Of a stretch of DNA of 64,000 nt, positions 1-64,000 are shown in pieces (position 1 is the stretch's first letter; the number at the start of each line of letters is the position of its first letter). The DNA is from a bacterium (lineage in GTDB: Bacteria; UBA8248): assembly GCA_965202625.1 (NCBI GenBank), contig CBDBBI010000010.1, forward strand, positions 1,952,001 through 2,016,000. The letters run 5' to 3'. The notes below the pieces were generated by a model. That model worked only from the letters and a program-made list of their open reading frames with translations. It was not told the DNA's origin and made no database searches. A program made the translations under genes and the position numbers.

Positions 1-293
1 GGCACCTGAACGATGCGGGCCGTGCGCCGAACCTCATCGCCCTCCTTGATGGCGCGATCGTCGCCCAAGAGCACGGCGCCGACGTTGTCGGTCTCCAGAT
101 TGAGCGCCATCCCATACAGATCGCCGGGAAAGGCCAGCAATTCCCCCGCCATGCACTTCTCCAGGCCATAGATGCGGGCGATGCCGTCTCCCACCGAAAT
201 GACGGATCCGGTTTCCGCAAGTTCGACCGAGGCGTCAAAGCCCTCGATTTGCTTCTGAATGATCTGGCTGATTTCTTCGGCGCGAATCTGCAT
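1..293 (-). CDS. atpA: F0F1 ATP synthase subunit alpha (5' part; runs off window edge)
   Basis: Minus-strand ATG at 293 reads [19 protein letters not shown]...[49 protein letters not shown]; lies directly downstream of atpH. Confidence 0.97.
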
Positions 294-335
294 GAACTGC
301 CCCCTTGATCCTGCAACTGACTCCTGAAAAGAGTG

Positions 336-878
336 TCAATTCTCCATCAACGCATTTCGCATGTTACGAAGCTGATTGCTGATGCTGCCGTCCATGACGA
401 CGCCGCCCACGCGGCAGACCAGCCCCCCGATGAGTTTCTCGTCCTTCTCCGCCTCGATGAGCACCTCGGCACCGGTGATCTTGGAGAGTTTCTCGCGCAA
501 CTCCTCAAGGACGGCGGCGTCGAGCGCATGCGCCGCGCTCACGTGCGCGCGAACGCGGCCGCGCTTCTCGTCCGCAAGCTGCTGGTAGCTGCGCGCCATG
601 GCGGACAACTCGCCGATGCGGTCTTTCTCCGCCACCACGCGCACGAAATTCCGAAGCAGCTCGCTCGCCCCTGAAGAGGCCATAATCTCATCCAGCATCC
701 TCACCCGCACGCTTCTCGCAAAGCGCGGGTTGAGCAAGACGCGCCGCAACTCCTGGTTTCCCTGAAACTCCTCCGCTATCTCCGCCAGCGCCTCTCCAGT
801 CTCGTCCAGGACGCCCCGGTTCTCGGCAATTTTCACCAACGCCCGCGCGTAGCGCCGCGCCGCCTCGCCGCCTATCAC
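336..878 (-). CDS. atpH: ATP synthase subunit delta
   Basis: ARRYARAL at N-terminus, LIGGLVCRVGGVVMDGSI at C-terminus; operon context. Confidence 0.95.
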   Translation of the reverse strand: MIGGEAARRYARALVKIAENRGVLDETGEALAEIAEEFQGNQELRRVLLNPRFARSVRVRMLDEIMASSGASELLRNFVRVVAEKDRIGELSAMARSYQQLADEKRGRVRAHVSAAHALDAAVLEELREKLSKITGAEVLIEAEKDEKLIGGLVCRVGGVVMDGSISNQLRNMRNALMEN

Positions 879-1489
879 AGGGAGCCTCCGTTTCTATGGC
901 CCAGTTTGTCGAGATAGCGCGCAACGAGCCTTTCCCGATCCGCCTCGTTCAATTCCCTCTTGAGCATATCCTCGGCCAGGCGCAAGGCCAGGCTTGCGGC
1001 CTGACTTTGCAACGCAGCGCGCGCTTTCGAGATTTCAAGCCCGATGGTCGTCCTCGTTTGCTCAAGCAGGCGCCGCGCCTGGCTCTCCCGCTCTTCCTCG
1101 AGCCTCGTCCGCATCTCCTCGCGCTCGCGCTCGCCCTGCTCGCGCACCCGGAGGATTTCCGCCTCCAGACCGGCCACCTTGTCCCTCTGCGCGGCAAGCT
1201 GTTCTTCCGCTTCCGCGCGCGACGCCTTGGCCTCCTCAAGCGCCCTGCGAACCCCCTCCCTGCGGTCTTTCAGGAAGTTCTGAATGGGGCGAAAAGCAAC
1301 CTTGTAAAGGATGGCCACGACGATGAGCGTGTTGATGACCTTGAAGAGTTCTTCGGTGAAACTAAATGGCTTGTGATGCGCGCCCGCCTCCGCAGCCCAT
1401 GCGGATTCGGGCGAAAACAGCGCGGCCGCCACAAACAGAACGGCCAAAAGACTCCAGTGCCACTTATCTGAAAACACAGCCTTCGTCAT
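875..1489 (-). CDS. atpF: ATP synthase F0 subunit b with N-terminal extension
   Basis: TM segment (KVINTLIVVAILYKVAFRPI) followed by a long charged coiled coil; precedes atpH. Confidence 0.9.
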   Translation of the reverse strand: MTKAVFSDKWHWSLLAVLFVAAALFSPESAWAAEAGAHHKPFSFTEELFKVINTLIVVAILYKVAFRPIQNFLKDRREGVRRALEEAKASRAEAEEQLAAQRDKVAGLEAEILRVREQGEREREEMRTRLEEERESQARRLLEQTRTTIGLEISKARAALQSQAASLALRLAEDMLKRELNEADRERLVARYLDKLGHRNGGSL

Positions 1490-1492
1490 CCT

Positions 1493-2065
1493 TCATCCAA
1501 TCGCGCGGCCCGCAAGCCTGCTGGCGATCTCGCTCGCCAGATGGACGGCCCTGCCCTCAAGTTCGGAGGCCACCCATTTCGTCTGCTCCGCGAGAGACTG
1601 GCGCGTTTCCTCAATTTCTCGGTTCGTTCTCTCACGCATTTCGTCGATGCGCTCTCGGCTCGCCTCGCTCATCTCCTGCTGGAGGGCGATGAGGGCTTCC
1701 GTGTTCTCCCCTTCAATCTCCGCCAACGAATCTTCGTATTGGCTGACGTAGCCCGCCGTCTCGCTCCTGCCGCGCTCGGCGGCGCGCCGATCGCCAGAGA
1801 TCTCCGCATCGCGCGATTCCATGAGGCCCATCAACGGCCTAACCAGAATTTTGTTGAGGATGAAGAGCAGAACCAGAAAGTTGGCCCACTGCACCACGAT
1901 GACGACCGGGTTGAGGACGAGCGCGCCGCTTCCGATGTTGAAGCCGGCGAGCCAGCTGTCCGCCGCTCCGCCCGCCGCCCAGGATGCGGACGGCGCGATG
2001 AGCAACGCGGGAATCATCAACGCCAAACCACGCGCAAGGCGCTTGAAACGAACAAGGTGGAACAT
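1493..2065 (-). CDS. ATP synthase F0 subunit b' (start uncertain, up to 2128)
   Basis: VVQWANFLVLLFILNKILVRPL motif plus coiled coil; second b-type subunit upstream of atpF. Confidence 0.88.
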   Translation of the reverse strand: MFHLVRFKRLARGLALMIPALLIAPSASWAAGGAADSWLAGFNIGSGALVLNPVVIVVQWANFLVLLFILNKILVRPLMGLMESRDAEISGDRRAAERGRSETAGYVSQYEDSLAEIEGENTEALIALQQEMSEASRERIDEMRERTNREIEETRQSLAEQTKWVASELEGRAVHLASEIASRLAGRAIG

Positions 2066-2212
2066 CTCTTCCTTTCCGCCACGTTCCGCATCGGACATGA
2101 AGCCACCCCCCATGAGATGCAGGCGCATCAGTCAAAACTTTTTGGGAATGGCGCATGAAGTCGCTGCGTCTCTCAGGGCGGGGTTTGACGTCCGCCGCCG
2201 AGAAAACGCCTC

Positions 2213-2241
2213 AACCTACCCACAGCCATGGTGGAAGTCAA
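2213..2241 (-). promoter_or_regulatory. Putative sigma70 promoter of the atp operon
   Basis: Minus strand TTGACT-17 nt-TAGGTT. Confidence 0.4.
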
Positions 2242-2374
2242 GCCCTCGCGGGATTTTTTGCCGCCTCCTGAACTAGCGCTTTGAGGGTGCGCGGGGGAGT
2301 TGTGCTATTTTACGGAGAGGATGAGCAGCTTTCACTGTCGCCGATCTTCTTTATGAGGAGCGAAGAGGAGCGAA

Positions 2375-3367
2375 ATGAAATTCGTCACGTTTGAAGTTGC
2401 CACTCCCTTGGGAAAGGTCTCGCGCGTAGGCGCCCTGGGGCAGAGGCGCGATCGGCAAATTGTGCTCGACCTCGCTCACGGCTACGCCGCGCTCCTTCGT
2501 GAGGAAGGAGGAGAGCCCCGCTTTCGCGAATACGCTGACTTCAGACTGCCCCAGGACATGTGCGAACTCATGGCGGGCGGCGCGCCCTCCCTGGACGCCG
2601 CCCGTGCGGCGCAGGAGTTCATTCTGGCGGACGCCGCCCGACGCGGGCCAGACGGAGAACAGCTCGCCTTCTCTCTCGAGGAGGCGCGCCTGTGCCCGCC
2701 GGTGCCCCGCCCCGTCTCGTTTCGCGATTTTCTGATACACGAAGGACACAAGGCGGCGGGTGCGCGACGGCGCAACACCGCCATCGACCCCGTCTGGTAC
2801 GAGCTGCCCTCCTGCTACAAGGGAAACCGCCTCTCCATCATCGGCCCCGAGGATGCGCTCCCGTGGCCGCGCTACACGGAGAAACTCGACTATGAGCTGG
2901 AGATCGCCATGTTCATCGGAAAGCGCGGCAAGGACATTCGGTGCGAAGACGCCATGGGCCACGTTTTTGGCTTCAGCGCGCTTAACGACTTCAGCGCGCG
3001 CGACGTCCAGATGAAGGAGATGAAAAACTGGCTGGGGCCCCACAAGGGAAAGGATTTTGGCACGGCGATCGGTCCGTGCATCGTCACGCCGGACGAATTC
3101 GACCCCACCGAAGCGGTGATGATCGCTCGCGTCAACGGCGAGGAATGGAGCCGGGGCAACGCAGGCGACGCCTACTATTCCTGGGACAGAATGATCGAAT
3201 ATGCTTCCATGGAAGAGGATCTCATTCCGGGCGAGATGTTCGGCTCCGGCACGGTGGCCACCGGCTGCGGGGCGGACTTGGACAGATGGATACGGCCGGG
3301 CGACGTCATTGAACTCGAAATCGAGGGGATCGGCATTTTGAAGAACACGATCGTGAGAGACGCCTAG
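2375..3367 (+). CDS. Fumarylacetoacetate hydrolase family protein
   Basis: LDYELEIA, LNDFSARDVQ, KGKDF, GSGT motifs. Confidence 0.92.
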   Translation: MKFVTFEVATPLGKVSRVGALGQRRDRQIVLDLAHGYAALLREEGGEPRFREYADFRLPQDMCELMAGGAPSLDAARAAQEFILADAARRGPDGEQLAFSLEEARLCPPVPRPVSFRDFLIHEGHKAAGARRRNTAIDPVWYELPSCYKGNRLSIIGPEDALPWPRYTEKLDYELEIAMFIGKRGKDIRCEDAMGHVFGFSALNDFSARDVQMKEMKNWLGPHKGKDFGTAIGPCIVTPDEFDPTEAVMIARVNGEEWSRGNAGDAYYSWDRMIEYASMEEDLIPGEMFGSGTVATGCGADLDRWIRPGDVIELEIEGIGILKNTIVRDA

Positions 3368-3533
3368 CCTCCAGCCGGCCATCCCGGCAGCCTCACCCCC
3401 CCCTTGTTTCAGACGAGGCCATCGCCGGGCGCACATTTCGTCTCCTCCCGCGTCTTTTCAGAGGACGTGATTTTCCTTACCCCGAGAAGATGAAATACAA
3501 TGCGTGACACGCCACCCCCGAGAGAGGACGGCC

Positions 3534-4310
3534 ATGCCATACGAAAACGTATTATATGAAGTCGATGGGCCCCTCGCCCTCATCACCATCAACCGCCCCG
3601 AACGACACAACGCCGTATCCCTGGCCACGCTGGACGACCTCCACGCCGCCATCGCCGAGGCGGCCGAGGATGCGGCCGTACGCGCCATCGCCATCACCGG
3701 GGCGGGCGAGAAAGCGTTCGCCTCCGGCTCGGACTTGCAGGAGGTCGAACATCGAAACCTCCAAATCGCGCTCACCCCCCTGGTGCAAGGGGTGGCGGAG
3801 CGCCTCGAGAGAACGCCAAAGGCGACCATCGCGGCGATCAACGGCTACTGCATGGGGGGCGGTCTCGAAGTAGCGCTGGGCTGCGATCTGCGGGTTGCGA
3901 CGCCCCGTTCAAAATTCGCCACGCCGGAGGGGAGAATCGGCATCATCCCCGGCGGCGGCGCCACGCAGCGTCTTCCCCGCCTCATCGGGCGCGCCTGGGC
4001 GCTAGAGATGCTCTTGATGGGAGAGACCATCGACGCGAAGCGCGCGCTCGATATCGGCCTCATCACCCGCCTGGTCGAAGCCGGCGAACTCATGCCCACC
4101 GTCAAGAGGATGGCCAGGAAGCTGGCGGGCTATGCGCCCTTCGTTCCCCAGTTCATGAAGGCCATGGTGCACTGCGGCATGGAGGGCGGCATGGCGGCGG
4201 GTCTGGCGCTGGAGAAGTTCGCACAGGGCGCGCTTTGCGAAACCGAGGACAAGGCGGAGGGGCTCCGCGCCTTTCTGGAGAAAAGAAAGCCGCAATGGAA
4301 GGGCAGATGA
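3534..4310 (+). CDS. Enoyl-CoA hydratase/isomerase family protein
   Basis: AFASGSDL, AINGYCMGGGLEVALGCDLR, PEGRIGIIPGGGATQRL. Confidence 0.93.
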   Translation: MPYENVLYEVDGPLALITINRPERHNAVSLATLDDLHAAIAEAAEDAAVRAIAITGAGEKAFASGSDLQEVEHRNLQIALTPLVQGVAERLERTPKATIAAINGYCMGGGLEVALGCDLRVATPRSKFATPEGRIGIIPGGGATQRLPRLIGRAWALEMLLMGETIDAKRALDIGLITRLVEAGELMPTVKRMARKLAGYAPFVPQFMKAMVHCGMEGGMAAGLALEKFAQGALCETEDKAEGLRAFLEKRKPQWKGR

Positions 4311-4427
4311 CATGAGAGCCAAAGCCCTGGGCGTCCTGAAGGCCTGCGTCTGCGCCGAGAACAGGGTGGCGCGCGCCGGAGATGATGCTTTGACGTTGAA
4401 AGCAAACAAACACAGAGGAGCCAAAAG

Positions 4428-5906
4428 GTGAACAAACTCTCGGGGGCTTTTTTTCTGTTGCTCGCCCTGATGGTCGGATGCGCTGCGCCCCATCGGGCGG
4501 CGCAACCCCCTCTGGCGGCGCAGGTCTCGTGCAGAGCGTGGAACACTAAGAGGTTCTTCATGCGCGCCCGCGTCGCGGACGTTTCCCGTTGTCTTGCGGC
4601 CGGAGCGGACGTGAACGCACGGACCAAGAACGGAGCGACCCCCTTGCACGTGGCGGCGCATTTCAGCAAAAAGCCCGGCGTCGTGGCGACGCTCGCGAGA
4701 GCCGGAGCAGACGTGAACGCACGGGCTAAGCTCGGAGCGACGCCACTGCACTGGGCAGCGGCGCAAAGCAAAACGCCCGATGTCGTAGCGGCGCTCGTCA
4801 GAGCCGGAGCGAGGGTGAACGCGCGGATCAAGATCGGATTGACGCCCCTCCATGTGGCGGCGCAGTTCAGCCAAACGCCTGGGGTTGTGGCGGCGCTCGT
4901 AAAGGCCGGAGCGAACCCGGCGGTAAAAGACAAAACAGGCAAAACGCCGTGGGATTACGCGAAACAAAACGTCGCGCTCAAGGGAACGGAAGTCTATCGG
5001 CGGCTGAGCGAGGGATGGACGCCCCAGCATAGGGCGGCGGCGAACAGCAACACGCCCCGTGTCGTAGCGGCGCAGGTCTCGTGCAGAGCATGGAACACTT
5101 CGAGGTTCTTCATACGCGCCCGCGTCGTGGACGTTTCCCGTTGTCTTGCGACCGGAGCAGACGTGAACGCACGGGACAAGGACGGATTGACACCCCTGCA
5201 CCGATTGACGCCCCTGCACCGGGCGGGGGCGTACAGCAAGGCGCCCGGTATCGTGGCGGCGCTCGCGAGGGCCGGAGCAGACCTGAACGCACGGGACAAG
5301 AACGGAGCGACGCCACTGCACTGGGCAGCGGCGCGAAGCAAGACGCCCGGTGTCGTGGCAGCGCTCGTGAAGGCTGGAGCGGACGTGAACGCGCGGAATG
5401 AGTACGGATCGACGCCACTGCACTCGGCGGCGAAGCACAGCAAGACGCCCGGTATCGTGGCAGCGCTCCTGAAAGCCGGCGCGGACGTGAACGCGCGGAA
5501 TCCTAAGTATGAATGGACGCCCCTGCACTCGGCGGCGCAGTTCAGCCAAACGCCGGGTGTCGTGGCGGTGCTCGTGAACGCCGGAGCGAACGTGAACGCG
5601 CGAAACAAGAAAGGAACGACACCACTGCACGCGGCGGCACTGGACAGTAAGACGCCCGAAGTCGTGGCGGCGCTCGTAAAGGCCGGAGCGGACGCGGACG
5701 CGCGGGATGAGAACGGAGTGACGCCCCTGCACTTCGCGGCGGCGCAAAGCAAGACGCCCGGTGTCGTGGCAGCTTTGATGGATGCCGGCGCGGATCCGGC
5801 GGCAAAAACCCAAGAAGGCAAAACGCCGTGGGATTACGCGAAAGAAAACGACGCGCTCAAGGGAGGGGACGCCTATTGGCGGCTGAACGAGGGGCGATTC
5901 AAATAA
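4428..5906 (+). CDS. Ankyrin-repeat lipoprotein, two fused capped ankyrin modules
   Basis: Signal peptide with lipobox-like LMVGC; repeated GxTPLHxAA...GVVAALxxAGADVNAR units; N-cap and C-cap sequences each occur twice. Confidence 0.93.
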   Translation: MNKLSGAFFLLLALMVGCAAPHRAAQPPLAAQVSCRAWNTKRFFMRARVADVSRCLAAGADVNARTKNGATPLHVAAHFSKKPGVVATLARAGADVNARAKLGATPLHWAAAQSKTPDVVAALVRAGARVNARIKIGLTPLHVAAQFSQTPGVVAALVKAGANPAVKDKTGKTPWDYAKQNVALKGTEVYRRLSEGWTPQHRAAANSNTPRVVAAQVSCRAWNTSRFFIRARVVDVSRCLATGADVNARDKDGLTPLHRLTPLHRAGAYSKAPGIVAALARAGADLNARDKNGATPLHWAAARSKTPGVVAALVKAGADVNARNEYGSTPLHSAAKHSKTPGIVAALLKAGADVNARNPKYEWTPLHSAAQFSQTPGVVAVLVNAGANVNARNKKGTTPLHAAALDSKTPEVVAALVKAGADADARDENGVTPLHFAAAQSKTPGVVAALMDAGADPAAKTQEGKTPWDYAKENDALKGGDAYWRLNEGRFK

Positions 5907-6011
5907 AGCGCGTCTTGCTTGAGAGGAGGGCGGCGCAGACGCCTTTGCGAATGCGATTTCTCGCCCGTCGGAGACGATGCTTTGACGTTGCAACAAAAGA
6001 GGAGTGAAAAG

Positions 6012-6809
6012 ATGAAGAAACTCTCGGGGGTGTTTTTTCTGTTGCTTGCCCTGATGGTCGGCTGTCCTGCGCCCGCTCTGGCCGCGCAGGTCGCGTGCGG
6101 AGAATGGAACACTGTGGCGTTCTTCGAGCGCGCCCGTGGGGCGGACGTTTCCCGCTGTATTGCAGCCGGCGCGGACCTGAACGCGCGGGAGACCAGGTAT
6201 GGAGCGACGCCCTTGCATATGGCGGCGGTGCTCAGCAAAACGCCCGGCGTCGTGGCGGCGCTCCTGAAGGCCGGAGCGGACGTGAACGCACGGGCCCAGG
6301 ACGGAGCGACGCCACTGCACATGGCGGCCGTGCTAAGCAAAACGCCCGGTGCCGCCGTGGCGGCTCTCGCAAGAGCCGGCGCGGACCTGAACGCGCGGGA
6401 GACCAGGTACGGAGCGACGCCCCTGCACTGGGCGGCGGTGCGCAGCAAAACGCCCGGTGCCGCCGTGGCGGCGCTCCTGAAGGCCGGAGCGGACGTGAAC
6501 GCGCGGGATAAGACCGGAGGGACGCCACTGCACATCGCGGCGGTGCGCAGCAAAACGCCCGGTGTCATAGCGGTGCTCCTGAAAGCCGGAGCGGACGTGA
6601 ACGCGCGGGACAAGCGCGGATGGACGCCACTGCACATCGCGGCGGTGCGCAGCAAAACGCCCGGTGCCGTGGAGACTTTACTGGACGCCGGGGCAAACCC
6701 GGCGGCAAAAAACAAAACAGGCCAAACGCCTTGGGATTACGCGCAAGAAAACGACGCGCTCAAGGGAGGGGACGCCTATTCGCGGCTGAAAGAGGGGCGG
6801 TTCAAATAA
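6012..6809 (+). CDS. Ankyrin-repeat secreted/lipoprotein, paralog of upstream gene
   Basis: MKKLSGVFFLLLALMVGC leader nearly identical to the upstream gene; five TPLH ankyrin repeats; same C-cap TPWDYA..NDALKGGDAY.RL.EGRFK. Confidence 0.93.
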   Translation: MKKLSGVFFLLLALMVGCPAPALAAQVACGEWNTVAFFERARGADVSRCIAAGADLNARETRYGATPLHMAAVLSKTPGVVAALLKAGADVNARAQDGATPLHMAAVLSKTPGAAVAALARAGADLNARETRYGATPLHWAAVRSKTPGAAVAALLKAGADVNARDKTGGTPLHIAAVRSKTPGVIAVLLKAGADVNARDKRGWTPLHIAAVRSKTPGAVETLLDAGANPAAKNKTGQTPWDYAQENDALKGGDAYSRLKEGRFK

Positions 6810-7099
6810 AGCGCGCCTTGAAAGGGGAGCACCGCAGACGCCTTTGCGAATACCCCCTGAAAATGACCTTTTTTCGGGGCGTAAACGGCCGTGAAAGGGT
6901 CTTGAAAAAGCCGCTCAAAGCAGGGCGTCGAGCGTGATGGCGGCGAGAGCGCCCGCGTCCGTCCATCGCTCCGCGCCCTCCCGGAACGCTCTCCCCCTTG
7001 CTTCAAGCCATGACCTCTGGCACGATTGCGCTTCGGTGGAAGCGCGACGCCGGAGGGCCGGAAAAGCCCCCTCCGGTGCCCGTAGAACAGGAAGCGGAT

Positions 7100-7552
7100 A
7101 TGGCCGAAAACCCCAGCGTCACGTTCATCTGTCCCGCATGCGGAAAAAACGAACTGCCCCTTGACGAAGCCTGCGCGCCGAACGAATCCTTCTACGTTCA
7201 ACTCGCGGAGATGGACACTTGCAAGGAAGCGAAAACGGCGCGTTTCGTGTTTGGCGATGCGTTCACGGCGGGCTTCGGCGGCGTGGTGCGCGACCTGGAC
7301 GAGGAGGGCAACGAGCGCGAGCGTTGGGCTCCTCCGAGGACGGTGATCGCCTATCACTTCGCGAGAAACGACGAGCGCATCGGACACGCCCAACCCATGA
7401 ACGACTTCTACCCCCAGCCCCTGTATCGCAACCTCTCAAAGGGCGGCGGCGTGGAGAACGTCTACGTCGCCATGACGTTCCTGCCGCACAACGAAGCCAT
7501 GACCCCCGATATGCGGGCACAGGGAGAGGCGCTCGCCAAATCCTTGGGCTAG
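7100..7552 (+). CDS. Hypothetical protein with N-terminal CPAC motif
   Basis: ATG at 7100 after purine-rich RBS-like sequence; protein-like composition; no family recognised. Confidence 0.65.
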   Translation: MAENPSVTFICPACGKNELPLDEACAPNESFYVQLAEMDTCKEAKTARFVFGDAFTAGFGGVVRDLDEEGNERERWAPPRTVIAYHFARNDERIGHAQPMNDFYPQPLYRNLSKGGGVENVYVAMTFLPHNEAMTPDMRAQGEALAKSLG

Positions 7553-7806
7553 GACGGGCCCCGATCCAGGAGATAGCCGTAGATCCACGCCAGGAGCCCG
7601 AAAAAGACGAAGCCTATCGCGAACCCCCAGACGGCGCCGAGAATCGCTCCCAGAAAGGTGGGGGCGACGCCCGGGTAGAAGTTGCCTATCATCGCCAGGA
7701 TCTCCCCGCCCCAGCCGAACAGCGCGCCCAGCAAGGCATAGAGAAAAAACATGGCGGCGTAGATAATTCCTCCGGCCAGACCAAACTTTACGGCGTCGAG
7801 TTTCAT
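7549..7806 (-). CDS. Small membrane protein resembling the family annotated 'bacteriophage holin' (2-3 TM)
   Basis: MKLDAVKFGLAGGII...YPG..PTFLGAILGAVWGFAIGFVFFGLLAWIY pattern; no phage genes nearby. Confidence 0.65.
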   Translation of the reverse strand: MKLDAVKFGLAGGIIYAAMFFLYALLGALFGWGGEILAMIGNFYPGVAPTFLGAILGAVWGFAIGFVFFGLLAWIYGYLLDRGPS

Positions 7807-7970
7807 GGGCATCTCTCCGGCGGCGTGGAAATCCATTCTCTCATGCGCTATTGAATATAGGTTTGAGGGCGCATTCGCGCAAAATTGCCCGTGAATCCCC
7901 GAAAAATGGGAAAGGGGGTTTTTGCGTCAAATGGGACTGCCCACCCATCCCCAGACAGGAGATCGGCTTG

Positions 7971-8348
7971 ATGAGCGAGGAATCACGCTTCGAGAAAGGA
8001 ATGAAAAACCGCGCGAAGGTGTTTGGCGTCGAAGGCGAGGAGAGGCGCAAGGCGTTCGCGGCGGCGAGTCCCGCATTCGCCCGCTTCGTCACGGAGAACA
8101 TATACGGCGAGCTCTATGAGCGAGAGGGCATGGACCCCAAAACCAGGGAGACCGTGATCCTCTCCATCCTGTGCGCCCTCGGACGGGACAAGGAGTTCGA
8201 GCACCACGCCAAGGCGGCGCTGAACATCGGCATGAGCAAGGAGGACGTTCAGGAGATCATCATGGTGTGCGCACTCTACGCGGGCGCTCCCAACGCGGTG
8301 GGGGCGACGGAAGCCTCGCTGCGCGTTTTCAGGGAACTGGGAATCTAG
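7971..8348 (+). CDS. Carboxymuconolactone decarboxylase family protein
   Basis: YGELYEREGMDPKTRETVILSILCALG...HAKAALNIG...EIIMVCALYAGAP. Confidence 0.88.
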   Translation: MSEESRFEKGMKNRAKVFGVEGEERRKAFAAASPAFARFVTENIYGELYEREGMDPKTRETVILSILCALGRDKEFEHHAKAALNIGMSKEDVQEIIMVCALYAGAPNAVGATEASLRVFRELGI

Positions 8349-8351
8349 TCG

Positions 8352-9386
8352 TCACCCATCGGGGCCCAGGACGGCTCTGATTTTTTTGACGAGCTCCGTC
8401 GTGAGGCGCCGCGCCGCCTCGTCAAGGGGCGCCCTCAAGCGCGCGCCGGCGGCGAAAGCGTGGCCGCCTCCTCCAAACTTCCGGGCCACGTCATGAATTT
8501 CCACGCGACCCTTCGAGCGCAGGCTCACGCGGATGCGCCCGCTTCCCAGCTCCGAGAAGAAGGCGATGACCTCGACGGATTCTATCGAGCGGGGAACCGA
8601 AACGTATTCCTCCGTCTCGCTGCGCGACACTCCGAAACGCTCCAGCTCCTTCGCGCTGAGGGTGAACCAGGCCAGGCGTCCCCCGCAGTCGAGCGTCATC
8701 CGGCTCATCAGCGCCCCCAACAGCTTCACGGAGCCCGCGCCGTTCGATTCCCAGAAAACCGAGTAGGCTTCTCCGGGACGCACGCCGAGCGCGACGAAGC
8801 GCGACGCCCAGTTCAGAGTGCGCCTTGAGGTGTTCGTGAAGCGAAACTGCCCCGTGTCATAGACGATGGCGGCCATGAGCGCCCGGGCGATGAGGGGATC
8901 GACAAACCGATATCCCTCCTCGTCCAGGTAATCGGCGATCATCTCCCCCACCGCCGCGGCGCCCGGGTCGATGACGGAGGGACAATCGATGTTGTCTTCC
9001 TCTCGAATGTGATGATCAACGACGGCAAGGGGAAGGCCGCTAGCCGTCACCGGCACCTCGAGCTTGCCCAGGCGGCTGGCCTTGCCCGTGTCGACGATGA
9101 GGCATCCGTCGAAGCGATGCGCCCAGTCCTCCTGCGCGAGAAGATCCTCTCTGGATCGCGCGCGGCCCTCCGGGTCGAAGGAAGCGGCGAAGGCGGGCAC
9201 GTCGCCTTCGGCGACGACCACAGCCTGCTTGCCGATCCCCCGAAGGTAGCGGCTCAGCGCGATGCTCGTGAGAAAGCCGTCCCCGTCCGGCCCCACGTGG
9301 GTGAGAAGCAAAAAGCGCTCGTGCGCGGACAAAAAATCTCTCAAGGGGCGAAAACGGCTGGAGCCGTCCTCTTTCTCCACGCTCAT
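8352..9386 (-). CDS. nrnA: DHH family phosphoesterase / oligoribonuclease NrnA
   Basis: THVGPDGDG, VDHH, YDTGQF, SLRSKG, FGGGGHAFAAGA; ATG overlaps pncB stop (ATGA). Confidence 0.92.
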   Translation of the reverse strand: MSVEKEDGSSRFRPLRDFLSAHERFLLLTHVGPDGDGFLTSIALSRYLRGIGKQAVVVAEGDVPAFAASFDPEGRARSREDLLAQEDWAHRFDGCLIVDTGKASRLGKLEVPVTASGLPLAVVDHHIREEDNIDCPSVIDPGAAAVGEMIADYLDEEGYRFVDPLIARALMAAIVYDTGQFRFTNTSRRTLNWASRFVALGVRPGEAYSVFWESNGAGSVKLLGALMSRMTLDCGGRLAWFTLSAKELERFGVSRSETEEYVSVPRSIESVEVIAFFSELGSGRIRVSLRSKGRVEIHDVARKFGGGGHAFAAGARLRAPLDEAARRLTTELVKKIRAVLGPDG

Positions 9387-10555
9387 GGAGCTCGCTCCAG
9401 ACCCACGCGGTGGATTTGGCGCAAAACGTAAGCCCTGATCTCCTTCGCGGAAGTCTCCGGGCGGGCGCGCGCGCCGTTTTCCATGACGCTTGCGAGCTGC
9501 TGCTCCATCACGCCGCCGCAAGACGCGCAGTCCCCGTAGGGCCTGTCTATCGGTATGACGCGCTCATCCCCGCAATCGCGGCAGCGCAGCAGATGCTTCG
9601 CGCCCGATTTCTTGCCGCGCTTGGCGACCGGCTCGCCATCCACCTCGACGACGTCCATCGAGAAATCCATCGTGGACGCGGAGCTGATCGAGGTGCCCAC
9701 GCCGTAGCCGCCGTCCACGGCGGGGTTGATCTCCAGAATCTTCTCCTCGTCCAGCCCCCCGCTCACGAATATCTTGACGCGCGGGAATCCCGCCCGGTCG
9801 AGCTCCCAGCGCACCTCCTCCAGAATCTCAAGCAAGTTCCCCCGTCGGGAGGCTGGCGTATCGATCCGCACAGCCGAGAGACGATCGGTGAGCACCCGTG
9901 CCGCCGTCAGGGCTTCGAATTTCTCATCCCCGAACGTATCCACCAGCGCGACGCGCTCCACCTCCGGCTCGATGATCTCATCGAAAGCTTTCATCGCCGG
10001 CGCCAAGCCGCCCATGAGAACGATCAGCGCGTGGGGCATGGTGCCGGCCGCCGGAATCTCCAAAAGCGCGGCCCCCTTCACGAGCGCGACGCCGTCGCAA
10101 CCGCCAACGTAGGCGGCGCGTTCGACCATCGGCGCGATGGCCGGGTGCATTCTCCGCGCGCCGAAGCTCACGAGCCGCCGGCCTTGCGCCGCTATGCGGC
10201 ACCGCGCCGCCTTGGTGGCGATGCCGCTCGACTGGCACATCAGCCCCAAGACGGGGGTCTCCAGCCTGCAAAAGTCGTTGTAGATCCCCTCGATTTCCAG
10301 AACGGGCTGGAAGGGCCTGAAAACGGAACCCTCCGGCACGGCGCGAACGTTTACGGGAAACCCATCAAGGAGGCGCAGAATTTCCTCGAGACCCGCGAAC
10401 ACCCCCCAGCCAGAGGGAAGCGACTTGGCGGTGAATTCCGCGCGCACGCGCTTTTGGATTCCCTTGGCCTCCAGCACCTGGCGCGCACGCTCGAAATAGA
10501 CGTCCGTCACCTGAGCGGAGCGAATGTCGTCAAAATTCGCGGTAAACAGATTCAA
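9383..10555 (-). CDS. pncB: Nicotinate phosphoribosyltransferase
   Basis: TDVYF, SFGARR, GTMPHA, LVDTF, VRIDTP, SGGLDE, GVGT; C-terminal CxxC...CxxC. Confidence 0.92.
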   Translation of the reverse strand: MNLFTANFDDIRSAQVTDVYFERARQVLEAKGIQKRVRAEFTAKSLPSGWGVFAGLEEILRLLDGFPVNVRAVPEGSVFRPFQPVLEIEGIYNDFCRLETPVLGLMCQSSGIATKAARCRIAAQGRRLVSFGARRMHPAIAPMVERAAYVGGCDGVALVKGAALLEIPAAGTMPHALIVLMGGLAPAMKAFDEIIEPEVERVALVDTFGDEKFEALTAARVLTDRLSAVRIDTPASRRGNLLEILEEVRWELDRAGFPRVKIFVSGGLDEEKILEINPAVDGGYGVGTSISSASTMDFSMDVVEVDGEPVAKRGKKSGAKHLLRCRDCGDERVIPIDRPYGDCASCGGVMEQQLASVMENGARARPETSAKEIRAYVLRQIHRVGLERAP

Positions 10556-10579
10556 CGGAGTTTCGCCAGGGAGAACCCG

Positions 10580-11128
10580 CTATTCGGCGGGCGCCGTCTC
10601 GGCCGGGGCTTCGGGACGCATGTCCGCCTCCTGGTTTCTGAGGCCAAACAGCTTGCCCCAGGGACGGGGACCGGCGTAGTTCACCTCTTTCTCCCAGACG
10701 TCGTAGAGGCGCTCTTTCTCATATACGAGGTCGTCCCGAAAGTATCCGGGCGTTTCATATTGGTGGGTGTGGACGATGGACTTGGGCGTCGTGGGACACG
10801 CCTCTGTGCAGAGCCCGCAATACATGCACCGCATGTAGTCAATGTAAAACTCTTTGGCGAACATCTCACGGCCCTTGCCCTCCGTGACGATGGTGATGCA
10901 GTCCACGGGGCACGCCTTCTCGCAGTTCAGGCAGCCGATGCAAAGCTCCTCGCCTGTCTTGAAGTCGCGCGTGAGTCCCAGAAATCCGCGAAAGCGATCG
11001 GGCGGCTCCCAGCGTTCCGTGGGATACTGCAAGGTGACCGGCTTCTTGAACATATGGCGCAGCGTGAGGGACATGCCCTTCACGATATCCCAGAGAAAAA
11101 ACTTTCTCAGTCCTCTGGTGAACTCCAT
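10580..11128 (-). CDS. nuoI: NADH-quinone oxidoreductase subunit I-like 2x[4Fe-4S] protein
   Basis: VTLQYP...RFRG, CIGCLNCEKACP and CMYCGLCTEACP. Confidence 0.88.
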   Translation of the reverse strand: MEFTRGLRKFFLWDIVKGMSLTLRHMFKKPVTLQYPTERWEPPDRFRGFLGLTRDFKTGEELCIGCLNCEKACPVDCITIVTEGKGREMFAKEFYIDYMRCMYCGLCTEACPTTPKSIVHTHQYETPGYFRDDLVYEKERLYDVWEKEVNYAGPRPWGKLFGLRNQEADMRPEAPAETAPAE

Positions 11129-11151
11129 CTCCGTCTCCTCGCCCTGAATTT

Positions 11152-12111
11152 CTAGGAGGCGGAAGCCGCCGCCTGCTTTCGGGTCTCCGCCTGCGCTTCA
11201 AGATATTTCTCGGCGGCGACCGCCGCCGTGGTCGCATCGCCCGAGGCGTTCGTGATCTGTCGAATCAACTGGCTCCTGCAATCGCCCGCTACGAAAAGCC
11301 CCGGAACGCTCGATTCCATGTTCTGATCCGTGATGATGAAGCCGCCCTCGTCCTTCTCTACGGGGTCTTGTATCAAATCCGTGTTCGGAATGAAACCGAT
11401 GAAAACGAACAGGCCCGTGGCGTCGAGCTCGCTCGTCTCGTCGGTATTCACGTTTCGAATGCGGAGCCTCTTCATCTCCTTGTCATCGCCCCCCACCTCC
11501 TCCGCCACGTGGTCGGTGATGATCTCTATCTTGGGGTTCTCCCGCGCCTTGTCCATCAAAATCGCGTGGGCGCGGAACTTATCGCGGCGGTGGACGAGAT
11601 AGACCTTCGAGCCGTATTTCGTCAAAAACTGACCCTCCTCCACCGCGCTGTTCCCGCCCCCCACAACGGTGATCACCTCGTCCTGGAAGAATGCGCCGTC
11701 GCACAGCGCGCAATAGCTGACGCCCTTGCCCGCGTATTTCTCCTCGCCCGGAATCCCGAGCTTTCTCGGATAGCCGCCGGGCGTATAAATCACCGCGCCG
11801 CAGCGGCGCTCGCCCGCGTCGGTCCGGACGATGAAGTCATCCCCGTCCTTCCGCACTTCCAAAACTTCTTCCATCTCGATTTTAAGGCCGAACTTCACGG
11901 CGTGATCCGTAAACTTGGCCGCCAGCTCCTGGCCGCCGACCAACTCGAAGCCCGGATAATCCTCCACGTGCTCAGTGTTGAGAATCTCGCCGCCGGGCGC
12001 CAGCTTTTCATAGCAGACCACGTTCAGCTTCGAGCGAGCGGTATAAAGCCCCGCCGTCAGCCCGGCGGGCCCGGCACCAATGATGATGATTTCAAAATCG
12101 CGCTTCGGCAA
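11152..12111 (-). CDS. trxB: Thioredoxin-disulfide reductase
   Basis: IIGAGPAGLTA, GVSYCALCDG, VVGGGNSA, VHRRD, AGD. Confidence 0.96.
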   Translation of the reverse strand: MPKRDFEIIIIGAGPAGLTAGLYTARSKLNVVCYEKLAPGGEILNTEHVEDYPGFELVGGQELAAKFTDHAVKFGLKIEMEEVLEVRKDGDDFIVRTDAGERRCGAVIYTPGGYPRKLGIPGEEKYAGKGVSYCALCDGAFFQDEVITVVGGGNSAVEEGQFLTKYGSKVYLVHRRDKFRAHAILMDKARENPKIEIITDHVAEEVGGDDKEMKRLRIRNVNTDETSELDATGLFVFIGFIPNTDLIQDPVEKDEGGFIITDQNMESSVPGLFVAGDCRSQLIRQITNASGDATTAAVAAEKYLEAQAETRKQAAASAS

Positions 12112-12421
12112 AACGAATCTCCACGCTGGAGGAAAACAGACAAAAAACGAAACCTATGCACCAGACGCAACGGACAGCCAAATTCTAGCACCCGCACCAT
12201 ATCATGCCAACCCCGCAGAAATTCGCCGGCCCGGTGCCGAAGCCATCGCCAAAAAGACGGGGATGGACGGCATCCGCGCGACTTTGCGGGAGTTTCTGTT
12301 TCTCTCTGCCTCAGGCCGCCAGTGCCCAAGTCCATGCTTCTTTCGTTTGCTGGTTGCGCGGAGCAAGGCAAACCACCAGATCGCCCGTCTTCGCATCTTA
12401 CGGGAACCGCATCTCCCGCCC

Positions 12422-12700
12422 TCAAATGGGGCGATCGCGCCCCTTATCGTTCACGGCGGCGATTCCCAGCAGGCTTTCGAGCCTAGCCCTATCGAAGCCG
12501 ACCACTTTCTCCTCACCCACGAAAATCACGGGCGCAGCGCGCATGTTCGCCCTCTGGAACAGATCCTCAAGCGCCTCTGCGTCCTCATCCACACGCTTCT
12601 CCGTATAGGCCACGTCATGATAGGAGAGAAACTCTCTCACCGCCTTGCAGGGCGCTCACGTTGAGGAAGAGTACACCGTCACCCTTTTCGCATCCAACAT
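12422..12700 (-). CDS. Glutaredoxin/NrdH-like selenoprotein (UxxC), 92 aa with Sec15
   Basis: RBS GGAGG then ATG at 12700: MLDAKRVTVYSSST-TGA-APCKAVREFLSYHDVAYTEKRV...AAPVIFVGEEKVVGFD; TGA at 12656-12658 occupies the first Cys position of CxxC. Confidence 0.88.
12624..12638 (-). promoter_or_regulatory. Putative bacterial SECIS hairpin of the glutaredoxin-like gene
   Basis: GAGAG-AGTTT-CTCTC stem-loop (extendable by G-C and G-U pairs past a bulged U), loop G 24 nt after the TGA. Confidence 0.7.
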
Positions 12701-12783
12701 CCGCACCTCCTATAAAAACGTCTGAATGCCTCCTCACCGCAACTGGGCGTGCGCCGGGCGGCCTTGCCCAGGCGAGATTTTCG

Positions 12784-14154
12784 CTACCTCGGCGTATTCA
12801 CCCTCTCCAGCAAGGCCGTGAGCTCTCTCGTCCGAATCGAGTCGAGCCTCGAGACGGCGTCTGCGATCTCCTCGCGCAAGGAGGCGTCCGTGCGCGCCTC
12901 GCTCAGCGTCTCGAATTTCTCCTTCACCACTCCCCATCCCATCGGGGTGGAGAAATGCCCCTCCCAGGCGGGCTTCTCCAGCCTGTGGACATCGCCGCCC
13001 TTCAGCGTGACGGCGATCCGCACGGGCGACTGCGCGGGATACCTCGCCGTCATCTCATCGGAGTTCGTGGTTCTCACCTTCCTCAAAAGCTCCTGCACGT
13101 CATCGGCGCGGATTCTCTCCTCCGCATATTGCGCCGGCAGAACCTGCTCGTCGATGATGGCGACCGAGAGCACGTAGGGCAAGCTGTGATCCGCCGTCTC
13201 CTTGTTCAGCACGTGCTCGCGCGCGCCCGCCTTGCCCTCGCCCATGATGAAATAGGCGCGCTCGTAAATTCCGATCTCCACGTCCTCGACGTCCTCGGGC
13301 ACAAAGCCGTGTTCGCGCTTCATCTCGATGACACCCTGGATCGCCGTCTGGGAATGCAGGCCCGCGTTGTAGCGTTTGACGCTGATCTCAAGCATTTTTC
13401 CTAAAGAAGCGTCCGACCAGTCCACGTGGAACTCTCCCGTCACCGACTCGAACACCCCGAAAGGGCCCTCCAGCAGCCGGAGGGGGCCGCTCACACCGCG
13501 CATGGCCAGAAACGTCGAATGCACTCCGCTGTGCCCCGCAGCCGCGTAGGCAAACCCTTTCCAATGGGACAGCTCGCCCGTGCGCGTGATGAGCAGGGGG
13601 TTTTGGCGCACTCCGCTCAACGCGATGGCGTGGGCCGTCCTCTCCAGGTCAAGACCCAGGGCGCGCGAGGCACCCGCAGCCACGGCGTAGGCGCCCGCCA
13701 TAGGCTGATCGAAACCCCTCTTCTCATAGGGGGCGCTGTCGCAAAAGCGGCACTGCACCTCGTAGGCTACGGCGAGGGCGGTCATGAACTCCGCGCCGCT
13801 CGCGTCGGCGTATTCGGCCGCCGCCATCACGCTGCCCGTGTTGTCGCTCGGGTGCGAGGTGGCGAGCTTCCCCATGAACCCATCGTTGAAATCCAGATAC
13901 CGAATCAGCGCGGTGTTGTAGAACGCCGCCCTGTCCGGCGCGGATCTTCCGCCGCCGATGAGCGCGCAGTGGGCCGCGCCGCCAAAATCATCCGCCTGCG
14001 CGCGCAAGAGGCGCACCGGACCCTCTCCCAGAGAGCCGATGGCACAGCCGATGGTGTCGAGCATGAGCGTCTTCGCCTGAGTGCGCGCCTCCTCGGAGAG
14101 ATCATCAAAACTCTTCGCAGCGGCGAAGGCTGCGATCTCCTCTACTATCGTCAT
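12784..14154 (-). CDS. MmgE/PrpD family protein (2-methylcitrate dehydratase-like)
   Basis: RYLDFND, SHPSDN, RTGELSHWKG, KETADHSLPY. Confidence 0.92.
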   Translation of the reverse strand: MTIVEEIAAFAAAKSFDDLSEEARTQAKTLMLDTIGCAIGSLGEGPVRLLRAQADDFGGAAHCALIGGGRSAPDRAAFYNTALIRYLDFNDGFMGKLATSHPSDNTGSVMAAAEYADASGAEFMTALAVAYEVQCRFCDSAPYEKRGFDQPMAGAYAVAAGASRALGLDLERTAHAIALSGVRQNPLLITRTGELSHWKGFAYAAAGHSGVHSTFLAMRGVSGPLRLLEGPFGVFESVTGEFHVDWSDASLGKMLEISVKRYNAGLHSQTAIQGVIEMKREHGFVPEDVEDVEIGIYERAYFIMGEGKAGAREHVLNKETADHSLPYVLSVAIIDEQVLPAQYAEERIRADDVQELLRKVRTTNSDEMTARYPAQSPVRIAVTLKGGDVHRLEKPAWEGHFSTPMGWGVVKEKFETLSEARTDASLREEIADAVSRLDSIRTRELTALLERVNTPR

Positions 14155-14243
14155 GTGGGCACTCCTCGGTCGAACCAGATTTTTTGGGGAAACCCGCTGC
14201 TCGCACCGCCCGCCGAATACCCCTGGCAAGGGATGAGTGCGGG

Positions 14244-15248
14244 TTAGCCGCCGTTCAGTTTCCTGTATGTCTTCTGCATGATGAGGGCATCGTATTCCAG
14301 TGCGGGACTCTCGCACACTACACGACCCTCCGCCCCGAAGTCTATCAGCGCGCGCAACAAGTCCGGATAGTTCATGTCCGAATCGTCCAGTTCGAGGTGA
14401 TGCGCCTCACCCTTGTCCGAATACGCGATGCCCGAGAGGTGAATGTGCATCGTCTTCAGAACCTCTTCGCCCATCTTGTTCTTCAAAAGCTCGAGCTGCT
14501 CCCCAAATTCCTCGTAACTGTTGTTCGCCCCGGCCGAGCGCGCGTGAATATGGGCGAAGTCTATTGTCAATCCCACGTTTTTCTCCTTGAGGGCGGCGCC
14601 CACCTCGGCAATCTCCTGAAGGGAGCCGAACTGGCTGCCCTTTCCCGTGGTCTCCGGGTCCAGGCGCACTGGACAGCCCTCCTCTTTCAGGACGTCGGCG
14701 AGCTCCCCTATCTGGTCGCGAATGAAGTCCTGCGTCTCCTTCGGGTCTCGCTTCTGGTAAAACCCGGGGTGAAAGCACGCGCCGTCTCCGCCGCACACGG
14801 CCAAGGCGCGCGCCGTATCCAGCACGCGCTTGCGGCTCGCGATGCGCTTCTCCTCCTCAAGCGAGTAGAGGTTCACGTAATAGGGGCCGTGCGCAGTGAT
14901 CTGAACACCCGTCTCGGCCTGGGCGGACTTCACCTCCTCGCACGTCTGCGGCCTGATGCGAACGCCGTGCACGAACTCCATTTCATAGACGCCCAGGCCC
15001 AGCGCATAGAGTCTGCGCACCGCTTCGGGGTGGGACTGCGGACGGGCCGAATGCGGAACACCTCCCGTGCCGAAGAAAATGCGATCCGCCCTCTTCGGCT
15101 TCGCGTTCAGCCGCAAGGGACCGTCATATATTCTTCCTTTTGGCTTTTCCTGCGGAACCCCCGGCGCCCAGCCGCGCACCTCCGCCTTCGGCCTGGCCGC
15201 TCTGCTCTTCGCGGGGGTTTTCTTCGTCTCTGCTCGCTTCTCCGGCAT
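14244..15248 (-). CDS. nfo: Endonuclease IV (AP endonuclease family 2, archaeal-like subtype)
   Basis: TAHGPYYVNL, FHPGFY, ETTGKGSQFG, IDFAHIHAR, HIHLSGI, CESP metal-binding motifs. Confidence 0.88.
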   Translation of the reverse strand: MPEKRAETKKTPAKSRAARPKAEVRGWAPGVPQEKPKGRIYDGPLRLNAKPKRADRIFFGTGGVPHSARPQSHPEAVRRLYALGLGVYEMEFVHGVRIRPQTCEEVKSAQAETGVQITAHGPYYVNLYSLEEEKRIASRKRVLDTARALAVCGGDGACFHPGFYQKRDPKETQDFIRDQIGELADVLKEEGCPVRLDPETTGKGSQFGSLQEIAEVGAALKEKNVGLTIDFAHIHARSAGANNSYEEFGEQLELLKNKMGEEVLKTMHIHLSGIAYSDKGEAHHLELDDSDMNYPDLLRALIDFGAEGRVVCESPALEYDALIMQKTYRKLNGG

Positions 15249-15370
15249 CCCCGACCTCAATAGACGTGTCGCGCGCAGTAGCGGCTCTCCTGGCGGATCG
15301 CTCCTTCAAACGGTCGATGGCCCACTCTAGCAGATATGCGCGCATATCGCGAGACGCCAGGCGGGTGAGT

Positions 15371-15991
15371 TCATGCGACGGGCGCCTCCCTGGGCGGTTC
15401 GCCCAACCACTGTACCATCTGCGCGAGAACCTCTTTCTTGCCCTGCCCGCCATGCGCGCTACACAGAATCGGCCCCGACCATCGGCCATACCGCCCGCCG
15501 CCTACAGTTTTCACGAGCGCGTCCAGGGCGGCTCGTCTCTCGCCGCGCTTGAGCTTGTCCGCCTTGGTGAGCGTCAGGCAAGACGGAAGGCTCTCCGCCG
15601 CGAGCCATTCGAGCAGGCCCAAATCCATCTCCCGTGCCCCGCGACGCGAATCGACGAGCACGAGAACGCCCCGGAGCGTTTCCCGACGCTGGAGATAGTC
15701 TTCGACCATGGGCCGCCAGCGAGCTTTCTCCGCGAGCGGTGCCCGCGCGTAGCCGTAGCCCGGCAAATCCACGAGGGTGAAATTCCCGTCCACGTCGAAA
15801 AAATTGATGAGCTGGGTCTTTCCCGGCGTCGCGCTGGTCTTGGCCAGGCTTTTCCGGTTGGTTAAAAAATTGATGAGCGATGATTTGCCGACGTTGCTCC
15901 TCCCCGCGAAAGCGATCTCCGGCAAGGCGGCCCTCGGCCAGCCCGTCCGCCGCGCGGCGCTCTTGATGAATTCGGCGTTTTGGATTCTCAT
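15371..15991 (-). CDS. engB: Ribosome biogenesis GTPase YihA/EngB
   Basis: GRSNVGKSS, PGKTQLINFF, DLPGYGYA, TKADKL. Confidence 0.96.
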   Translation of the reverse strand: MRIQNAEFIKSAARRTGWPRAALPEIAFAGRSNVGKSSLINFLTNRKSLAKTSATPGKTQLINFFDVDGNFTLVDLPGYGYARAPLAEKARWRPMVEDYLQRRETLRGVLVLVDSRRGAREMDLGLLEWLAAESLPSCLTLTKADKLKRGERRAALDALVKTVGGGRYGRWSGPILCSAHGGQGKKEVLAQMVQWLGEPPREAPVA

Positions 15992-16009
15992 GCTTTCGGA
16001 GCCCGCGTC

Positions 16010-17326
16010 TCAGGGCGCATCCTCCGCCGGAGGAGCGAAGGCGTGCATGAGGAGGCCCGTGCGCAACTTCGGGTAAAAATAGGTGGACTTGTGCGGCATC
16101 TTTCCGCTGGCTTTGGCGATCGCGCGCACTGAATCCATGGGAGTGGGGTTCAGCAGAAGCGCCACAGCGCATTCGCCCCTCCTGGCGGCGGACAGCGCTT
16201 GTTCCGGATCGGGCGTGAAGCCAATGTCCGCCTCACCAGGAGATGCCCGATACGCCCCCTCCACGACGTCCGCGTGAAGGCGACTCACGTCCAGGGAGGC
16301 GATGGCGTCACCCACGGACGCGCCGCTCCCCTCGCGCCGTGTTCCGATCAGGTACCAGACGCTCGCCCCGCCCGCGTAAAGACAAAAGACGGGGACCCCT
16401 TCGTTCTCCCGCGACAATCGCGCCAAACGCCTCGCCACCTCGCCGCCGGCTCCCACCTCCGGTGCCACCTCGCGCTGAACGTCGTATTTCCTCGCCAGCG
16501 ACGCGAGCGCATCCTCTGTCGTGACGGACGCCCTCTTAAGCAGTCTGTGGGTAGGCAAAATCACCATACCCGGATCCGAGGCGTTGGCAAGACACATCAG
16601 GGTGTAATCCGCCTCGCACCCCTCGGGGGCGCCTCGCCCGCGCGCCGCTTCCATGAGGTTCAGGGAAGTTTCATAGCGATGGTGGCCATCGGCGATGAAC
16701 GCCTCCCTCCCGAGAAGGGCGGCGTAAGCGGCTTCGATGGCGGTCGCGTCATCGCAGCGCCACAGGGTATGGCGCACGCCGTCGTCCTCGAAATCGGCGA
16801 TGGGCGCGGCGTCCATCGCGCCCCTCAAGGCGCGGAGCGGCGCGTCCTGGGCATCGTCGTAAAAACTGAAAATGGGCCCCAGGTGCGCTCCGCTTCCGCC
16901 CCACAAGTCGAACAAATAGCCCTTTGGCTTGGGAAAAGTCCGCTCATGGGGGTGAATCTGACCCTGGCCATAGGGTTCGAGCTTCACCGTGGCGAAAAAC
17001 GCGTTCCTCTCCAGCCGCCTTCCGTCCGTGAGCGCGAAGCATTGGCGATAGGGATAGAGGGCGGGCGAGGCGTCCAGTGCCATATCTCCGCTCTCGCGCC
17101 ACTTTCGCAAGTATTCGACCGCGCGCGCCACGCGGCCCGCATCCCCTTGCTCCCCCTCCAGAATTTCGCCCTGAATCAGCCGCACGACGTTTCGGGGGTG
17201 GCGCTCGTAGTAGCGCCGCCGGAGCGCGGGTGTAAAGACGTCGTAAGGCGGGGAGGATACCTCTCCCATCTCCTGCGGAGTGAGGTTCACATATCTAAGC
17301 GCGCGAAACCCGCGAATCTCGACCAC
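16010..17326 (-). CDS. DUF1015 family protein
   Basis: SPPYDV, HPHERT, IADGHHRYET, ILPTHR, MPHKSTYFYPKL.TGL. Confidence 0.9.
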   Translation of the reverse strand: MVEIRGFRALRYVNLTPQEMGEVSSPPYDVFTPALRRRYYERHPRNVVRLIQGEILEGEQGDAGRVARAVEYLRKWRESGDMALDASPALYPYRQCFALTDGRRLERNAFFATVKLEPYGQGQIHPHERTFPKPKGYLFDLWGGSGAHLGPIFSFYDDAQDAPLRALRGAMDAAPIADFEDDGVRHTLWRCDDATAIEAAYAALLGREAFIADGHHRYETSLNLMEAARGRGAPEGCEADYTLMCLANASDPGMVILPTHRLLKRASVTTEDALASLARKYDVQREVAPEVGAGGEVARRLARLSRENEGVPVFCLYAGGASVWYLIGTRREGSGASVGDAIASLDVSRLHADVVEGAYRASPGEADIGFTPDPEQALSAARRGECAVALLLNPTPMDSVRAIAKASGKMPHKSTYFYPKLRTGLLMHAFAPPAEDAP

Positions 17327-17405
17327 CGAGAACTCCTTCTAAAGCGCGAGATGAAGATAAGCAAATTTCATGCCCAAACTCCTGCCATCAATATTTCAGC
17401 TCCCG

Positions 17406-17906
17406 TTAGAGATTCACCGAATAGGGCAACGACTTGATATACCTTTCCATGAATTTCCAATTGGGGTCACCTGCGAAGGTTGCGGGCAGATTGATTCTCG
17501 CTTTCCGCAACCTCTCCTGACTGCATTTGCGTCCATAGTTATATCGATATTGCTCAAGGTTAATCACAGCCGCCAAGAACATGGGGACATACTTGTTCAT
17601 GGGGAATTTCGGCAAGAGCTTTTCCACGTGATCTGACGCGGAAAAAGGCCGATCCCGATATGCGCAATACCCCAAAACCGCGCTGTCTATCATGAGAACG
17701 CCGCCATGCCCCACGGGCTCCTTCCACGCATTGCAAAAGCCCTTGACTCCATTGTTCGTCGCCTGCGTTGTGACGTAAGGATGGCCACTTTGCGGCGTGC
17801 GGGGCTCCAAATCCAGATAAAGCGCCGTCTTGGTGCCTGCAACCTTGAAAAGATACGTAAAACAATCGCGCACGGAGATATTAGAATGGAGATATCCCGC
17901 TGTCAA
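17406..17906 (-). pseudogene. Orphan half of a restriction-modification specificity (S, BcgI-beta-like) subunit
   Basis: PYVTTQATNNGVKG, FSASDHVEKL, QYRYNYGRK, INLP...PNWKFMERYIKSL; only one TRD, no convincing start, no MTase/REase neighbour. Confidence 0.65.
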
Positions 17907-18047
17907 AACTCCGCTCGGTGGTTTTGGCGGCCCTGGATTTGGAAGGGGCGCGTGAGTTGACCCGAACCATCGGGTAATCTAGGTTTCTCACTGCTACGGG
18001 CGGTGCCGAACGAGCCGCGGGGGAAGGTCGTGACGGAGAAGATGGTG

Positions 18048-18998
18048 ATGAAAACCAGGTTCGGCGTCAGCTTTGGCATGCACCCCGACCGCATCTACGC
18101 GCCGGAAGAGATGTACGCGTTCGCCGAAAGCGCCGAAGCCCTCGGTTACGATTCCCTATGGATTGGCGATCACCTCGCCTTTCACGGCCATTACACCGAG
18201 AGTCTCACCACTCTGGCCGCCTTCGCGGCTCGAACCAGCCGAATTACACTGGGCACGGGCGTGTATCTCTTGCCGCTCAGAAGAGCCGCCATCGCCGCCA
18301 AGACGGCGGCCACGGTGGATTACCTCACGGGCGGAGGGCGCTTCATCTTCGGGGTCGGGGTGGGCGGCGAGGGCAAGGCGGAGTTCGCGCTTTGCGGCGT
18401 ACCCGTCAAGGAGCGGGGCGCCCGGACCGATGAGGCCATCGAAATCGCGAGAAAACTCTGGAGGGGCGAGGCGGTGAGCCATCAGGGGCGATTTTTGCGC
18501 TTTGAGGACGCGCGACAGACGCCGGCCCCTACCACGCCCGGCGGCCCGCCCATCTGGGTGGGCGGCCGCAGCGACGCTGCCCGCAGACGAGCGGCGCTCC
18601 TGGGCGACGGCTACGTCTCCTATATGTTCTCCGCGCCGCGCTTCGCCAAGGGACTGGAGGACATGAAGCGTTGGGCGGAGGCGGCGGGGCGGCCCCTGGA
18701 CGTCGCGGGAGAGAAGTGGACGCCGGCGCACCACGCTTTCATCTACGTTCATCAGGATGAGGAGCGCGCCCTGCGATGCGGCATAGATAATCTCTCGAAG
18801 CGCTACAACATGGATTTTGACGGCATCGCCCAAAAGTATCTATTCTATGGACCGCCCGCGCGCTGCATGGAGCAGATAGCGGCCTTCCAGAAGGCGGGGG
18901 CGCGGCATTTCATCTTCAAGCACGTCGGTCCGGCGGACGAGGAGATGCGCCAGATGGCGCTTCTCGCCGAGGAGGTGATTCCAGGGGTGAGAGATTGA
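18048..18998 (+). CDS. LLM class flavin (possibly F420)-dependent oxidoreductase
   Basis: AEALGYDSLWIGDH, LGTGVYLLPLR, GRFIFGVGVG, PPIWVGG.S.AARRRAA. Confidence 0.9.
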   Translation: MKTRFGVSFGMHPDRIYAPEEMYAFAESAEALGYDSLWIGDHLAFHGHYTESLTTLAAFAARTSRITLGTGVYLLPLRRAAIAAKTAATVDYLTGGGRFIFGVGVGGEGKAEFALCGVPVKERGARTDEAIEIARKLWRGEAVSHQGRFLRFEDARQTPAPTTPGGPPIWVGGRSDAARRRAALLGDGYVSYMFSAPRFAKGLEDMKRWAEAAGRPLDVAGEKWTPAHHAFIYVHQDEERALRCGIDNLSKRYNMDFDGIAQKYLFYGPPARCMEQIAAFQKAGARHFIFKHVGPADEEMRQMALLAEEVIPGVRD

Positions 18999-19351
18999 GG
19001 AAGACGAAAAAAGCCGGCGTCAAATTGCCCATCTGCACCATTTTGATTCTCACGCTTCTGGGCGGCGTGATCTATTGGGGCTACGCCAAATTCGACGCCG
19101 AGCAAACCATCGCGCGGAAGACGGCCAGTGCGCCCGTACAAGAAGCCGCATCAGGCGCGAGCCTGCCGCCAGTCACCTATCGCTCCGCGTTCCCCCTGTA
19201 TTTTCTCGTGGGCTTCGCCATCGCCATGGCGCTCATCATGGGAAGCATCGTCTATTTCTGGTGGTCGCTCAAGGATATGGAAGGAGGCAGACGCTACGGC
19301 GAGGAGGAGGAAACGCCCACTCGCGATTCGGATAAAGTCTCCGCCCCCTAG
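18995..19351 (+). CDS. Hypothetical two-TM membrane protein
   Basis: Two hydrophobic segments; start overlaps LLM stop codon. Confidence 0.6.
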   Translation: MRKTKKAGVKLPICTILILTLLGGVIYWGYAKFDAEQTIARKTASAPVQEAASGASLPPVTYRSAFPLYFLVGFAIAMALIMGSIVYFWWSLKDMEGGRRYGEEEETPTRDSDKVSAP

Positions 19352-19364
19352 GCCCCCGCCGGAC

Positions 19365-20444
19365 TCACGCCTGCTCAATGGCGGAGAGAAACCACTGGTT
19401 CGGCCCCTCGGGCCTCGCCCACGTCCAGTGCTCGCTGAAGCGTACCCGATCAGTGCGGCTGCCCTCAAGAACCTCTTCGCTTCCCTCTTTCACCACATAG
19501 TCGCAAAGGCTCGCCTCGTAACGCACGGTGATGAAATCGTAGCCCTCCTCGTTCCATGCCTCGACAATTTCCGCGCGCTTGACCTCCACGTTGTCGAGCC
19601 TGTTCACCTTGCCTTCGTGCCTGAGTCCCTCAATGTCGCGCTCCACCTCCGCGCACATCTCCTTGTCCATCATGTCGCGGACGGGGCCGAGGTCGCGCGC
19701 CGTCCAAGCGCGCTGAAACCGGAGGAAGTTCTCTTTCGCCAGATCCAGAAAAGCCTGCTCGGAGAAGGAGGCGTCGGCGTCGGCCATTTTCCGCAACCCC
19801 TCGTCCGCCTGAGAATCACGGCGTGCGCTGACGCCCGAACGGCCCGCGTCTCGCGCCCCGCCGATGTCCGGGCCGCGATATACGTCCCCGGCTCTCTCGT
19901 ATCTGTCACGCGGCTCCTCCTCGTATCCCCCCACGCCGTAGGGGTCCGCCTCGGCGTAGCGGCGGCTTCCCGAATAACGGGGCGCTTGCAGAGCGTTTGA
20001 GGAGCGGTTTCGCATCATTCGAAAGATAAGAAAGATGACGCCGCCAATCAAGAGAATTTCGAGAATGCCAAAACCGCCACCCGCGCCGCCACCCGCGCCG
20101 CCGAACATCATACGACCCAGCATTCCGCCCAGCAAAAACCCGCCGATGCCCGCGAACAGGCCGCTTCCGAGGCCGCCGCCCATGAACGCGCTTCGGCGAA
20201 ACGGACTGCGCGAGAAGCTGCTCGAGCGTGAACCCAAGTTCGAGCGCCTTGAAAAACTCCTCCGTCCAAAACTGCCGAGTCCGCGCGAGCCGCGAAACCC
20301 GAAGGAGCGGAAACCGCCAAAGCGCCGCGCCTGCGCCTCCTGAACCACCAGCCCCAGACCATCCGGCGTGCGCGCGGGCACTCCCAAGTGCGCGGGGGCG
20401 AGAAGAAAAAACGCGAACGATGCGCAGATGAGCAAAGACTTCAT
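19365..20444 (-). CDS. Tim44 domain-containing protein
   Basis: ARRFGG..SFG.RGSR Gly/Ser-rich N-region, TM, C-terminal FLDLAKENF.RFQRAW...FSEHWTW.R...WFLSAIEQ. Confidence 0.88.
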   Translation of the reverse strand: MKSLLICASFAFFLLAPAHLGVPARTPDGLGLVVQEAQARRFGGFRSFGFRGSRGLGSFGRRSFSRRSNLGSRSSSFSRSPFRRSAFMGGGLGSGLFAGIGGFLLGGMLGRMMFGGAGGGAGGGFGILEILLIGGVIFLIFRMMRNRSSNALQAPRYSGSRRYAEADPYGVGGYEEEPRDRYERAGDVYRGPDIGGARDAGRSGVSARRDSQADEGLRKMADADASFSEQAFLDLAKENFLRFQRAWTARDLGPVRDMMDKEMCAEVERDIEGLRHEGKVNRLDNVEVKRAEIVEAWNEEGYDFITVRYEASLCDYVVKEGSEEVLEGSRTDRVRFSEHWTWARPEGPNQWFLSAIEQA

Positions 20445-20695
20445 TCAACACCTCCAAAGGCGGCAAGCCCGAGCAGACGCAACAGGGACCCTTCAATGAC
20501 TCTGATTATCCCAACATCCGAGGAACAAGTCCATTGCGAAAAAGATGGAACGCCCGCGCGACGCGGATTCGCCCAAATCGTTGATGGCGGGTTCGCCCTC
20601 TGCTACCATCGGGTGTGATTGTGGAAATCGGTCTGATGGATCCGGACGAGGCCACGCCCGGCCCCGGTCGAAAAAGTCGAGGAACTCCTGATCGC

Positions 20696-21895
20696 ATGAA
20701 TGAACTGAAAAAAATGCCGCTTGAGGGCGTCAAGGTCATTGATGTGGGGACCTTGTTCGCCGGGCCTTGGATAGCTACCTACATGGCGGATTTCGGGGCG
20801 GAGGTCATCAAGGTCGAGCACCCGCGCGGCGACTCCCTCAGAAACTTCGCCTCCCAGAAGGACGGCGTCTCGCTGTGGTGGAAGCTGGCGAGCCGAAACA
20901 AAAAATCTATCACCTGCGATATCTCTGCACCGGAAGGAGGAGAGATACTCCGCGCGCTCTCCGAGAGCGCAGACGTGCTGGTGGAGAACTTCCGTCCAGG
21001 CACCATGGAGCGATGGGGACTCTCCTGGGAGCGTCTCCACATGCTCAACCCGAAGCTCATTCTGGCGCGAACGAGCGGTTTCGGACAAGAGGGGCCCTAC
21101 GCGCACAGGCCCGGCTTCGGTACGCTGGCGGAGGCGATGAGCGGCTTTGCGCACATCACGGGCTTTCCCGACGGACCGCCTACCCTGCCGCCCTTCGCGC
21201 TGGCCGACGGCATCAGCGCGCTGTGCGGCGTCTACGCCGTGATGATGGCACTCTACCATCGCGACGTGCACGGCGCGTCCGGCCAACAGATCGACGTCGC
21301 GATTTACGAGCCCATCGCCACAATACTGGGCCCGCAACCGCTCGAATACGATCAGCTGGGCCTCGTCCAGACGCGCACGGGAAACGCCATTCCCTTCGCC
21401 GCGCCCAGAAACGCCTACCGTTGCAAGGACGGCCGATACGTCGTGATATCAGCGAGTGCGGAGAATATATTCAAGCGCATCATGCGCGCCGTGGGGCGCG
21501 AGGACCTCGCCGATGACCCCAGAATGCGCACTCAAGCGGGGCGCGTGGAGAACGTGAAGGAGCTGGACGACGCCATTCAGCGCTGGATAGGTGCGCATAC
21601 CCTCGATGAGACCATCGCCCATTTCGAGGAGCATGAAGGCGCCTTGGGGCCCATTTACGACGTGGCCCAGTTCATGGCGGACCCCCACGTGCAAGCGCGA
21701 GGGAGCATCACCACCGTGGAGGACGAGGAGCTGGGGCCCCTGCGGATGCAAAACGTGATTCCGAAGCTGAGCGCCTCGCCGGGCGCGATTCGCTGGGCAG
21801 GGCCTCCAAAAGGCAAGCACACGGAAGAGGTGCTCGGGAAAATCGGATACGACCGCGTGGGGATAGCAGCGCTGAGAGACAAGGGCGTCGTCTAG
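20696..21895 (+). CDS. CaiB/BaiF family III CoA-transferase
   Basis: PLEGVKVIDV, ADFGAEVIKVEHP.GD, RNKKSI, DVLVENFRPG. Confidence 0.94.
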   Translation: MNELKKMPLEGVKVIDVGTLFAGPWIATYMADFGAEVIKVEHPRGDSLRNFASQKDGVSLWWKLASRNKKSITCDISAPEGGEILRALSESADVLVENFRPGTMERWGLSWERLHMLNPKLILARTSGFGQEGPYAHRPGFGTLAEAMSGFAHITGFPDGPPTLPPFALADGISALCGVYAVMMALYHRDVHGASGQQIDVAIYEPIATILGPQPLEYDQLGLVQTRTGNAIPFAAPRNAYRCKDGRYVVISASAENIFKRIMRAVGREDLADDPRMRTQAGRVENVKELDDAIQRWIGAHTLDETIAHFEEHEGALGPIYDVAQFMADPHVQARGSITTVEDEELGPLRMQNVIPKLSASPGAIRWAGPPKGKHTEEVLGKIGYDRVGIAALRDKGVV

Positions 21896-21900
21896 CCCTG

Positions 21901-22803
21901 ATGAGGGAGACCCCGCACCACTGCGCCTTCGTCTTTCACAGAAATTACTGCGCCGACATCGGCCCCCATGTCCTGCGAGCCGAAAAATACCAGAAGACCC
22001 ACGATAGACTACGAGAGGCCGGGCTGCCTGAGAGCGTTTTTCTGGCGCCTCGGGCGGCTACAGAGGAGGAAGTCCGCCTCGTCCACACCCATGAATACGT
22101 TTCGGACCTGCGCTCGAGCGCGCACACCGCCCGCACAATTTCGAGCGAGATCCCCATCAGCGAGGAGATCGTCGAAGCCGGCTTTCTGGCGACCGGCGGG
22201 ACCATCCTCGCCGCGCGTGAGGCGCTCGAAAGGGGCCGTGCCCTGAACCTCAGCGGGGGATTCCACCACGCCTTCGCCGATCGGGCGGAGGGGTTTTGCT
22301 ACGTCAACGATTTGGCGGTCGCCATCCGCGTCCTTCAAAGGGAAGGCGCCATATCGAGGGCGGCGGTGATCGACAGCGACCTTCACCAAGGAAACGGCAC
22401 CGCCGTCATATTCAGACGAGACGACGCTGTGTTCACCTTCTCCATTCATCAGGAAAACATCTATCCCCATAAGAGGAGGAGCGACATCGACGTTGGCCTC
22501 TACGATCTCGCCACCGAGGAAGAATACCTGCCTCATCTAAAGAAGTGCCTGCCCCAAATACTGGATGAGCACAAGCCCGACCTCGCAATCTACCAGGCGG
22601 GGGCGGACCCCTACGCCGGAGACCAGCTCGGAACCCTCCAGCTCTCGAAGGAGGCCTTGGGGAGGCGCGATGAATGCGTTCTTGAAGCGTGCCTCGCGCG
22701 CGGGGTTCCCGTCGCAGGCACTCTGGGGGGCGGATACGCCCTGAACCCCGAGGACACGGTGGACATCCACTTTCAGACGGCTTTGCGCTTTTGGGAAGTT
22801 TAG
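21901..22803 (+). CDS. Histone deacetylase family protein
   Basis: GGFHHA, GFCYVND, DSDLHQGNGT, QAGAD, LGGGY. Confidence 0.92.
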   Translation: MRETPHHCAFVFHRNYCADIGPHVLRAEKYQKTHDRLREAGLPESVFLAPRAATEEEVRLVHTHEYVSDLRSSAHTARTISSEIPISEEIVEAGFLATGGTILAAREALERGRALNLSGGFHHAFADRAEGFCYVNDLAVAIRVLQREGAISRAAVIDSDLHQGNGTAVIFRRDDAVFTFSIHQENIYPHKRRSDIDVGLYDLATEEEYLPHLKKCLPQILDEHKPDLAIYQAGADPYAGDQLGTLQLSKEALGRRDECVLEACLARGVPVAGTLGGGYALNPEDTVDIHFQTALRFWEV

Positions 22804-22871
22804 GATTTCCTTTCCCCAGAAGCCATGTATACTGCTCCGCATAGCCGCAATTCCCAAAAACAAGGAAGCGA

Positions 22872-24179
22872 ATGCCCACGTTTTCCAAAAGCGCCGCCGC
22901 CAAAAAGCCAAATTTCTACTACGGCTGGCTCATCGTCTGGCTCTCCTTCGGAACACTGGCGTTTCACGTCGTCACTCGGTTTTCCTTCGGCATCTTTCAG
23001 GTTCCCCTGATCCAGGAGTTCGGCTGGAGCCGGGGGGTTTTGGGCGGTGCCTTCTCCCTTTCCATGGCCGTATACGCCTGCGGCTCGCCATTTGCGGGCT
23101 CGCTGCTGGAAAAAAGAGGGCCGCGCGCCCTGATGCCTTGGGGGTCCGTCCTGCTGGGCACCACGTTCGTGGGATGCTTCTTCATCACCTCGCTCTGGCA
23201 CGTGTATGTTCTCATCGGCCTCTGCGCAGGGTTTGGCCTTTCTCTGAGCGGCTTCTCTACGCACAGCGCCATCATTCCGCGGTGGTTCGTGAAAAAAAGG
23301 GGCCGCGCCACGGGAATCGCCCTCTCCGGCATCGGAATCGGCATTCTCGTCCTCGCCCCTGTCCTCGAACGCCTCATCGCCTCCGTCGGCTGGCGCCTCA
23401 CCTACTTGCTCTACGGGCTCGTCATCCTCTGCGTCGTCGCGCCGGGGGGATTTCTGCTCCTTCGAGACGTGCCGGAGGACGTGGGCCAGGGGCCGGACGG
23501 GGGCGCACCGCGCACGCCGGAGGAGATGGCGAAGTCGGGGGTCGGCCACGGCGGCGAGGGCAAGGGAGTCTGGGAGGTTTTCGCCGCCGTAAAAAACGAC
23601 GTTCGCTTTTGGTGCCTCATCCTGATGGTGTTCGCCATCGGCCTCAACAACAACACCATAATGAGCCAGCTTCAGCTGTATCTCGTTGACGCCGAATACA
23701 GCACGGCGGCGGCGGCCGTCATCTTCGGCGCGGTTGGGTTCATCAGAACCCTGGGCAGCGTGGGCGGAGGATGGATGGGGGACGTCATCGGGCGCGGGCG
23801 CGGGGTGGCACTCTCCGCCCTGGTGGTCGCCACCGGACTAACGCTTCTACTGCTCATTCCCCATTTCGGTGGAGGCACTCTGCCGGGCTACGCTTTCGCG
23901 CTGGTGTACGGAGTCGGCATCGGCGGCATGAGCACCTGCTATTCCGCCCTCGCGGGAGATTGCTTCGGGGGACGGACCTATGGCGTGATCATCGGCTTCA
24001 TGGAGATCTGCTACGGCTTGGGCGGCGTCCTCGGCCCGCCGTTCGCGGGACTGATGTACGACTACACGAAAAGCTACCTTCTACCGTTCACGACTATCAT
24101 CGTATTCATGTTCGTTTCGATGGGACTCGCTCTATGGCTACAAGAATACATGAAGAGGCATGACCTCGCCCCGAAATAG
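22872..24179 (+). CDS. MFS transporter
   Basis: FYYGW start, ~12 TM, GSLLEKRGPR loop motif, WFVKKRGRATG. Confidence 0.92.
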   Translation: MPTFSKSAAAKKPNFYYGWLIVWLSFGTLAFHVVTRFSFGIFQVPLIQEFGWSRGVLGGAFSLSMAVYACGSPFAGSLLEKRGPRALMPWGSVLLGTTFVGCFFITSLWHVYVLIGLCAGFGLSLSGFSTHSAIIPRWFVKKRGRATGIALSGIGIGILVLAPVLERLIASVGWRLTYLLYGLVILCVVAPGGFLLLRDVPEDVGQGPDGGAPRTPEEMAKSGVGHGGEGKGVWEVFAAVKNDVRFWCLILMVFAIGLNNNTIMSQLQLYLVDAEYSTAAAAVIFGAVGFIRTLGSVGGGWMGDVIGRGRGVALSALVVATGLTLLLLIPHFGGGTLPGYAFALVYGVGIGGMSTCYSALAGDCFGGRTYGVIIGFMEICYGLGGVLGPPFAGLMYDYTKSYLLPFTTIIVFMFVSMGLALWLQEYMKRHDLAPK

Positions 24180-24187
24180 GGAGGCGT

Positions 24188-24817
24188 TCATTTGAGGTTC
24201 TTCAAATATCTCTTCACTTCGTATCGCGCGGAAACCTCTGAAAATTTCTTTCGCATCGCCTCCCTTTTACCGCGCTCGCCCATCTCCTCGGCGATCGAGG
24301 GCAGGCCCCGTCGCCTGGCCGTCACCCCCGCTCATAGTTCCTAGGCTTCCCCGAGCGCACGCTCGGGGGCGCGGGAGTATTTCTCTTGGCCAGTTCGACA
24401 AAATTCTCTCCCCTGTCAAGCTTCTCGACCAAATCCTTCGTCTCTTTCTCTGATAACACCATGATGTGGGAGGCGGTGACTTTATCCCCTTCGGTATATT
24501 TTGACTTGTTCTCCTCATACTTCGTTCGCACCGCAGACACCTCGGGCTTCGCGCTCTCCTCGACCCTGCGAATGGCCTCGCCGATGAGAATCTCGCGCCG
24601 CGCATACTCCATGCGCATCCTCACCTGCGCGCTGGCGAGAAAATTGTTGTCGTTCGCGTATTGAAGCATGAGCTAGCGGTAAATGAGCGTCTCCAAAAGC
24701 GCTGCTTTGTTCGTTCGCGCCTCCGCCTGCAAATAGGCCGACGGACGCAAGAGAGACGAAAACCAACGAAGCGGCGAGCGCGAGCCTCCCTCTTGGGGCG
24801 ATGCGTCGAAACGTCAT
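24188..24817 (-). pseudogene. Decayed PpiC/PrsA-type peptidyl-prolyl isomerase
   Basis: Signal peptide in one frame; KAALLETLIYR*LMLQYA with TAG at 24673-24675; VTASHIMV..GENFVELAK; frameshift into GSLG; C-terminal YEVKRYLKNLK* in another segment. Confidence 0.8.
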
Positions 24818-24866
24818 GAGACGATCTCCCAAAAGTATGGCCAAGCAGCATTATCTTCCCCGCCAC

Positions 24867-25577
24867 TCAGGGTGCGCGCTCCATGCGCTTCGGCCCGATG
24901 AGCAAAACGCACTCACCCTTGATTCTTTTGCCATTCAGCCTCTCACGCAGCCCCTGTGCCGTGTCCCTGAGAATCTCCTCATGCAGCTTTGTGAGCTCGC
25001 GCGCCAGGGCGAGAGGACGCGCAGGCGCGACGGCTGCGATCTCGCCGATCAGGTTCACGACCCTGTGTGGCGACTCGAACAGGACGACAGTGCGCTCCTC
25101 CTCCAAAAGCACATCCATCGCCTTATGCCTTTTTCGCCCCTTGGGAGGGAGGAACCCCTCAAAAGCGAATCTGTCCGTGGGTAGGCCGGAGGCGATCAAG
25201 GCGGCCAGAACGGACGATGCGCCGGGCACGGGAACGACCTCGACGCCCGCCTCGATCGCCGCGCACACCACTCGATAGGCGGGATCGGAAACTCCCGGCG
25301 TTCCGGCGTCCGACACGACGGCGACGCGCGCGCCCCCAAGCGCGCGCCCGGCCAACTCCTCCGCACGCTTCACCTCGTTGTGCTCGTGGTAGCTCAAGAG
25401 CGGCTTCTTGATTCCGAGCCGGGCCAGCAACCTCCCCGTCCGGCGCGTGTCCTCGCACGCCACCAAGTCGCACTCGCCCAACACCCTGCGACCACGCTCG
25501 GAGACGTCCTCCAAGTTTCCAATCGGCGTGGCGACCAGATAGACGCCGGGTGAGAGGGGGGACGGCGATTTGGCCAT
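24867..25577 (-). CDS. rsmI: 16S rRNA C1402 2'-O-methyltransferase
   Basis: YLVATPIGNLED, ACEDTRRT, SDAGTPGVSDP, FESPHR, RELTKLHEE. Confidence 0.96.
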   Translation of the reverse strand: MAKSPSPLSPGVYLVATPIGNLEDVSERGRRVLGECDLVACEDTRRTGRLLARLGIKKPLLSYHEHNEVKRAEELAGRALGGARVAVVSDAGTPGVSDPAYRVVCAAIEAGVEVVPVPGASSVLAALIASGLPTDRFAFEGFLPPKGRKRHKAMDVLLEEERTVVLFESPHRVVNLIGEIAAVAPARPLALARELTKLHEEILRDTAQGLRERLNGKRIKGECVLLIGPKRMERAP

Positions 25578-25581
25578 TCAA

Positions 25582-26784
25582 TCAAGCTATGACGCCAGCG
25601 TTCCGCAGATTTTTTATCTCATCATCGCTTCTACCGAGCTCTCGAAGCACTTCATCGGTATGCTCCCCCAAAAGGGGCGCCGGCGTTCTCACGCCGACCG
25701 GCGTCTCAGAGAGTTGGGGCGGGAAGCCGAGAACCTGCATTCGGCCTGCTGTGGGATGTTCGACCTCCACGCTCATCCGCCGGGCCTGAATCTGGGGATG
25801 CGCGAACGTCTCCGCCATGTTCAGTATCGGGCCGCATGGAACTCCTCCCGAATCGAGAAGCGCCACCCACTCGGCTCGCGTCTTTTGCGCAAACACCCCG
25901 TTCAGCTCCTCGGCGAGTTTCAGGTAGTTCTCGCGCCTTAGGCCGTCCGTGGCGTATTCCGCGCGGCGCATGAGGTCTTCGCGCGCGATCGTCCGACAAA
26001 AATGCTCCCAGTTTCTCTGGTTGGCCGCGCCGAGCGCCAGATATCCATCCTTGCACTGAAAGGCCTGGTAAGGGGCCGTCATCTCGTGCGCGGAACCCAG
26101 CGGCGCGGGCGGCTCGCCCGAGGGGAAGAACTGAGACGCCTGCCAGAAGGTATAGCCGAGGCCCGCGTCGGTCAGCGCCACGTCAATGTGCTGCCCCTCA
26201 CCGGTGCGCTGCCGGTGGACATAGGCGCACAGAACCGACAGCGCCGCATACATGCCCGCGTTCAGATCGCATATCGGCACGGGTATTTTTGCGGGTGCGC
26301 CGCCAGGCTCACCCGTGAAGCTCATGAGGCTGGAGAACCCTTGCGACACCAGGTCGAAGCCGGCCTTACCGGCGAAGGGGCCCGTGTCGCCATAACCGGA
26401 GATGGAGGCATAGATGAGGCCCGGGTGGATTCCCTTCAGCACCTCGTAGCCGAGGCCTAGTTTGGTCATGGTGCCAGGCCTGACGTTCTCCACCAGCACG
26501 TCGAATTGCCTGACAAGTTCTTTCATCAGCGCAACGCCTTCGGGCGACTTCATGTTCACCGCCGCGCTGCGCTTGTTCCTGTTCAGGTTCATAAAACCGT
26601 GGGCCTCGCCGCCGTCAAAATATCGGCCCAGGCGTCGCGCGCTGTCCCCGCCCTCGGGGTTCTCCACCTTGACGACATCCGCGCCCATGTCCGCCAGCAG
26701 GCATCCACAGAACGGGCCAGCCATGACCTGGCAAACTTCCAGGACCCGAACGCCCTCAAGCGGGCCGCCCGTCTCTTGGCCCAT
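25582..26784 (-). CDS. CaiB/BaiF family III CoA-transferase
   Basis: PLEGVRVLE, LADMGADVVKVE, NRNKRS, APLLGEHT. Confidence 0.94.
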   Translation of the reverse strand: MGQETGGPLEGVRVLEVCQVMAGPFCGCLLADMGADVVKVENPEGGDSARRLGRYFDGGEAHGFMNLNRNKRSAAVNMKSPEGVALMKELVRQFDVLVENVRPGTMTKLGLGYEVLKGIHPGLIYASISGYGDTGPFAGKAGFDLVSQGFSSLMSFTGEPGGAPAKIPVPICDLNAGMYAALSVLCAYVHRQRTGEGQHIDVALTDAGLGYTFWQASQFFPSGEPPAPLGSAHEMTAPYQAFQCKDGYLALGAANQRNWEHFCRTIAREDLMRRAEYATDGLRRENYLKLAEELNGVFAQKTRAEWVALLDSGGVPCGPILNMAETFAHPQIQARRMSVEVEHPTAGRMQVLGFPPQLSETPVGVRTPAPLLGEHTDEVLRELGRSDDEIKNLRNAGVIA

Positions 26785-26790
26785 CCTCTC

Positions 26791-27600
26791 TTATTTCCCT
26801 TGAAACTCAGGCGTGCGCTTAACCAGAAAAGAATCCACGCCCTCACGGAAGTCTGCAGTGTCGAAGCAGGCAAACTCGCGCATTCTCTCCTCATCTGTCA
26901 AAGAGGAGAGGCTCGGATCCGCCAGTATTTTCTTCACGAACTCCTTGTGCCATCGATGAACGAGGGGTGCCAGAGAAGCGACGCGCTCCGCCACCTCATA
27001 CGCCGCGCTCTCCACCTGCGCATCCGGCGCGACGCGCGCCAGAAAGCCCGCCTCCCGCATCTCCTGCGCCGTAAAAAGTTTGGCTGTGAGCAGCATGTCC
27101 ATCGTGCGCCCCGGTCCGATCGACTGCACGAAACGCCTGAGCTCCGAGCAACCCGCCACCAAGCCTAGCTTCGCCACCGGCACGCCGAAGCGCGAACCCT
27201 CGCCTGCGATGCGCAAATCCGTCGCGGCGGCCAGCTCCACGCCCCCGCCCACACAAGCGCCGCGGATGAGGCAAATAACGGGCTTGGAGAAAGCGTCCAC
27301 CGCGTCCAGTCCACGCAAAAACCCGCCTTCCGCGTAACGTCTTGCCTGCTCGGAGCTATAGCGCTCCTCCCGAAAGCGAGAGATGTCCGCCCCCGCCGAA
27401 AAGGCGCGTTCGCCCGCGCCCCGAAAAACGACGGCGCGCACGGAAGCGTCCCCCTCGAGATCCGGCATGAGACGGGCAATTTCCACCCACATCTCATATT
27501 CAATCGCGTTCATCTTCTCGGGCGCGTGAAGCGTTATCGTCGCCACCGCGCCTTTGCGGGAAAGACGTATTTTTCCGCCCGCACGCCGTTGCTCGCTCAC
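26791..27600 (-). CDS. Enoyl-CoA hydratase/isomerase family protein (start uncertain)
   Basis: AFSAGADIS, GACVGGGVELA, FGVPVAKLG, DFREGVDSF. Confidence 0.9.
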   Translation of the reverse strand: MSEQRRAGGKIRLSRKGAVATITLHAPEKMNAIEYEMWVEIARLMPDLEGDASVRAVVFRGAGERAFSAGADISRFREERYSSEQARRYAEGGFLRGLDAVDAFSKPVICLIRGACVGGGVELAAATDLRIAGEGSRFGVPVAKLGLVAGCSELRRFVQSIGPGRTMDMLLTAKLFTAQEMREAGFLARVAPDAQVESAAYEVAERVASLAPLVHRWHKEFVKKILADPSLSSLTDEERMREFACFDTADFREGVDSFLVKRTPEFQGK

Positions 27601-27715
27601 CTCGAATCGCCTCGCATTATCCGCCCGGAGCACGGCGGCGCCATCAAGCACCCTGGCGTCAAGTTCGCATCCACCGCACCGCGCGTTGCCCATTGTTTGA
27701 TGGGAAAGGATAAAA

Positions 27716-27934
27716 CTACTCCTCCTGTCCGTCCCTATACTCCTCCAGCCACGCCATCTGGATGGCTTCGAGCTTGCCCTCCGTCGAGGCCATCGGATCG
27801 CCCTCAAAATCCTTCAGCCCGCACACCCAGTCGTGTAGATCGGTGAAACGAACGGAGAGAGGGTCGGTCTTCGGAAATTTTTCGTAAAGCGCGACGCCGA
27901 TGTCCTCGGCGTCCTCCCAACCAAACTTCTCCAC
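27716..27934 (-). CDS. iscX: Fe-S assembly protein IscX
   Basis: WEDAEDI..ALYE.FP..DP..VRFTDLH.WV..L..F.GDP....EGKLEAIQMAWLEE; GTG start after AGGAG. Confidence 0.93.
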   Translation of the reverse strand: MEKFGWEDAEDIGVALYEKFPKTDPLSVRFTDLHDWVCGLKDFEGDPMASTEGKLEAIQMAWLEEYRDGQEE

Positions 27935-27959
27935 GAGCGGATCTCCTGAAGGGCAATTC

Positions 27960-28316
27960 CTAATGGGCGCTTTGCTCCCTCGCCGCATCCGGCCCCTCTT
28001 GAACCAGGTTCACGTTCCAGAACGGCACGTGCACCTCAATGACCTCGTCCGTCTCTCTCTCCAGCGTGGCCTGGCAGCCCAGGCGGCTATCGAGGTCCAC
28101 GTCGCGCGCGTCATCGAGCTGATCCTCCTCATCCTCGCTAGATTCATTGAAGAGATCCGCGCCGCTCCTAATCTTCACATGGCACGTCGAACAAGCGCAG
28201 ACGCCACCACAGGCGTGATCCAGATCGATGCCGTTCTCAAGAGCCGCTTCAAGAATATTCTCGCCCGCATGAATGTCGATGGTCTGTTTTTCGTCAACGA
28301 AATGAAGCTTCACCAT
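27960..28316 (-). CDS. fdx: ISC 2Fe-2S ferredoxin
   Basis: HACGGVCACSTCHV, SRLGCQ. Confidence 0.93.
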   Translation of the reverse strand: MVKLHFVDEKQTIDIHAGENILEAALENGIDLDHACGGVCACSTCHVKIRSGADLFNESSEDEEDQLDDARDVDLDSRLGCQATLERETDEVIEVHVPFWNVNLVQEGPDAAREQSAH

Positions 28317-28354
28317 TTTCCGTCCCCTGTGTTGCAAAGCCTCTCTTGCGGTTT

Positions 28355-30190
28355 CTAGTCTTTTAGGGCCTCGCTCACCCTCTTGTTCTCCAAAGCCGAC
28401 TTCAAAACACTGTCCATCATCCGCTCAGCCAGCGGCGTCGTGATGTCGTTTAGCGCGTCGATCGTCTCTCGAATCTGGCCCGGATCCTCCCCTCTACACG
28501 ACTCCTCCAAAGCGTTCACCGCCTCATAAATTCTAGTGCGCTCCTCGGAGGAGATCGCTTCCTCCCCATAATCGTCCAGCGCGCGCACCGTGGCCATAAG
28601 AATAGTTTCCGCCTCGTTCCTCGCCTCCAGAATCTGACGGGAGCGAACGTCCTGCTCCGCATGCTTGAAAGATTCCATCAGCATCCGCTCGACTTGCTCA
28701 TCCGTCAGCCCATACGAGGGCTGTACCTCTACCGAGGCCGCCTTGCCGCTTCTCAGATCGCGAGCCGTCACGTTCAGAATGCCATTGGCGTCGATCAGGA
28801 ATGTCACGTCCAATCGGGCGAGTCCCGCTGGAGCAGGGTCAATCGCCAGGCGAAAGCGCGCGAGCGAACGATTGTCTTTTACGAGCTCGCGCTCGCCCTG
28901 GAGAACGTGAATATCCACTCCTGTTTGATCGTCCTTGAACGTAGTGTAGGTTTCTTTGGCGCTCGTGGGAACCGTGGTATTTCGGGGAATGATCCATCCC
29001 ATGGCGCCGCCCATGGTCTCAATGCCCAGGGAAAGCGGCGTCACGTCAAGAAGCAACATGTCCTTTCTGCCGCCCGCCAGGATGTCCGCCTGCACCGCGG
29101 CGCCTAGGGCCACCACCTCGTCGGGGTTGATGCGCGCATGAGGCTCCTTCTTGAACAACTCCCGCACCATCCGGCGGATGATGGGCATGCGGGTGGCACC
29201 GCCCACGAGAACGACTTCATCCACCTGCTCGGGCGAGAAACCCGCATCCTTGAGCGCGCGCCGGCAGGGCGCCAGCGTCCGCTCGGCGAGCGGCGCGACG
29301 AGCGCCTCCATCTCCTCTCGGGCGAGGCACCCTTTATGAGCGAGCGGGACGCCGCCCAGATCGTCAAACTCATATTCCGCAAAGTCGTTCTTCGAGAGCG
29401 TCCGCTTGAGCCGCTCCGCCAAAAGCGTGAGTTCAGCCAACGCCTCGGGAGATTCGCCCAAATCCACGTCGTCCCGCTCGAGAATTTCAGACTGGATGTA
29501 GAGAGAGATTGAACGATCAAAATCGTCTCCGCCCAAACGAGTATCCCCTCCGGTGGCGAGCACCTCGAACACGCCCTCCTTGATTCTCAAGATCGAGACG
29601 TCAAACGTGCCGCCGCCCAGATCATACACCGCGACGATCCCCCGGTTTCGCTCATGAAGGCCATAGGCCAAGGACGCCGCCGTGGGTTCGCTGATGATGC
29701 GAAGCACATCGAGGCCCGCGAGTTTTCCCGCGTCTTTCGTCGCCTGGCGCTGCGCGTCATTAAAATACGCCGGAACGGTGATCACCGCTCTGAGCGCAGG
29801 CCGGCCGAGCACCTCCTCCGCCCTATCCTTTAAGTACCTGAGCACCAAGGCACTAATTTCGGGCGCGCTATACGAACGCCCCCGGGCACGCACGTGAACG
29901 ACTTCCCTCTCTTCCAAATCTATCGCGAAGGGTAGGTGGCGCGCCTCATCCTTGACGTCTTCATAGCCCCTGCCCATGAATCGCTTGATAGAAAAAACGG
30001 TGTTCCCGCTGTTCGAGACGCGATCGGCCTGCGCTTTGTCGCCGACGAGAACGCGATCGGGTCGAAAGCTCACCACAGAGGGCACAATGCCACGCTTACC
30101 CTCGGGAGCGAGGATCATCGGCTCGCCTTGCGCGACGGAGGCGACTAGGCTGTTGGTGGTGCCCAAGTCGATCCCAATGATCTCGTTCAT
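28355..30190 (-). CDS. hscA: Fe-S assembly chaperone HscA
   Basis: [34 protein letters not shown]; isc operon context. Confidence 0.93.
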
Positions 30191-30834
30191 TCACTCTCCT
30201 CCAAAGCGCGCTTCAGGCTCGTGAGGGTATTCTCGATATAGTTTCTTTGACCGAGAATGGAACGCATTCTTTTCACCACTCCGGAGGGGGCGCGCGCCCC
30301 CCTAGCCATCGCCTCGTCCCAAGCGGCGCCCAAGTCCTCAAGCGCCGCGCGCTGACCGTCCCGAAGCGCCACAAAGCATTCGCTGGCCGCGCCCAGACGT
30401 TCTCGCAACCTTTCACTCTCCTCCTCGTCCGACGCGCGGCACCGAAACTCATCCGCCGCCTCCTGCGCCTCGAATATCTCCTCAAATAACTCGGGTGGCG
30501 GCTTCGCGTCGTTTTCCTCTAGATTTCCGCTTTCGAGCTCTACCAGATACGCCACGCGTGCAATCAGGTCCTTGAGTGTCTGATGCGCCTCGTTGAGGCG
30601 AGCGGTCGCATCCAAGCTTCTAATTCGAACCGAGGCGGGCGCATCCATGAAAAAATCAGGGTGAAGCTTCCGGCTCAACTCATAGAACCTGGATTCGAGC
30701 ATCTGGACGTCAAGCCCGAATTTTCGCGGCAACCCCAACAAGGCGAAGTGATCGATTTCAGCGGGAATAGACTCTATCCCGCCTTTCTCATCGAAAATGG
30801 AAAAGGCTTCGGTCTTCGCCGCTTCGCTCATCAC
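30187..30834 (-). CDS. hscB: Fe-S assembly co-chaperone HscB
   Basis: J-domain [16 protein letters not shown]...R..YL. Confidence 0.9.
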
Positions 30835-30938
30835 GCGATTCCAAAGCCTCTCGAACCGCCAGGCGTAGTAAACTCAAAATAAAAACGCGTCGCTCTCCCT
30901 AACATCGCGTGGGCGCAGCGCGTTCCGTTCTGATTCGG

Positions 30939-31295
30939 CTAGGAGGAGAAGCTCTCTCCGCAACCACAAGACTGACGCGCGTTGGGGTTCTTGAACGTAA
31001 AACCCTTACCCATCAGCCCATCTTCAAAGTCCAGTGTTACGCCGGTCAGAAAAAGAAGGCTTTTTTTGTCCACAATTACCCGGACGCCGCCTTTCTCGAA
31101 AACCTCGTCCATCAAGGGATTGACGCGCTCCTCACCCTCAAATTGAAGAACATAGGAAAGGCCGGAGCAACCTCCCCCCTTCACGCCGACGCGAAGGACG
31201 CTCCCTTGCCGCCCCTCTTGCTCCATGAAGCGGCGCACGTTCTGCGCCGCCTTGTCGGTTATCCCTAGGCTCCATTTTTTCGTGACGGTCTCCAT
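30939..31295 (-). CDS. iscA: Fe-S assembly accessory protein IscA
   Basis: GVKGGGCSGLSY, NPNA.QSCGCGESF. Confidence 0.93.
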   Translation of the reverse strand: METVTKKWSLGITDKAAQNVRRFMEQEGRQGSVLRVGVKGGGCSGLSYVLQFEGEERVNPLMDEVFEKGGVRVIVDKKSLLFLTGVTLDFEDGLMGKGFTFKNPNARQSCGCGESFSS

Positions 31296-31333
31296 GGTTC
31301 TATCCTCCGCCCCACCCGGCAAGTCGGCCGCGC

Positions 31334-31744
31334 CTAGTGATGACCCTTGCGCTCGACAATGAGCATACCGTTTTTGTCGCGAAAATCATTCAAAGCAGTC
31401 TTGATGGCGTCTTCCGCCAGCACGGAGCAGTGAATTTTCACGGGCGGGAGGTTCAGCTCCTCAACGATCTGCGTGTTCTTGATTTCCTCCGCCTCGTCCA
31501 CCGTCTTTCCCTTGAGCCACTCCGTGGCCAACGAGCTCGAGGCGATGGCACTTCCACAGCCGAACGTCTTAAACTTCGCGTCTTCAATGACGCCTCTCTC
31601 GCTCACCTTGATTTGCAGCTTCATAACGTCGCCGCACTCGGGTGCGCCGACAACGCCCGTGCCCACGGCCTGATCGCCCTTGTCAAGCGACCCGACGTTG
31701 CGGGGGTTGTTGTAGTGGTCAACTACTTTATCGCTGTAAGCCAT
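31334..31744 (-). CDS. iscU: Fe-S scaffold IscU
   Basis: MAYSDKVVDHY.NPRNVG, GAPECGDVM, FGCGSAIASS, LPPVKIHCS. Confidence 0.97.
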   Translation of the reverse strand: MAYSDKVVDHYNNPRNVGSLDKGDQAVGTGVVGAPECGDVMKLQIKVSERGVIEDAKFKTFGCGSAIASSSLATEWLKGKTVDEAEEIKNTQIVEELNLPPVKIHCSVLAEDAIKTALNDFRDKNGMLIVERKGHH

Positions 31745-31815
31745 TTTGACGTTCTCCTTTTCGTTCGTTTCTGGAAGCCGCTGGTCCCGGCATAAGTATA
31801 TCCGCAAACGCTCGT

Positions 31816-33036
31816 CTAATGCGACTGCCATTCCACCTTCGAGAGATCGACGCCCTCCTTCACCATCTCATAGAGCGGACTCATCTCACGAAGCCGGCTT
31901 ACGATGTCCGTCGTTTTCTCGGCCACGTATTCCATCTCTTCCTCGGTAGAAAAGCGACCGAAACCGAATCGAATCGACGAATGTGCCAACTCATCGCCCC
32001 GCCCCATGGACTTGAGTACATAGCTCGGCTCTAGGCTCGCCGAGGTGCAGGCGGAGCCAGAGGATACGGCCACATCACTCAGCCCCATGATGAGAGATTC
32101 GCCCTCCACATAGGGGAAACTCAGGTTGAGGTTGCCCGAGAGCCGCTTAGTCTCATGGCCGTTCACATAAACTTCCTCTAGGCTCTCGAACATGATGGAC
32201 TTGAACCTGTCGCGCAAGTTCGTGAGGCGGATGTTTTCCTCATCCATCTCCTGCGCGCACAGCTCGGCCGCTTTGCCGAAGCCAACAATGCCCGAGACGT
32301 TCAGCGTGCCAGAGCGCATGCCCCGCTCATGGCCACCGCCGTCGATGATGGCGGAGAGGCGAATGCGCGGCCTGCGCCTGCGCACGTAAATCATGCCTAT
32401 ACCCTTGGGCCCATAGATTTTGTGGGCGGTAGCGGAGAGCAGGTCGATGTTCATCTCGTTTACGTCGATGGGAATTTTGCCGTAGCCCTGCGTGGCATCC
32501 GTGTGGAAGACGACGCCCCGCTCTCGGCACAACGCTCCGATGTCGGCGATGGGGTTCAGCACGCCAACCTCGTTGTTCGCCGCCATGATGGAGACCAGAA
32601 TGGTGTCGTCCCGCAAAGCGGCCTCGACCATCTCCGCCGTCGTGACGCCGTCCTCCGGAGGCTCAATGTAGGTGACGTCGAAACCCCACGTCTCGAGGCG
32701 CTTAGCGGAGTCGATGATGGCCTTGTGCTCAATCGCCGAGGTGACAACGTGGTTGCCCCTCTTCTTATACATCTCGGCGACCCCCTTGAGTGCCATGTTG
32801 TCCGATTCGGTGGCTCCGCTCGTAAAGATGATCTCGCGCGGGTCGGCACCGATAACTTCGGCGATCTTCTCCCTGGAATCGTCCACGGCTTTCTCCGCCT
32901 CCCAGCCAAAGCTGTGGTTGCGGCTCGCCGCGTTACCGAACTTGTCGGTGAAGTAGGGAAGCATCTCCTCAAGAACGCGGGGGTCCATGGGCGTCGTCGC
33001 CTGATAATCCATATAGATGGGGAACTTCAAGCTCAT
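31816..33036 (-). CDS. iscS: Cysteine desulfurase IscS
   Basis: [48 protein letters not shown]. Confidence 0.97.
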
Positions 33037-33059
33037 ATAATCTCTCCTGCCGGCGCACC

Positions 33060-33227
33060 CACCATGAGGGTTCATGTCCTCAAGCGCGTCGGTCGCCTTT
33101 TTCTGAATCCTTTACGTGGAATAAAAGACGGCGCGTTTTTCGAATTTCTCACCCTTCGCGGCACCCTCCCGCCCAGCGAGACGGGCCAGCACCATCAAAC
33201 CTTAATCCGCGCGCTTGGTGATCGCAT
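33060..33227 (-). pseudogene. iscR: Decayed iscR/Rrf2-family regulator
   Basis: One frame reads ITKRAD*GLMVLARLAGREG...[26 protein letters not shown], i.e. Rrf2 N- and C-termini joined with the middle deleted; two TAA stops; canonical position before iscS. Confidence 0.75.
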
Positions 33228-33277
33228 CTGCTTGCCGGCCGCCAGTCCCTCGGGAGATGGTGGCACCACCCGCCAAA

Positions 33278-33304
33278 CAAATACGACCAAAATGGTCGCG
33301 AATA
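33278..33304. promoter_or_regulatory. IscR/Rrf2-type operator palindrome
   Basis: ATACGACCAAAATGGTCGCGAAT, core CGACCA-N3-TGGTCG (GAC-N7-GTC), just downstream of the promoter. Confidence 0.7.
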
Positions 33305-33316
33305 CATCTATACGCA

Positions 33317-33345
33317 GATATACGCCCCAAACGGACTTCTGTCAA
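33317..33345 (-). promoter_or_regulatory. Putative sigma70 promoter of the isc operon
   Basis: Minus strand TTGACA-17 nt-TATATC. Confidence 0.6.
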
Positions 33346-33402
33346 ACATCACAAACGCAAAACAAAAGCCTGGGGGGAACGCGGGAGTCAAGCGCGCCTC
33401 AC

Positions 33403-34575
33403 CTACTTCTCCACTTGAACGAGCTTCCAGCCGCCTTTTTTGACCCGAATCAGTACTAGGGAATCGACACTCAGTCCATTGTGGTCGTTCTTGGAGAAAC
33501 TGTAGTTTCCGTTCAGCCCCAGAAAATCTCGCGTCTCCTCTATCGCTGGAGGGATTCTCGCTCGATTGCCGCCCACGCCCCGCACCGCCCACGCCAAAAG
33601 GCGCAGCGCGTCGGCCGCCGCCGCCGCCGTCTCTCCCGGCGCGCTTTCGTACTGTTTTTGATACTCGGTGCGAAACGCCATAACGTCCTCTTTGGCGGGG
33701 TGCGACTTGCCCAAAAGATGAGCCGCCGTGAGCCAGGAAGCGGGAAACACCACGTCCTCGGCCGCTCGGCCTCCGCTTTGGGGACCGAACAACTCCGGCG
33801 ACGCGTGTGAAAAATAAAGCGGCATCCTCAAGCTGAGCGCCACGCGCGCGCGCGCCACACCCAGGCGCGAGACGCCGTTCGCCCAGAGCACGAAGCCTCC
33901 GGCGCCACGCACGGAGGAGCGCTTCAGGAAGGGTAGAAAATTGTGCTCGGCCGGCTTGAAGGATTCGTTCAAGAGAATGGACATGCCAAAATCAGGCGCG
34001 AGTGCGGTCATCTGCTCCCGGCCCTCCGTGCCATAGCCATCGGATGAACCCAGAATGGCAGCGCGCCTGATCCCCCTTCTCCTCAGATGGCCTAATATCA
34101 ACCGAGTGGGCAACGAAGCCGGCCTTGCGGTGGAAAACACCCACTTGAGAGTCGGGGCAAGAATCTCCTCGGGAGCGGACAACGAAAAAAGTGGGACTTC
34201 TTCCTCTGCCGCCGCCCGCGCCGAGGCAATAGCAGCGTAATGCTCGACAGGCCCTATCACGGCAACGACCTTATGGGCGCGCGCGAGCTTCCGCACGGCG
34301 GCGGCGGCGGCCTTCGGACTTCCCTTCGTGTCAAGGGTGAGGAGGAACACGCGCTCGCCAGCGACGCCCCTTCGGTTGACCCGCGCCCTTTCGAGCAAAA
34401 GCGCGTTGCGCGCCTCCGCGCCTGCGGCCCCGCCCGCTCCCGATAGATTCAACACCAAGCCGACGGCGACTCTTCCCGAGGGTGCCGCCTGCGCCGCTTG
34501 CGCCCCAACGCACCAACAAACCATCAGCACCGCCATCCATCTCACGCGCCATTCGCTTTTGATTAGAACGTTCAT
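33403..34575 (-). CDS. ABC transporter substrate-binding protein (LivJ/branched-chain type)
   Basis: Signal peptide; VGLVLNLSG, DTKGSP..A, VAVIGP, SDGYG, FLGLNG.YSFS..DHNG. Confidence 0.85.
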   Translation of the reverse strand: MNVLIKSEWRVRWMAVLMVCWCVGAQAAQAAPSGRVAVGLVLNLSGAGGAAGAEARNALLLERARVNRRGVAGERVFLLTLDTKGSPKAAAAAVRKLARAHKVVAVIGPVEHYAAIASARAAAEEEVPLFSLSAPEEILAPTLKWVFSTARPASLPTRLILGHLRRRGIRRAAILGSSDGYGTEGREQMTALAPDFGMSILLNESFKPAEHNFLPFLKRSSVRGAGGFVLWANGVSRLGVARARVALSLRMPLYFSHASPELFGPQSGGRAAEDVVFPASWLTAAHLLGKSHPAKEDVMAFRTEYQKQYESAPGETAAAAADALRLLAWAVRGVGGNRARIPPAIEETRDFLGLNGNYSFSKNDHNGLSVDSLVLIRVKKGGWKLVQVEK

Positions 34576-34656
34576 GTTCTATGATCCAGCCCTGGAGCGG
34601 AGAGCGACATTGGGGGCGGACGCCCCATACCCGCTAGATAACGGCTGATCTGCTAC

Positions 34657-35886
34657 ATGTCAAACAAACCGAAACACAAACCAGCGAACCCGCGAATCGT
34701 CCGGCCAGAGCCAAGACGATTCCGGAGGCGCATTCTTGAGTGGTATGACCGAGAAAAAAGGGCGCTACCCTGGCGCGGGGAGAAAGACCCATACCGAATC
34801 TGGGTCTCGGAGACGATGCTTCAGCAAACCCGGGCGAATGTCGTCCAGCGTCGCTACCCCGCCTTCATGGAGCGATTTCCCACCCTGGCCATCCTAGCGG
34901 ACGCGCCTCTTGATTCGGTTTTAGCCGAATGGCAAGGACTCGGCTATTACGGCCGCGCGAGAAACCTGCACCGCGCCGCCCGGGAGGTTATGGGCCGAGG
35001 CGAGGGCGCGTTGCCGAAAACGCGCGATGCGTTGTTGGCCCTGCCGGGGATAGGTCCCTACATGGCGGGGGCAATCGCCAGCATCGCCTTCGGGGAACCC
35101 CACCCGGCGGTTGACGCGAACGCGCTGCGAATCATGAGCCGCGTCCTCAACCTCTCGATTCCCGTCAATTCTCCGCCCGGCCTACGGATCATCACCGATG
35201 CAACGCAAGTACTGATTCCATCGTCAAGACCCGGCGACTTCAACCAGGCGTTAATGGAGCTGGGCGCTCAAATCTGCGCGCCAAGAAAACCCCGTTGCAC
35301 GCGATGCCCCATAAGCGAGTTGTGCGCGGGACAGGAGGCGGGAACCCAAGGCGCTCTGCCAGTGAAGACCAAGAAAAAACCGCCCACTCCGGTCACTATC
35401 TTTCAGTTCTGGGCGCGGCGGAAAGGCCGGATTCTTTTGACACAAAGGGAGAAAAACGGCCTTTTCGGCGGCATGTGGGAGCTGCCCGGCTTCATGGAGG
35501 ATGGACGCTGTGAGCGCATAGACCCACGACGCCTGGACGAGGAGTGCGCGAAGGTGCTCGGACGGGGCTGGCGACCCGGGCGCGAGCTCGCCCAAATCCA
35601 GAGAACGCTCACGCACAGAAAAATTTTGTTCGTCGTGCTCTTAGTGGAAATTTCCGATGAAAAAACGCTGGAGACGAGTCGGGACGGCTTCATCTGGGCG
35701 TCGGAGGAAGATATGGACATCCTAGCCATTTCCTCCGCCCAGCGGGCCGCATGGCGCGCGGCCAAACGCGCGCTTTCCCACGCGGAGGAGAAAGCGGGCG
35801 GGCGCTATAGGGGAGACGCCGCCGCTCTTTGTTGCTTACCTCCGACGCCCCCTCAGGACGCTCCGCCGAAACGCTCTTTCAAATAA
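34657..35886 (+). CDS. mutY: A/G-specific adenine glycosylase
   Basis: DPYRIWVSETMLQQT, WQGLGYY.RARNL, LPGIGPY, VDAN, C.P.KP.C..CP....C, C-terminal NUDIX-like domain. Confidence 0.95.
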   Translation: MSNKPKHKPANPRIVRPEPRRFRRRILEWYDREKRALPWRGEKDPYRIWVSETMLQQTRANVVQRRYPAFMERFPTLAILADAPLDSVLAEWQGLGYYGRARNLHRAAREVMGRGEGALPKTRDALLALPGIGPYMAGAIASIAFGEPHPAVDANALRIMSRVLNLSIPVNSPPGLRIITDATQVLIPSSRPGDFNQALMELGAQICAPRKPRCTRCPISELCAGQEAGTQGALPVKTKKKPPTPVTIFQFWARRKGRILLTQREKNGLFGGMWELPGFMEDGRCERIDPRRLDEECAKVLGRGWRPGRELAQIQRTLTHRKILFVVLLVEISDEKTLETSRDGFIWASEEDMDILAISSAQRAAWRAAKRALSHAEEKAGGRYRGDAAALCCLPPTPPQDAPPKRSFK

Positions 35887-36761
35887 TCCTCAAGCGCTCT
35901 CGGCTTGAAACCAAAGGTCTCTTTTAGGGGAGCGGGGTCGCAGACGTTGTCCTCCTCCAGCATCGTGATTTGATCCTCGGTGAAGGGGGGCTTCATCGGA
36001 AGCAGGTTGAACGCCTTGGCTTGCAAGCGTGCGATGGGCATGGGCAGGCGCAAGAACATCCTCTTCTTGCCCATCGCCGCCGCCAGCATAGCGAGAATGT
36101 CTTTGAGCGCATACGCGGTGTCTCCGCCCACGTTGTAGGTGCGCCCGACGGTATTCGGCATATGTAGACACTCCATGAAACAGCGGCACACATCCTCCAC
36201 CCAAATAGGCTGGAGCTTTCCCTTTCCCGAGCCGATGAGGGGAAGGACGGGCGCGAGGCGCGCGATGTCGGCGAAGGTGTTCAGGAATTCGTCGTTCTCG
36301 CCGAAAACGATGGAGGGCCTAAATATCGTCCAATCCAAATCGCTTTCACGGACAAACTGCTCGGCCGCGAATTTCGTTTTATGATAGCGGGAGACGGCAT
36401 TCTCCTTCGTTCCCAGGGCACTCATGTGCGCGAAGCGCCGCACCCCCGCCTGCTCGGCGGCGGCGACCATGCGGCGCGTGCCCTCCACATGAACGGCCCC
36501 AAAGCCTGGCGTTCCCTTCTCGATGATGATGCCCACCAAATGGATGACGGCGTCTTGCTTCTTCATCAACTCGGCAAGCTGATCGACCGAATACGTTGTG
36601 ACGTCCCCCCGCACAGGATAGACGCCGCTCATGGAGGTGAGTCGCTGCCTCGCCGGCTCCGGGTCTCGGGAGAGCAACCTGATCTCATGGCCCGCCAACG
36701 AGAGATGGGAGAGGAGAGAGCTTCCAACATACCCCGTTCCGCCCGTCAGAAAAACTTTCAT
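35853..36761 (-). CDS. NAD-dependent epimerase / complex I NDUFA9-like SDR
   Basis: TGGTGYVG, VIHLVGII.E, HMSALG, YHKTKFAAE, RPSIVFG.D.F. Confidence 0.9.
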   Translation of the reverse strand: MKVFLTGGTGYVGSSLLSHLSLAGHEIRLLSRDPEPARQRLTSMSGVYPVRGDVTTYSVDQLAELMKKQDAVIHLVGIIIEKGTPGFGAVHVEGTRRMVAAAEQAGVRRFAHMSALGTKENAVSRYHKTKFAAEQFVRESDLDWTIFRPSIVFGENDEFLNTFADIARLAPVLPLIGSGKGKLQPIWVEDVCRCFMECLHMPNTVGRTYNVGGDTAYALKDILAMLAAAMGKKRMFLRLPMPIARLQAKAFNLLPMKPPFTEDQITMLEEDNVCDPAPLKETFGFKPRALEDYLKERFGGAS

Positions 36762-36795
36762 TGCTCAGCCTCCTCCAAGAAACGGGACGATTCGT

Positions 36796-38067
36796 TCAGC
36801 CCGCGCCACCGATGCGCGCGACGGCACCCACCGGAGGTTCGCTCTTCATCACCTCACGCAAGACCTCGCTCGCATACGCTCCGGGAGGCAACGTGAACCC
36901 AATGCGCAACCCCCCGCCTTCCACCTTAAGGCTCACCTCTTTCACCTGCGCACGATACGGACGCCGGGCACCATAAAGCCGCAGCCTCTCGAGTCCATCA
37001 AGAACGCCCGGCGCATCGACGCCCAGAGATTCTAGCACGCTCCGCTCCAGTTTTTCCGCCCCCGCGCGCGCTTCGAGCATTTTTCGGCCAAGGAGAGGTC
37101 CAGCCGGACTTACCTCAAAACGAGACAAGGCGCCGTTTTCCCCATCAGGCGCGCCCACTCTTCTGACCTTGCTCGTTTCGTGATGAAAAAGCACATCGCC
37201 CGCCCAGACGCGGTCGTGGGCACACACCTCAAGCCTCCTCGCTAGGCACGAGTTAAAAACGGCCGCCTGAAACGCGCCGCCATACAAAGTCCTCTCCCTG
37301 GGAGGAATGGAAGCTACCGCCTGCTCCGGTGAGGCGCCCTTCTCCAGGCGAGAGAGAGCGCGCCACTCCGCCATCCAAGAGGCGGGATACAATCGCCTCG
37401 CCCGTCCAAATTCGCCCGCCTCATACCTGCGAGCCGCCTCCAGCAGACGCTCGTCGGCGTCGTTTCGCGCGGAGGAGAATCGAGCGGTGCCCAATAGCGC
37501 GCACAAAGCACCCCTCCAATCTCCCTTCGCAAGCGCAAAGCCGATGCGCGCCGTATGGCCATGAACGCCGAATCTCTGATCGCCATACGCATTGGGAAGC
37601 CCCCGCGCGGCGAGACAATCCAAAACCGCGCGTGCCTTTCTCTCCGCCCCCGGCACGACTTCTCGAACGAATATCTCGAACCGATTGCCCAAAAGCGCGC
37701 TTCGTCTGATTTTTGTCCGACTCCACGTTTTCTCCAAAACCCGGACGCCGCCCGCATCCTCCGCCCTCAATATGGCCTCCGAAACCCCCCGTTCTCTTGT
37801 CCTGAAGGAGAACCACTGCCTCGCCACCGCATTGGCGTCCTTAAGTCCCGCGTAGCCCGCCTCCGCCTCCGTAAGGTTTAGCGAGCGACACAAGGCGCGC
37901 ATCGCCTCAATGGTCGAGATTCCCCGCTTCTCCACCCACAAATACAGATGCTCCCCATCCCCGCTTGGACACACGAGGGGTATTTCCTCCACGCGAAAAT
38001 CCTCGAATCTCACACGCAGACGCCCACCGGCACCGGCAACAGGATCCGTGAGATACGCTCCCCCCAT
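36796..38067 (-). CDS. truD: tRNA pseudouridine(13) synthase
   Basis: EDFRVEE, GEHLYL.VEK, YAGLKDA.A...QW, GNRF.I, PN.YG.QRFG, FTLPPGAYA..VLRE. Confidence 0.94.
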   Translation of the reverse strand: MGGAYLTDPVAGAGGRLRVRFEDFRVEEIPLVCPSGDGEHLYLWVEKRGISTIEAMRALCRSLNLTEAEAGYAGLKDANAVARQWFSFRTRERGVSEAILRAEDAGGVRVLEKTWSRTKIRRSALLGNRFEIFVREVVPGAERKARAVLDCLAARGLPNAYGDQRFGVHGHTARIGFALAKGDWRGALCALLGTARFSSARNDADERLLEAARRYEAGEFGRARRLYPASWMAEWRALSRLEKGASPEQAVASIPPRERTLYGGAFQAAVFNSCLARRLEVCAHDRVWAGDVLFHHETSKVRRVGAPDGENGALSRFEVSPAGPLLGRKMLEARAGAEKLERSVLESLGVDAPGVLDGLERLRLYGARRPYRAQVKEVSLKVEGGGLRIGFTLPPGAYASEVLREVMKSEPPVGAVARIGGAG

Positions 38068-38176
38068 TCTCTCTCCCTCGCCGATCCCGCTACGCCAAAT
38101 CGCCCAATTAACGCTATACTCCTGTTTCTCATCGCGCGGGATCGACTCTCGGTCCTCTCTCTCACAGGGAATACTC

Positions 38177-38695
38177 ATGTCCAGCCTTCTCGACAAGACC
38201 ACTTTCGTTCTTCTGGCCATGGCGGTGGGGCTGGCGTTGCTGGCGTATCAGAAAACCGGAGAGCTGCCCCTGGGCGCGGCGGGCCGGGCGGGAAGCCTGA
38301 TCGTGAGCATCCTTCCCAAAATCGTGGTCGGCATGTTCATCGGCGCGCTCATGGCTGAAGTCCTTCCGCAGGAAATTCTGCAAAACTGGTTCTCCGATCG
38401 CTCGGGCTGGCGCGGCATTCTCATCGGCTGGGCGGCGGGGTGCATGCTGCCCGTGGGCGCGCCCTTCGTTTTGTATCCGATTGTAGCCGGGCTACTTCAG
38501 GGAGGAGCGGGTTTTGGGCCGATGGTGACGCTGCTCACGGCGTCAGCGCTGATCGGCCCGGTGCGCACCTTCGTGTATGAAATTCCCCTGATTGGAACGG
38601 AGTTTTTCCTGTTCCGGATTCTCGCCGTCTTCTGGGTTCCGCCCGTGGCGGGTGTGCTCTCGCAACTGGTCGTGCGGGTTCTGCGAGGAGGGTGA
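38177..38695 (+). CDS. Small permease (DUF318/ArsP-like half transporter)
   Basis: Hydrophobic; LPQEI..WF...SGWRGILI..AAG..LP.G.PF..YPI..GL...GA..G pattern. Confidence 0.75.
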   Translation: MSSLLDKTTFVLLAMAVGLALLAYQKTGELPLGAAGRAGSLIVSILPKIVVGMFIGALMAEVLPQEILQNWFSDRSGWRGILIGWAAGCMLPVGAPFVLYPIVAGLLQGGAGFGPMVTLLTASALIGPVRTFVYEIPLIGTEFFLFRILAVFWVPPVAGVLSQLVVRVLRGG

Positions 38696-38796
38696 GACGC
38701 GCCGCGCAAAACCCAAAAACGCGCGCCTGGTCCTCGGGCGGGAAGCCCTCATCCCCATCAACCACGCAGCGAGCCATCGCTCGCTCGGCGCGGACT

Positions 38797-39696
38797 CTAC
38801 CCGCCTCGCCTAGGCATCCCTATGGGCAAATCCTCCCTGTCGCCCCATTCTTTCCAGGAGCCGAGATAGTTTCTAATTCTCGGATAGCCGAGCAGGCGAT
38901 AGACGAGATAGGCGTGCGCCGATCGATAGCCGCCCTGACACAGCGACACCATCTCCTTGTCGGGCGTCAGCCCCATGGATTCGAGCATTGCAGTCAACTC
39001 AGGCGCCGACCTGAGCGAACCGTCGCTCGCAAGGGCGCTCGTCCACTCGAGGTGAATCGAACCCGGAACGGCACCACCGCGCGCGGCGCGGACGTTCTCG
39101 GCGAAATACTCGCCCTCCGAGCGCGTGTCGTGAATGTTGACGTCCGAATCCCCAAGACGTTTCAAAACATAATCCACCGTGGCGATGCGGTCCGCCGCAT
39201 ACGGCTTGAGACGGCTTGCGAACGAGGTTCTCAGAATACGTTTATGGCCTTGGGCGGTCGCCTCGTATGGACCACCCGCCATCGGCCACGCCTCGCGCGT
39301 GACAGGCAGGCCCTCGGCCTTCCATGCGTTGAGGCCACCGTCCAAAATACACGCGTCCTCATGGGCCAGATACTCCAGAAACCAAAACCCGCGCGCCGAA
39401 CGAAACCCCGAATTCTCTTGATAGAAAACCACCGTCTTTCCGTAATCAACGCCGCGTATCTCCATGAGATACGCGAGCATCCAGGTGAAGGCGGCCAGCG
39501 GACGAGGACGGGTGTCGTTGAGTGAGATTCCATATAAATCTAGATGCGCGGCGCCTTCAATGTGGCCCGCGCAAAACTCCGGCGCCGGGCGGGTATCAAT
39601 GATGACAAGATCATCGCCCTTCCGATCACCGATGCGCTCCTTGAGCTGCGCGGGCGTGAGGACAAGGTCCGGGTTCGCGTAACCCTTCTCGTTCAT
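38797..39696 (-). CDS. Two-domain sulfurtransferase (rhodanese)
   Basis: GHIEGA, LDGGL.AW, catalytic CQGGYRS, YLGSWKEW. Confidence 0.92.
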   Translation of the reverse strand: MNEKGYANPDLVLTPAQLKERIGDRKGDDLVIIDTRPAPEFCAGHIEGAAHLDLYGISLNDTRPRPLAAFTWMLAYLMEIRGVDYGKTVVFYQENSGFRSARGFWFLEYLAHEDACILDGGLNAWKAEGLPVTREAWPMAGGPYEATAQGHKRILRTSFASRLKPYAADRIATVDYVLKRLGDSDVNIHDTRSEGEYFAENVRAARGGAVPGSIHLEWTSALASDGSLRSAPELTAMLESMGLTPDKEMVSLCQGGYRSAHAYLVYRLLGYPRIRNYLGSWKEWGDREDLPIGMPRRGG

Positions 39697-40175
39697 CGGC
39701 GAAACTCACGCGGACTGAGCGGCTCCAGCCTGTCCGTGATCTCTCTCGTGAAGGGAGACGACTGCAACGAAAGCACGTACACTTTCGCGCTCCCATCGGG
39801 ATTGACGAAGCGATAAATCAGATTGGTGACTTGGTCGTAGTTATACCAGACATGCGTGTTGCGCTGCCCGCCGGCGACCAAAATCAGATGAATCAGCGCA
39901 ATGGCCCCGCCGGGTCGAGTGATGATCTCGACCCGGTCTATCTGGCGGGCAAAGGTTTCCGATTTTCCCGTCGCCAGCGTGATGGTGGCGATCAAATCCA
40001 GGGGGTGCTGCGCCGCCGCAGGCTGAACGGGAGCTATGCGAGGCAAGTCCGGCTGCGCTTCGGGGGCGGGTAGCCGAGGTGGCGTCAGGTTCTGCGCCCC
40101 GGCACCCGAGATGAAAAGAACCGCCAAAAACCCGGAAAGCAGGAGTCGCAAAAGCATTTTTTCTCTCAAAGGCAT
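39693..40175 (-). CDS. Hypothetical exported protein
   Basis: Signal peptide ending GAGA, Pro-rich linker, small globular domain; stop overlaps the rhodanese start. Confidence 0.65.
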   Translation of the reverse strand: MPLREKMLLRLLLSGFLAVLFISGAGAQNLTPPRLPAPEAQPDLPRIAPVQPAAAQHPLDLIATITLATGKSETFARQIDRVEIITRPGGAIALIHLILVAGGQRNTHVWYNYDQVTNLIYRFVNPDGSAKVYVLSLQSSPFTREITDRLEPLSPREFRR

Positions 40176-40237
40176 ACCCTCTCCTTTTTCAAGAAGTTCC
40201 GTTTGACGCGTTCGCAATTTTTAGCGCGTATCATACC

Positions 40238-41662
40238 TCATTTTTGTGCGTCCGCAGCGCAACGAAAGCCGTACACGGGCAACCGACTGTCGGGAACGTC
40301 GCCTGTTCTGCTCGTGGAGGCTAATGCCCACCATCCATTCACCCAGGAGCCGCCTTTAAGCGTTCGATGCACCTTGCCGTTTCGGGTGACGAGATGGGCG
40401 TCTTTCGGCTTTTTCTTGAACGTGTCCTCCACCCATTCCCAAACGTTTCCGGCCAAATCTTCCACTCCATGGGCACTGGCACCGCCCGGGCGTCTTCCCA
40501 CGGCCTTAGGGCCTCCGGCCTCGGGATTCAGACCAAATACGGCGTTTCTGCCGCGCGCCGTGTCCCCCCACGGATATCGCCTCCCCTCTCCGGCGCCCTG
40601 GGCAGCGTATTCCCACTCCGCCTCTGTGGGCAAACGCTTTCCCGCCCACGCGCAGTAGGCGCGCGCCTCCCACCACGTGATGCCGACCACGGGCAGGTGA
40701 GGGCCGGCAAAGTGTGGCTTGCGCCAAAAAGGGGGTGCCGGTGCATTCGTCGCCCTCATGAACTTCACATACAAAGAATTGGTGACCTCAAACTTATCCA
40801 AACGAAAAGAGCTAACCTGAACGGGATGCCCGCCCGTCGCCTTGAGAAGCGCGCGTCCTTTGGGGCGGCCGCGCTGCCAGCCCTTTTGGGGGGCGACGAA
40901 CTTCACGCCCATTCTAAAACGCCCGCCGGGAACCCGAACCATGTTCTCAAAAGAGGGCTTCCGAATGGGCGACGGCCGTTTTCCGATTCGGTACCTTGGC
41001 TTTCGGGGAGGGGCCGTGCGCTTGGGCAAGTGTTTCTCCCGTTCCGCCACCCGCGTCTCGCCCGGAAGCCGAGGGGCCGGCAAGCCCTTGAGGGCGCGGA
41101 CCCGCAGCTCGTCCTCGATATTGGCGAGCTCTGGCCATCTCTCCTTGTCGAGCGATCCAAGTAACGTCTCCGCGTCCTTCAGCCGCTCGTATCGAAACAG
41201 CAAATACGCGAGCCCGCGCCGGGCGCTCCCATCCTGCGGATAACGCTCGTTCGCCTTGCGAAAAAAGAGAAGCGCCTCATCCGGGCGCTTCGCGTCATAA
41301 AGGGTCCAACCAAGGCCCGTAAGAGCGTGAAGGTGTCTCGGCTCAAGGGCAAGCGCCTCCCGAAACCTCTTCTCGGCGAGATCGTAATTCTCTCGCCGAT
41401 AGGCCCTCTCTCCCCTTTCGCTCAAAACCGAGGCGCGGCTCGATGTCGGCGGAGGGAGAGACTCTGGAGGGCGCGCGGATTGCGCCGAAGGCGGAGCGGG
41501 GATGGAGGCGGCCTGAACCGACTTTCGCTCAGGCACCGCCACCCCCATGGGCGGCTCCACACCAGCGCACCCGAGAACGATGAGCACCAGAGTGAGAGAA
41601 CGCGCCAGCCCTAGAGGAGGCCGGCGCGACGCCACCTCGTTTTTACCTATCCATCCACTCAT
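40238..41662 (-). CDS. TPR + formylglycine-generating-enzyme (SUMF1) family domain lipoprotein
   Basis: Lipobox-like VLGC; TPR helices; FRMG, EVTN..Y, PVVGITW, RLPTEAEWEYAA, LAGNVWEW, GFRC. Confidence 0.9.
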   Translation of the reverse strand: MSGWIGKNEVASRRPPLGLARSLTLVLIVLGCAGVEPPMGVAVPERKSVQAASIPAPPSAQSARPPESLPPPTSSRASVLSERGERAYRRENYDLAEKRFREALALEPRHLHALTGLGWTLYDAKRPDEALLFFRKANERYPQDGSARRGLAYLLFRYERLKDAETLLGSLDKERWPELANIEDELRVRALKGLPAPRLPGETRVAEREKHLPKRTAPPRKPRYRIGKRPSPIRKPSFENMVRVPGGRFRMGVKFVAPQKGWQRGRPKGRALLKATGGHPVQVSSFRLDKFEVTNSLYVKFMRATNAPAPPFWRKPHFAGPHLPVVGITWWEARAYCAWAGKRLPTEAEWEYAAQGAGEGRRYPWGDTARGRNAVFGLNPEAGGPKAVGRRPGGASAHGVEDLAGNVWEWVEDTFKKKPKDAHLVTRNGKVHRTLKGGSWVNGWWALASTSRTGDVPDSRLPVYGFRCAADAQK

Positions 41663-44088
41663 GGAGAGCCGTTTCCGTTCTCCTCAATACGGGCGAGGGC
41701 GGCGACCCGGTCGCCCTCCTTGACGCCGATCAGGCGCACCCCCTGCGTGGCGCGGCCAATGACGGAAACGTCCTGGACGCGGGAACGAATGAGTTGTCCT
41801 CCGCTCGTTATAAGCATGAATTCGTCATCCTCCGTTACACGCCTGATGCCGACGACCGGCCCGTTCCTCTCCGTCACCCTGATGTTGATCACCCCCTTGT
41901 TGCCCCGATTCATGAGCCTGTAGTCGTTGACACGGCTGCGCTTGCCGTATCCGAACTCCGTGGCAGTGAGAATAATGTCTCCCGGCGAGACGACCTCCAT
42001 GCCCACCACGCAATCTCCCTCCGCCAGATGGATTCCGCGCACGCCTCGCGCGCTCCTGCCCATGGCGCGAACCCTACTCTCCGAAAAGCGGATGGCTTTG
42101 CCGTTTCTCGTTCCGATAAACACGTCAAGAGCGCCGTCCGTCTGGCCCACGCTAATGAGCTCGTCGCCCTCGTCAAGGTTGACCGCGATGATGCCGCCCG
42201 CCTTCGGGCGACTGAAGGCCATGAGTTGCGTTTTTTTGATCACGCCGTGCCGGGTCGCCATGATGACGTAACGATCGGGCTCGAACTTGCGAATCGGCAT
42301 GACGGCGGAGACAGTCTCTCCCGCCGTCAGCTGGAGCAGATTCACGATGGCCTTGCCGCGCGCCGCGCGGCCCGCCTGCGGAATCTCGTGGACTTTCAAC
42401 CAATGACAGCGGCCGCGCGAGGTAAAGAACATCATGTAGTCGTGCGTGGAGGCGATAAAGAGCTGCTCGACGAAATCCTCCTGTTTTGTCCCCATGCCCA
42501 TGACGCCCTTGCCGCCGCGGCGCTGGGAGCGATAAAGGCTGACGGCGTTTCGCTTGACGTATCCCGAATTAGATATGGTGACCGCCATATCCTCCTCGAC
42601 TATCATATCCTCAAGAGATATTTCGCTCGTCTCGTCCACGATCCGCGTCCTTCTCTCATCCACGAACCTCTCCTTCACTTCCAGTATCTCTTCCTTGATG
42701 ATGGCGGTCTGGAGTTTTTCGTCCACGAGCACCCTCTGGAGGTGTTCGATGATCTGCAAGAGTTCCTTATATTCGGCTTCTATCTTGTCCCTCTCGAGTC
42801 CCGTGAGACGCTGAAGCCTCATCTCCAGAATGGCCTGCGCCTGGGCCTGGGTGAGCCGAAACTCCCGCACGAGGCCCTGGCGCGCCTCATCGGGCGTCTT
42901 GCTTACCCGAATAAGTGCGATGACCTGATCGATGTTGTCCAGAGCAATTCGGTAGCCCTCGAGTATGTGCGCTCTGCTCTTGGCCTTCGCCAAGTCGAAG
43001 CGGCTACGCCTGAGGATCACCTCCCGGCGATAGCGAAGGAAATGAAAAAGCATCTCCTTGACGCCCATCACGCGCGGCTGGTTGTTCACGAGCGCGAGCA
43101 GGATGACGCCGAAAGTCGTCTGCATCTGGGTGTGCTTGTACATCTGATTCAGTACTGCGCCGCCAACAGCGTCTCTTTTTAGGTCGATGACGATGCGCAT
43201 TCCGTTCCTGTCACTTTCGTCCCTAATATCGGAAATTTCCTTAATTTTCTGATCGCGCACCAAGCCCGCGATCTTCTCGATCAGCCTCGCCTTGTTCAGC
43301 GCGTAGGGGATCTCCGTGACCACGATGGACTGGCGGTTGCTCCTCGCATTAATTTCCACGACCGCCTTGGCACGTATTCGCAACGAGCCGCGGCCCGTCT
43401 CGTAATAGCTCTTTATTCCGGCACGTCCATAGAGGACACCCGCGGTGGGAAAATCAGGCCCCGGCATCCTCTGGAGTATCTCCTCGGTCGTGGCATCCTC
43501 TTTCTCCAGAAGGTGAATGAGGGCGTCGCAAATCTCGCCGAGGTTATGGGGTGGAATGTTCGTGGCCATGCCGACGGCGATGCCGGTCGACCCGTTCAGC
43601 AGGAGATTGGGCACGCGAGAAGGGAGCACGGAGGGCTCCGTTCTGGTATTGTCGTAGTTGGGCGTGAAATCGACTGTTTCCTTTTCGATGTCAGCCAGCA
43701 TGTTCTCGGCGAGCTCCGTCATCCGCGCCTCGGTGTAGCGCATGGCCGCTGGCGGGTCGCCGTCCACGGAGCCGAAGTTTCCCTGTCCGTCTATCAACAT
43801 GCCACGCAAGGAGAAATCCTGCGCCATGCGCGCCAGTGCCGGATAGACCACCGCCTCTCCGTGCGGGTGATAGTTTCCGCTCACGTCGCCCGCTATTTTC
43901 GCGCACTTGCGAAACGGTCTGTTGTGTGCAAGCCCTAAATCGTTCAACGTGGTGAGAATGCGCCGCTGCACGGGCTTGAGACCGTCCCGAACATCGGGCA
44001 ATGCACGCGCGATGATGACGCTCATTGCGTAATCCATGAAAGACGCACTCATCTCCTGCTCTATGCTCACTTCTTGAAGGTCACTCAT
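41659..44088 (-). CDS. gyrA: DNA gyrase subunit A
   Basis: [31 protein letters not shown], GyrA-box QRRGGKG. Confidence 0.98.
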
Positions 44089-44333
44089 TTTCTCGAAACT
44101 CTCCTAATGGCGGCGTGAAACAACGGCCGCCACAACGTTCTCAACACGAGATAGGGGCGAGCTTGCGGGGGCAAATGAAAATATCATCCTTTATACCATG
44201 AAAATATCACTTACGATGATTTTTCGTGGCCGTGACCCTCCGCGCTTCACAAGGCTGGCGAGGTAGAGCTCACTTGGAGATAATAGGGACGTCCAAAAAA
44301 ACGCCCAGCGTCTTCTCATAATTGAGGAAGCTC

Positions 44334-44783
44334 ATGCGATTCGCTCCCGAGTCAGGCAGCCGCGTTCCTCCCGCCTTGGCGGTCGTTCTCCTCCTGTGCT
44401 TCTCCGTCTTTCCGTTGGGCGGCAAGGCCCACGCTCCCGAAGTCCATACGGCCGAAGTGGGAGATTTGATGGTGCGGATGGACGCCGACTTCGCCCCCTT
44501 GGTAAAAACCGTGTTGATCGATTCGGTTCAAAATCTCGTGAGTGAAACGCCATACGAAACCATCCGAAAGCGCGCAGAGACCATTACCGCGACAGCAAGA
44601 ATCCTACCAAACGCGGAGAGATTTCAGGGAGATGGCACGATGCTCGCCTTCTCTCGCCAGATAGAGAGTACCGCTTTAGAACTCGCCAAAGCAGCGGAAA
44701 CAAAAAATGTAGAAGCGATCACGAGAGCACTTTTCCATCTACACGCCGCATGCGTGCGCTGCCATCAGGAATCGCGCTTCTAA
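44334..44783 (+). CDS. Class II (c'/c556-like four-helix) cytochrome c
   Basis: Signal peptide, helical body, C-terminal heme motif ACVRCH. Confidence 0.78.
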   Translation: MRFAPESGSRVPPALAVVLLLCFSVFPLGGKAHAPEVHTAEVGDLMVRMDADFAPLVKTVLIDSVQNLVSETPYETIRKRAETITATARILPNAERFQGDGTMLAFSRQIESTALELAKAAETKNVEAITRALFHLHAACVRCHQESRF

Positions 44784-44820
44784 GAGAACGCAGGAGGCGC
44801 GCACATTCGCCGAAAGTGAG

Positions 44821-48461
<3,641 letters not shown>

Positions 48462-48484
48462 GGGGTATCCTCAGTCCTTAAGCT

Positions 48485-48680
48485 CTTTTATAAATTTAGT
48501 ATACTAATTTAAGTAATGGTAGTAGGGGTTGTGGAATTGTGAAGAACCTCCCAAGGCATTGAAAAAAAATTCTTTTTTAAGATAAAGATTGTGGATTTTT
48601 GTGTGGGCGCGCGCGTTTTTCTGGTTGTTTTCTCGTGAGGCGTGACGCGGCTGAAGATTTTAACACGGTTATCCACAAAC
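48485..48680. other. oriC unwinding region (DnaA boxes, DnaA-trios, AT-rich DUE)
   Basis: Minus strand reads TTCTTCACAATTCCACA-ACCC-CTACTACCATTACTTA then AT-rich sequence; perfect TTATCCACA at 48669-48677; TGTGGATTT at 48590. Confidence 0.85.
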
Positions 48681-48694
48681 CTTTCCTGCTTGTT

Positions 48695-50020
48695 TTAAGA
48701 AATATCTATCTTCTGTTGGATGGTTTGAATCGTGGCGGAGAGGGAGTGATCCTTCTTGAGCATGTCCTGGATTTTGTTAGCGGAGTGAATCACCGTGGAG
48801 TGATCCTTTCCCCCGAAGCGTCGCCCAATTTCTGTGGTCGAGGCGCGCGTGAGTTTTCTTGCGAGGAACATGGCGATCTGCCGGGGGACGGTGAACGAGC
48901 GCGAGCGGTTTTTTGATTTAAGTTCGGCCATTCGTATTCCGAAATGCTCGGCGACGATTCTTTGGATGTTGTCCACTGAGGAATTGCGCGCTGGATCCCG
49001 AATCATGCCCTGCAGTACCTCTTGCGCCACGGGCAGGTCAATCTCGATATTGCGCAGGGAGGCGTGGAAGTTGAGTTTTATGAGGCATCCCTCAAGCTCC
49101 CTAATGTTGGAGCGTACATGCTCCGCGATATAATGTGCGACCTCTCTGGATAAAGGGAGCCCCTGCTCGTTCGCCTTTTTTTGGAGAATAGCCACCTTGG
49201 TTTCAAAGTCCGGCGTGCCAATATCCGCCATCATTCCCCATACGAAGCGAGCCCGAAGGCGCTCCTCCAGTCTTTGTGTGTCTTTTGGCATTTTGTCGCT
49301 CGTGATGATAATCTGTTTTCTGCCCTCATAAAGGGTGTTAAAGGTGAAGAAGAACTCCTCCTGCGTGCGCTCCTTTCCCGCGATGAACTGAATGTCGTCT
49401 ACCATCAGGGTGTCCACTTTTCTGTATTTGCTTCTGAATGCAGCCATCTGGTTTCGTTTGATCGAGGTGATGAGGTCGTTGATGAAATTCTCAGCTGAGG
49501 TGTAGAAGATGCGCGCAGTGGGACGTTGTTCAAGAATGCGGTGTGCGATGGCGTGCAGGAGATGGGTTTTTCCGAGCCCCACGCCACCGTAGATGAAAAG
49601 CGGATTGAGCGTGACCCCCATTCCGTCAGCGACCCGAAGGCTGCACGCGTGTGCGAATTCGTTCGAGCTGCCCACAACGAAGTTATCGAAGTGATATTTG
49701 GGATTCAGAAAATCCGGACGCGCAGGCTCACTCGGGAGGTTCTTTGGCACCTCCTTCGCTGCGTTCGCCGCCACGTTTGGCATTGCGTTCGCCGCGAGGG
49801 CTATGGTGGCGTCCGGTCCAGCCTCTTGCTCGAGAATGTCGGTCAGTATTCCCCAATATCGGGATCGCAAGGTGTTCGCTGTGAACGGGTCAGGCGCTTG
49901 GAGTGTCAAGGAGGATTCGCTCGCGCTAATCTCTTTTATGCCGGCGAACCAGCGGTCAAACGTTTGAGGAGAGACCTCCTCCTGAATTTTCTCCTTACAA
50001 CGCATCCATAGCTTCGTCAT
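48695..50020 (-). CDS. dnaA: Chromosomal replication initiator (start could be 50056)
   Basis: NPLFIYGGVGLGKTHL, DDIQFIAGKE.TQEEFF, RQIAMFL, IGRRFGGKDHSTV. Confidence 0.98.
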   Translation of the reverse strand: MTKLWMRCKEKIQEEVSPQTFDRWFAGIKEISASESSLTLQAPDPFTANTLRSRYWGILTDILEQEAGPDATIALAANAMPNVAANAAKEVPKNLPSEPARPDFLNPKYHFDNFVVGSSNEFAHACSLRVADGMGVTLNPLFIYGGVGLGKTHLLHAIAHRILEQRPTARIFYTSAENFINDLITSIKRNQMAAFRSKYRKVDTLMVDDIQFIAGKERTQEEFFFTFNTLYEGRKQIIITSDKMPKDTQRLEERLRARFVWGMMADIGTPDFETKVAILQKKANEQGLPLSREVAHYIAEHVRSNIRELEGCLIKLNFHASLRNIEIDLPVAQEVLQGMIRDPARNSSVDNIQRIVAEHFGIRMAELKSKNRSRSFTVPRQIAMFLARKLTRASTTEIGRRFGGKDHSTVIHSANKIQDMLKKDHSLSATIQTIQQKIDIS

Positions 50021-50079
50021 GGAGCGACTCGATGGGTGATAACGTCGCATGGGCATTTTGGTTTGAGCATGAGCGGATT

Positions 50080-50161
50080 TTATCCACAGGGATGAGAGAT
50101 AAAATGAATTTAATTATGGATTTTTCCACAAAACGCCCACCGAGAGCAAGCGTTTTCCACA
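50080..50161. promoter_or_regulatory. DnaA box cluster upstream of dnaA
   Basis: TTATCCACA 50080-50088; TTTTCCACA 50122-50130 and 50153-50161. Confidence 0.85.
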
Positions 50162-50301
50162 AAAAGAAGAGGCTTTATGAAACTTTCGTTAGTTTATAAA
50201 CAAAAAGTGCTTTTTCTGTGAAACCATAACGGGAAATCAGCGGGGAGCGTCGCTCCGTCCATGAGAAACAAGCGAATACGCGCGCGGCTTTATCGGGGTT
50301 C

Positions 50302-50330
50302 TTGACAACGGGAGTTTTAGCGACTACCTT
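50302..50330 (+). promoter_or_regulatory. Putative sigma70 promoter of rpmH operon
   Basis: TTGACA-17 nt-TACCTT. Confidence 0.55.
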
Positions 50331-50391
50331 GCGTTCAGCGAGTTGGAGAGGCATTTTTTGCCCCGTAGCGGGGATGATGTGGAGCGTATCA

Positions 50392-50532
50392 GTGAAACGG
50401 ACGTATCAACCGAACAGAAGAAAGCGGGCGAAGACGCACGGGTTTCGCCGTCGGATGAAGACGACCGGAGGCCGCGCGATCATCAAGCGGCGTCGGGCGA
50501 AGGGCCGCAAGCGTCTCGCCGCCACTCCCTAG
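50392..50532 (+). CDS. rpmH: 50S ribosomal protein L34
   Basis: (M)[35 protein letters not shown]; GTG start. Confidence 0.97.
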
Positions 50533-50568
50533 GCAGGCGTCTCGCCGGTCACGGTCCTCCAGATAAGA

Positions 50569-50919
50569 GTGAGGGGTCCGAATATGGGTGAGGACTTTCC
50601 GACAGAGCGCCGTATTTGCAAGGGACGTGAGTTCGCCATCGTCCTCAAGAAAGGGCGCAAGAGCAGGTGTCCGCATTTCACGCTCCACGTTTTGTTCACG
50701 CTTTCAGAAAACCGCGCGCGGCTCGGCGTCGTTGCGTCGCGTCGCGTAGGGGGTTCTGTTGTGAGGAATCGCGCCAAGCGGCTTCTTCGGGAGGCGTTCC
50801 GCCGTCATCGTCCCTGTTTTCCAAAAGGGGCAGATCTCGTGGCCGTTGCGCGGCGCTCGATCTCCAAGGCGAGGCTAGAAGATGTTGAAAGGGCGTTTCG
50901 CTACGCTTTCAGTGAATAA
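50569..50919 (+). CDS. rnpA: Ribonuclease P protein component
   Basis: RLGVVASRRVGGSVVRNRAKRLLRE RNR motif. Confidence 0.95.
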   Translation: MRGPNMGEDFPTERRICKGREFAIVLKKGRKSRCPHFTLHVLFTLSENRARLGVVASRRVGGSVVRNRAKRLLREAFRRHRPCFPKGADLVAVARRSISKARLEDVERAFRYAFSE

Positions 50920-51175
50920 ATCGCGTCATAGAAATAGAAAAGGAGCTGGCCCCGTCTCTCGGACGGCAAGCATGATGGCGACGACCCTGGTTCGGGGATA
51001 TCAGCTCGTCCTGTCTCCCGTGATGCCGGGCAACTGTCGCTTCTCGCCCTCTTGCTCTCATTACGCGCTTGAAGCGTTTCGCCGCCACGCGCCCATGTGG
51101 GCTTTATGGCTCACCGTCCGCCGGATAGGACGTTGCCATCCATTTCATCCAGGGGGAGACGACCCGGTTCCCTGA
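50882..51175 (+). CDS. yidD: Membrane protein insertion efficiency factor (true start probably later)
   Basis: YQ..LSP....CRFSPSCS.YA..A...RI.RCHPF.PGG.DPVP. Confidence 0.93.
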   Translation: MLKGRFATLSVNKSRHRNRKGAGPVSRTASMMATTLVRGYQLVLSPVMPGNCRFSPSCSHYALEAFRRHAPMWALWLTVRRIGRCHPFHPGGDDPVP

Positions 51176-51198
51176 ATATCCGGCAGAGGCGCTTTCTG

Positions 51199-52830
51199 AT
51201 GGAAAAAAACGCGATTCTCGCCGCCGTTTTGTCGATGGCGATACTGATTGGCTGGCAATATCTCGTCGTGAAGCCGATGGAGGACGAGCAGGTCCAGAAG
51301 CAGAAAGACGATAAAGCGCGAGAGGCCGCGCGCGGCGTAGGGCGGACGAGCACTCCTCTACGTGCGCCGGCGGCCGGGCCCTCCTCAGCGCCTGCTGTCT
51401 CTACGTCCACCGCTTTCGCGCCCCACAGGCGCATTCGAGTGGACATGGGCGAAGCGGTGTATGAATTAACGAATCGGGGGGCGGGTTTTTTGTCCGCGCG
51501 CCTTCTGAAATACAAACAGGGAGAGAAGAACTTCGTCGAGCTCGTGCCTGCAAGTCGCCCGGACGTGCGCCCCCTCTTTTTCTGGGGCGGGCAAACGGCA
51601 CAGCGGCTGAACGAGGCGGTCTATCAGGTAGAAGGGGGGGATATGTCTCTTTCCCGGACAAACCCCGAGGGGACGGTTCGGTTCCTCTATCGAGGCGCGG
51701 ACGGCCTCCTGGCGGAGAAGACGCTCGCCTTTCGCTACAAAGACTTCAACGTTCGGACGAGAATTCGCATCGTCCGGCCTTCCGGGGCCATAAACGAAAC
51801 CATTGGAGTCGTCTGGGGCCCACGCGTGGGTGGAAGCGACGGCAACACCTATGGCGGCGTCATTGAAGGGCCGATGAGCTTCGTGGAAGGGAAGCTTGAA
51901 TACGACTATCCTGAGGAGGGAAAAGCCGTAACCCACGGAGCGAGTCTTAGCTGGACCGCGCTTCAGTCGAAGCACTTCATCGCGGCGCTCGTCCCTCGAA
52001 GCGGTGCGGGCGGCGCGGAGGTTCGTCTGCTCGGCAAAACGGGCGACCTCAGCGAATACGCCGCCATCGTTCCCCTCTCTAGGGGAGAAGACGTCGAAGC
52101 CACGTTCGACGTCTATGTGGGGCCGAAGTCGGTGGAGCACCTCGAGAGGCTCAAGGTTAGCCTGGAGGATTCTCTCGACTATGGAATGTTCTCCTTCATT
52201 GCCAAGCCGCTCATGTCGGTTCTGCGCGCTTTTCACGCCGTTTCGGGCAACTGGGGCGTGGCCATCATCCTGCTTACCATTCTGGTGAAAATTATTTTCT
52301 ATCCCCTCACCCACGTCAGCATGCGCAACATGAAAGAGATGCAGAAGCTCCAGCCCCGCGTCGCGCAGCTGCGCGAGATTTACAAGGACGACAAGGCTAA
52401 ACTGAACGAGCTGACCATGGGCCTATACAAGGAGCATAAGGTGAACCCGATGATGGGTTGCCTGCCCATGATTATACAGATACCTGTCTTCTTTGGGTTG
52501 TATGAGGCACTTCTCGTGTCGATAGAGCTGCGCAATGCGCCCTTTTTCGGCTGGGTGACGGACCTTTCGGTGCAGGACCCTTATCACGTGTATACGATAC
52601 TCATGGGCGCGTCGATGTTCTTGCAGCAGAAGATGACGCCCGTCGCTGGCGATCCCACCCAGGCGAAAATGATGATGTTTATGCCCCTCATCTTCACGGG
52701 CATGTTTATATTCTACCCCGTTCCCGTGGGGCTGGTGATCTACTGGCTGGTGAACAATCTGCTCTCCATCGCCCAGCAGTTTTACGTGAACCGCTCGGTG
52801 CAGCCCCCGAAGCTGGCCGAGGAGAATTGA
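51199..52830 (+). CDS. yidC: Membrane protein insertase YidC
   Basis: MEKNAILA, YVGPK, GNWGVAII.LT, NPMMGCLP..IQIPVF, GLVIYWLVNN. Confidence 0.97.
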   Translation: MEKNAILAAVLSMAILIGWQYLVVKPMEDEQVQKQKDDKAREAARGVGRTSTPLRAPAAGPSSAPAVSTSTAFAPHRRIRVDMGEAVYELTNRGAGFLSARLLKYKQGEKNFVELVPASRPDVRPLFFWGGQTAQRLNEAVYQVEGGDMSLSRTNPEGTVRFLYRGADGLLAEKTLAFRYKDFNVRTRIRIVRPSGAINETIGVVWGPRVGGSDGNTYGGVIEGPMSFVEGKLEYDYPEEGKAVTHGASLSWTALQSKHFIAALVPRSGAGGAEVRLLGKTGDLSEYAAIVPLSRGEDVEATFDVYVGPKSVEHLERLKVSLEDSLDYGMFSFIAKPLMSVLRAFHAVSGNWGVAIILLTILVKIIFYPLTHVSMRNMKEMQKLQPRVAQLREIYKDDKAKLNELTMGLYKEHKVNPMMGCLPMIIQIPVFFGLYEALLVSIELRNAPFFGWVTDLSVQDPYHVYTILMGASMFLQQKMTPVAGDPTQAKMMMFMPLIFTGMFIFYPVPVGLVIYWLVNNLLSIAQQFYVNRSVQPPKLAEEN

Positions 52831-52906
52831 TGGACGTGTATAAGAGCAACTGCTGAAAACTGAGTAAGCCCTCCGGGGAGGTTGTGGAGACAAGGGAGAC
52901 AAAAAG

Positions 52907-53998
52907 ATGAATCTTGGTGGCTATAGATGGATGGACGGCGGGCCGGAAATTCCGGGGGGTCGTTTCTTCTCTCCAGGCGAGAACCCCGACCTGACGCCTT
53001 TTGTGGAGATGTCCGGCCGCGCACTCAGGCGCGTCATTGAGCGGGTGGACCTCGACGTCCTTGCCTTAGCACTTCGGGATGCGGAGGCGCGGGTGGTGAA
53101 GCGGGTGCTTGGAAACGTCTCGTCGAAGAGTGCGGCGCGGATTCGGGAGGAAATCGAGCGAGCGGAGGCTGAAGAAGACGCCCCTGGCGTTGAGGCGCGC
53201 CAGTTCTTGATGGAGACCGCCTATGTCATGAAAAATCATGGCGACATCACCTTTGATGGTCCGGCGGATGACTCCATTCCTCCTATGGATCGCGCATTAG
53301 AGGAGGAGCTCGCTACGTTTCACTCCTCAGGGAGCGCTGCCGAACAAGCGGTTTCGCTGGCCGTTGCCCTCGCCGCCCGCGCTGAGCAGCAAGGCCTCCT
53401 CTCCTTGGAGCCCGCCCTCGAGAGGATTCCGGACGGAATTTTTTCAACCGGTCTGAAAATGTTGGTGGATCAAACCCCCTGGGATGAGGCAGAAATTATT
53501 CTCACGCGCCAAATCGAATCCTCTCTCGGTGCGATGGAGCGAAATAAGGAAATCGCCATAGAGGGCGCGCTGGCGATATTGGAAGGCGTGAGCAAGGAAC
53601 GCGCACTGGCACGTCTCGTCGCCTTTTTGCCGGAGGGCGAAGCGGATTGCGAACGACTGCCTGGCGTTCGGTTTCCCCCCTCTGTCCAGGCGACGGTCGA
53701 CGTCATTGCCTTTTGTGTGGAGCTTGCGGACCTTGCCCACCGAGAGGGAAGTGGCGCGATTGCGGATCGTCTCGAGGGAATTGAGGAATCCCTCCTCAAA
53801 ACGGGGCTGAAATGGGCGCTTGACGGTGCCCCGACAGACGCCGTGGAAAGACTCTTGGGCCGAAGGGGACAAACGCGCCTCGACAGGGAGCGGCGCAAGC
53901 TCGAGTGCGTGGCGGAGGGCTTCGCCCTCATCAGGGAGGGGCACCCAGAGAGCTTCGTGCGCGAGGCGCTCGCCGGTTATCTTGAGGATGAGGTTTGA
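52907..53998 (+). CDS. Soluble protein: FliG C-terminal domain fused to two MotA-like cytoplasmic modules
   Basis: RALRRVIERVDLDVLALAL...VLGNVSSKSAARIREEIE (FliG_C-like); QQGLLSLE...IFSTGLKMLVD...EIAIEGALAILEG and HREG...LLKTGLKWALDG...ECVAEGFALIREG.P...EALAGYL (MotA-like); no TM segments. Confidence 0.72.
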   Translation: MNLGGYRWMDGGPEIPGGRFFSPGENPDLTPFVEMSGRALRRVIERVDLDVLALALRDAEARVVKRVLGNVSSKSAARIREEIERAEAEEDAPGVEARQFLMETAYVMKNHGDITFDGPADDSIPPMDRALEEELATFHSSGSAAEQAVSLAVALAARAEQQGLLSLEPALERIPDGIFSTGLKMLVDQTPWDEAEIILTRQIESSLGAMERNKEIAIEGALAILEGVSKERALARLVAFLPEGEADCERLPGVRFPPSVQATVDVIAFCVELADLAHREGSGAIADRLEGIEESLLKTGLKWALDGAPTDAVERLLGRRGQTRLDRERRKLECVAEGFALIREGHPESFVREALAGYLEDEV

Positions 53999-54591
53999 GC
54001 GAAACGCGCGAGCGTGAGGAGTGGACATTTCCCGTTCGCCTGCGCCGCCTTCTGCTCACCCCCCAAAGACGTCGAATCATGCCGCCTGCAAAGACGCTGC
54101 GTGGTTTAGGGCTTCGCCGCGGCATGCGTTTTCTAGACGTGGGATGTGGCCCCGGCTATTTCGCGATTCCCGCCTGTGGCGTGGTGGGAAAATATGGGCG
54201 CGTGCTCGCTTGTGACGTCTCGCCTGTGATGCTGAAGGAAGTTCGGACGGGGGCGAGCGAGCGCGGCTACGCTCACCTGACCGCGCGGCGATGCGAAAAC
54301 TTCGCTGTTCCCTTTCCGGATGAGATTGCTGATTTCGCCCTTCTCGCGTTCGTCGTCCATGGAATGGCCGACCCCCAGGCCTTACTCAGGGAGTCGCGCC
54401 GCGCGATGCAAAAGCGGGGCGCGATCGTCCTGATCGAGTGGCACAAGAAGCAAATGGAGGTGGGGCCACCCTTTCGCTCTCGGTTTCGGCCGGAGGCGCT
54501 CACCGGTGAGTTGCGCAAGGCGGGTTTTTTGAACGCGCGATGGTGGAATTTTGACGGTAACACCTATTTTGCGTCTGCGCACGCTCCATGA
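53995..54591 (+). CDS. Class I SAM-dependent methyltransferase
   Basis: FLDVGCGPGYF...GRVLACDVS..ML; IVLIEW.K....GPP. Confidence 0.88.
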   Translation: MSETREREEWTFPVRLRRLLLTPQRRRIMPPAKTLRGLGLRRGMRFLDVGCGPGYFAIPACGVVGKYGRVLACDVSPVMLKEVRTGASERGYAHLTARRCENFAVPFPDEIADFALLAFVVHGMADPQALLRESRRAMQKRGAIVLIEWHKKQMEVGPPFRSRFRPEALTGELRKAGFLNARWWNFDGNTYFASAHAP

Positions 54592-54775
54592 CGCGGTGGG
54601 GAGACCGCCTCTGTGCAAGGTAGCGGATGATTGGATGGCGTCGTTGGGGCGTCTGTTCGTCCTTTTTGCGCCCAGAATTGCTCGCTCAGGATGGCGGCCT
54701 GGAGAGCGCATCCTGCGGCTGGCTCTGGCACCGCACGCTAGGTGATAGTTTCGCGCGAGCGAGGGAGTGCTAGGA

Positions 54776-55537
54776 ATGAGAGGCAGATCCTCGATTCAAG
54801 GACATGTGGCGGTCGTTACGGCGGGAGCGGCGGGAATTGGCGCGGGCGTCGTGGAGCGTCTCGCGCAAGAGGGCGCGCGTGTCGCCTTGCTGGACGTGGA
54901 CGAGAATCTGGGCGAGGCGACCGCGCGGCGCGTGCGCGAAGGAGGGGCGGAGGCACGCTTCTTCAGGGCGGACGCCACGTGGGCGAATGCGATCAAGGTG
55001 GTGATGGGAGAGGCGCTCCTCGCGTGGGGCCGTCTCGACGTTCTGGTCAACTGCGTGGGCGGCTTCGTGGAGAATCCCCGTCTTGAGGATTTGGATGAGG
55101 CGCACTGGCGCCAGATTGTCGATCTGAATCTGAAAAGCGCCTATCTGTGTGCGCGTGAAGCGGCGCCTATCATGAAAAAGGCGCGCTACGGGCGTATAGT
55201 GAACGTCTCCTCCCTGTCGGGCCGAGACGGCATTCTGGAGACGGGCCTCGCCTACAGCGCGGCCAAGGCCGGTCTGTTCGGCCTTTGCAGGCGCCTGGCG
55301 GTGGAGCTCGCGCCTCACGGCGTCACGGTGAACACGGTGGCGCCCAGCGTCGTCCTCTCCCCTCGAGTGGCCGCCCTGCACAGGGAGAGGCTGCCCGAAA
55401 TCATCTCGAAAATCCCGTTGGGCCGCGTGGCGGAGGCCGCGGATATCGCCGACGTCGTGTGGTATCTCGCCAGACCGGAGGCGAGGTACGTGACGGGTGT
55501 GACGCTCGATGTTAACGGCGGCAGGTACGCCCACTAG
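54776..55537 (+). CDS. SDR family oxidoreductase (FabG-like)
   Basis: VVTAGAAGIG, GRIVNVSS, YSAAK, GVTLDVNGG. Confidence 0.93.
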   Translation: MRGRSSIQGHVAVVTAGAAGIGAGVVERLAQEGARVALLDVDENLGEATARRVREGGAEARFFRADATWANAIKVVMGEALLAWGRLDVLVNCVGGFVENPRLEDLDEAHWRQIVDLNLKSAYLCAREAAPIMKKARYGRIVNVSSLSGRDGILETGLAYSAAKAGLFGLCRRLAVELAPHGVTVNTVAPSVVLSPRVAALHRERLPEIISKIPLGRVAEAADIADVVWYLARPEARYVTGVTLDVNGGRYAH

Positions 55538-55549
55538 AGGGGCTTTCCC

Positions 55550-56308
55550 ATGCGCGATCGATCTTCAGTGAAAGGCCGCGTCGCCATCATCACGGGCGCG
55601 ACCGACGGCATCGGGCTGGCGACGGCGATGCGCCTCGCTGATGAGGGCGCGAAGGTGGCCATTATGGGGCGCGATACGCGGCGTGGCGGGGAGGCCCTCG
55701 CCAGAGTGAGCGAACGCGGTGAGGCGTTGTATTCTTCCGGCGACGCCGCCCTGAAGCGGGATGTCGACCGTCTTTTTGCCCTTACGCTTGACGCGTGGGG
55801 CCGCCTCGACGTTCTGGTGAACTGCGCGGGCGGCTTTTTGGAGACGTCCGACATCGAAGGCCTTGATGAGGCGGAATGGCGAAAGATTATGGACTGGAAC
55901 CTCACGAGCTGCTATCTCGCCAGCCGGGCGGCGACGACCCCGATGAAGGAGAGGGGTTATGGCCGCATCGTGAACGTTTCCTCCATCTCCGCGCGCGCCG
56001 CCCTGCCGAGCGTCTCGCTCGCCTACAGCGCGGCGAAATCTGCGATGCAGGGCTTCACTCGAAGGCTCGCGGTGGAGCTCGCTCCCCACGGCATCACGGT
56101 GAACGCCGTGGCTCCGGGCGTGACGCTCACCAAGCGTTTCCACCTAGTGCATGGAGAGCGCGTTCCGGCGATAGTGGCGAGCCTGCCCGTGGGCTTCGGC
56201 GGTGCACCCGAGGATGTAGCCGACGCGATCTGGTATTTTTCCACTCCAGGCTCGGGCTACGTCACGGGCGTGACGCTTGACGTGAACGGCGGACAATATA
56301 TGCATTAG
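55550..56308 (+). CDS. SDR family oxidoreductase, tandem paralog
   Basis: ITGATDGIG, GRIVNVSS, YSAAK, GVTLDVNGG. Confidence 0.93.
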   Translation: MRDRSSVKGRVAIITGATDGIGLATAMRLADEGAKVAIMGRDTRRGGEALARVSERGEALYSSGDAALKRDVDRLFALTLDAWGRLDVLVNCAGGFLETSDIEGLDEAEWRKIMDWNLTSCYLASRAATTPMKERGYGRIVNVSSISARAALPSVSLAYSAAKSAMQGFTRRLAVELAPHGITVNAVAPGVTLTKRFHLVHGERVPAIVASLPVGFGGAPEDVADAIWYFSTPGSGYVTGVTLDVNGGQYMH

Positions 56309-56437
56309 CGCGAGGGTGCCCGTAGGATTTACAGGATATGCGCGGAGGAACAGGCGCGAGCGGGTCCGCCATGTTATAATGCCGAGAGCGCAAGGGAGTT
56401 TTGGGGTTATTTTTGGACAGTGAGAGGAGGTATGTGA

Positions 56438-56836
56438 ATGCGACGCCTTATGCGCCTCGCCGCTTTGACGTTGTTTGCGGCTGCCTTGATTTTTCCTCAA
56501 GCCTCGTTCGCCGAGAACCAATGGCGCGCTTATGACGGCAAGGCGTTCGCCCAAGCCCAAAGGGACGGAAAAACGATTTTCGTGCATGTTCACGCGCACT
56601 GGTGAAGCACGTGCCAGCGGCAGTTGCCGCTGCTCCAGTCCCTGATTGGGGAGAAGAGATTCAAGGACGCCGCCGCTTTTCAGGTGGATTACGATTCCCA
56701 GCGCGACTTTCTTCGCGTGCATCGCGTACGCTGGCAATCGACGCTCATCGTTTTCAAGGGCGTGCACGAGAAGGGGCGCTCGGTCGCCGACCTGGAGGAG
56801 GCAAGCGTCATAAGGCTTCTGGAGCGCGCGCTTTAG
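56438..56836 (+). CDS. Exported thioredoxin-family selenoprotein (WUxxC), 132 aa with Sec56
   Basis: RBS GAGGAGG, ATG 56438, signal peptide ending ASFA, KTIFVHVHAHW-TGA-STCQRQLP..., FQVDYD, QSTLIVFKG..E.GRS; TGA at 56603-56605. Confidence 0.9.
56615..56632 (+). promoter_or_regulatory. Putative bacterial SECIS hairpin of the thioredoxin gene
   Basis: Perfect 7-bp stem CAGCGGC-AGTT-GCCGCTG, loop G 18 nt after the TGA. Confidence 0.78.
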
Positions 56837-57030
56837 GGCGCGCGTTCTTGTCACTCGTTTTGCGCGGTGGGACGGCCACCTCCCCGTCCTTGATGCATAT
56901 ATCCGTGCCATAGTGGGCGGAGAGTTTTTTCATCCCTTTGGTATTCGTGCGCCTCGCGTCTCATATTCCTCCCCCCAGTGGTTGATAAAAGGCGAGGTTG
57001 GCCCACCGCTTGAGGCGTCTGACGTCCCGC

Positions 57031-58062
57031 CTAGCGTCCTTTGTGAAAACGCGGAGGGGCTGCGGGCGGCTCCCTGAAGTCCGCGCGCCGTAACGCATCC
57101 GCGGCGTGCTCGGGCGTCACCTCGTTGACGTGTACCCCCAGTCCCGCCTCAAGGCCCGCCAGCGGAGTCAGGCGGGGGAAGAGCTCGATGTGCCAGCGGT
57201 GCGCGCCGGAGTTCTCGTCTCTTTCCTCCGTCGCCAGAAAGAGAAAGACGTTGACGGGCGGATCGTTCAGGCGCGCCTTGTAGCGTCGCAGCGTTCGTGC
57301 CAGCGCGCCTCCCACCGAGGCGATGGTGCGGGGCGCGCTGCTCAGGAAGGAGGCTTCCGTCGGCCAGGGGGTGATGCAGGCGAGATAGGGAAAGCGCGAC
57401 CCCCAGGGACAGAACACGGCGGCACCCTCTTCTCCTGGCTCCACCATCCTCTCTTTTTTCTCGCGCTCCGCCGCGAGTGTATAGTCCAGAAGCGCGGCCT
57501 TGCACTCTTTATGGAAGGCGGCTTCGTTTCGTCGCTTTCTCTCGGCGTTGCCCGCATGGGCGGGCAGGGCGAGAATCTGCATGTGCGAGTGGAGGATGGA
57601 GGCGCCGGCCATCGCGCCATGATTCTTGAAGGCGAAGACGCAGCGGACGCCGGAATGCTTCACCAGGGCGCGTGTCCTGTGTTGGAGAAGGCCCAGCACG
57701 CGCCCCGCGTGCGTGTCGCTCAAGTCCGCCAGCCCCTTTGTGTGTCGGGCGGAGTCGATCAGTACCTCGTGGCGTCCCCCGCCTTTGATAGAGGAGAAGA
57801 CGTCGCTCCCGCCCCGGGCGCGCTCCCCTTCGCCGACTGCGGGGTATTTGTTCGCTACGCATCGGGCGTGCCAGCCCCCTCCCTTCCGGATAGCGGCGAT
57901 CTCAGCCGACGTTTCGTTCTCCCTACCCGGACAGAAGGGACAGACCGGGTCTTCTTTTCGGGGGGTGGCGCGCGCATGGTGCGCGGGATGCGGCCGTGCG
58001 CGTCGCTCGGGCGCGATGAGCGTCCATTCGCCAAGATGGAGGTCGTATCTGAGTTCAGGCAT
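57031..58062 (-). CDS. galT: Galactose-1-phosphate uridylyltransferase family protein
   Basis: ELRYD...W..IA.ER..RP, CPFCPG.E, NKYP, G.HEV.I, GAS..HSH.QI. Confidence 0.88.
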   Translation of the reverse strand: MPELRYDLHLGEWTLIAPERRARPHPAHHARATPRKEDPVCPFCPGRENETSAEIAAIRKGGGWHARCVANKYPAVGEGERARGGSDVFSSIKGGGRHEVLIDSARHTKGLADLSDTHAGRVLGLLQHRTRALVKHSGVRCVFAFKNHGAMAGASILHSHMQILALPAHAGNAERKRRNEAAFHKECKAALLDYTLAAEREKKERMVEPGEEGAAVFCPWGSRFPYLACITPWPTEASFLSSAPRTIASVGGALARTLRRYKARLNDPPVNVFLFLATEERDENSGAHRWHIELFPRLTPLAGLEAGLGVHVNEVTPEHAADALRRADFREPPAAPPRFHKGR

Positions 58063-58279
58063 GAACGACACTCGTTTCGGGGCGGGAGAGCGGTGAAGCG
58101 ATGGTAGCACAGATGGGCGTTTTTGAGGCGGTGGGAGGTTGTGCTTTCCCGCCAATGTGCAATAATGTCGTATAGGCTCCGAGAAAGAATATTTTTGACC
58201 GCGCGTATTCTTTCGGTAGCGACTTATACTTGTTGTTTATTTTGCGCGGCGTTTCAAGGAAGGAAAGGGGGGTTTGGTC

Positions 58280-59314
58280 ATGAAAGTCAAGGCTTTTGCA
58301 GTTTCCTCTATACTCGCTCTTGTCATGACGGCGTTTCTCGTCGCACCCGGCAAAGCGGAATCTGCCTGCCAGGTTCACCTCGGCGATCTGAACTGGAACA
58401 GCGCCAACTTTCACACTCAGGTGGCCGCCTTCATTCTGAGGCATGGCTACGGCTGTGAAGTGGAGAGGACTTACGGCGGCACGCTTCCGATCATGGCGGC
58501 CCACTACGAAGGGAAGGTCGATCTGGTCATGGAGCTCTGGTACGACAACGTGAAGGATCAATATGATCCCTTCTTGAAGGCCGGCAAGGTGGAGATGTTG
58601 GGCGTCAACACGCCGGACGTTGTGGAGGCCTGGTATATTCCACGCTTCGTCCGGGAAGCGAACCCGGGGCTCAAGTCGGTTTATGACCTGCCAAAATACA
58701 AACACCTTTTCAAGGATCCCGAGGAGCCCTCCAAGGGCAGGTTCGTGAACTGCCCCCCCGGCTGGGGCTGCGAAGTCATTAACACGGTGAAACTGCGCGC
58801 CTACGGATTGGAAGAGCACTTCACCAACTTCCGGCCTGGATCAGGCGGTGCGCTTAAGGCGGCGATCAAGGGTGCCTATCTCAAGAAGAAGGCGGTGCTC
58901 GGCTATTACTGGTCGCCGACGACTCTCTTCGCCCAGATTGACTTGGTCGCGCTCGAAGAGCCCGTTTGGAACGTGAAAGACTGGGACGAGATGATGAAAC
59001 ATGTGGGGATGGTCAAGAAGGAAGGCGTGCAGGCTATGGGTAGTCCCAAGAAGGCGACCGCCTACCGGACGACGATATTGCCGAAAACGGTCACGACGAA
59101 ATTCGCAGCCGAGAACCCCAATATCGTCGAGTTCATCAAGCAATATACGATGCCTTCCAAGGTTGTCTTGAAATCGTTGCTCTACATGGAGGAGAAGGCG
59201 GGCGGAGAAGCCAAGGCCGCCGCCATCGACTTCCTCAAGACCAACGACGTGTGGAAGAGCTGGGTTCCGGCCGATGTCGTCAAGAAGGTTACAGCGGCAC
59301 TCGCCGACGCTTGA
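58280..59314 (+). CDS. proX: Glycine betaine/proline ABC transporter substrate-binding protein
   Basis: Signal peptide; WNSA, CPPGWGC, GYYWSPT. Confidence 0.88.
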   Translation: MKVKAFAVSSILALVMTAFLVAPGKAESACQVHLGDLNWNSANFHTQVAAFILRHGYGCEVERTYGGTLPIMAAHYEGKVDLVMELWYDNVKDQYDPFLKAGKVEMLGVNTPDVVEAWYIPRFVREANPGLKSVYDLPKYKHLFKDPEEPSKGRFVNCPPGWGCEVINTVKLRAYGLEEHFTNFRPGSGGALKAAIKGAYLKKKAVLGYYWSPTTLFAQIDLVALEEPVWNVKDWDEMMKHVGMVKKEGVQAMGSPKKATAYRTTILPKTVTTKFAAENPNIVEFIKQYTMPSKVVLKSLLYMEEKAGGEAKAAAIDFLKTNDVWKSWVPADVVKKVTAALADA

Positions 59315-59393
59315 GTCGCGCTCGCCCGGCGTCCTTCTCCCGGGGGGGACGCCGCATGCCGCAGTTCTTGAGAATTGAGAGGGTCCGCTCAGT

Positions 59394-60299
59394 ATGGAGA
59401 TTGTGCACAGGCTGCTTCCTGAATGGACGGTCGAGTGGCCGAAGGGCCTGAACCTTCCGCTCAGCCAATGGACCAACGATTTCGTGGGATGGCTGATAGC
59501 CGAGTATGGCGTCGTTTTCGAGGCCGTGGCGGCTTCCATCCTCACGATGTTGGTCGGGCTGGAGCATTTCCTTCGCGATCTCCCCTGGGTCGTCGTGTTT
59601 TTGGGTTTGAGCGCGCTAACCTACTTCTCCAGCGGCCACAAGCGCGGCCCGACCGCGCTTGTGGCCGTTTCCCTGTTCTGCATCGGGCTGATCGATCCCA
59701 AACTCTGGGACTACGCGATGATAACCCTCTCGGTGATGCTGGTCTCCACCACGATTTGCATCGTCTTGGGCATTCCGATCGGCGTCGCGATTTCAAGAAG
59801 CGATCGAGTGCGGAATGTGCTTTTGCCGCTGCTGGACCTCATGCAGACCATGCCAAGTTTCGTCTATCTCATTCCGGCGATCATGCTGTTTGGCCTCGGC
59901 GCCGTGCCGGCCGTCTTCGCCACGGTGATCTATGCCCTCCCGCCGGTGATTCGCTTGACCGATCTCGGCATCCGCCTGGTTGACGAGGAGGTTGTGGAGG
60001 CGTCGGACGCCATGGGCGCCAACAGGAGGCAGAAGCTCCTTGGCGTGCAGATACCGATGGCGTTGCCCAACATCATGCAGGGGGTCAACCAGACCACGAT
60101 GATGGCGTTGTCGATGGTGGTGATCGCCTCGATGATTGGAACCCGGGGCCTCGGCATTGAGGTGCTCATTGGCCTCCAGCAACTCAACGTGGGGCGCGCG
60201 CTTGAGGCTGGCGTGGCGATCGTGCTGCTCGCCATCGTTATGGATAGAGTGACCCAGGCCTACGGCAATCGACTTATCAAGACAGGCGATGAGGACTGA
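59394..60299 (+). CDS. proW: Glycine betaine/proline ABC transporter permease
   Basis: LDLMQTMPSFVYLIP..MLFGLG, GVNQT.MMALSMVVIASMIG. Confidence 0.92.
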   Translation: MEIVHRLLPEWTVEWPKGLNLPLSQWTNDFVGWLIAEYGVVFEAVAASILTMLVGLEHFLRDLPWVVVFLGLSALTYFSSGHKRGPTALVAVSLFCIGLIDPKLWDYAMITLSVMLVSTTICIVLGIPIGVAISRSDRVRNVLLPLLDLMQTMPSFVYLIPAIMLFGLGAVPAVFATVIYALPPVIRLTDLGIRLVDEEVVEASDAMGANRRQKLLGVQIPMALPNIMQGVNQTTMMALSMVVIASMIGTRGLGIEVLIGLQQLNVGRALEAGVAIVLLAIVMDRVTQAYGNRLIKTGDED

Positions 60300-61326
60300 C
60301 CCGATGTCGCTGATTGAGATGCGAAACGTCTATAAGGTATTCGGCCGCGCCGAGGAGGCCGCGCTCGCCCTCGCCTATGACGGCGCCGACAAGGACGCCG
60401 TGCTGGCGGAAACTGGCTGCACGCTCGGCCTGAAAGACGTCAGCCTCTCCATCGAGAGCGGGGAGATATTCGTGGTTATGGGTCTTTCGGGTTCCGGAAA
60501 ATCGACCCTGCTTCGCCACGTCAACCGTTTGATCGACCCGACCGCCGGCCAAGTGTTGATCGAGGGCAAGGACATCCTTCATCTCTCTCCAGAGGAGTTG
60601 CTCGCCTTCCGCCGCCGCACCACGAGCATGGTCTTTCAGCGCTTCGCGCTCTTTCCGCACATGACGGTGACACAAAACGCCGGCTATGGCCTTGAGGTGC
60701 GGGGAGTGCCGCACAGAGAGCGGACCGCGCGCGTGAGGCGATGGATTGAGAACGTAGGGCTCTCGGGCTATGAGAACACCTATCCGGTCCATTTATCAGG
60801 GGGCATGCAACAGCGGGTGGGATTGGCGCGCGCTCTCTGCACCGATCCCGAGATTCTGCTTTTGGATGAGCCTTTCAGCGCCTTGGACCCCCTCATTCGC
60901 AAACAGATGCAGGAACACCTCCTCGTCCTTCAGCGCGAACTCAAGAAGACCATGGTGTTCATCACCCACGATCTGGACGAGGCGCTCAAGATTGGCGACC
61001 GCATCGCCATTCTGAAGGACGGCGTGGTGCACCAGATAGGGGTCCCGGAGGATATCCTGCTGAATCCGTCTACCGCCTACGTGCGCGTGTTCGCGAGGGA
61101 CGCGCGCCGGGGCCGTGTGGTGACGGCAAGCGCCATTATGACGCCGCCAGACGCCGCGACGAACGGGCCAACCGTAGCGCGCGACACTGTGCTTCAGGAC
61201 ATGTTGCCGAAGTGCTTGGAGAGCGATGCGCCGCTGCGGGTGGTGGACGCCGCCGGCGCCGTGGTGGGCGCCGTCTCCCGTGAGACTCTCCTACGCGGCC
61301 TCACCGACCATATGGGAGCGGCCTAG
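60289..61326 (+). CDS. proV: Glycine betaine/proline ABC transporter ATP-binding protein
   Basis: MGLSGSGKSTL.R..NRLI, LSGGMQQRVGLARAL, DEPFSALDPLIR. Confidence 0.93.
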   Translation: MRTDPMSLIEMRNVYKVFGRAEEAALALAYDGADKDAVLAETGCTLGLKDVSLSIESGEIFVVMGLSGSGKSTLLRHVNRLIDPTAGQVLIEGKDILHLSPEELLAFRRRTTSMVFQRFALFPHMTVTQNAGYGLEVRGVPHRERTARVRRWIENVGLSGYENTYPVHLSGGMQQRVGLARALCTDPEILLLDEPFSALDPLIRKQMQEHLLVLQRELKKTMVFITHDLDEALKIGDRIAILKDGVVHQIGVPEDILLNPSTAYVRVFARDARRGRVVTASAIMTPPDAATNGPTVARDTVLQDMLPKCLESDAPLRVVDAAGAVVGAVSRETLLRGLTDHMGAA

Positions 61327-61359
61327 GCCCCGACGACCCTCCGGCTTGAAGCCCGTCTT

Positions 61360-61495
61360 GCGCCTGTGAACGCCACTCTTCACCATCCGCTAACCTCCGC
61401 GCTAGCTCCATAAAAAGCCCGCATTGGAGAGTTTCAACGGCCCCATCATCTTGTCGGTCGATGTTTTTAGATTTGTGGGATCGCTCAAACCCCAA
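61360..61495 (-). pseudogene. Possible fragment of a WYL-protein C-terminal (WCX) domain
   Basis: HKSKNIDRQDDGAVETLQCGLFMELARRLA resembles the WCX pattern H.SQ.I..Q.DG.V.L......EL.RW; short and without a start. Confidence 0.3.
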
Positions 61496-61612
61496 GGTTC
61501 TGAAAGCACAACGCGCGCGCCACCCGATGGGCGGGGAGGGGCTGGATCATTCTCCTCGAGTGTGGCATTTCCATGACTCGGGATATGCGGCTGCGCGCTT
61601 GATGATCAAACG

Positions 61613-63049
61613 ATGAGGGAGCGGATGAGCGATTTCGGAAGAGAGACCATCGTCGCGCTGTCCACGGCCCCCGGGCCCGGAGCGATCGCGGTCGTTCGTA
61701 TGAGCGGAAAGGGTTCGCTCCCGATTCTCACGGAAATTTTTGCGTCGCGCAAAAAAAGAAGCCTCTTTCCTTCGGGGCGGCCCGTGTTGGGGTGCTTTTT
61801 GGACGGCGGACAGGCGTTTGACGAGGGCGTGACGATTTATCATCCAGGCCCCCACTCCTTCACCGGTGAGGACGTGGTCGAGATGTATTGCCATGGCGGC
61901 CCGGCGATAGTGCGGACGATCCTGCGCCTTGCCCGAGAGATGGGGGCCAGGCCCGCAGAGCCGGGCGAGTTCACCAGACGCGCTTTTTTGGAGGGGAAAA
62001 TCGATCTACTTCAGGCGGAGGCGGTGGCGGACCTGGTGATGGCGCAAACCCAAAAGGCGGCGAAGGCCGCGCTCCACCACCTGGAGGGACGTCTCTCCTC
62101 AGCACTGGAGGGCGTGTGGGAGAACCTGGTGGAGGTGGGTGCGCACATCGAGGCGGCAATCGATTTTCCTGAGGAGTTCGAGCCGGGCGCCGGGCCGTTG
62201 GTTTCGGGCGCGCCCATGGAAGGTGCCGCGCTCGCGCCCCTCTTCTCGGAGGCGGAAGGCGCGCTCGAGCGGCTCATAGCGAGCTACGCCTCCGGCAAGA
62301 TACTCAGGGAGGGCGCGCGGGTAGCCATACTTGGAAGGCCCAACGCGGGAAAATCCACTCTTTTGAACGCGCTTCTGGGGATCGATCGCGCCATCACCAG
62401 CGCGACACCGGGCACCACGCGGGATACGGTAGAGGAGGTTTGCGACATGGAGGGCGTGCCGGTGCGGATCATCGACACGGCGGGGCTGAGAGACGCCGGA
62501 GATCCGGTGGAGACTGAAGGCGCCGCGCGCGCGCGCCGCGCCGCTGCGGGAGCCGACCTCTGCCTGATAGTGGTGGACATCGCGCGAGGGGATGGAGAGA
62601 TGGCGTGGGCTGCGCAGGAGTCGCGCGCCATAATATGTCATAAAATTTTTATTTTCAATAAGATAGATGATTGCTCTCTCCAAGAAATAGAAGTGGCGCG
62701 TGCTCTTTGGGGCGAGCGGGAGCTCGACGCCGGGGCGCCGGTTTTCATCTCCGCCTTGACAGGCGAGGGGCTTTCCTCGTTGCGGGAAAGGACCGCGCGT
62801 GTTTTGATTGATGAGGATGAAATGTCGGGTGCCGAGTCGGTGCTCACGCGCGAACGGCATCATCAGCAAATCTCTATGTGTCTGAAGGCGGTGAGGCGCG
62901 CCAGAGAGGGAACGCGGAGGGCGATATCGCCGGAGCTGGTGGCGGTGCATCTGAACGAAGCGCAATCTGCGCTCTCCGCGCTTTTGGGGAGAGATTATGG
63001 ACAGGCACTGCTCGATAAAATTTTTTCGACGTTTTGTATTGGAAAATAA
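61613..63049 (+). CDS. mnmE: tRNA modification GTPase MnmE
   Basis: TIVALST.PG..AIAVVR.SG, SFTGED, GEFTRRAF, GRPNAGKS, DTAG, IFSTFCIGK. Confidence 0.97.
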   Translation: MRERMSDFGRETIVALSTAPGPGAIAVVRMSGKGSLPILTEIFASRKKRSLFPSGRPVLGCFLDGGQAFDEGVTIYHPGPHSFTGEDVVEMYCHGGPAIVRTILRLAREMGARPAEPGEFTRRAFLEGKIDLLQAEAVADLVMAQTQKAAKAALHHLEGRLSSALEGVWENLVEVGAHIEAAIDFPEEFEPGAGPLVSGAPMEGAALAPLFSEAEGALERLIASYASGKILREGARVAILGRPNAGKSTLLNALLGIDRAITSATPGTTRDTVEEVCDMEGVPVRIIDTAGLRDAGDPVETEGAARARRAAAGADLCLIVVDIARGDGEMAWAAQESRAIICHKIFIFNKIDDCSLQEIEVARALWGERELDAGAPVFISALTGEGLSSLRERTARVLIDEDEMSGAESVLTRERHHQQISMCLKAVRRAREGTRRAISPELVAVHLNEAQSALSALLGRDYGQALLDKIFSTFCIGK

Positions 63050-63100
63050 CGATAAATTTTCATAAATTTATGTTTTCGCTAGATTTTGGAGGTCTTGATT

Positions 63101-64000
63101 TTGGGTTCTCCGTATGACGTTGTTGTCGTAGGCGGCGGACATGCCGGATGCGAGGCGGCCTTGGCCGCCGCGCGCATGGGTGCTCGAACCATGATGCTCA
63201 CGATGAACCTTGATACCGTAGGTCTGATGTCGTGTAATCCCGCAATCGGCGGGCTGGCCAAGGGTGTTTTGGTTCGAGAGGTGGATGCCCTCGGCGGCGA
63301 GATGGCGCGCGCCATAGACGCCACGGGGATTCAATTTAGAATGCTAAACACGAAAAAAGGCCCGGCCGTGCAAGCCTTGCGCGCCCAGGCGGACAAGCAG
63401 AGATACCGTGCCTACATGAAAAATGCGGTGGAAAGCCAGAAAAACCTCCACCTCAAGCAGGGCATGACGCAGAGGCTCCTGGTGAAGAACAGGGTGATAT
63501 CCGGTCTGCAGGATCATTTCGGGGAAGTTCACGCGGCCAGGGCGGTCATTCTGACGCCGGGCACTTTCGCACGCGGGCTCCTTCATTATGGTGACAAAAA
63601 GGTAAGGGGCGGGCGCGCCGGAGAGGGTGCAGCGAACGAGCTGACCGAACAACTCATTGCATTCGGCTTTGCCCTTGGGCGCATGAAGACGGGAACGCCC
63701 CCGAGGGTGGACTCTAAATCCATTGATTTTCAAATGCTTAGCGCTCAGCCCGGAGATGATCCCCCCATTCCGTTTTCTTACCGCACCCCCGCTATCGAGC
63801 AGGAGCAGACGCCTTGTTGGATCACCTATACCAACTCCGGAACCCACGCCGTAATTCGTGAGAACATCGAGCACGCACCGATGTACAACGGCCAAATTAA
63901 CGCTGTAGGCGTTCGGTATTGCCCGAGTATCGAAGATAAGATCATGCGATTCGAGAGCAAGAAAGAACACCAGATATTCCTGGAGCCGGAAGGACGAGAG
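63101..64000 (+). CDS. mnmG: tRNA uridine-5-carboxymethylaminomethyl modification enzyme (3'-truncated by window edge)
   Basis: YDVVVVGGGHAGCEAALAAARMG, MSCNPAIGG, KGPAV, KTGTPPR, RYCPSIEDK. Confidence 0.97.
   Translation, partial: MGSPYDVVVVGGGHAGCEAALAAARMGARTMMLTMNLDTVGLMSCNPAIGGLAKGVLVREVDALGGEMARAIDATGIQFRMLNTKKGPAVQALRAQADKQRYRAYMKNAVESQKNLHLKQGMTQRLLVKNRVISGLQDHFGEVHAARAVILTPGTFARGLLHYGDKKVRGGRAGEGAANELTEQLIAFGFALGRMKTGTPPRVDSKSIDFQMLSAQPGDDPPIPFSYRTPAIEQEQTPCWITYTNSGTHAVIRENIEHAPMYNGQINAVGVRYCPSIEDKIMRFESKKEHQIFLEPEGRE

Follow-up and report, generated by a model that had tools for sequence, protein, structure and literature searches.

A probable selenocysteine-containing redoxin with a UAPC motif encoded upstream of trxB

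Glutaredoxins (Grx) that contain selenocysteine (Sec) are an experimentally supported prokaryotic selenoprotein family (PF00462, UxxC), as set out in the portions of PMC13188914 and PMC9312934 available to us. The closest characterized relative of the protein described here is cGrx1 of Clostridium (Alkaliphilus) oremlandii. According to the accessible text of PMC7642778, cGrx1 and cMsrA of this organism are native selenoproteins in which Sec was replaced by Cys for the structures, and cGrx1 carries a U(or C)PXC motif, is reduced by glutathione (GSH), and has been proposed as the reductant of the selenoprotein cMsrA. A second system comes from Clostridium pasteurianum, where the gene for the YruB-type redoxin Cp9 lies between a gene for a thioredoxin reductase (TrxR)-like protein (Cp34) and a peroxiredoxin gene (Cp20), as given in an excerpt of PMC3720550. 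A third is BC3987 of Bacillus cereus, which is reduced by B. cereus TrxR in the part of PMC8564101 at hand and whose gene, in the same excerpt of PMC3720550, is not beside trxB.

The window analyzed here, a 64-kb stretch of DNA, contains on its minus strand a coding sequence (12425..12700) that would specify a redoxin of 92 residues if one in-frame TGA were translated as U. The start codon is ATG (12700-12698), and a Shine-Dalgarno sequence, AGGAGG, read directly from the DNA, occupies 12706..12711, 5 nt ahead of it. From this ATG the frame reads MLDAKRVTVYSSST, then TGA (12658-12656), then APCKAVREFLSYHDV, the residues right after the TGA being APCKAVREFL. The TGA is codon 15 (12656..12658, minus strand), the proposed site of Sec and the nucleophile position of a U-A-P-C motif, and the frame closes at codon 93 with a second TGA (12424-12422). 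Under translation table 11, the sole listed open reading frame (ORF) is one of 72 amino acids that begins at GTG 12640. A reading made from the sequence alone (the sequence-only reading) had proposed that a UxxC glutaredoxin-fold selenoprotein was hidden at this position, opening with a GGAGG ribosome binding site and ATG 12700. Both elements are there, the former as aGGAGG at 12711-12706, and the results that follow bear out the proposal as to the fold, the Sec/Cys pattern, the retained TGA, the coding selection upstream of it, and the hairpin that follows it.

We looked across genome contigs for relatives of the redoxin and confirmed 231, the best 80 of which form the basis of the counts given here. 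The codon aligned with the TGA was itself TGA in 15 of these 80 and Cys, in the form TCxxC, in 65, so that the pairs of Cys and Sec homologues sought by the sequence-only reading were found. All 13 close relatives (71 to 82% identity), several of which are titled Nitrospinota or Nitrospinaceae MAGs, kept the TGA. The remaining two TGA genes belong to Bacillota, namely, Candidatus Desulfosporosinus nitrosoreducens (TUPYC) and Alkaliphilus transvaalensis (TUPHC). No close Cys orthologue of the redoxin was present among the best 80 of the 231 relatives. The TGA is therefore not peculiar to one assembly whose close relatives encode Cys, a situation that would have spoken against the proposal. Cys is aligned in 65 of the 80 loci and residue 15 lies at the N terminus of helix 1 in the predicted structure (below); the TGA does sit at the nucleophilic Cys of a glutaredoxin fold. 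The alternation of TGA and Cys at this codon corresponds to the classical pattern of Sec/Cys homologues and points to a selenoprotein.

The codons ahead of the TGA are under purifying selection. Over the 8 codons that precede it in 14 sequences, third positions varied in 8 of 8, first positions in 4 of 8, and second positions in only 1 of 8. In codons −8 to −3 (VTVYSS), we counted 225 synonymous versus 26 nonsynonymous pairwise differences.

Directly after the TGA lies a SECIS-like stem-loop (12612..12655, minus strand), a consensus structure of 16 pairs computed by RNAalifold on 14 sequences. Its lower stem (12655-12648 with 12619-12612) begins at the base after the UGA. Above it come a clamp of GG (12641-12640) with CC (12623-12622), a bulged U (12639), an upper stem of 6 bp (12638-12633 with 12629-12624), and an apical loop of GUU (12632-12630). 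The hairpin with a 5' bulged U that had been noted by eye after the TGA is thus present, as GAGAGA-GUU-UCUCUC (12638-12624) with U 12639 unpaired. The predicted element is a stem-loop just past the UGA with a G in its apical loop, which is the arrangement looked for in a SECIS. Like the SECIS of Escherichia coli fdhF, it stands right after the UGA and has a bulged U under the upper stem and a G-U opening the loop; the bulged U and the loop G-U are also features of the published bacterial SECIS model. Unlike bacterial SECIS elements, it has a loop of merely 3 nt, and relative to the fdhF numbering, its bulged U and loop sit some 3 to 4 nt further from the UGA. When the entire window was scanned with Rfam at gathering thresholds, no family matched, curated SECIS families included.

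Taken as a single sequence, the region does not stand out: a 76-nt fold was no better than its shuffles (z = −0.24; 74 of 200 shuffles equal). Across the 14 sequences, 96.3% of the hairpin cells were paired, versus 36 to 69% with slid partners. One pair was clearly compensatory (9 sequences with A-U, 5 with G-C), and wherever AGA gave way to AAA (Arg to Lys), CTC had changed synonymously to CTT (Leu) across the hairpin. The covariation score was matched by 2 of 500 shuffles, and the number of pairs altered at both positions was matched by 94 of 500. Covariation is thin, the sole clear compensatory pair probably representing a single event.

The distribution of the hairpin among homologues is sharper. 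Its 15-nt core, GARAG[AC]GTTTCTYTC, occurred 15 times in 1.26 Mb (80 loci, both strands), each time within a TGA-bearing gene, and it occurred once in the window, at 12638. The core lay exactly 17 nt past the TGA in all 16 Sec genes (15 loci and the window) and in none of the 65 Cys genes; the hairpin is exclusive to the Sec genes. The two Bacillota Sec genes, which are AT rich, bear this hairpin in identical form, GAAAGAGTTTCTTTC. From +15 to +48, Sec genes had a mean local fold energy of −8.5 kcal/mol and Cys genes one of −2.3 kcal/mol, a contrast confounded by GC content (0.53 for Sec versus 0.37 for Cys), with 7 of the 65 Cys genes reaching the weakest Sec value. The case that the hairpin exceeds chance is a comparative rather than a single-sequence one. 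The hairpin is encoded within a conserved peptide, K/R-E-F-L-S, and here the constraints on RNA and on protein are entangled.

We then considered whether the window and related loci carry other signs of Sec use. Neither selA, selB, and selD nor a tRNA-Sec gene was found within the 64 kb of the window, which belongs to a contig of roughly 2.9 Mb, and a tRNA scan of 15 related loci yielded no tRNA-Sec gene either. Among 35 ORFs near the two Bacillota Sec genes (loci L024 and L048), none belonged to a sel-type family (Pfam, E ≤ 1e-8), and beside the redoxin gene none was of the thioredoxin reductase type. A search for further selenoprotein genes in the window, in which 59 ORFs were extended through in-frame TGA codons and 23 intergenic gaps were examined for TGA-containing ORFs, gave nothing convincing, so the window offers no independent sign of Sec use. 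Indirect support comes from the literature. The available part of PMC13326102 (Table 2, BSepDB) lists 48 to 54 selenoprotein genes in three MAGs named Nitrospinota, Nitrospinaceae, or Nitrospinae (GTDB UBA8248), and a sponge-microbiome study reports, in the text accessible from PMC5649159, that most symbiont bins contain SelA and SelB. Should the window belong to these groups, such MAGs and bins would indirectly suggest Sec use in its genome. In the literature that we found on selenocysteine and selenoproteins in Nitrospina, Nitrospinota, and UBA8248, there was no description of this redoxin gene.

The protein belongs to the glutaredoxin family. With Pfam PF00462 (Glutaredoxin), it scored 53.6 bits against a cutoff of 22.9 (2.6e-14), and the match (residues 7 to 64, profile positions 1 to 58 of 60) spans the TGA, so that the active site is included in a match above the gathering threshold. 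The best NCBIfam model was GlrX_YruB (TIGR02196), at 69.1 bits and below its cutoff of 88.55; we therefore call the protein Cp9/YruB-like and do not assign it formally to TIGR02196. Scores with the NrdH model (TIGR02194; 48.9 bits, cutoff 85.75) and the Grx3 model (47.7 bits, cutoff 90) were also below threshold.

An AlphaFold2 model built from a 47-sequence alignment has the Grx fold (mean pLDDT, 83.1), with the topology strand-helix-strand-helix-strand-strand-helix. In this model residue 15 directly precedes helix 16-27, that is, it occupies the helix 1 N terminus, which is the nucleophile position, and the C-terminal ten residues are disordered (pLDDT <50). A Foldseek search of the PDB placed Archaeoglobus fulgidus Grx-1, B. 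cereus BC3987 (TM 0.91 to 0.93), and "Dithiol cGrx1" 7C10 (TM 0.93 to 0.95; 49 to 51% identity) among the top matches. Chain 7c10_A was also the best PDB match by sequence (E = 2.7e-18), with about half of the 77 aligned residues identical.

We compared the redoxin with each of the described systems. It resembles cGrx1 (PDB 7C10), its nearest solved structure, in having U-x-x-C at the same position, and the Bacillota Sec genes of the cGrx1 type (L024 and L048) group with the clade of the window and bear the GAAAGAGUUUCUUUC hairpin 17 nt past the TGA. It differs in that its motif is UAPC rather than U-P-x-C, with Ala for Pro, and in its disordered 10-residue tail. The setting differs as well: cGrx1 is described as being reduced by GSH and as reducing the selenoprotein MsrA, whereas the window has an adjoining trxB and no msrA. 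With Cp9 it shares small size, TIGR02196 as the best model, an adjoining TrxR-type gene, the N-terminal strand motif, the Leu insert, and Pro, Gly, and Phe residues that are conserved. The strand motif [IV]-x-[ILV]-[YF]-[ST], a criterion taken from the accessible part of PMC3720550, is matched by V7-T-V-Y-S11; P57 and G68 are invariant and F69 is nearly invariant in the alignment; and L47 aligns without gaps with Leu44 of BC3987, as the Leu insert of the Cp9/BC3987 type. Unlike Cp9, the redoxin has Sec for Cys, and the C-[PGI]-[PYWQ]-C range of Cp9 homologues does not cover its A-P. The window also lacks the adjoining peroxiredoxin gene of the Cp9 locus, and its TrxB fits the standard TIGR01292 model. 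BC3987 (PDB 3ZIJ/3ZIT) aligns with it over 76 residues without a gap (E = 1e-10) but has CPPC with Cys rather than Sec.

The sequence-only reading had further described the redoxin as NrdH-like, and that part of it did not hold. NrdH-redoxin is likewise a small, TrxR-reduced protein with a Grx fold, and 4hs1 and 1h75 were among the matches, with weak similarity. The window protein lacks the C-[VIM]-Q-C motif, having UAPC instead, and possesses the Leu insert that is absent from NrdH; none of the 62 ORFs in the window matched nrdI, nrdE, or nrdF. With the TIGR02194 score, the motif, the nrd context, and the Leu insert all against it, we rejected an NrdH identity; in our view the protein is a Sec redoxin of the cGrx1/Cp9/YruB-like kind whose UAPC motif is unusual.

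The redoxin gene is followed, on the same strand, by trxB (11155..12111, minus strand), which has a TTG start and encodes a low-Mr thioredoxin-disulfide reductase. Its product scored 360.7 bits with TIGR01292, above the equivalog cutoff of 343.45, and its translation contains the redox motif C-A-L-C. The TTG at 12111 lies 310 nt past the redoxin stop, in agreement with the spacing of about 310 bp given in the sequence-only reading. The order prpD-like gene, redoxin, trxB, nuoI-like gene, NAPRT gene, nrnA was found in 12 of the 13 close relatives, with two contigs starting past the upstream genes, and in the same number (12 of 13) trxB followed the redoxin gene on its strand. The exception, L009, has an opposite-strand ORF of 1047 amino acids instead and no trxB within 10 kb. 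Six of the 13 carry two intervening ORFs (about 130 and 167 amino acids; no Pfam matches) between redoxin and trxB. At 10 of the 65 Cys-type loci, too, a TrxB-like gene shared the strand of the redoxin gene and lay 30 to 860 nt away; these 10 loci come from two Woesearchaeota, one Parcubacteria bacterium, Fervidobacterium, and six Bacteroidota. No such gene (E ≤ 1e-5) was found within 10 kb of the two Bacillota Sec genes.

The spacer of 310 nt contains a putative σ70-like promoter, TTGGCA/17 nt/TG-n-TAGAAT (12182..12210, minus strand), about 70 nt before trxB. It matches the consensus at 10 of 12 positions (1 site versus 0.2 expected from shuffles) and recurs in 7 of the 13 trxB upstream regions that were aligned, with a different −10-like box, TATAAT or TAAAAT, in the remaining 6. 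A weak terminator-like hairpin with a T-run precedes it (12261..12275, minus strand; 5 pairs, 3 of them G-C), identified by pattern scan only; the region holds 5 such sites versus 1.0 expected. Cotranscription of the redoxin gene and trxB is doubtful. The earlier proposal of a Sec-redoxin/TrxB pair is plausible: synteny in 12 of 13 relatives and the 10 distant Cys-type loci speak for it, and the promoter-like element belonging to trxB and the two extra genes in six relatives speak against it.

We propose that the gene encodes a 92-residue cytoplasmic thiol/selenol-disulfide oxidoreductase of the Grx/thioredoxin fold, with the motif Sec15-Ala-Pro-Cys18. At UGA-15, the stem-loop directly after the codon would recruit SelB-GTP-Sec-tRNASec, and Sec would be inserted in place of termination; the TGA at codon 93, which has no such hairpin, would terminate translation. 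By analogy with the family, Sec15 would attack a disulfide or sulfenate in the substrate and Cys18 would resolve the intermediate, giving a selenenylsulfide. This would be re-reduced, most likely by the NADPH-dependent TrxB, as in the Cp34/Cp9 and TrxR/BC3987 couples, or alternatively by glutathione, as proposed for cGrx1. Candidate substrates are enzymes of the peroxiredoxin or methionine sulfoxide reductase type. That the unannotated locus is a real selenoprotein gene of a known family is very likely, and we hold with nearly the same assurance to the account as a whole, namely, a Sec15 redoxin decoded through a SECIS and probably reduced by TrxB. As to TrxB being the reductant, taken by itself, we lean toward that view with modest confidence.

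Two other ways of reading the TGA must be set against decoding as Sec. If the TGA were a true stop, the gene would be the 72-amino-acid ORF from GTG 12640 or a decaying pseudogene, and similarity upstream would be residual. That gene callers annotate solely a piece of 62 to 72 amino acids, that the window holds no Sec machinery, and that the hairpin is not significant in a single sequence would all fit. The 72-amino-acid piece, however, is missing strand 1 together with the two redox residues, and it is hard to see residual similarity in codons with 225 synonymous against 26 nonsynonymous differences that follow a Shine-Dalgarno sequence and ATG 12700. With the TGA retained in 13 of 13 relatives at 71 to 82% identity and in two Bacillota genes, and with the hairpin motif exclusive to TGA-bearing genes, we consider a true stop exceedingly improbable. 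The UGA might instead be read through independently of the Sec pathway, by near-cognate Cys or Trp suppression or by codon reassignment. Cys inserted there would likewise yield an active CxxC redoxin, and the sel genes, again, were not seen in the 64-kb window. Yet TGA is the ordinary stop of 24 of the 58 complete window ORFs taken as genes, including gyrA and the redoxin gene itself, and because of this a reassignment of TGA can be set aside. A hairpin at a fixed position, conserved across two phyla, fits the need of SelB-dependent decoding; moreover, the closest characterized relative is a native selenoprotein (PMC7642778, in the text available) and the Nitrospinota/Nitrospinaceae MAGs of GTDB UBA8248, to which group the window may belong, are reported with 48 to 54 selenoprotein genes (PMC13326102, the part at hand). 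Read-through of this kind is very improbable, and insertion of Sec at codon 15 is the reading that we retain.

Given a genuine selenoprotein, the question becomes whether its reductant is TrxB. Glutathione or another donor might serve instead, with the adjacency of trxB being uncoupled from redoxin function and TrxB mainly serving an ordinary thioredoxin encoded elsewhere. The reduction of cGrx1 by GSH (PMC7642778, accessible text) favors such a view, as do the conserved promoter-like site of trxB and the weak terminator-like site before it, the two unrelated ORFs that intervene in 6 of 13 relatives, the lack of a nearby trxB in L009, and the lack of a TrxB-like gene within 10 kb of both Bacillota Sec loci. 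It is harder to reconcile with the redoxin-trxB order in 12 of 13 relatives, with the TrxB-like genes that adjoin Cys homologues at 10 loci from distant phyla, and with the dependence of Cp9 and BC3987 on TrxR-type enzymes (PMC3720550 and PMC8564101, in the portions available). No gene for glutathione synthesis or glutathione reductase was seen within the 64-kb window. We regard a donor other than TrxB as possible but rather unlikely. Reduction by TrxB, which we favor, would give a compact chain from NADPH through TrxR to a selenol-redoxin, and its host would belong to a lineage other than the Firmicutes and Deltaproteobacteria in which Sec-Grx proteins have been studied.

To examine the relationship between the two groups of Sec genes, we built a quick maximum-likelihood tree from 81 sequences, with U counted as a gap. 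The 16 Sec sequences formed one side of a branch with an SH-aLRT support of 98, which became 96 after removal of residues 14-27, which comprise the active site and the peptide encoded by the SECIS; these values come from few columns and a tree with long branches (L024 and L048). The redoxin thus groups with the Bacillota Sec-Grx genes and, like cGrx1, has U-x-x-C at the N terminus of helix 1. Because the hairpin is identical, the distance to the TGA is equal, and the single clade persists without the active-site and SECIS columns, horizontal transfer of a selenoprotein gene ready to be decoded comes into consideration. We tentatively raise the idea, which on balance we doubt, that the Sec-Grx gene and its SECIS are a heritable unit shared by Bacillota and a Nitrospinota-labeled lineage, passed on horizontally and fixed beside trxB as a dedicated NADPH-TrxB-Sec-redoxin chain. 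If that were so, the locus would parallel the Cp34/Cp9 system in a selenium-based form, and its UAPC active site would be one undescribed for the family.

Public protein sets have missed the gene in its full form. A protein database search with the redoxin gave 11 matches among 15 candidates. Each of the 7 closest database proteins (75 to 84% identity) is 62 amino acids long and begins at the position of V21, at the same GTG as in the window, and the public protein collection for the genome of the window contains only the 72-amino-acid fragment starting at GTG 12640. All eight genomes seen are thus represented merely by a fragment of 62 to 72 amino acids. Because the fragment lacks both redox residues, reconstructions of redox metabolism in these bacteria overlook the redoxin. 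Both the family to which it belongs (Grx, PF00462, UxxC) and the logic by which such genes are detected were in place before, as the available part of PMC13188914 shows, and the finding is sound but incremental; what is new, and modestly so, is the variant UAPC motif together with the conserved trxB neighborhood. The Sec and Cys homologues also form a natural series for asking what selenium brings to a redoxin of the Grx fold.

Some features of the wider neighborhood complete the description. A neighbor of the CMD/AhpD family (7851-8345) was considered as a redox partner and rejected, being PcaC-like and lacking a CxxC motif. Upstream of the redoxin gene is a gene of the MmgE/PrpD family (12787..14316, minus strand), with Pfam MmgE_PrpD N and C domains, and it holds this position in all 11 relatives whose contigs extend there. 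Its stop lies 83 nt ahead of the redoxin ATG, a search of this gap for promoter-like sites gave none, and the two genes may share one transcript. The window as a whole covers a replication-origin region, with dnaA, recF, gyrB, gyrA, rnpA, yidC, mnmE, and mnmG.

The regions flanking the Sec-redoxin gene, which encodes the glutaredoxin-like protein with an in-frame TGA, attract insertions, as the loci of two close relatives illustrate. At L009, a 1,047-aa ORF (L009:10659-13802, minus strand) lies on the strand opposite to the redoxin gene and, judged by eye, encodes a putative helicase/restriction-type protein. At L010, two ORFs of 320 and 254 aa (L010:8044-9758, plus strand) separate the redoxin gene from the prpD-like gene; the first of the two ORFs was picked out by eye as a putative DNA methyltransferase gene from its resemblance to such genes.

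The interval between the redoxin gene and trxB holds two conserved ORFs, of ~130 and ~167 aa, in six relatives (L002:10375-11989, L003:10661-11564, L004:998-1970, and also L008, L010, and L012). The two interposed ORFs examined, both from L003, had no match in Pfam. This pair of ORFs resembles a two-gene cassette acquired by insertion. Directly 3′ of the Sec-redoxin gene, 8 of the 13 relatives carry a zinc-ribbon ORF of 63 to 83 aa (L006:10336-10527 and the equivalent place in L004, L005, and L008 to L012), and its LysW-like match was weak, falling short of the cut-off (E = 5.7e-4). This ORF was missing from the window and from L001, L002, L003, L007, and L013.

Elsewhere in the window, the sole match of a lone 166-aa ORF (17409-17906, minus strand) was to a type I restriction-modification specificity (S) domain. 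Since no M or R subunit genes adjoin it, this ORF may be a remnant. ARAGORN called an 89-nt tRNA-Ala (37293-37381, minus strand; anticodon CGC at position 32) within the truD ORF (36799-38220). The call is probably false, because Rfam placed no tRNA there at gathering score.

The minus strand has, at 47352-50056, dnaA (48698-50056) with recF (47352-48461) directly after it; gyrB and gyrA come next. The common gene order is dnaA-dnaN-recF, and the window differs from it in having no dnaN between dnaA and recF.

Positions 20615-27807 encode two CaiB-family CoA-transferases, an enoyl-CoA hydratase, an MFS monocarboxylate transporter, and an F420-type LLM oxidoreductase. Taken together with a glycine-betaine/choline ABC transporter (58274-61323), these genes suggest compatible-solute or organic-acid metabolism.
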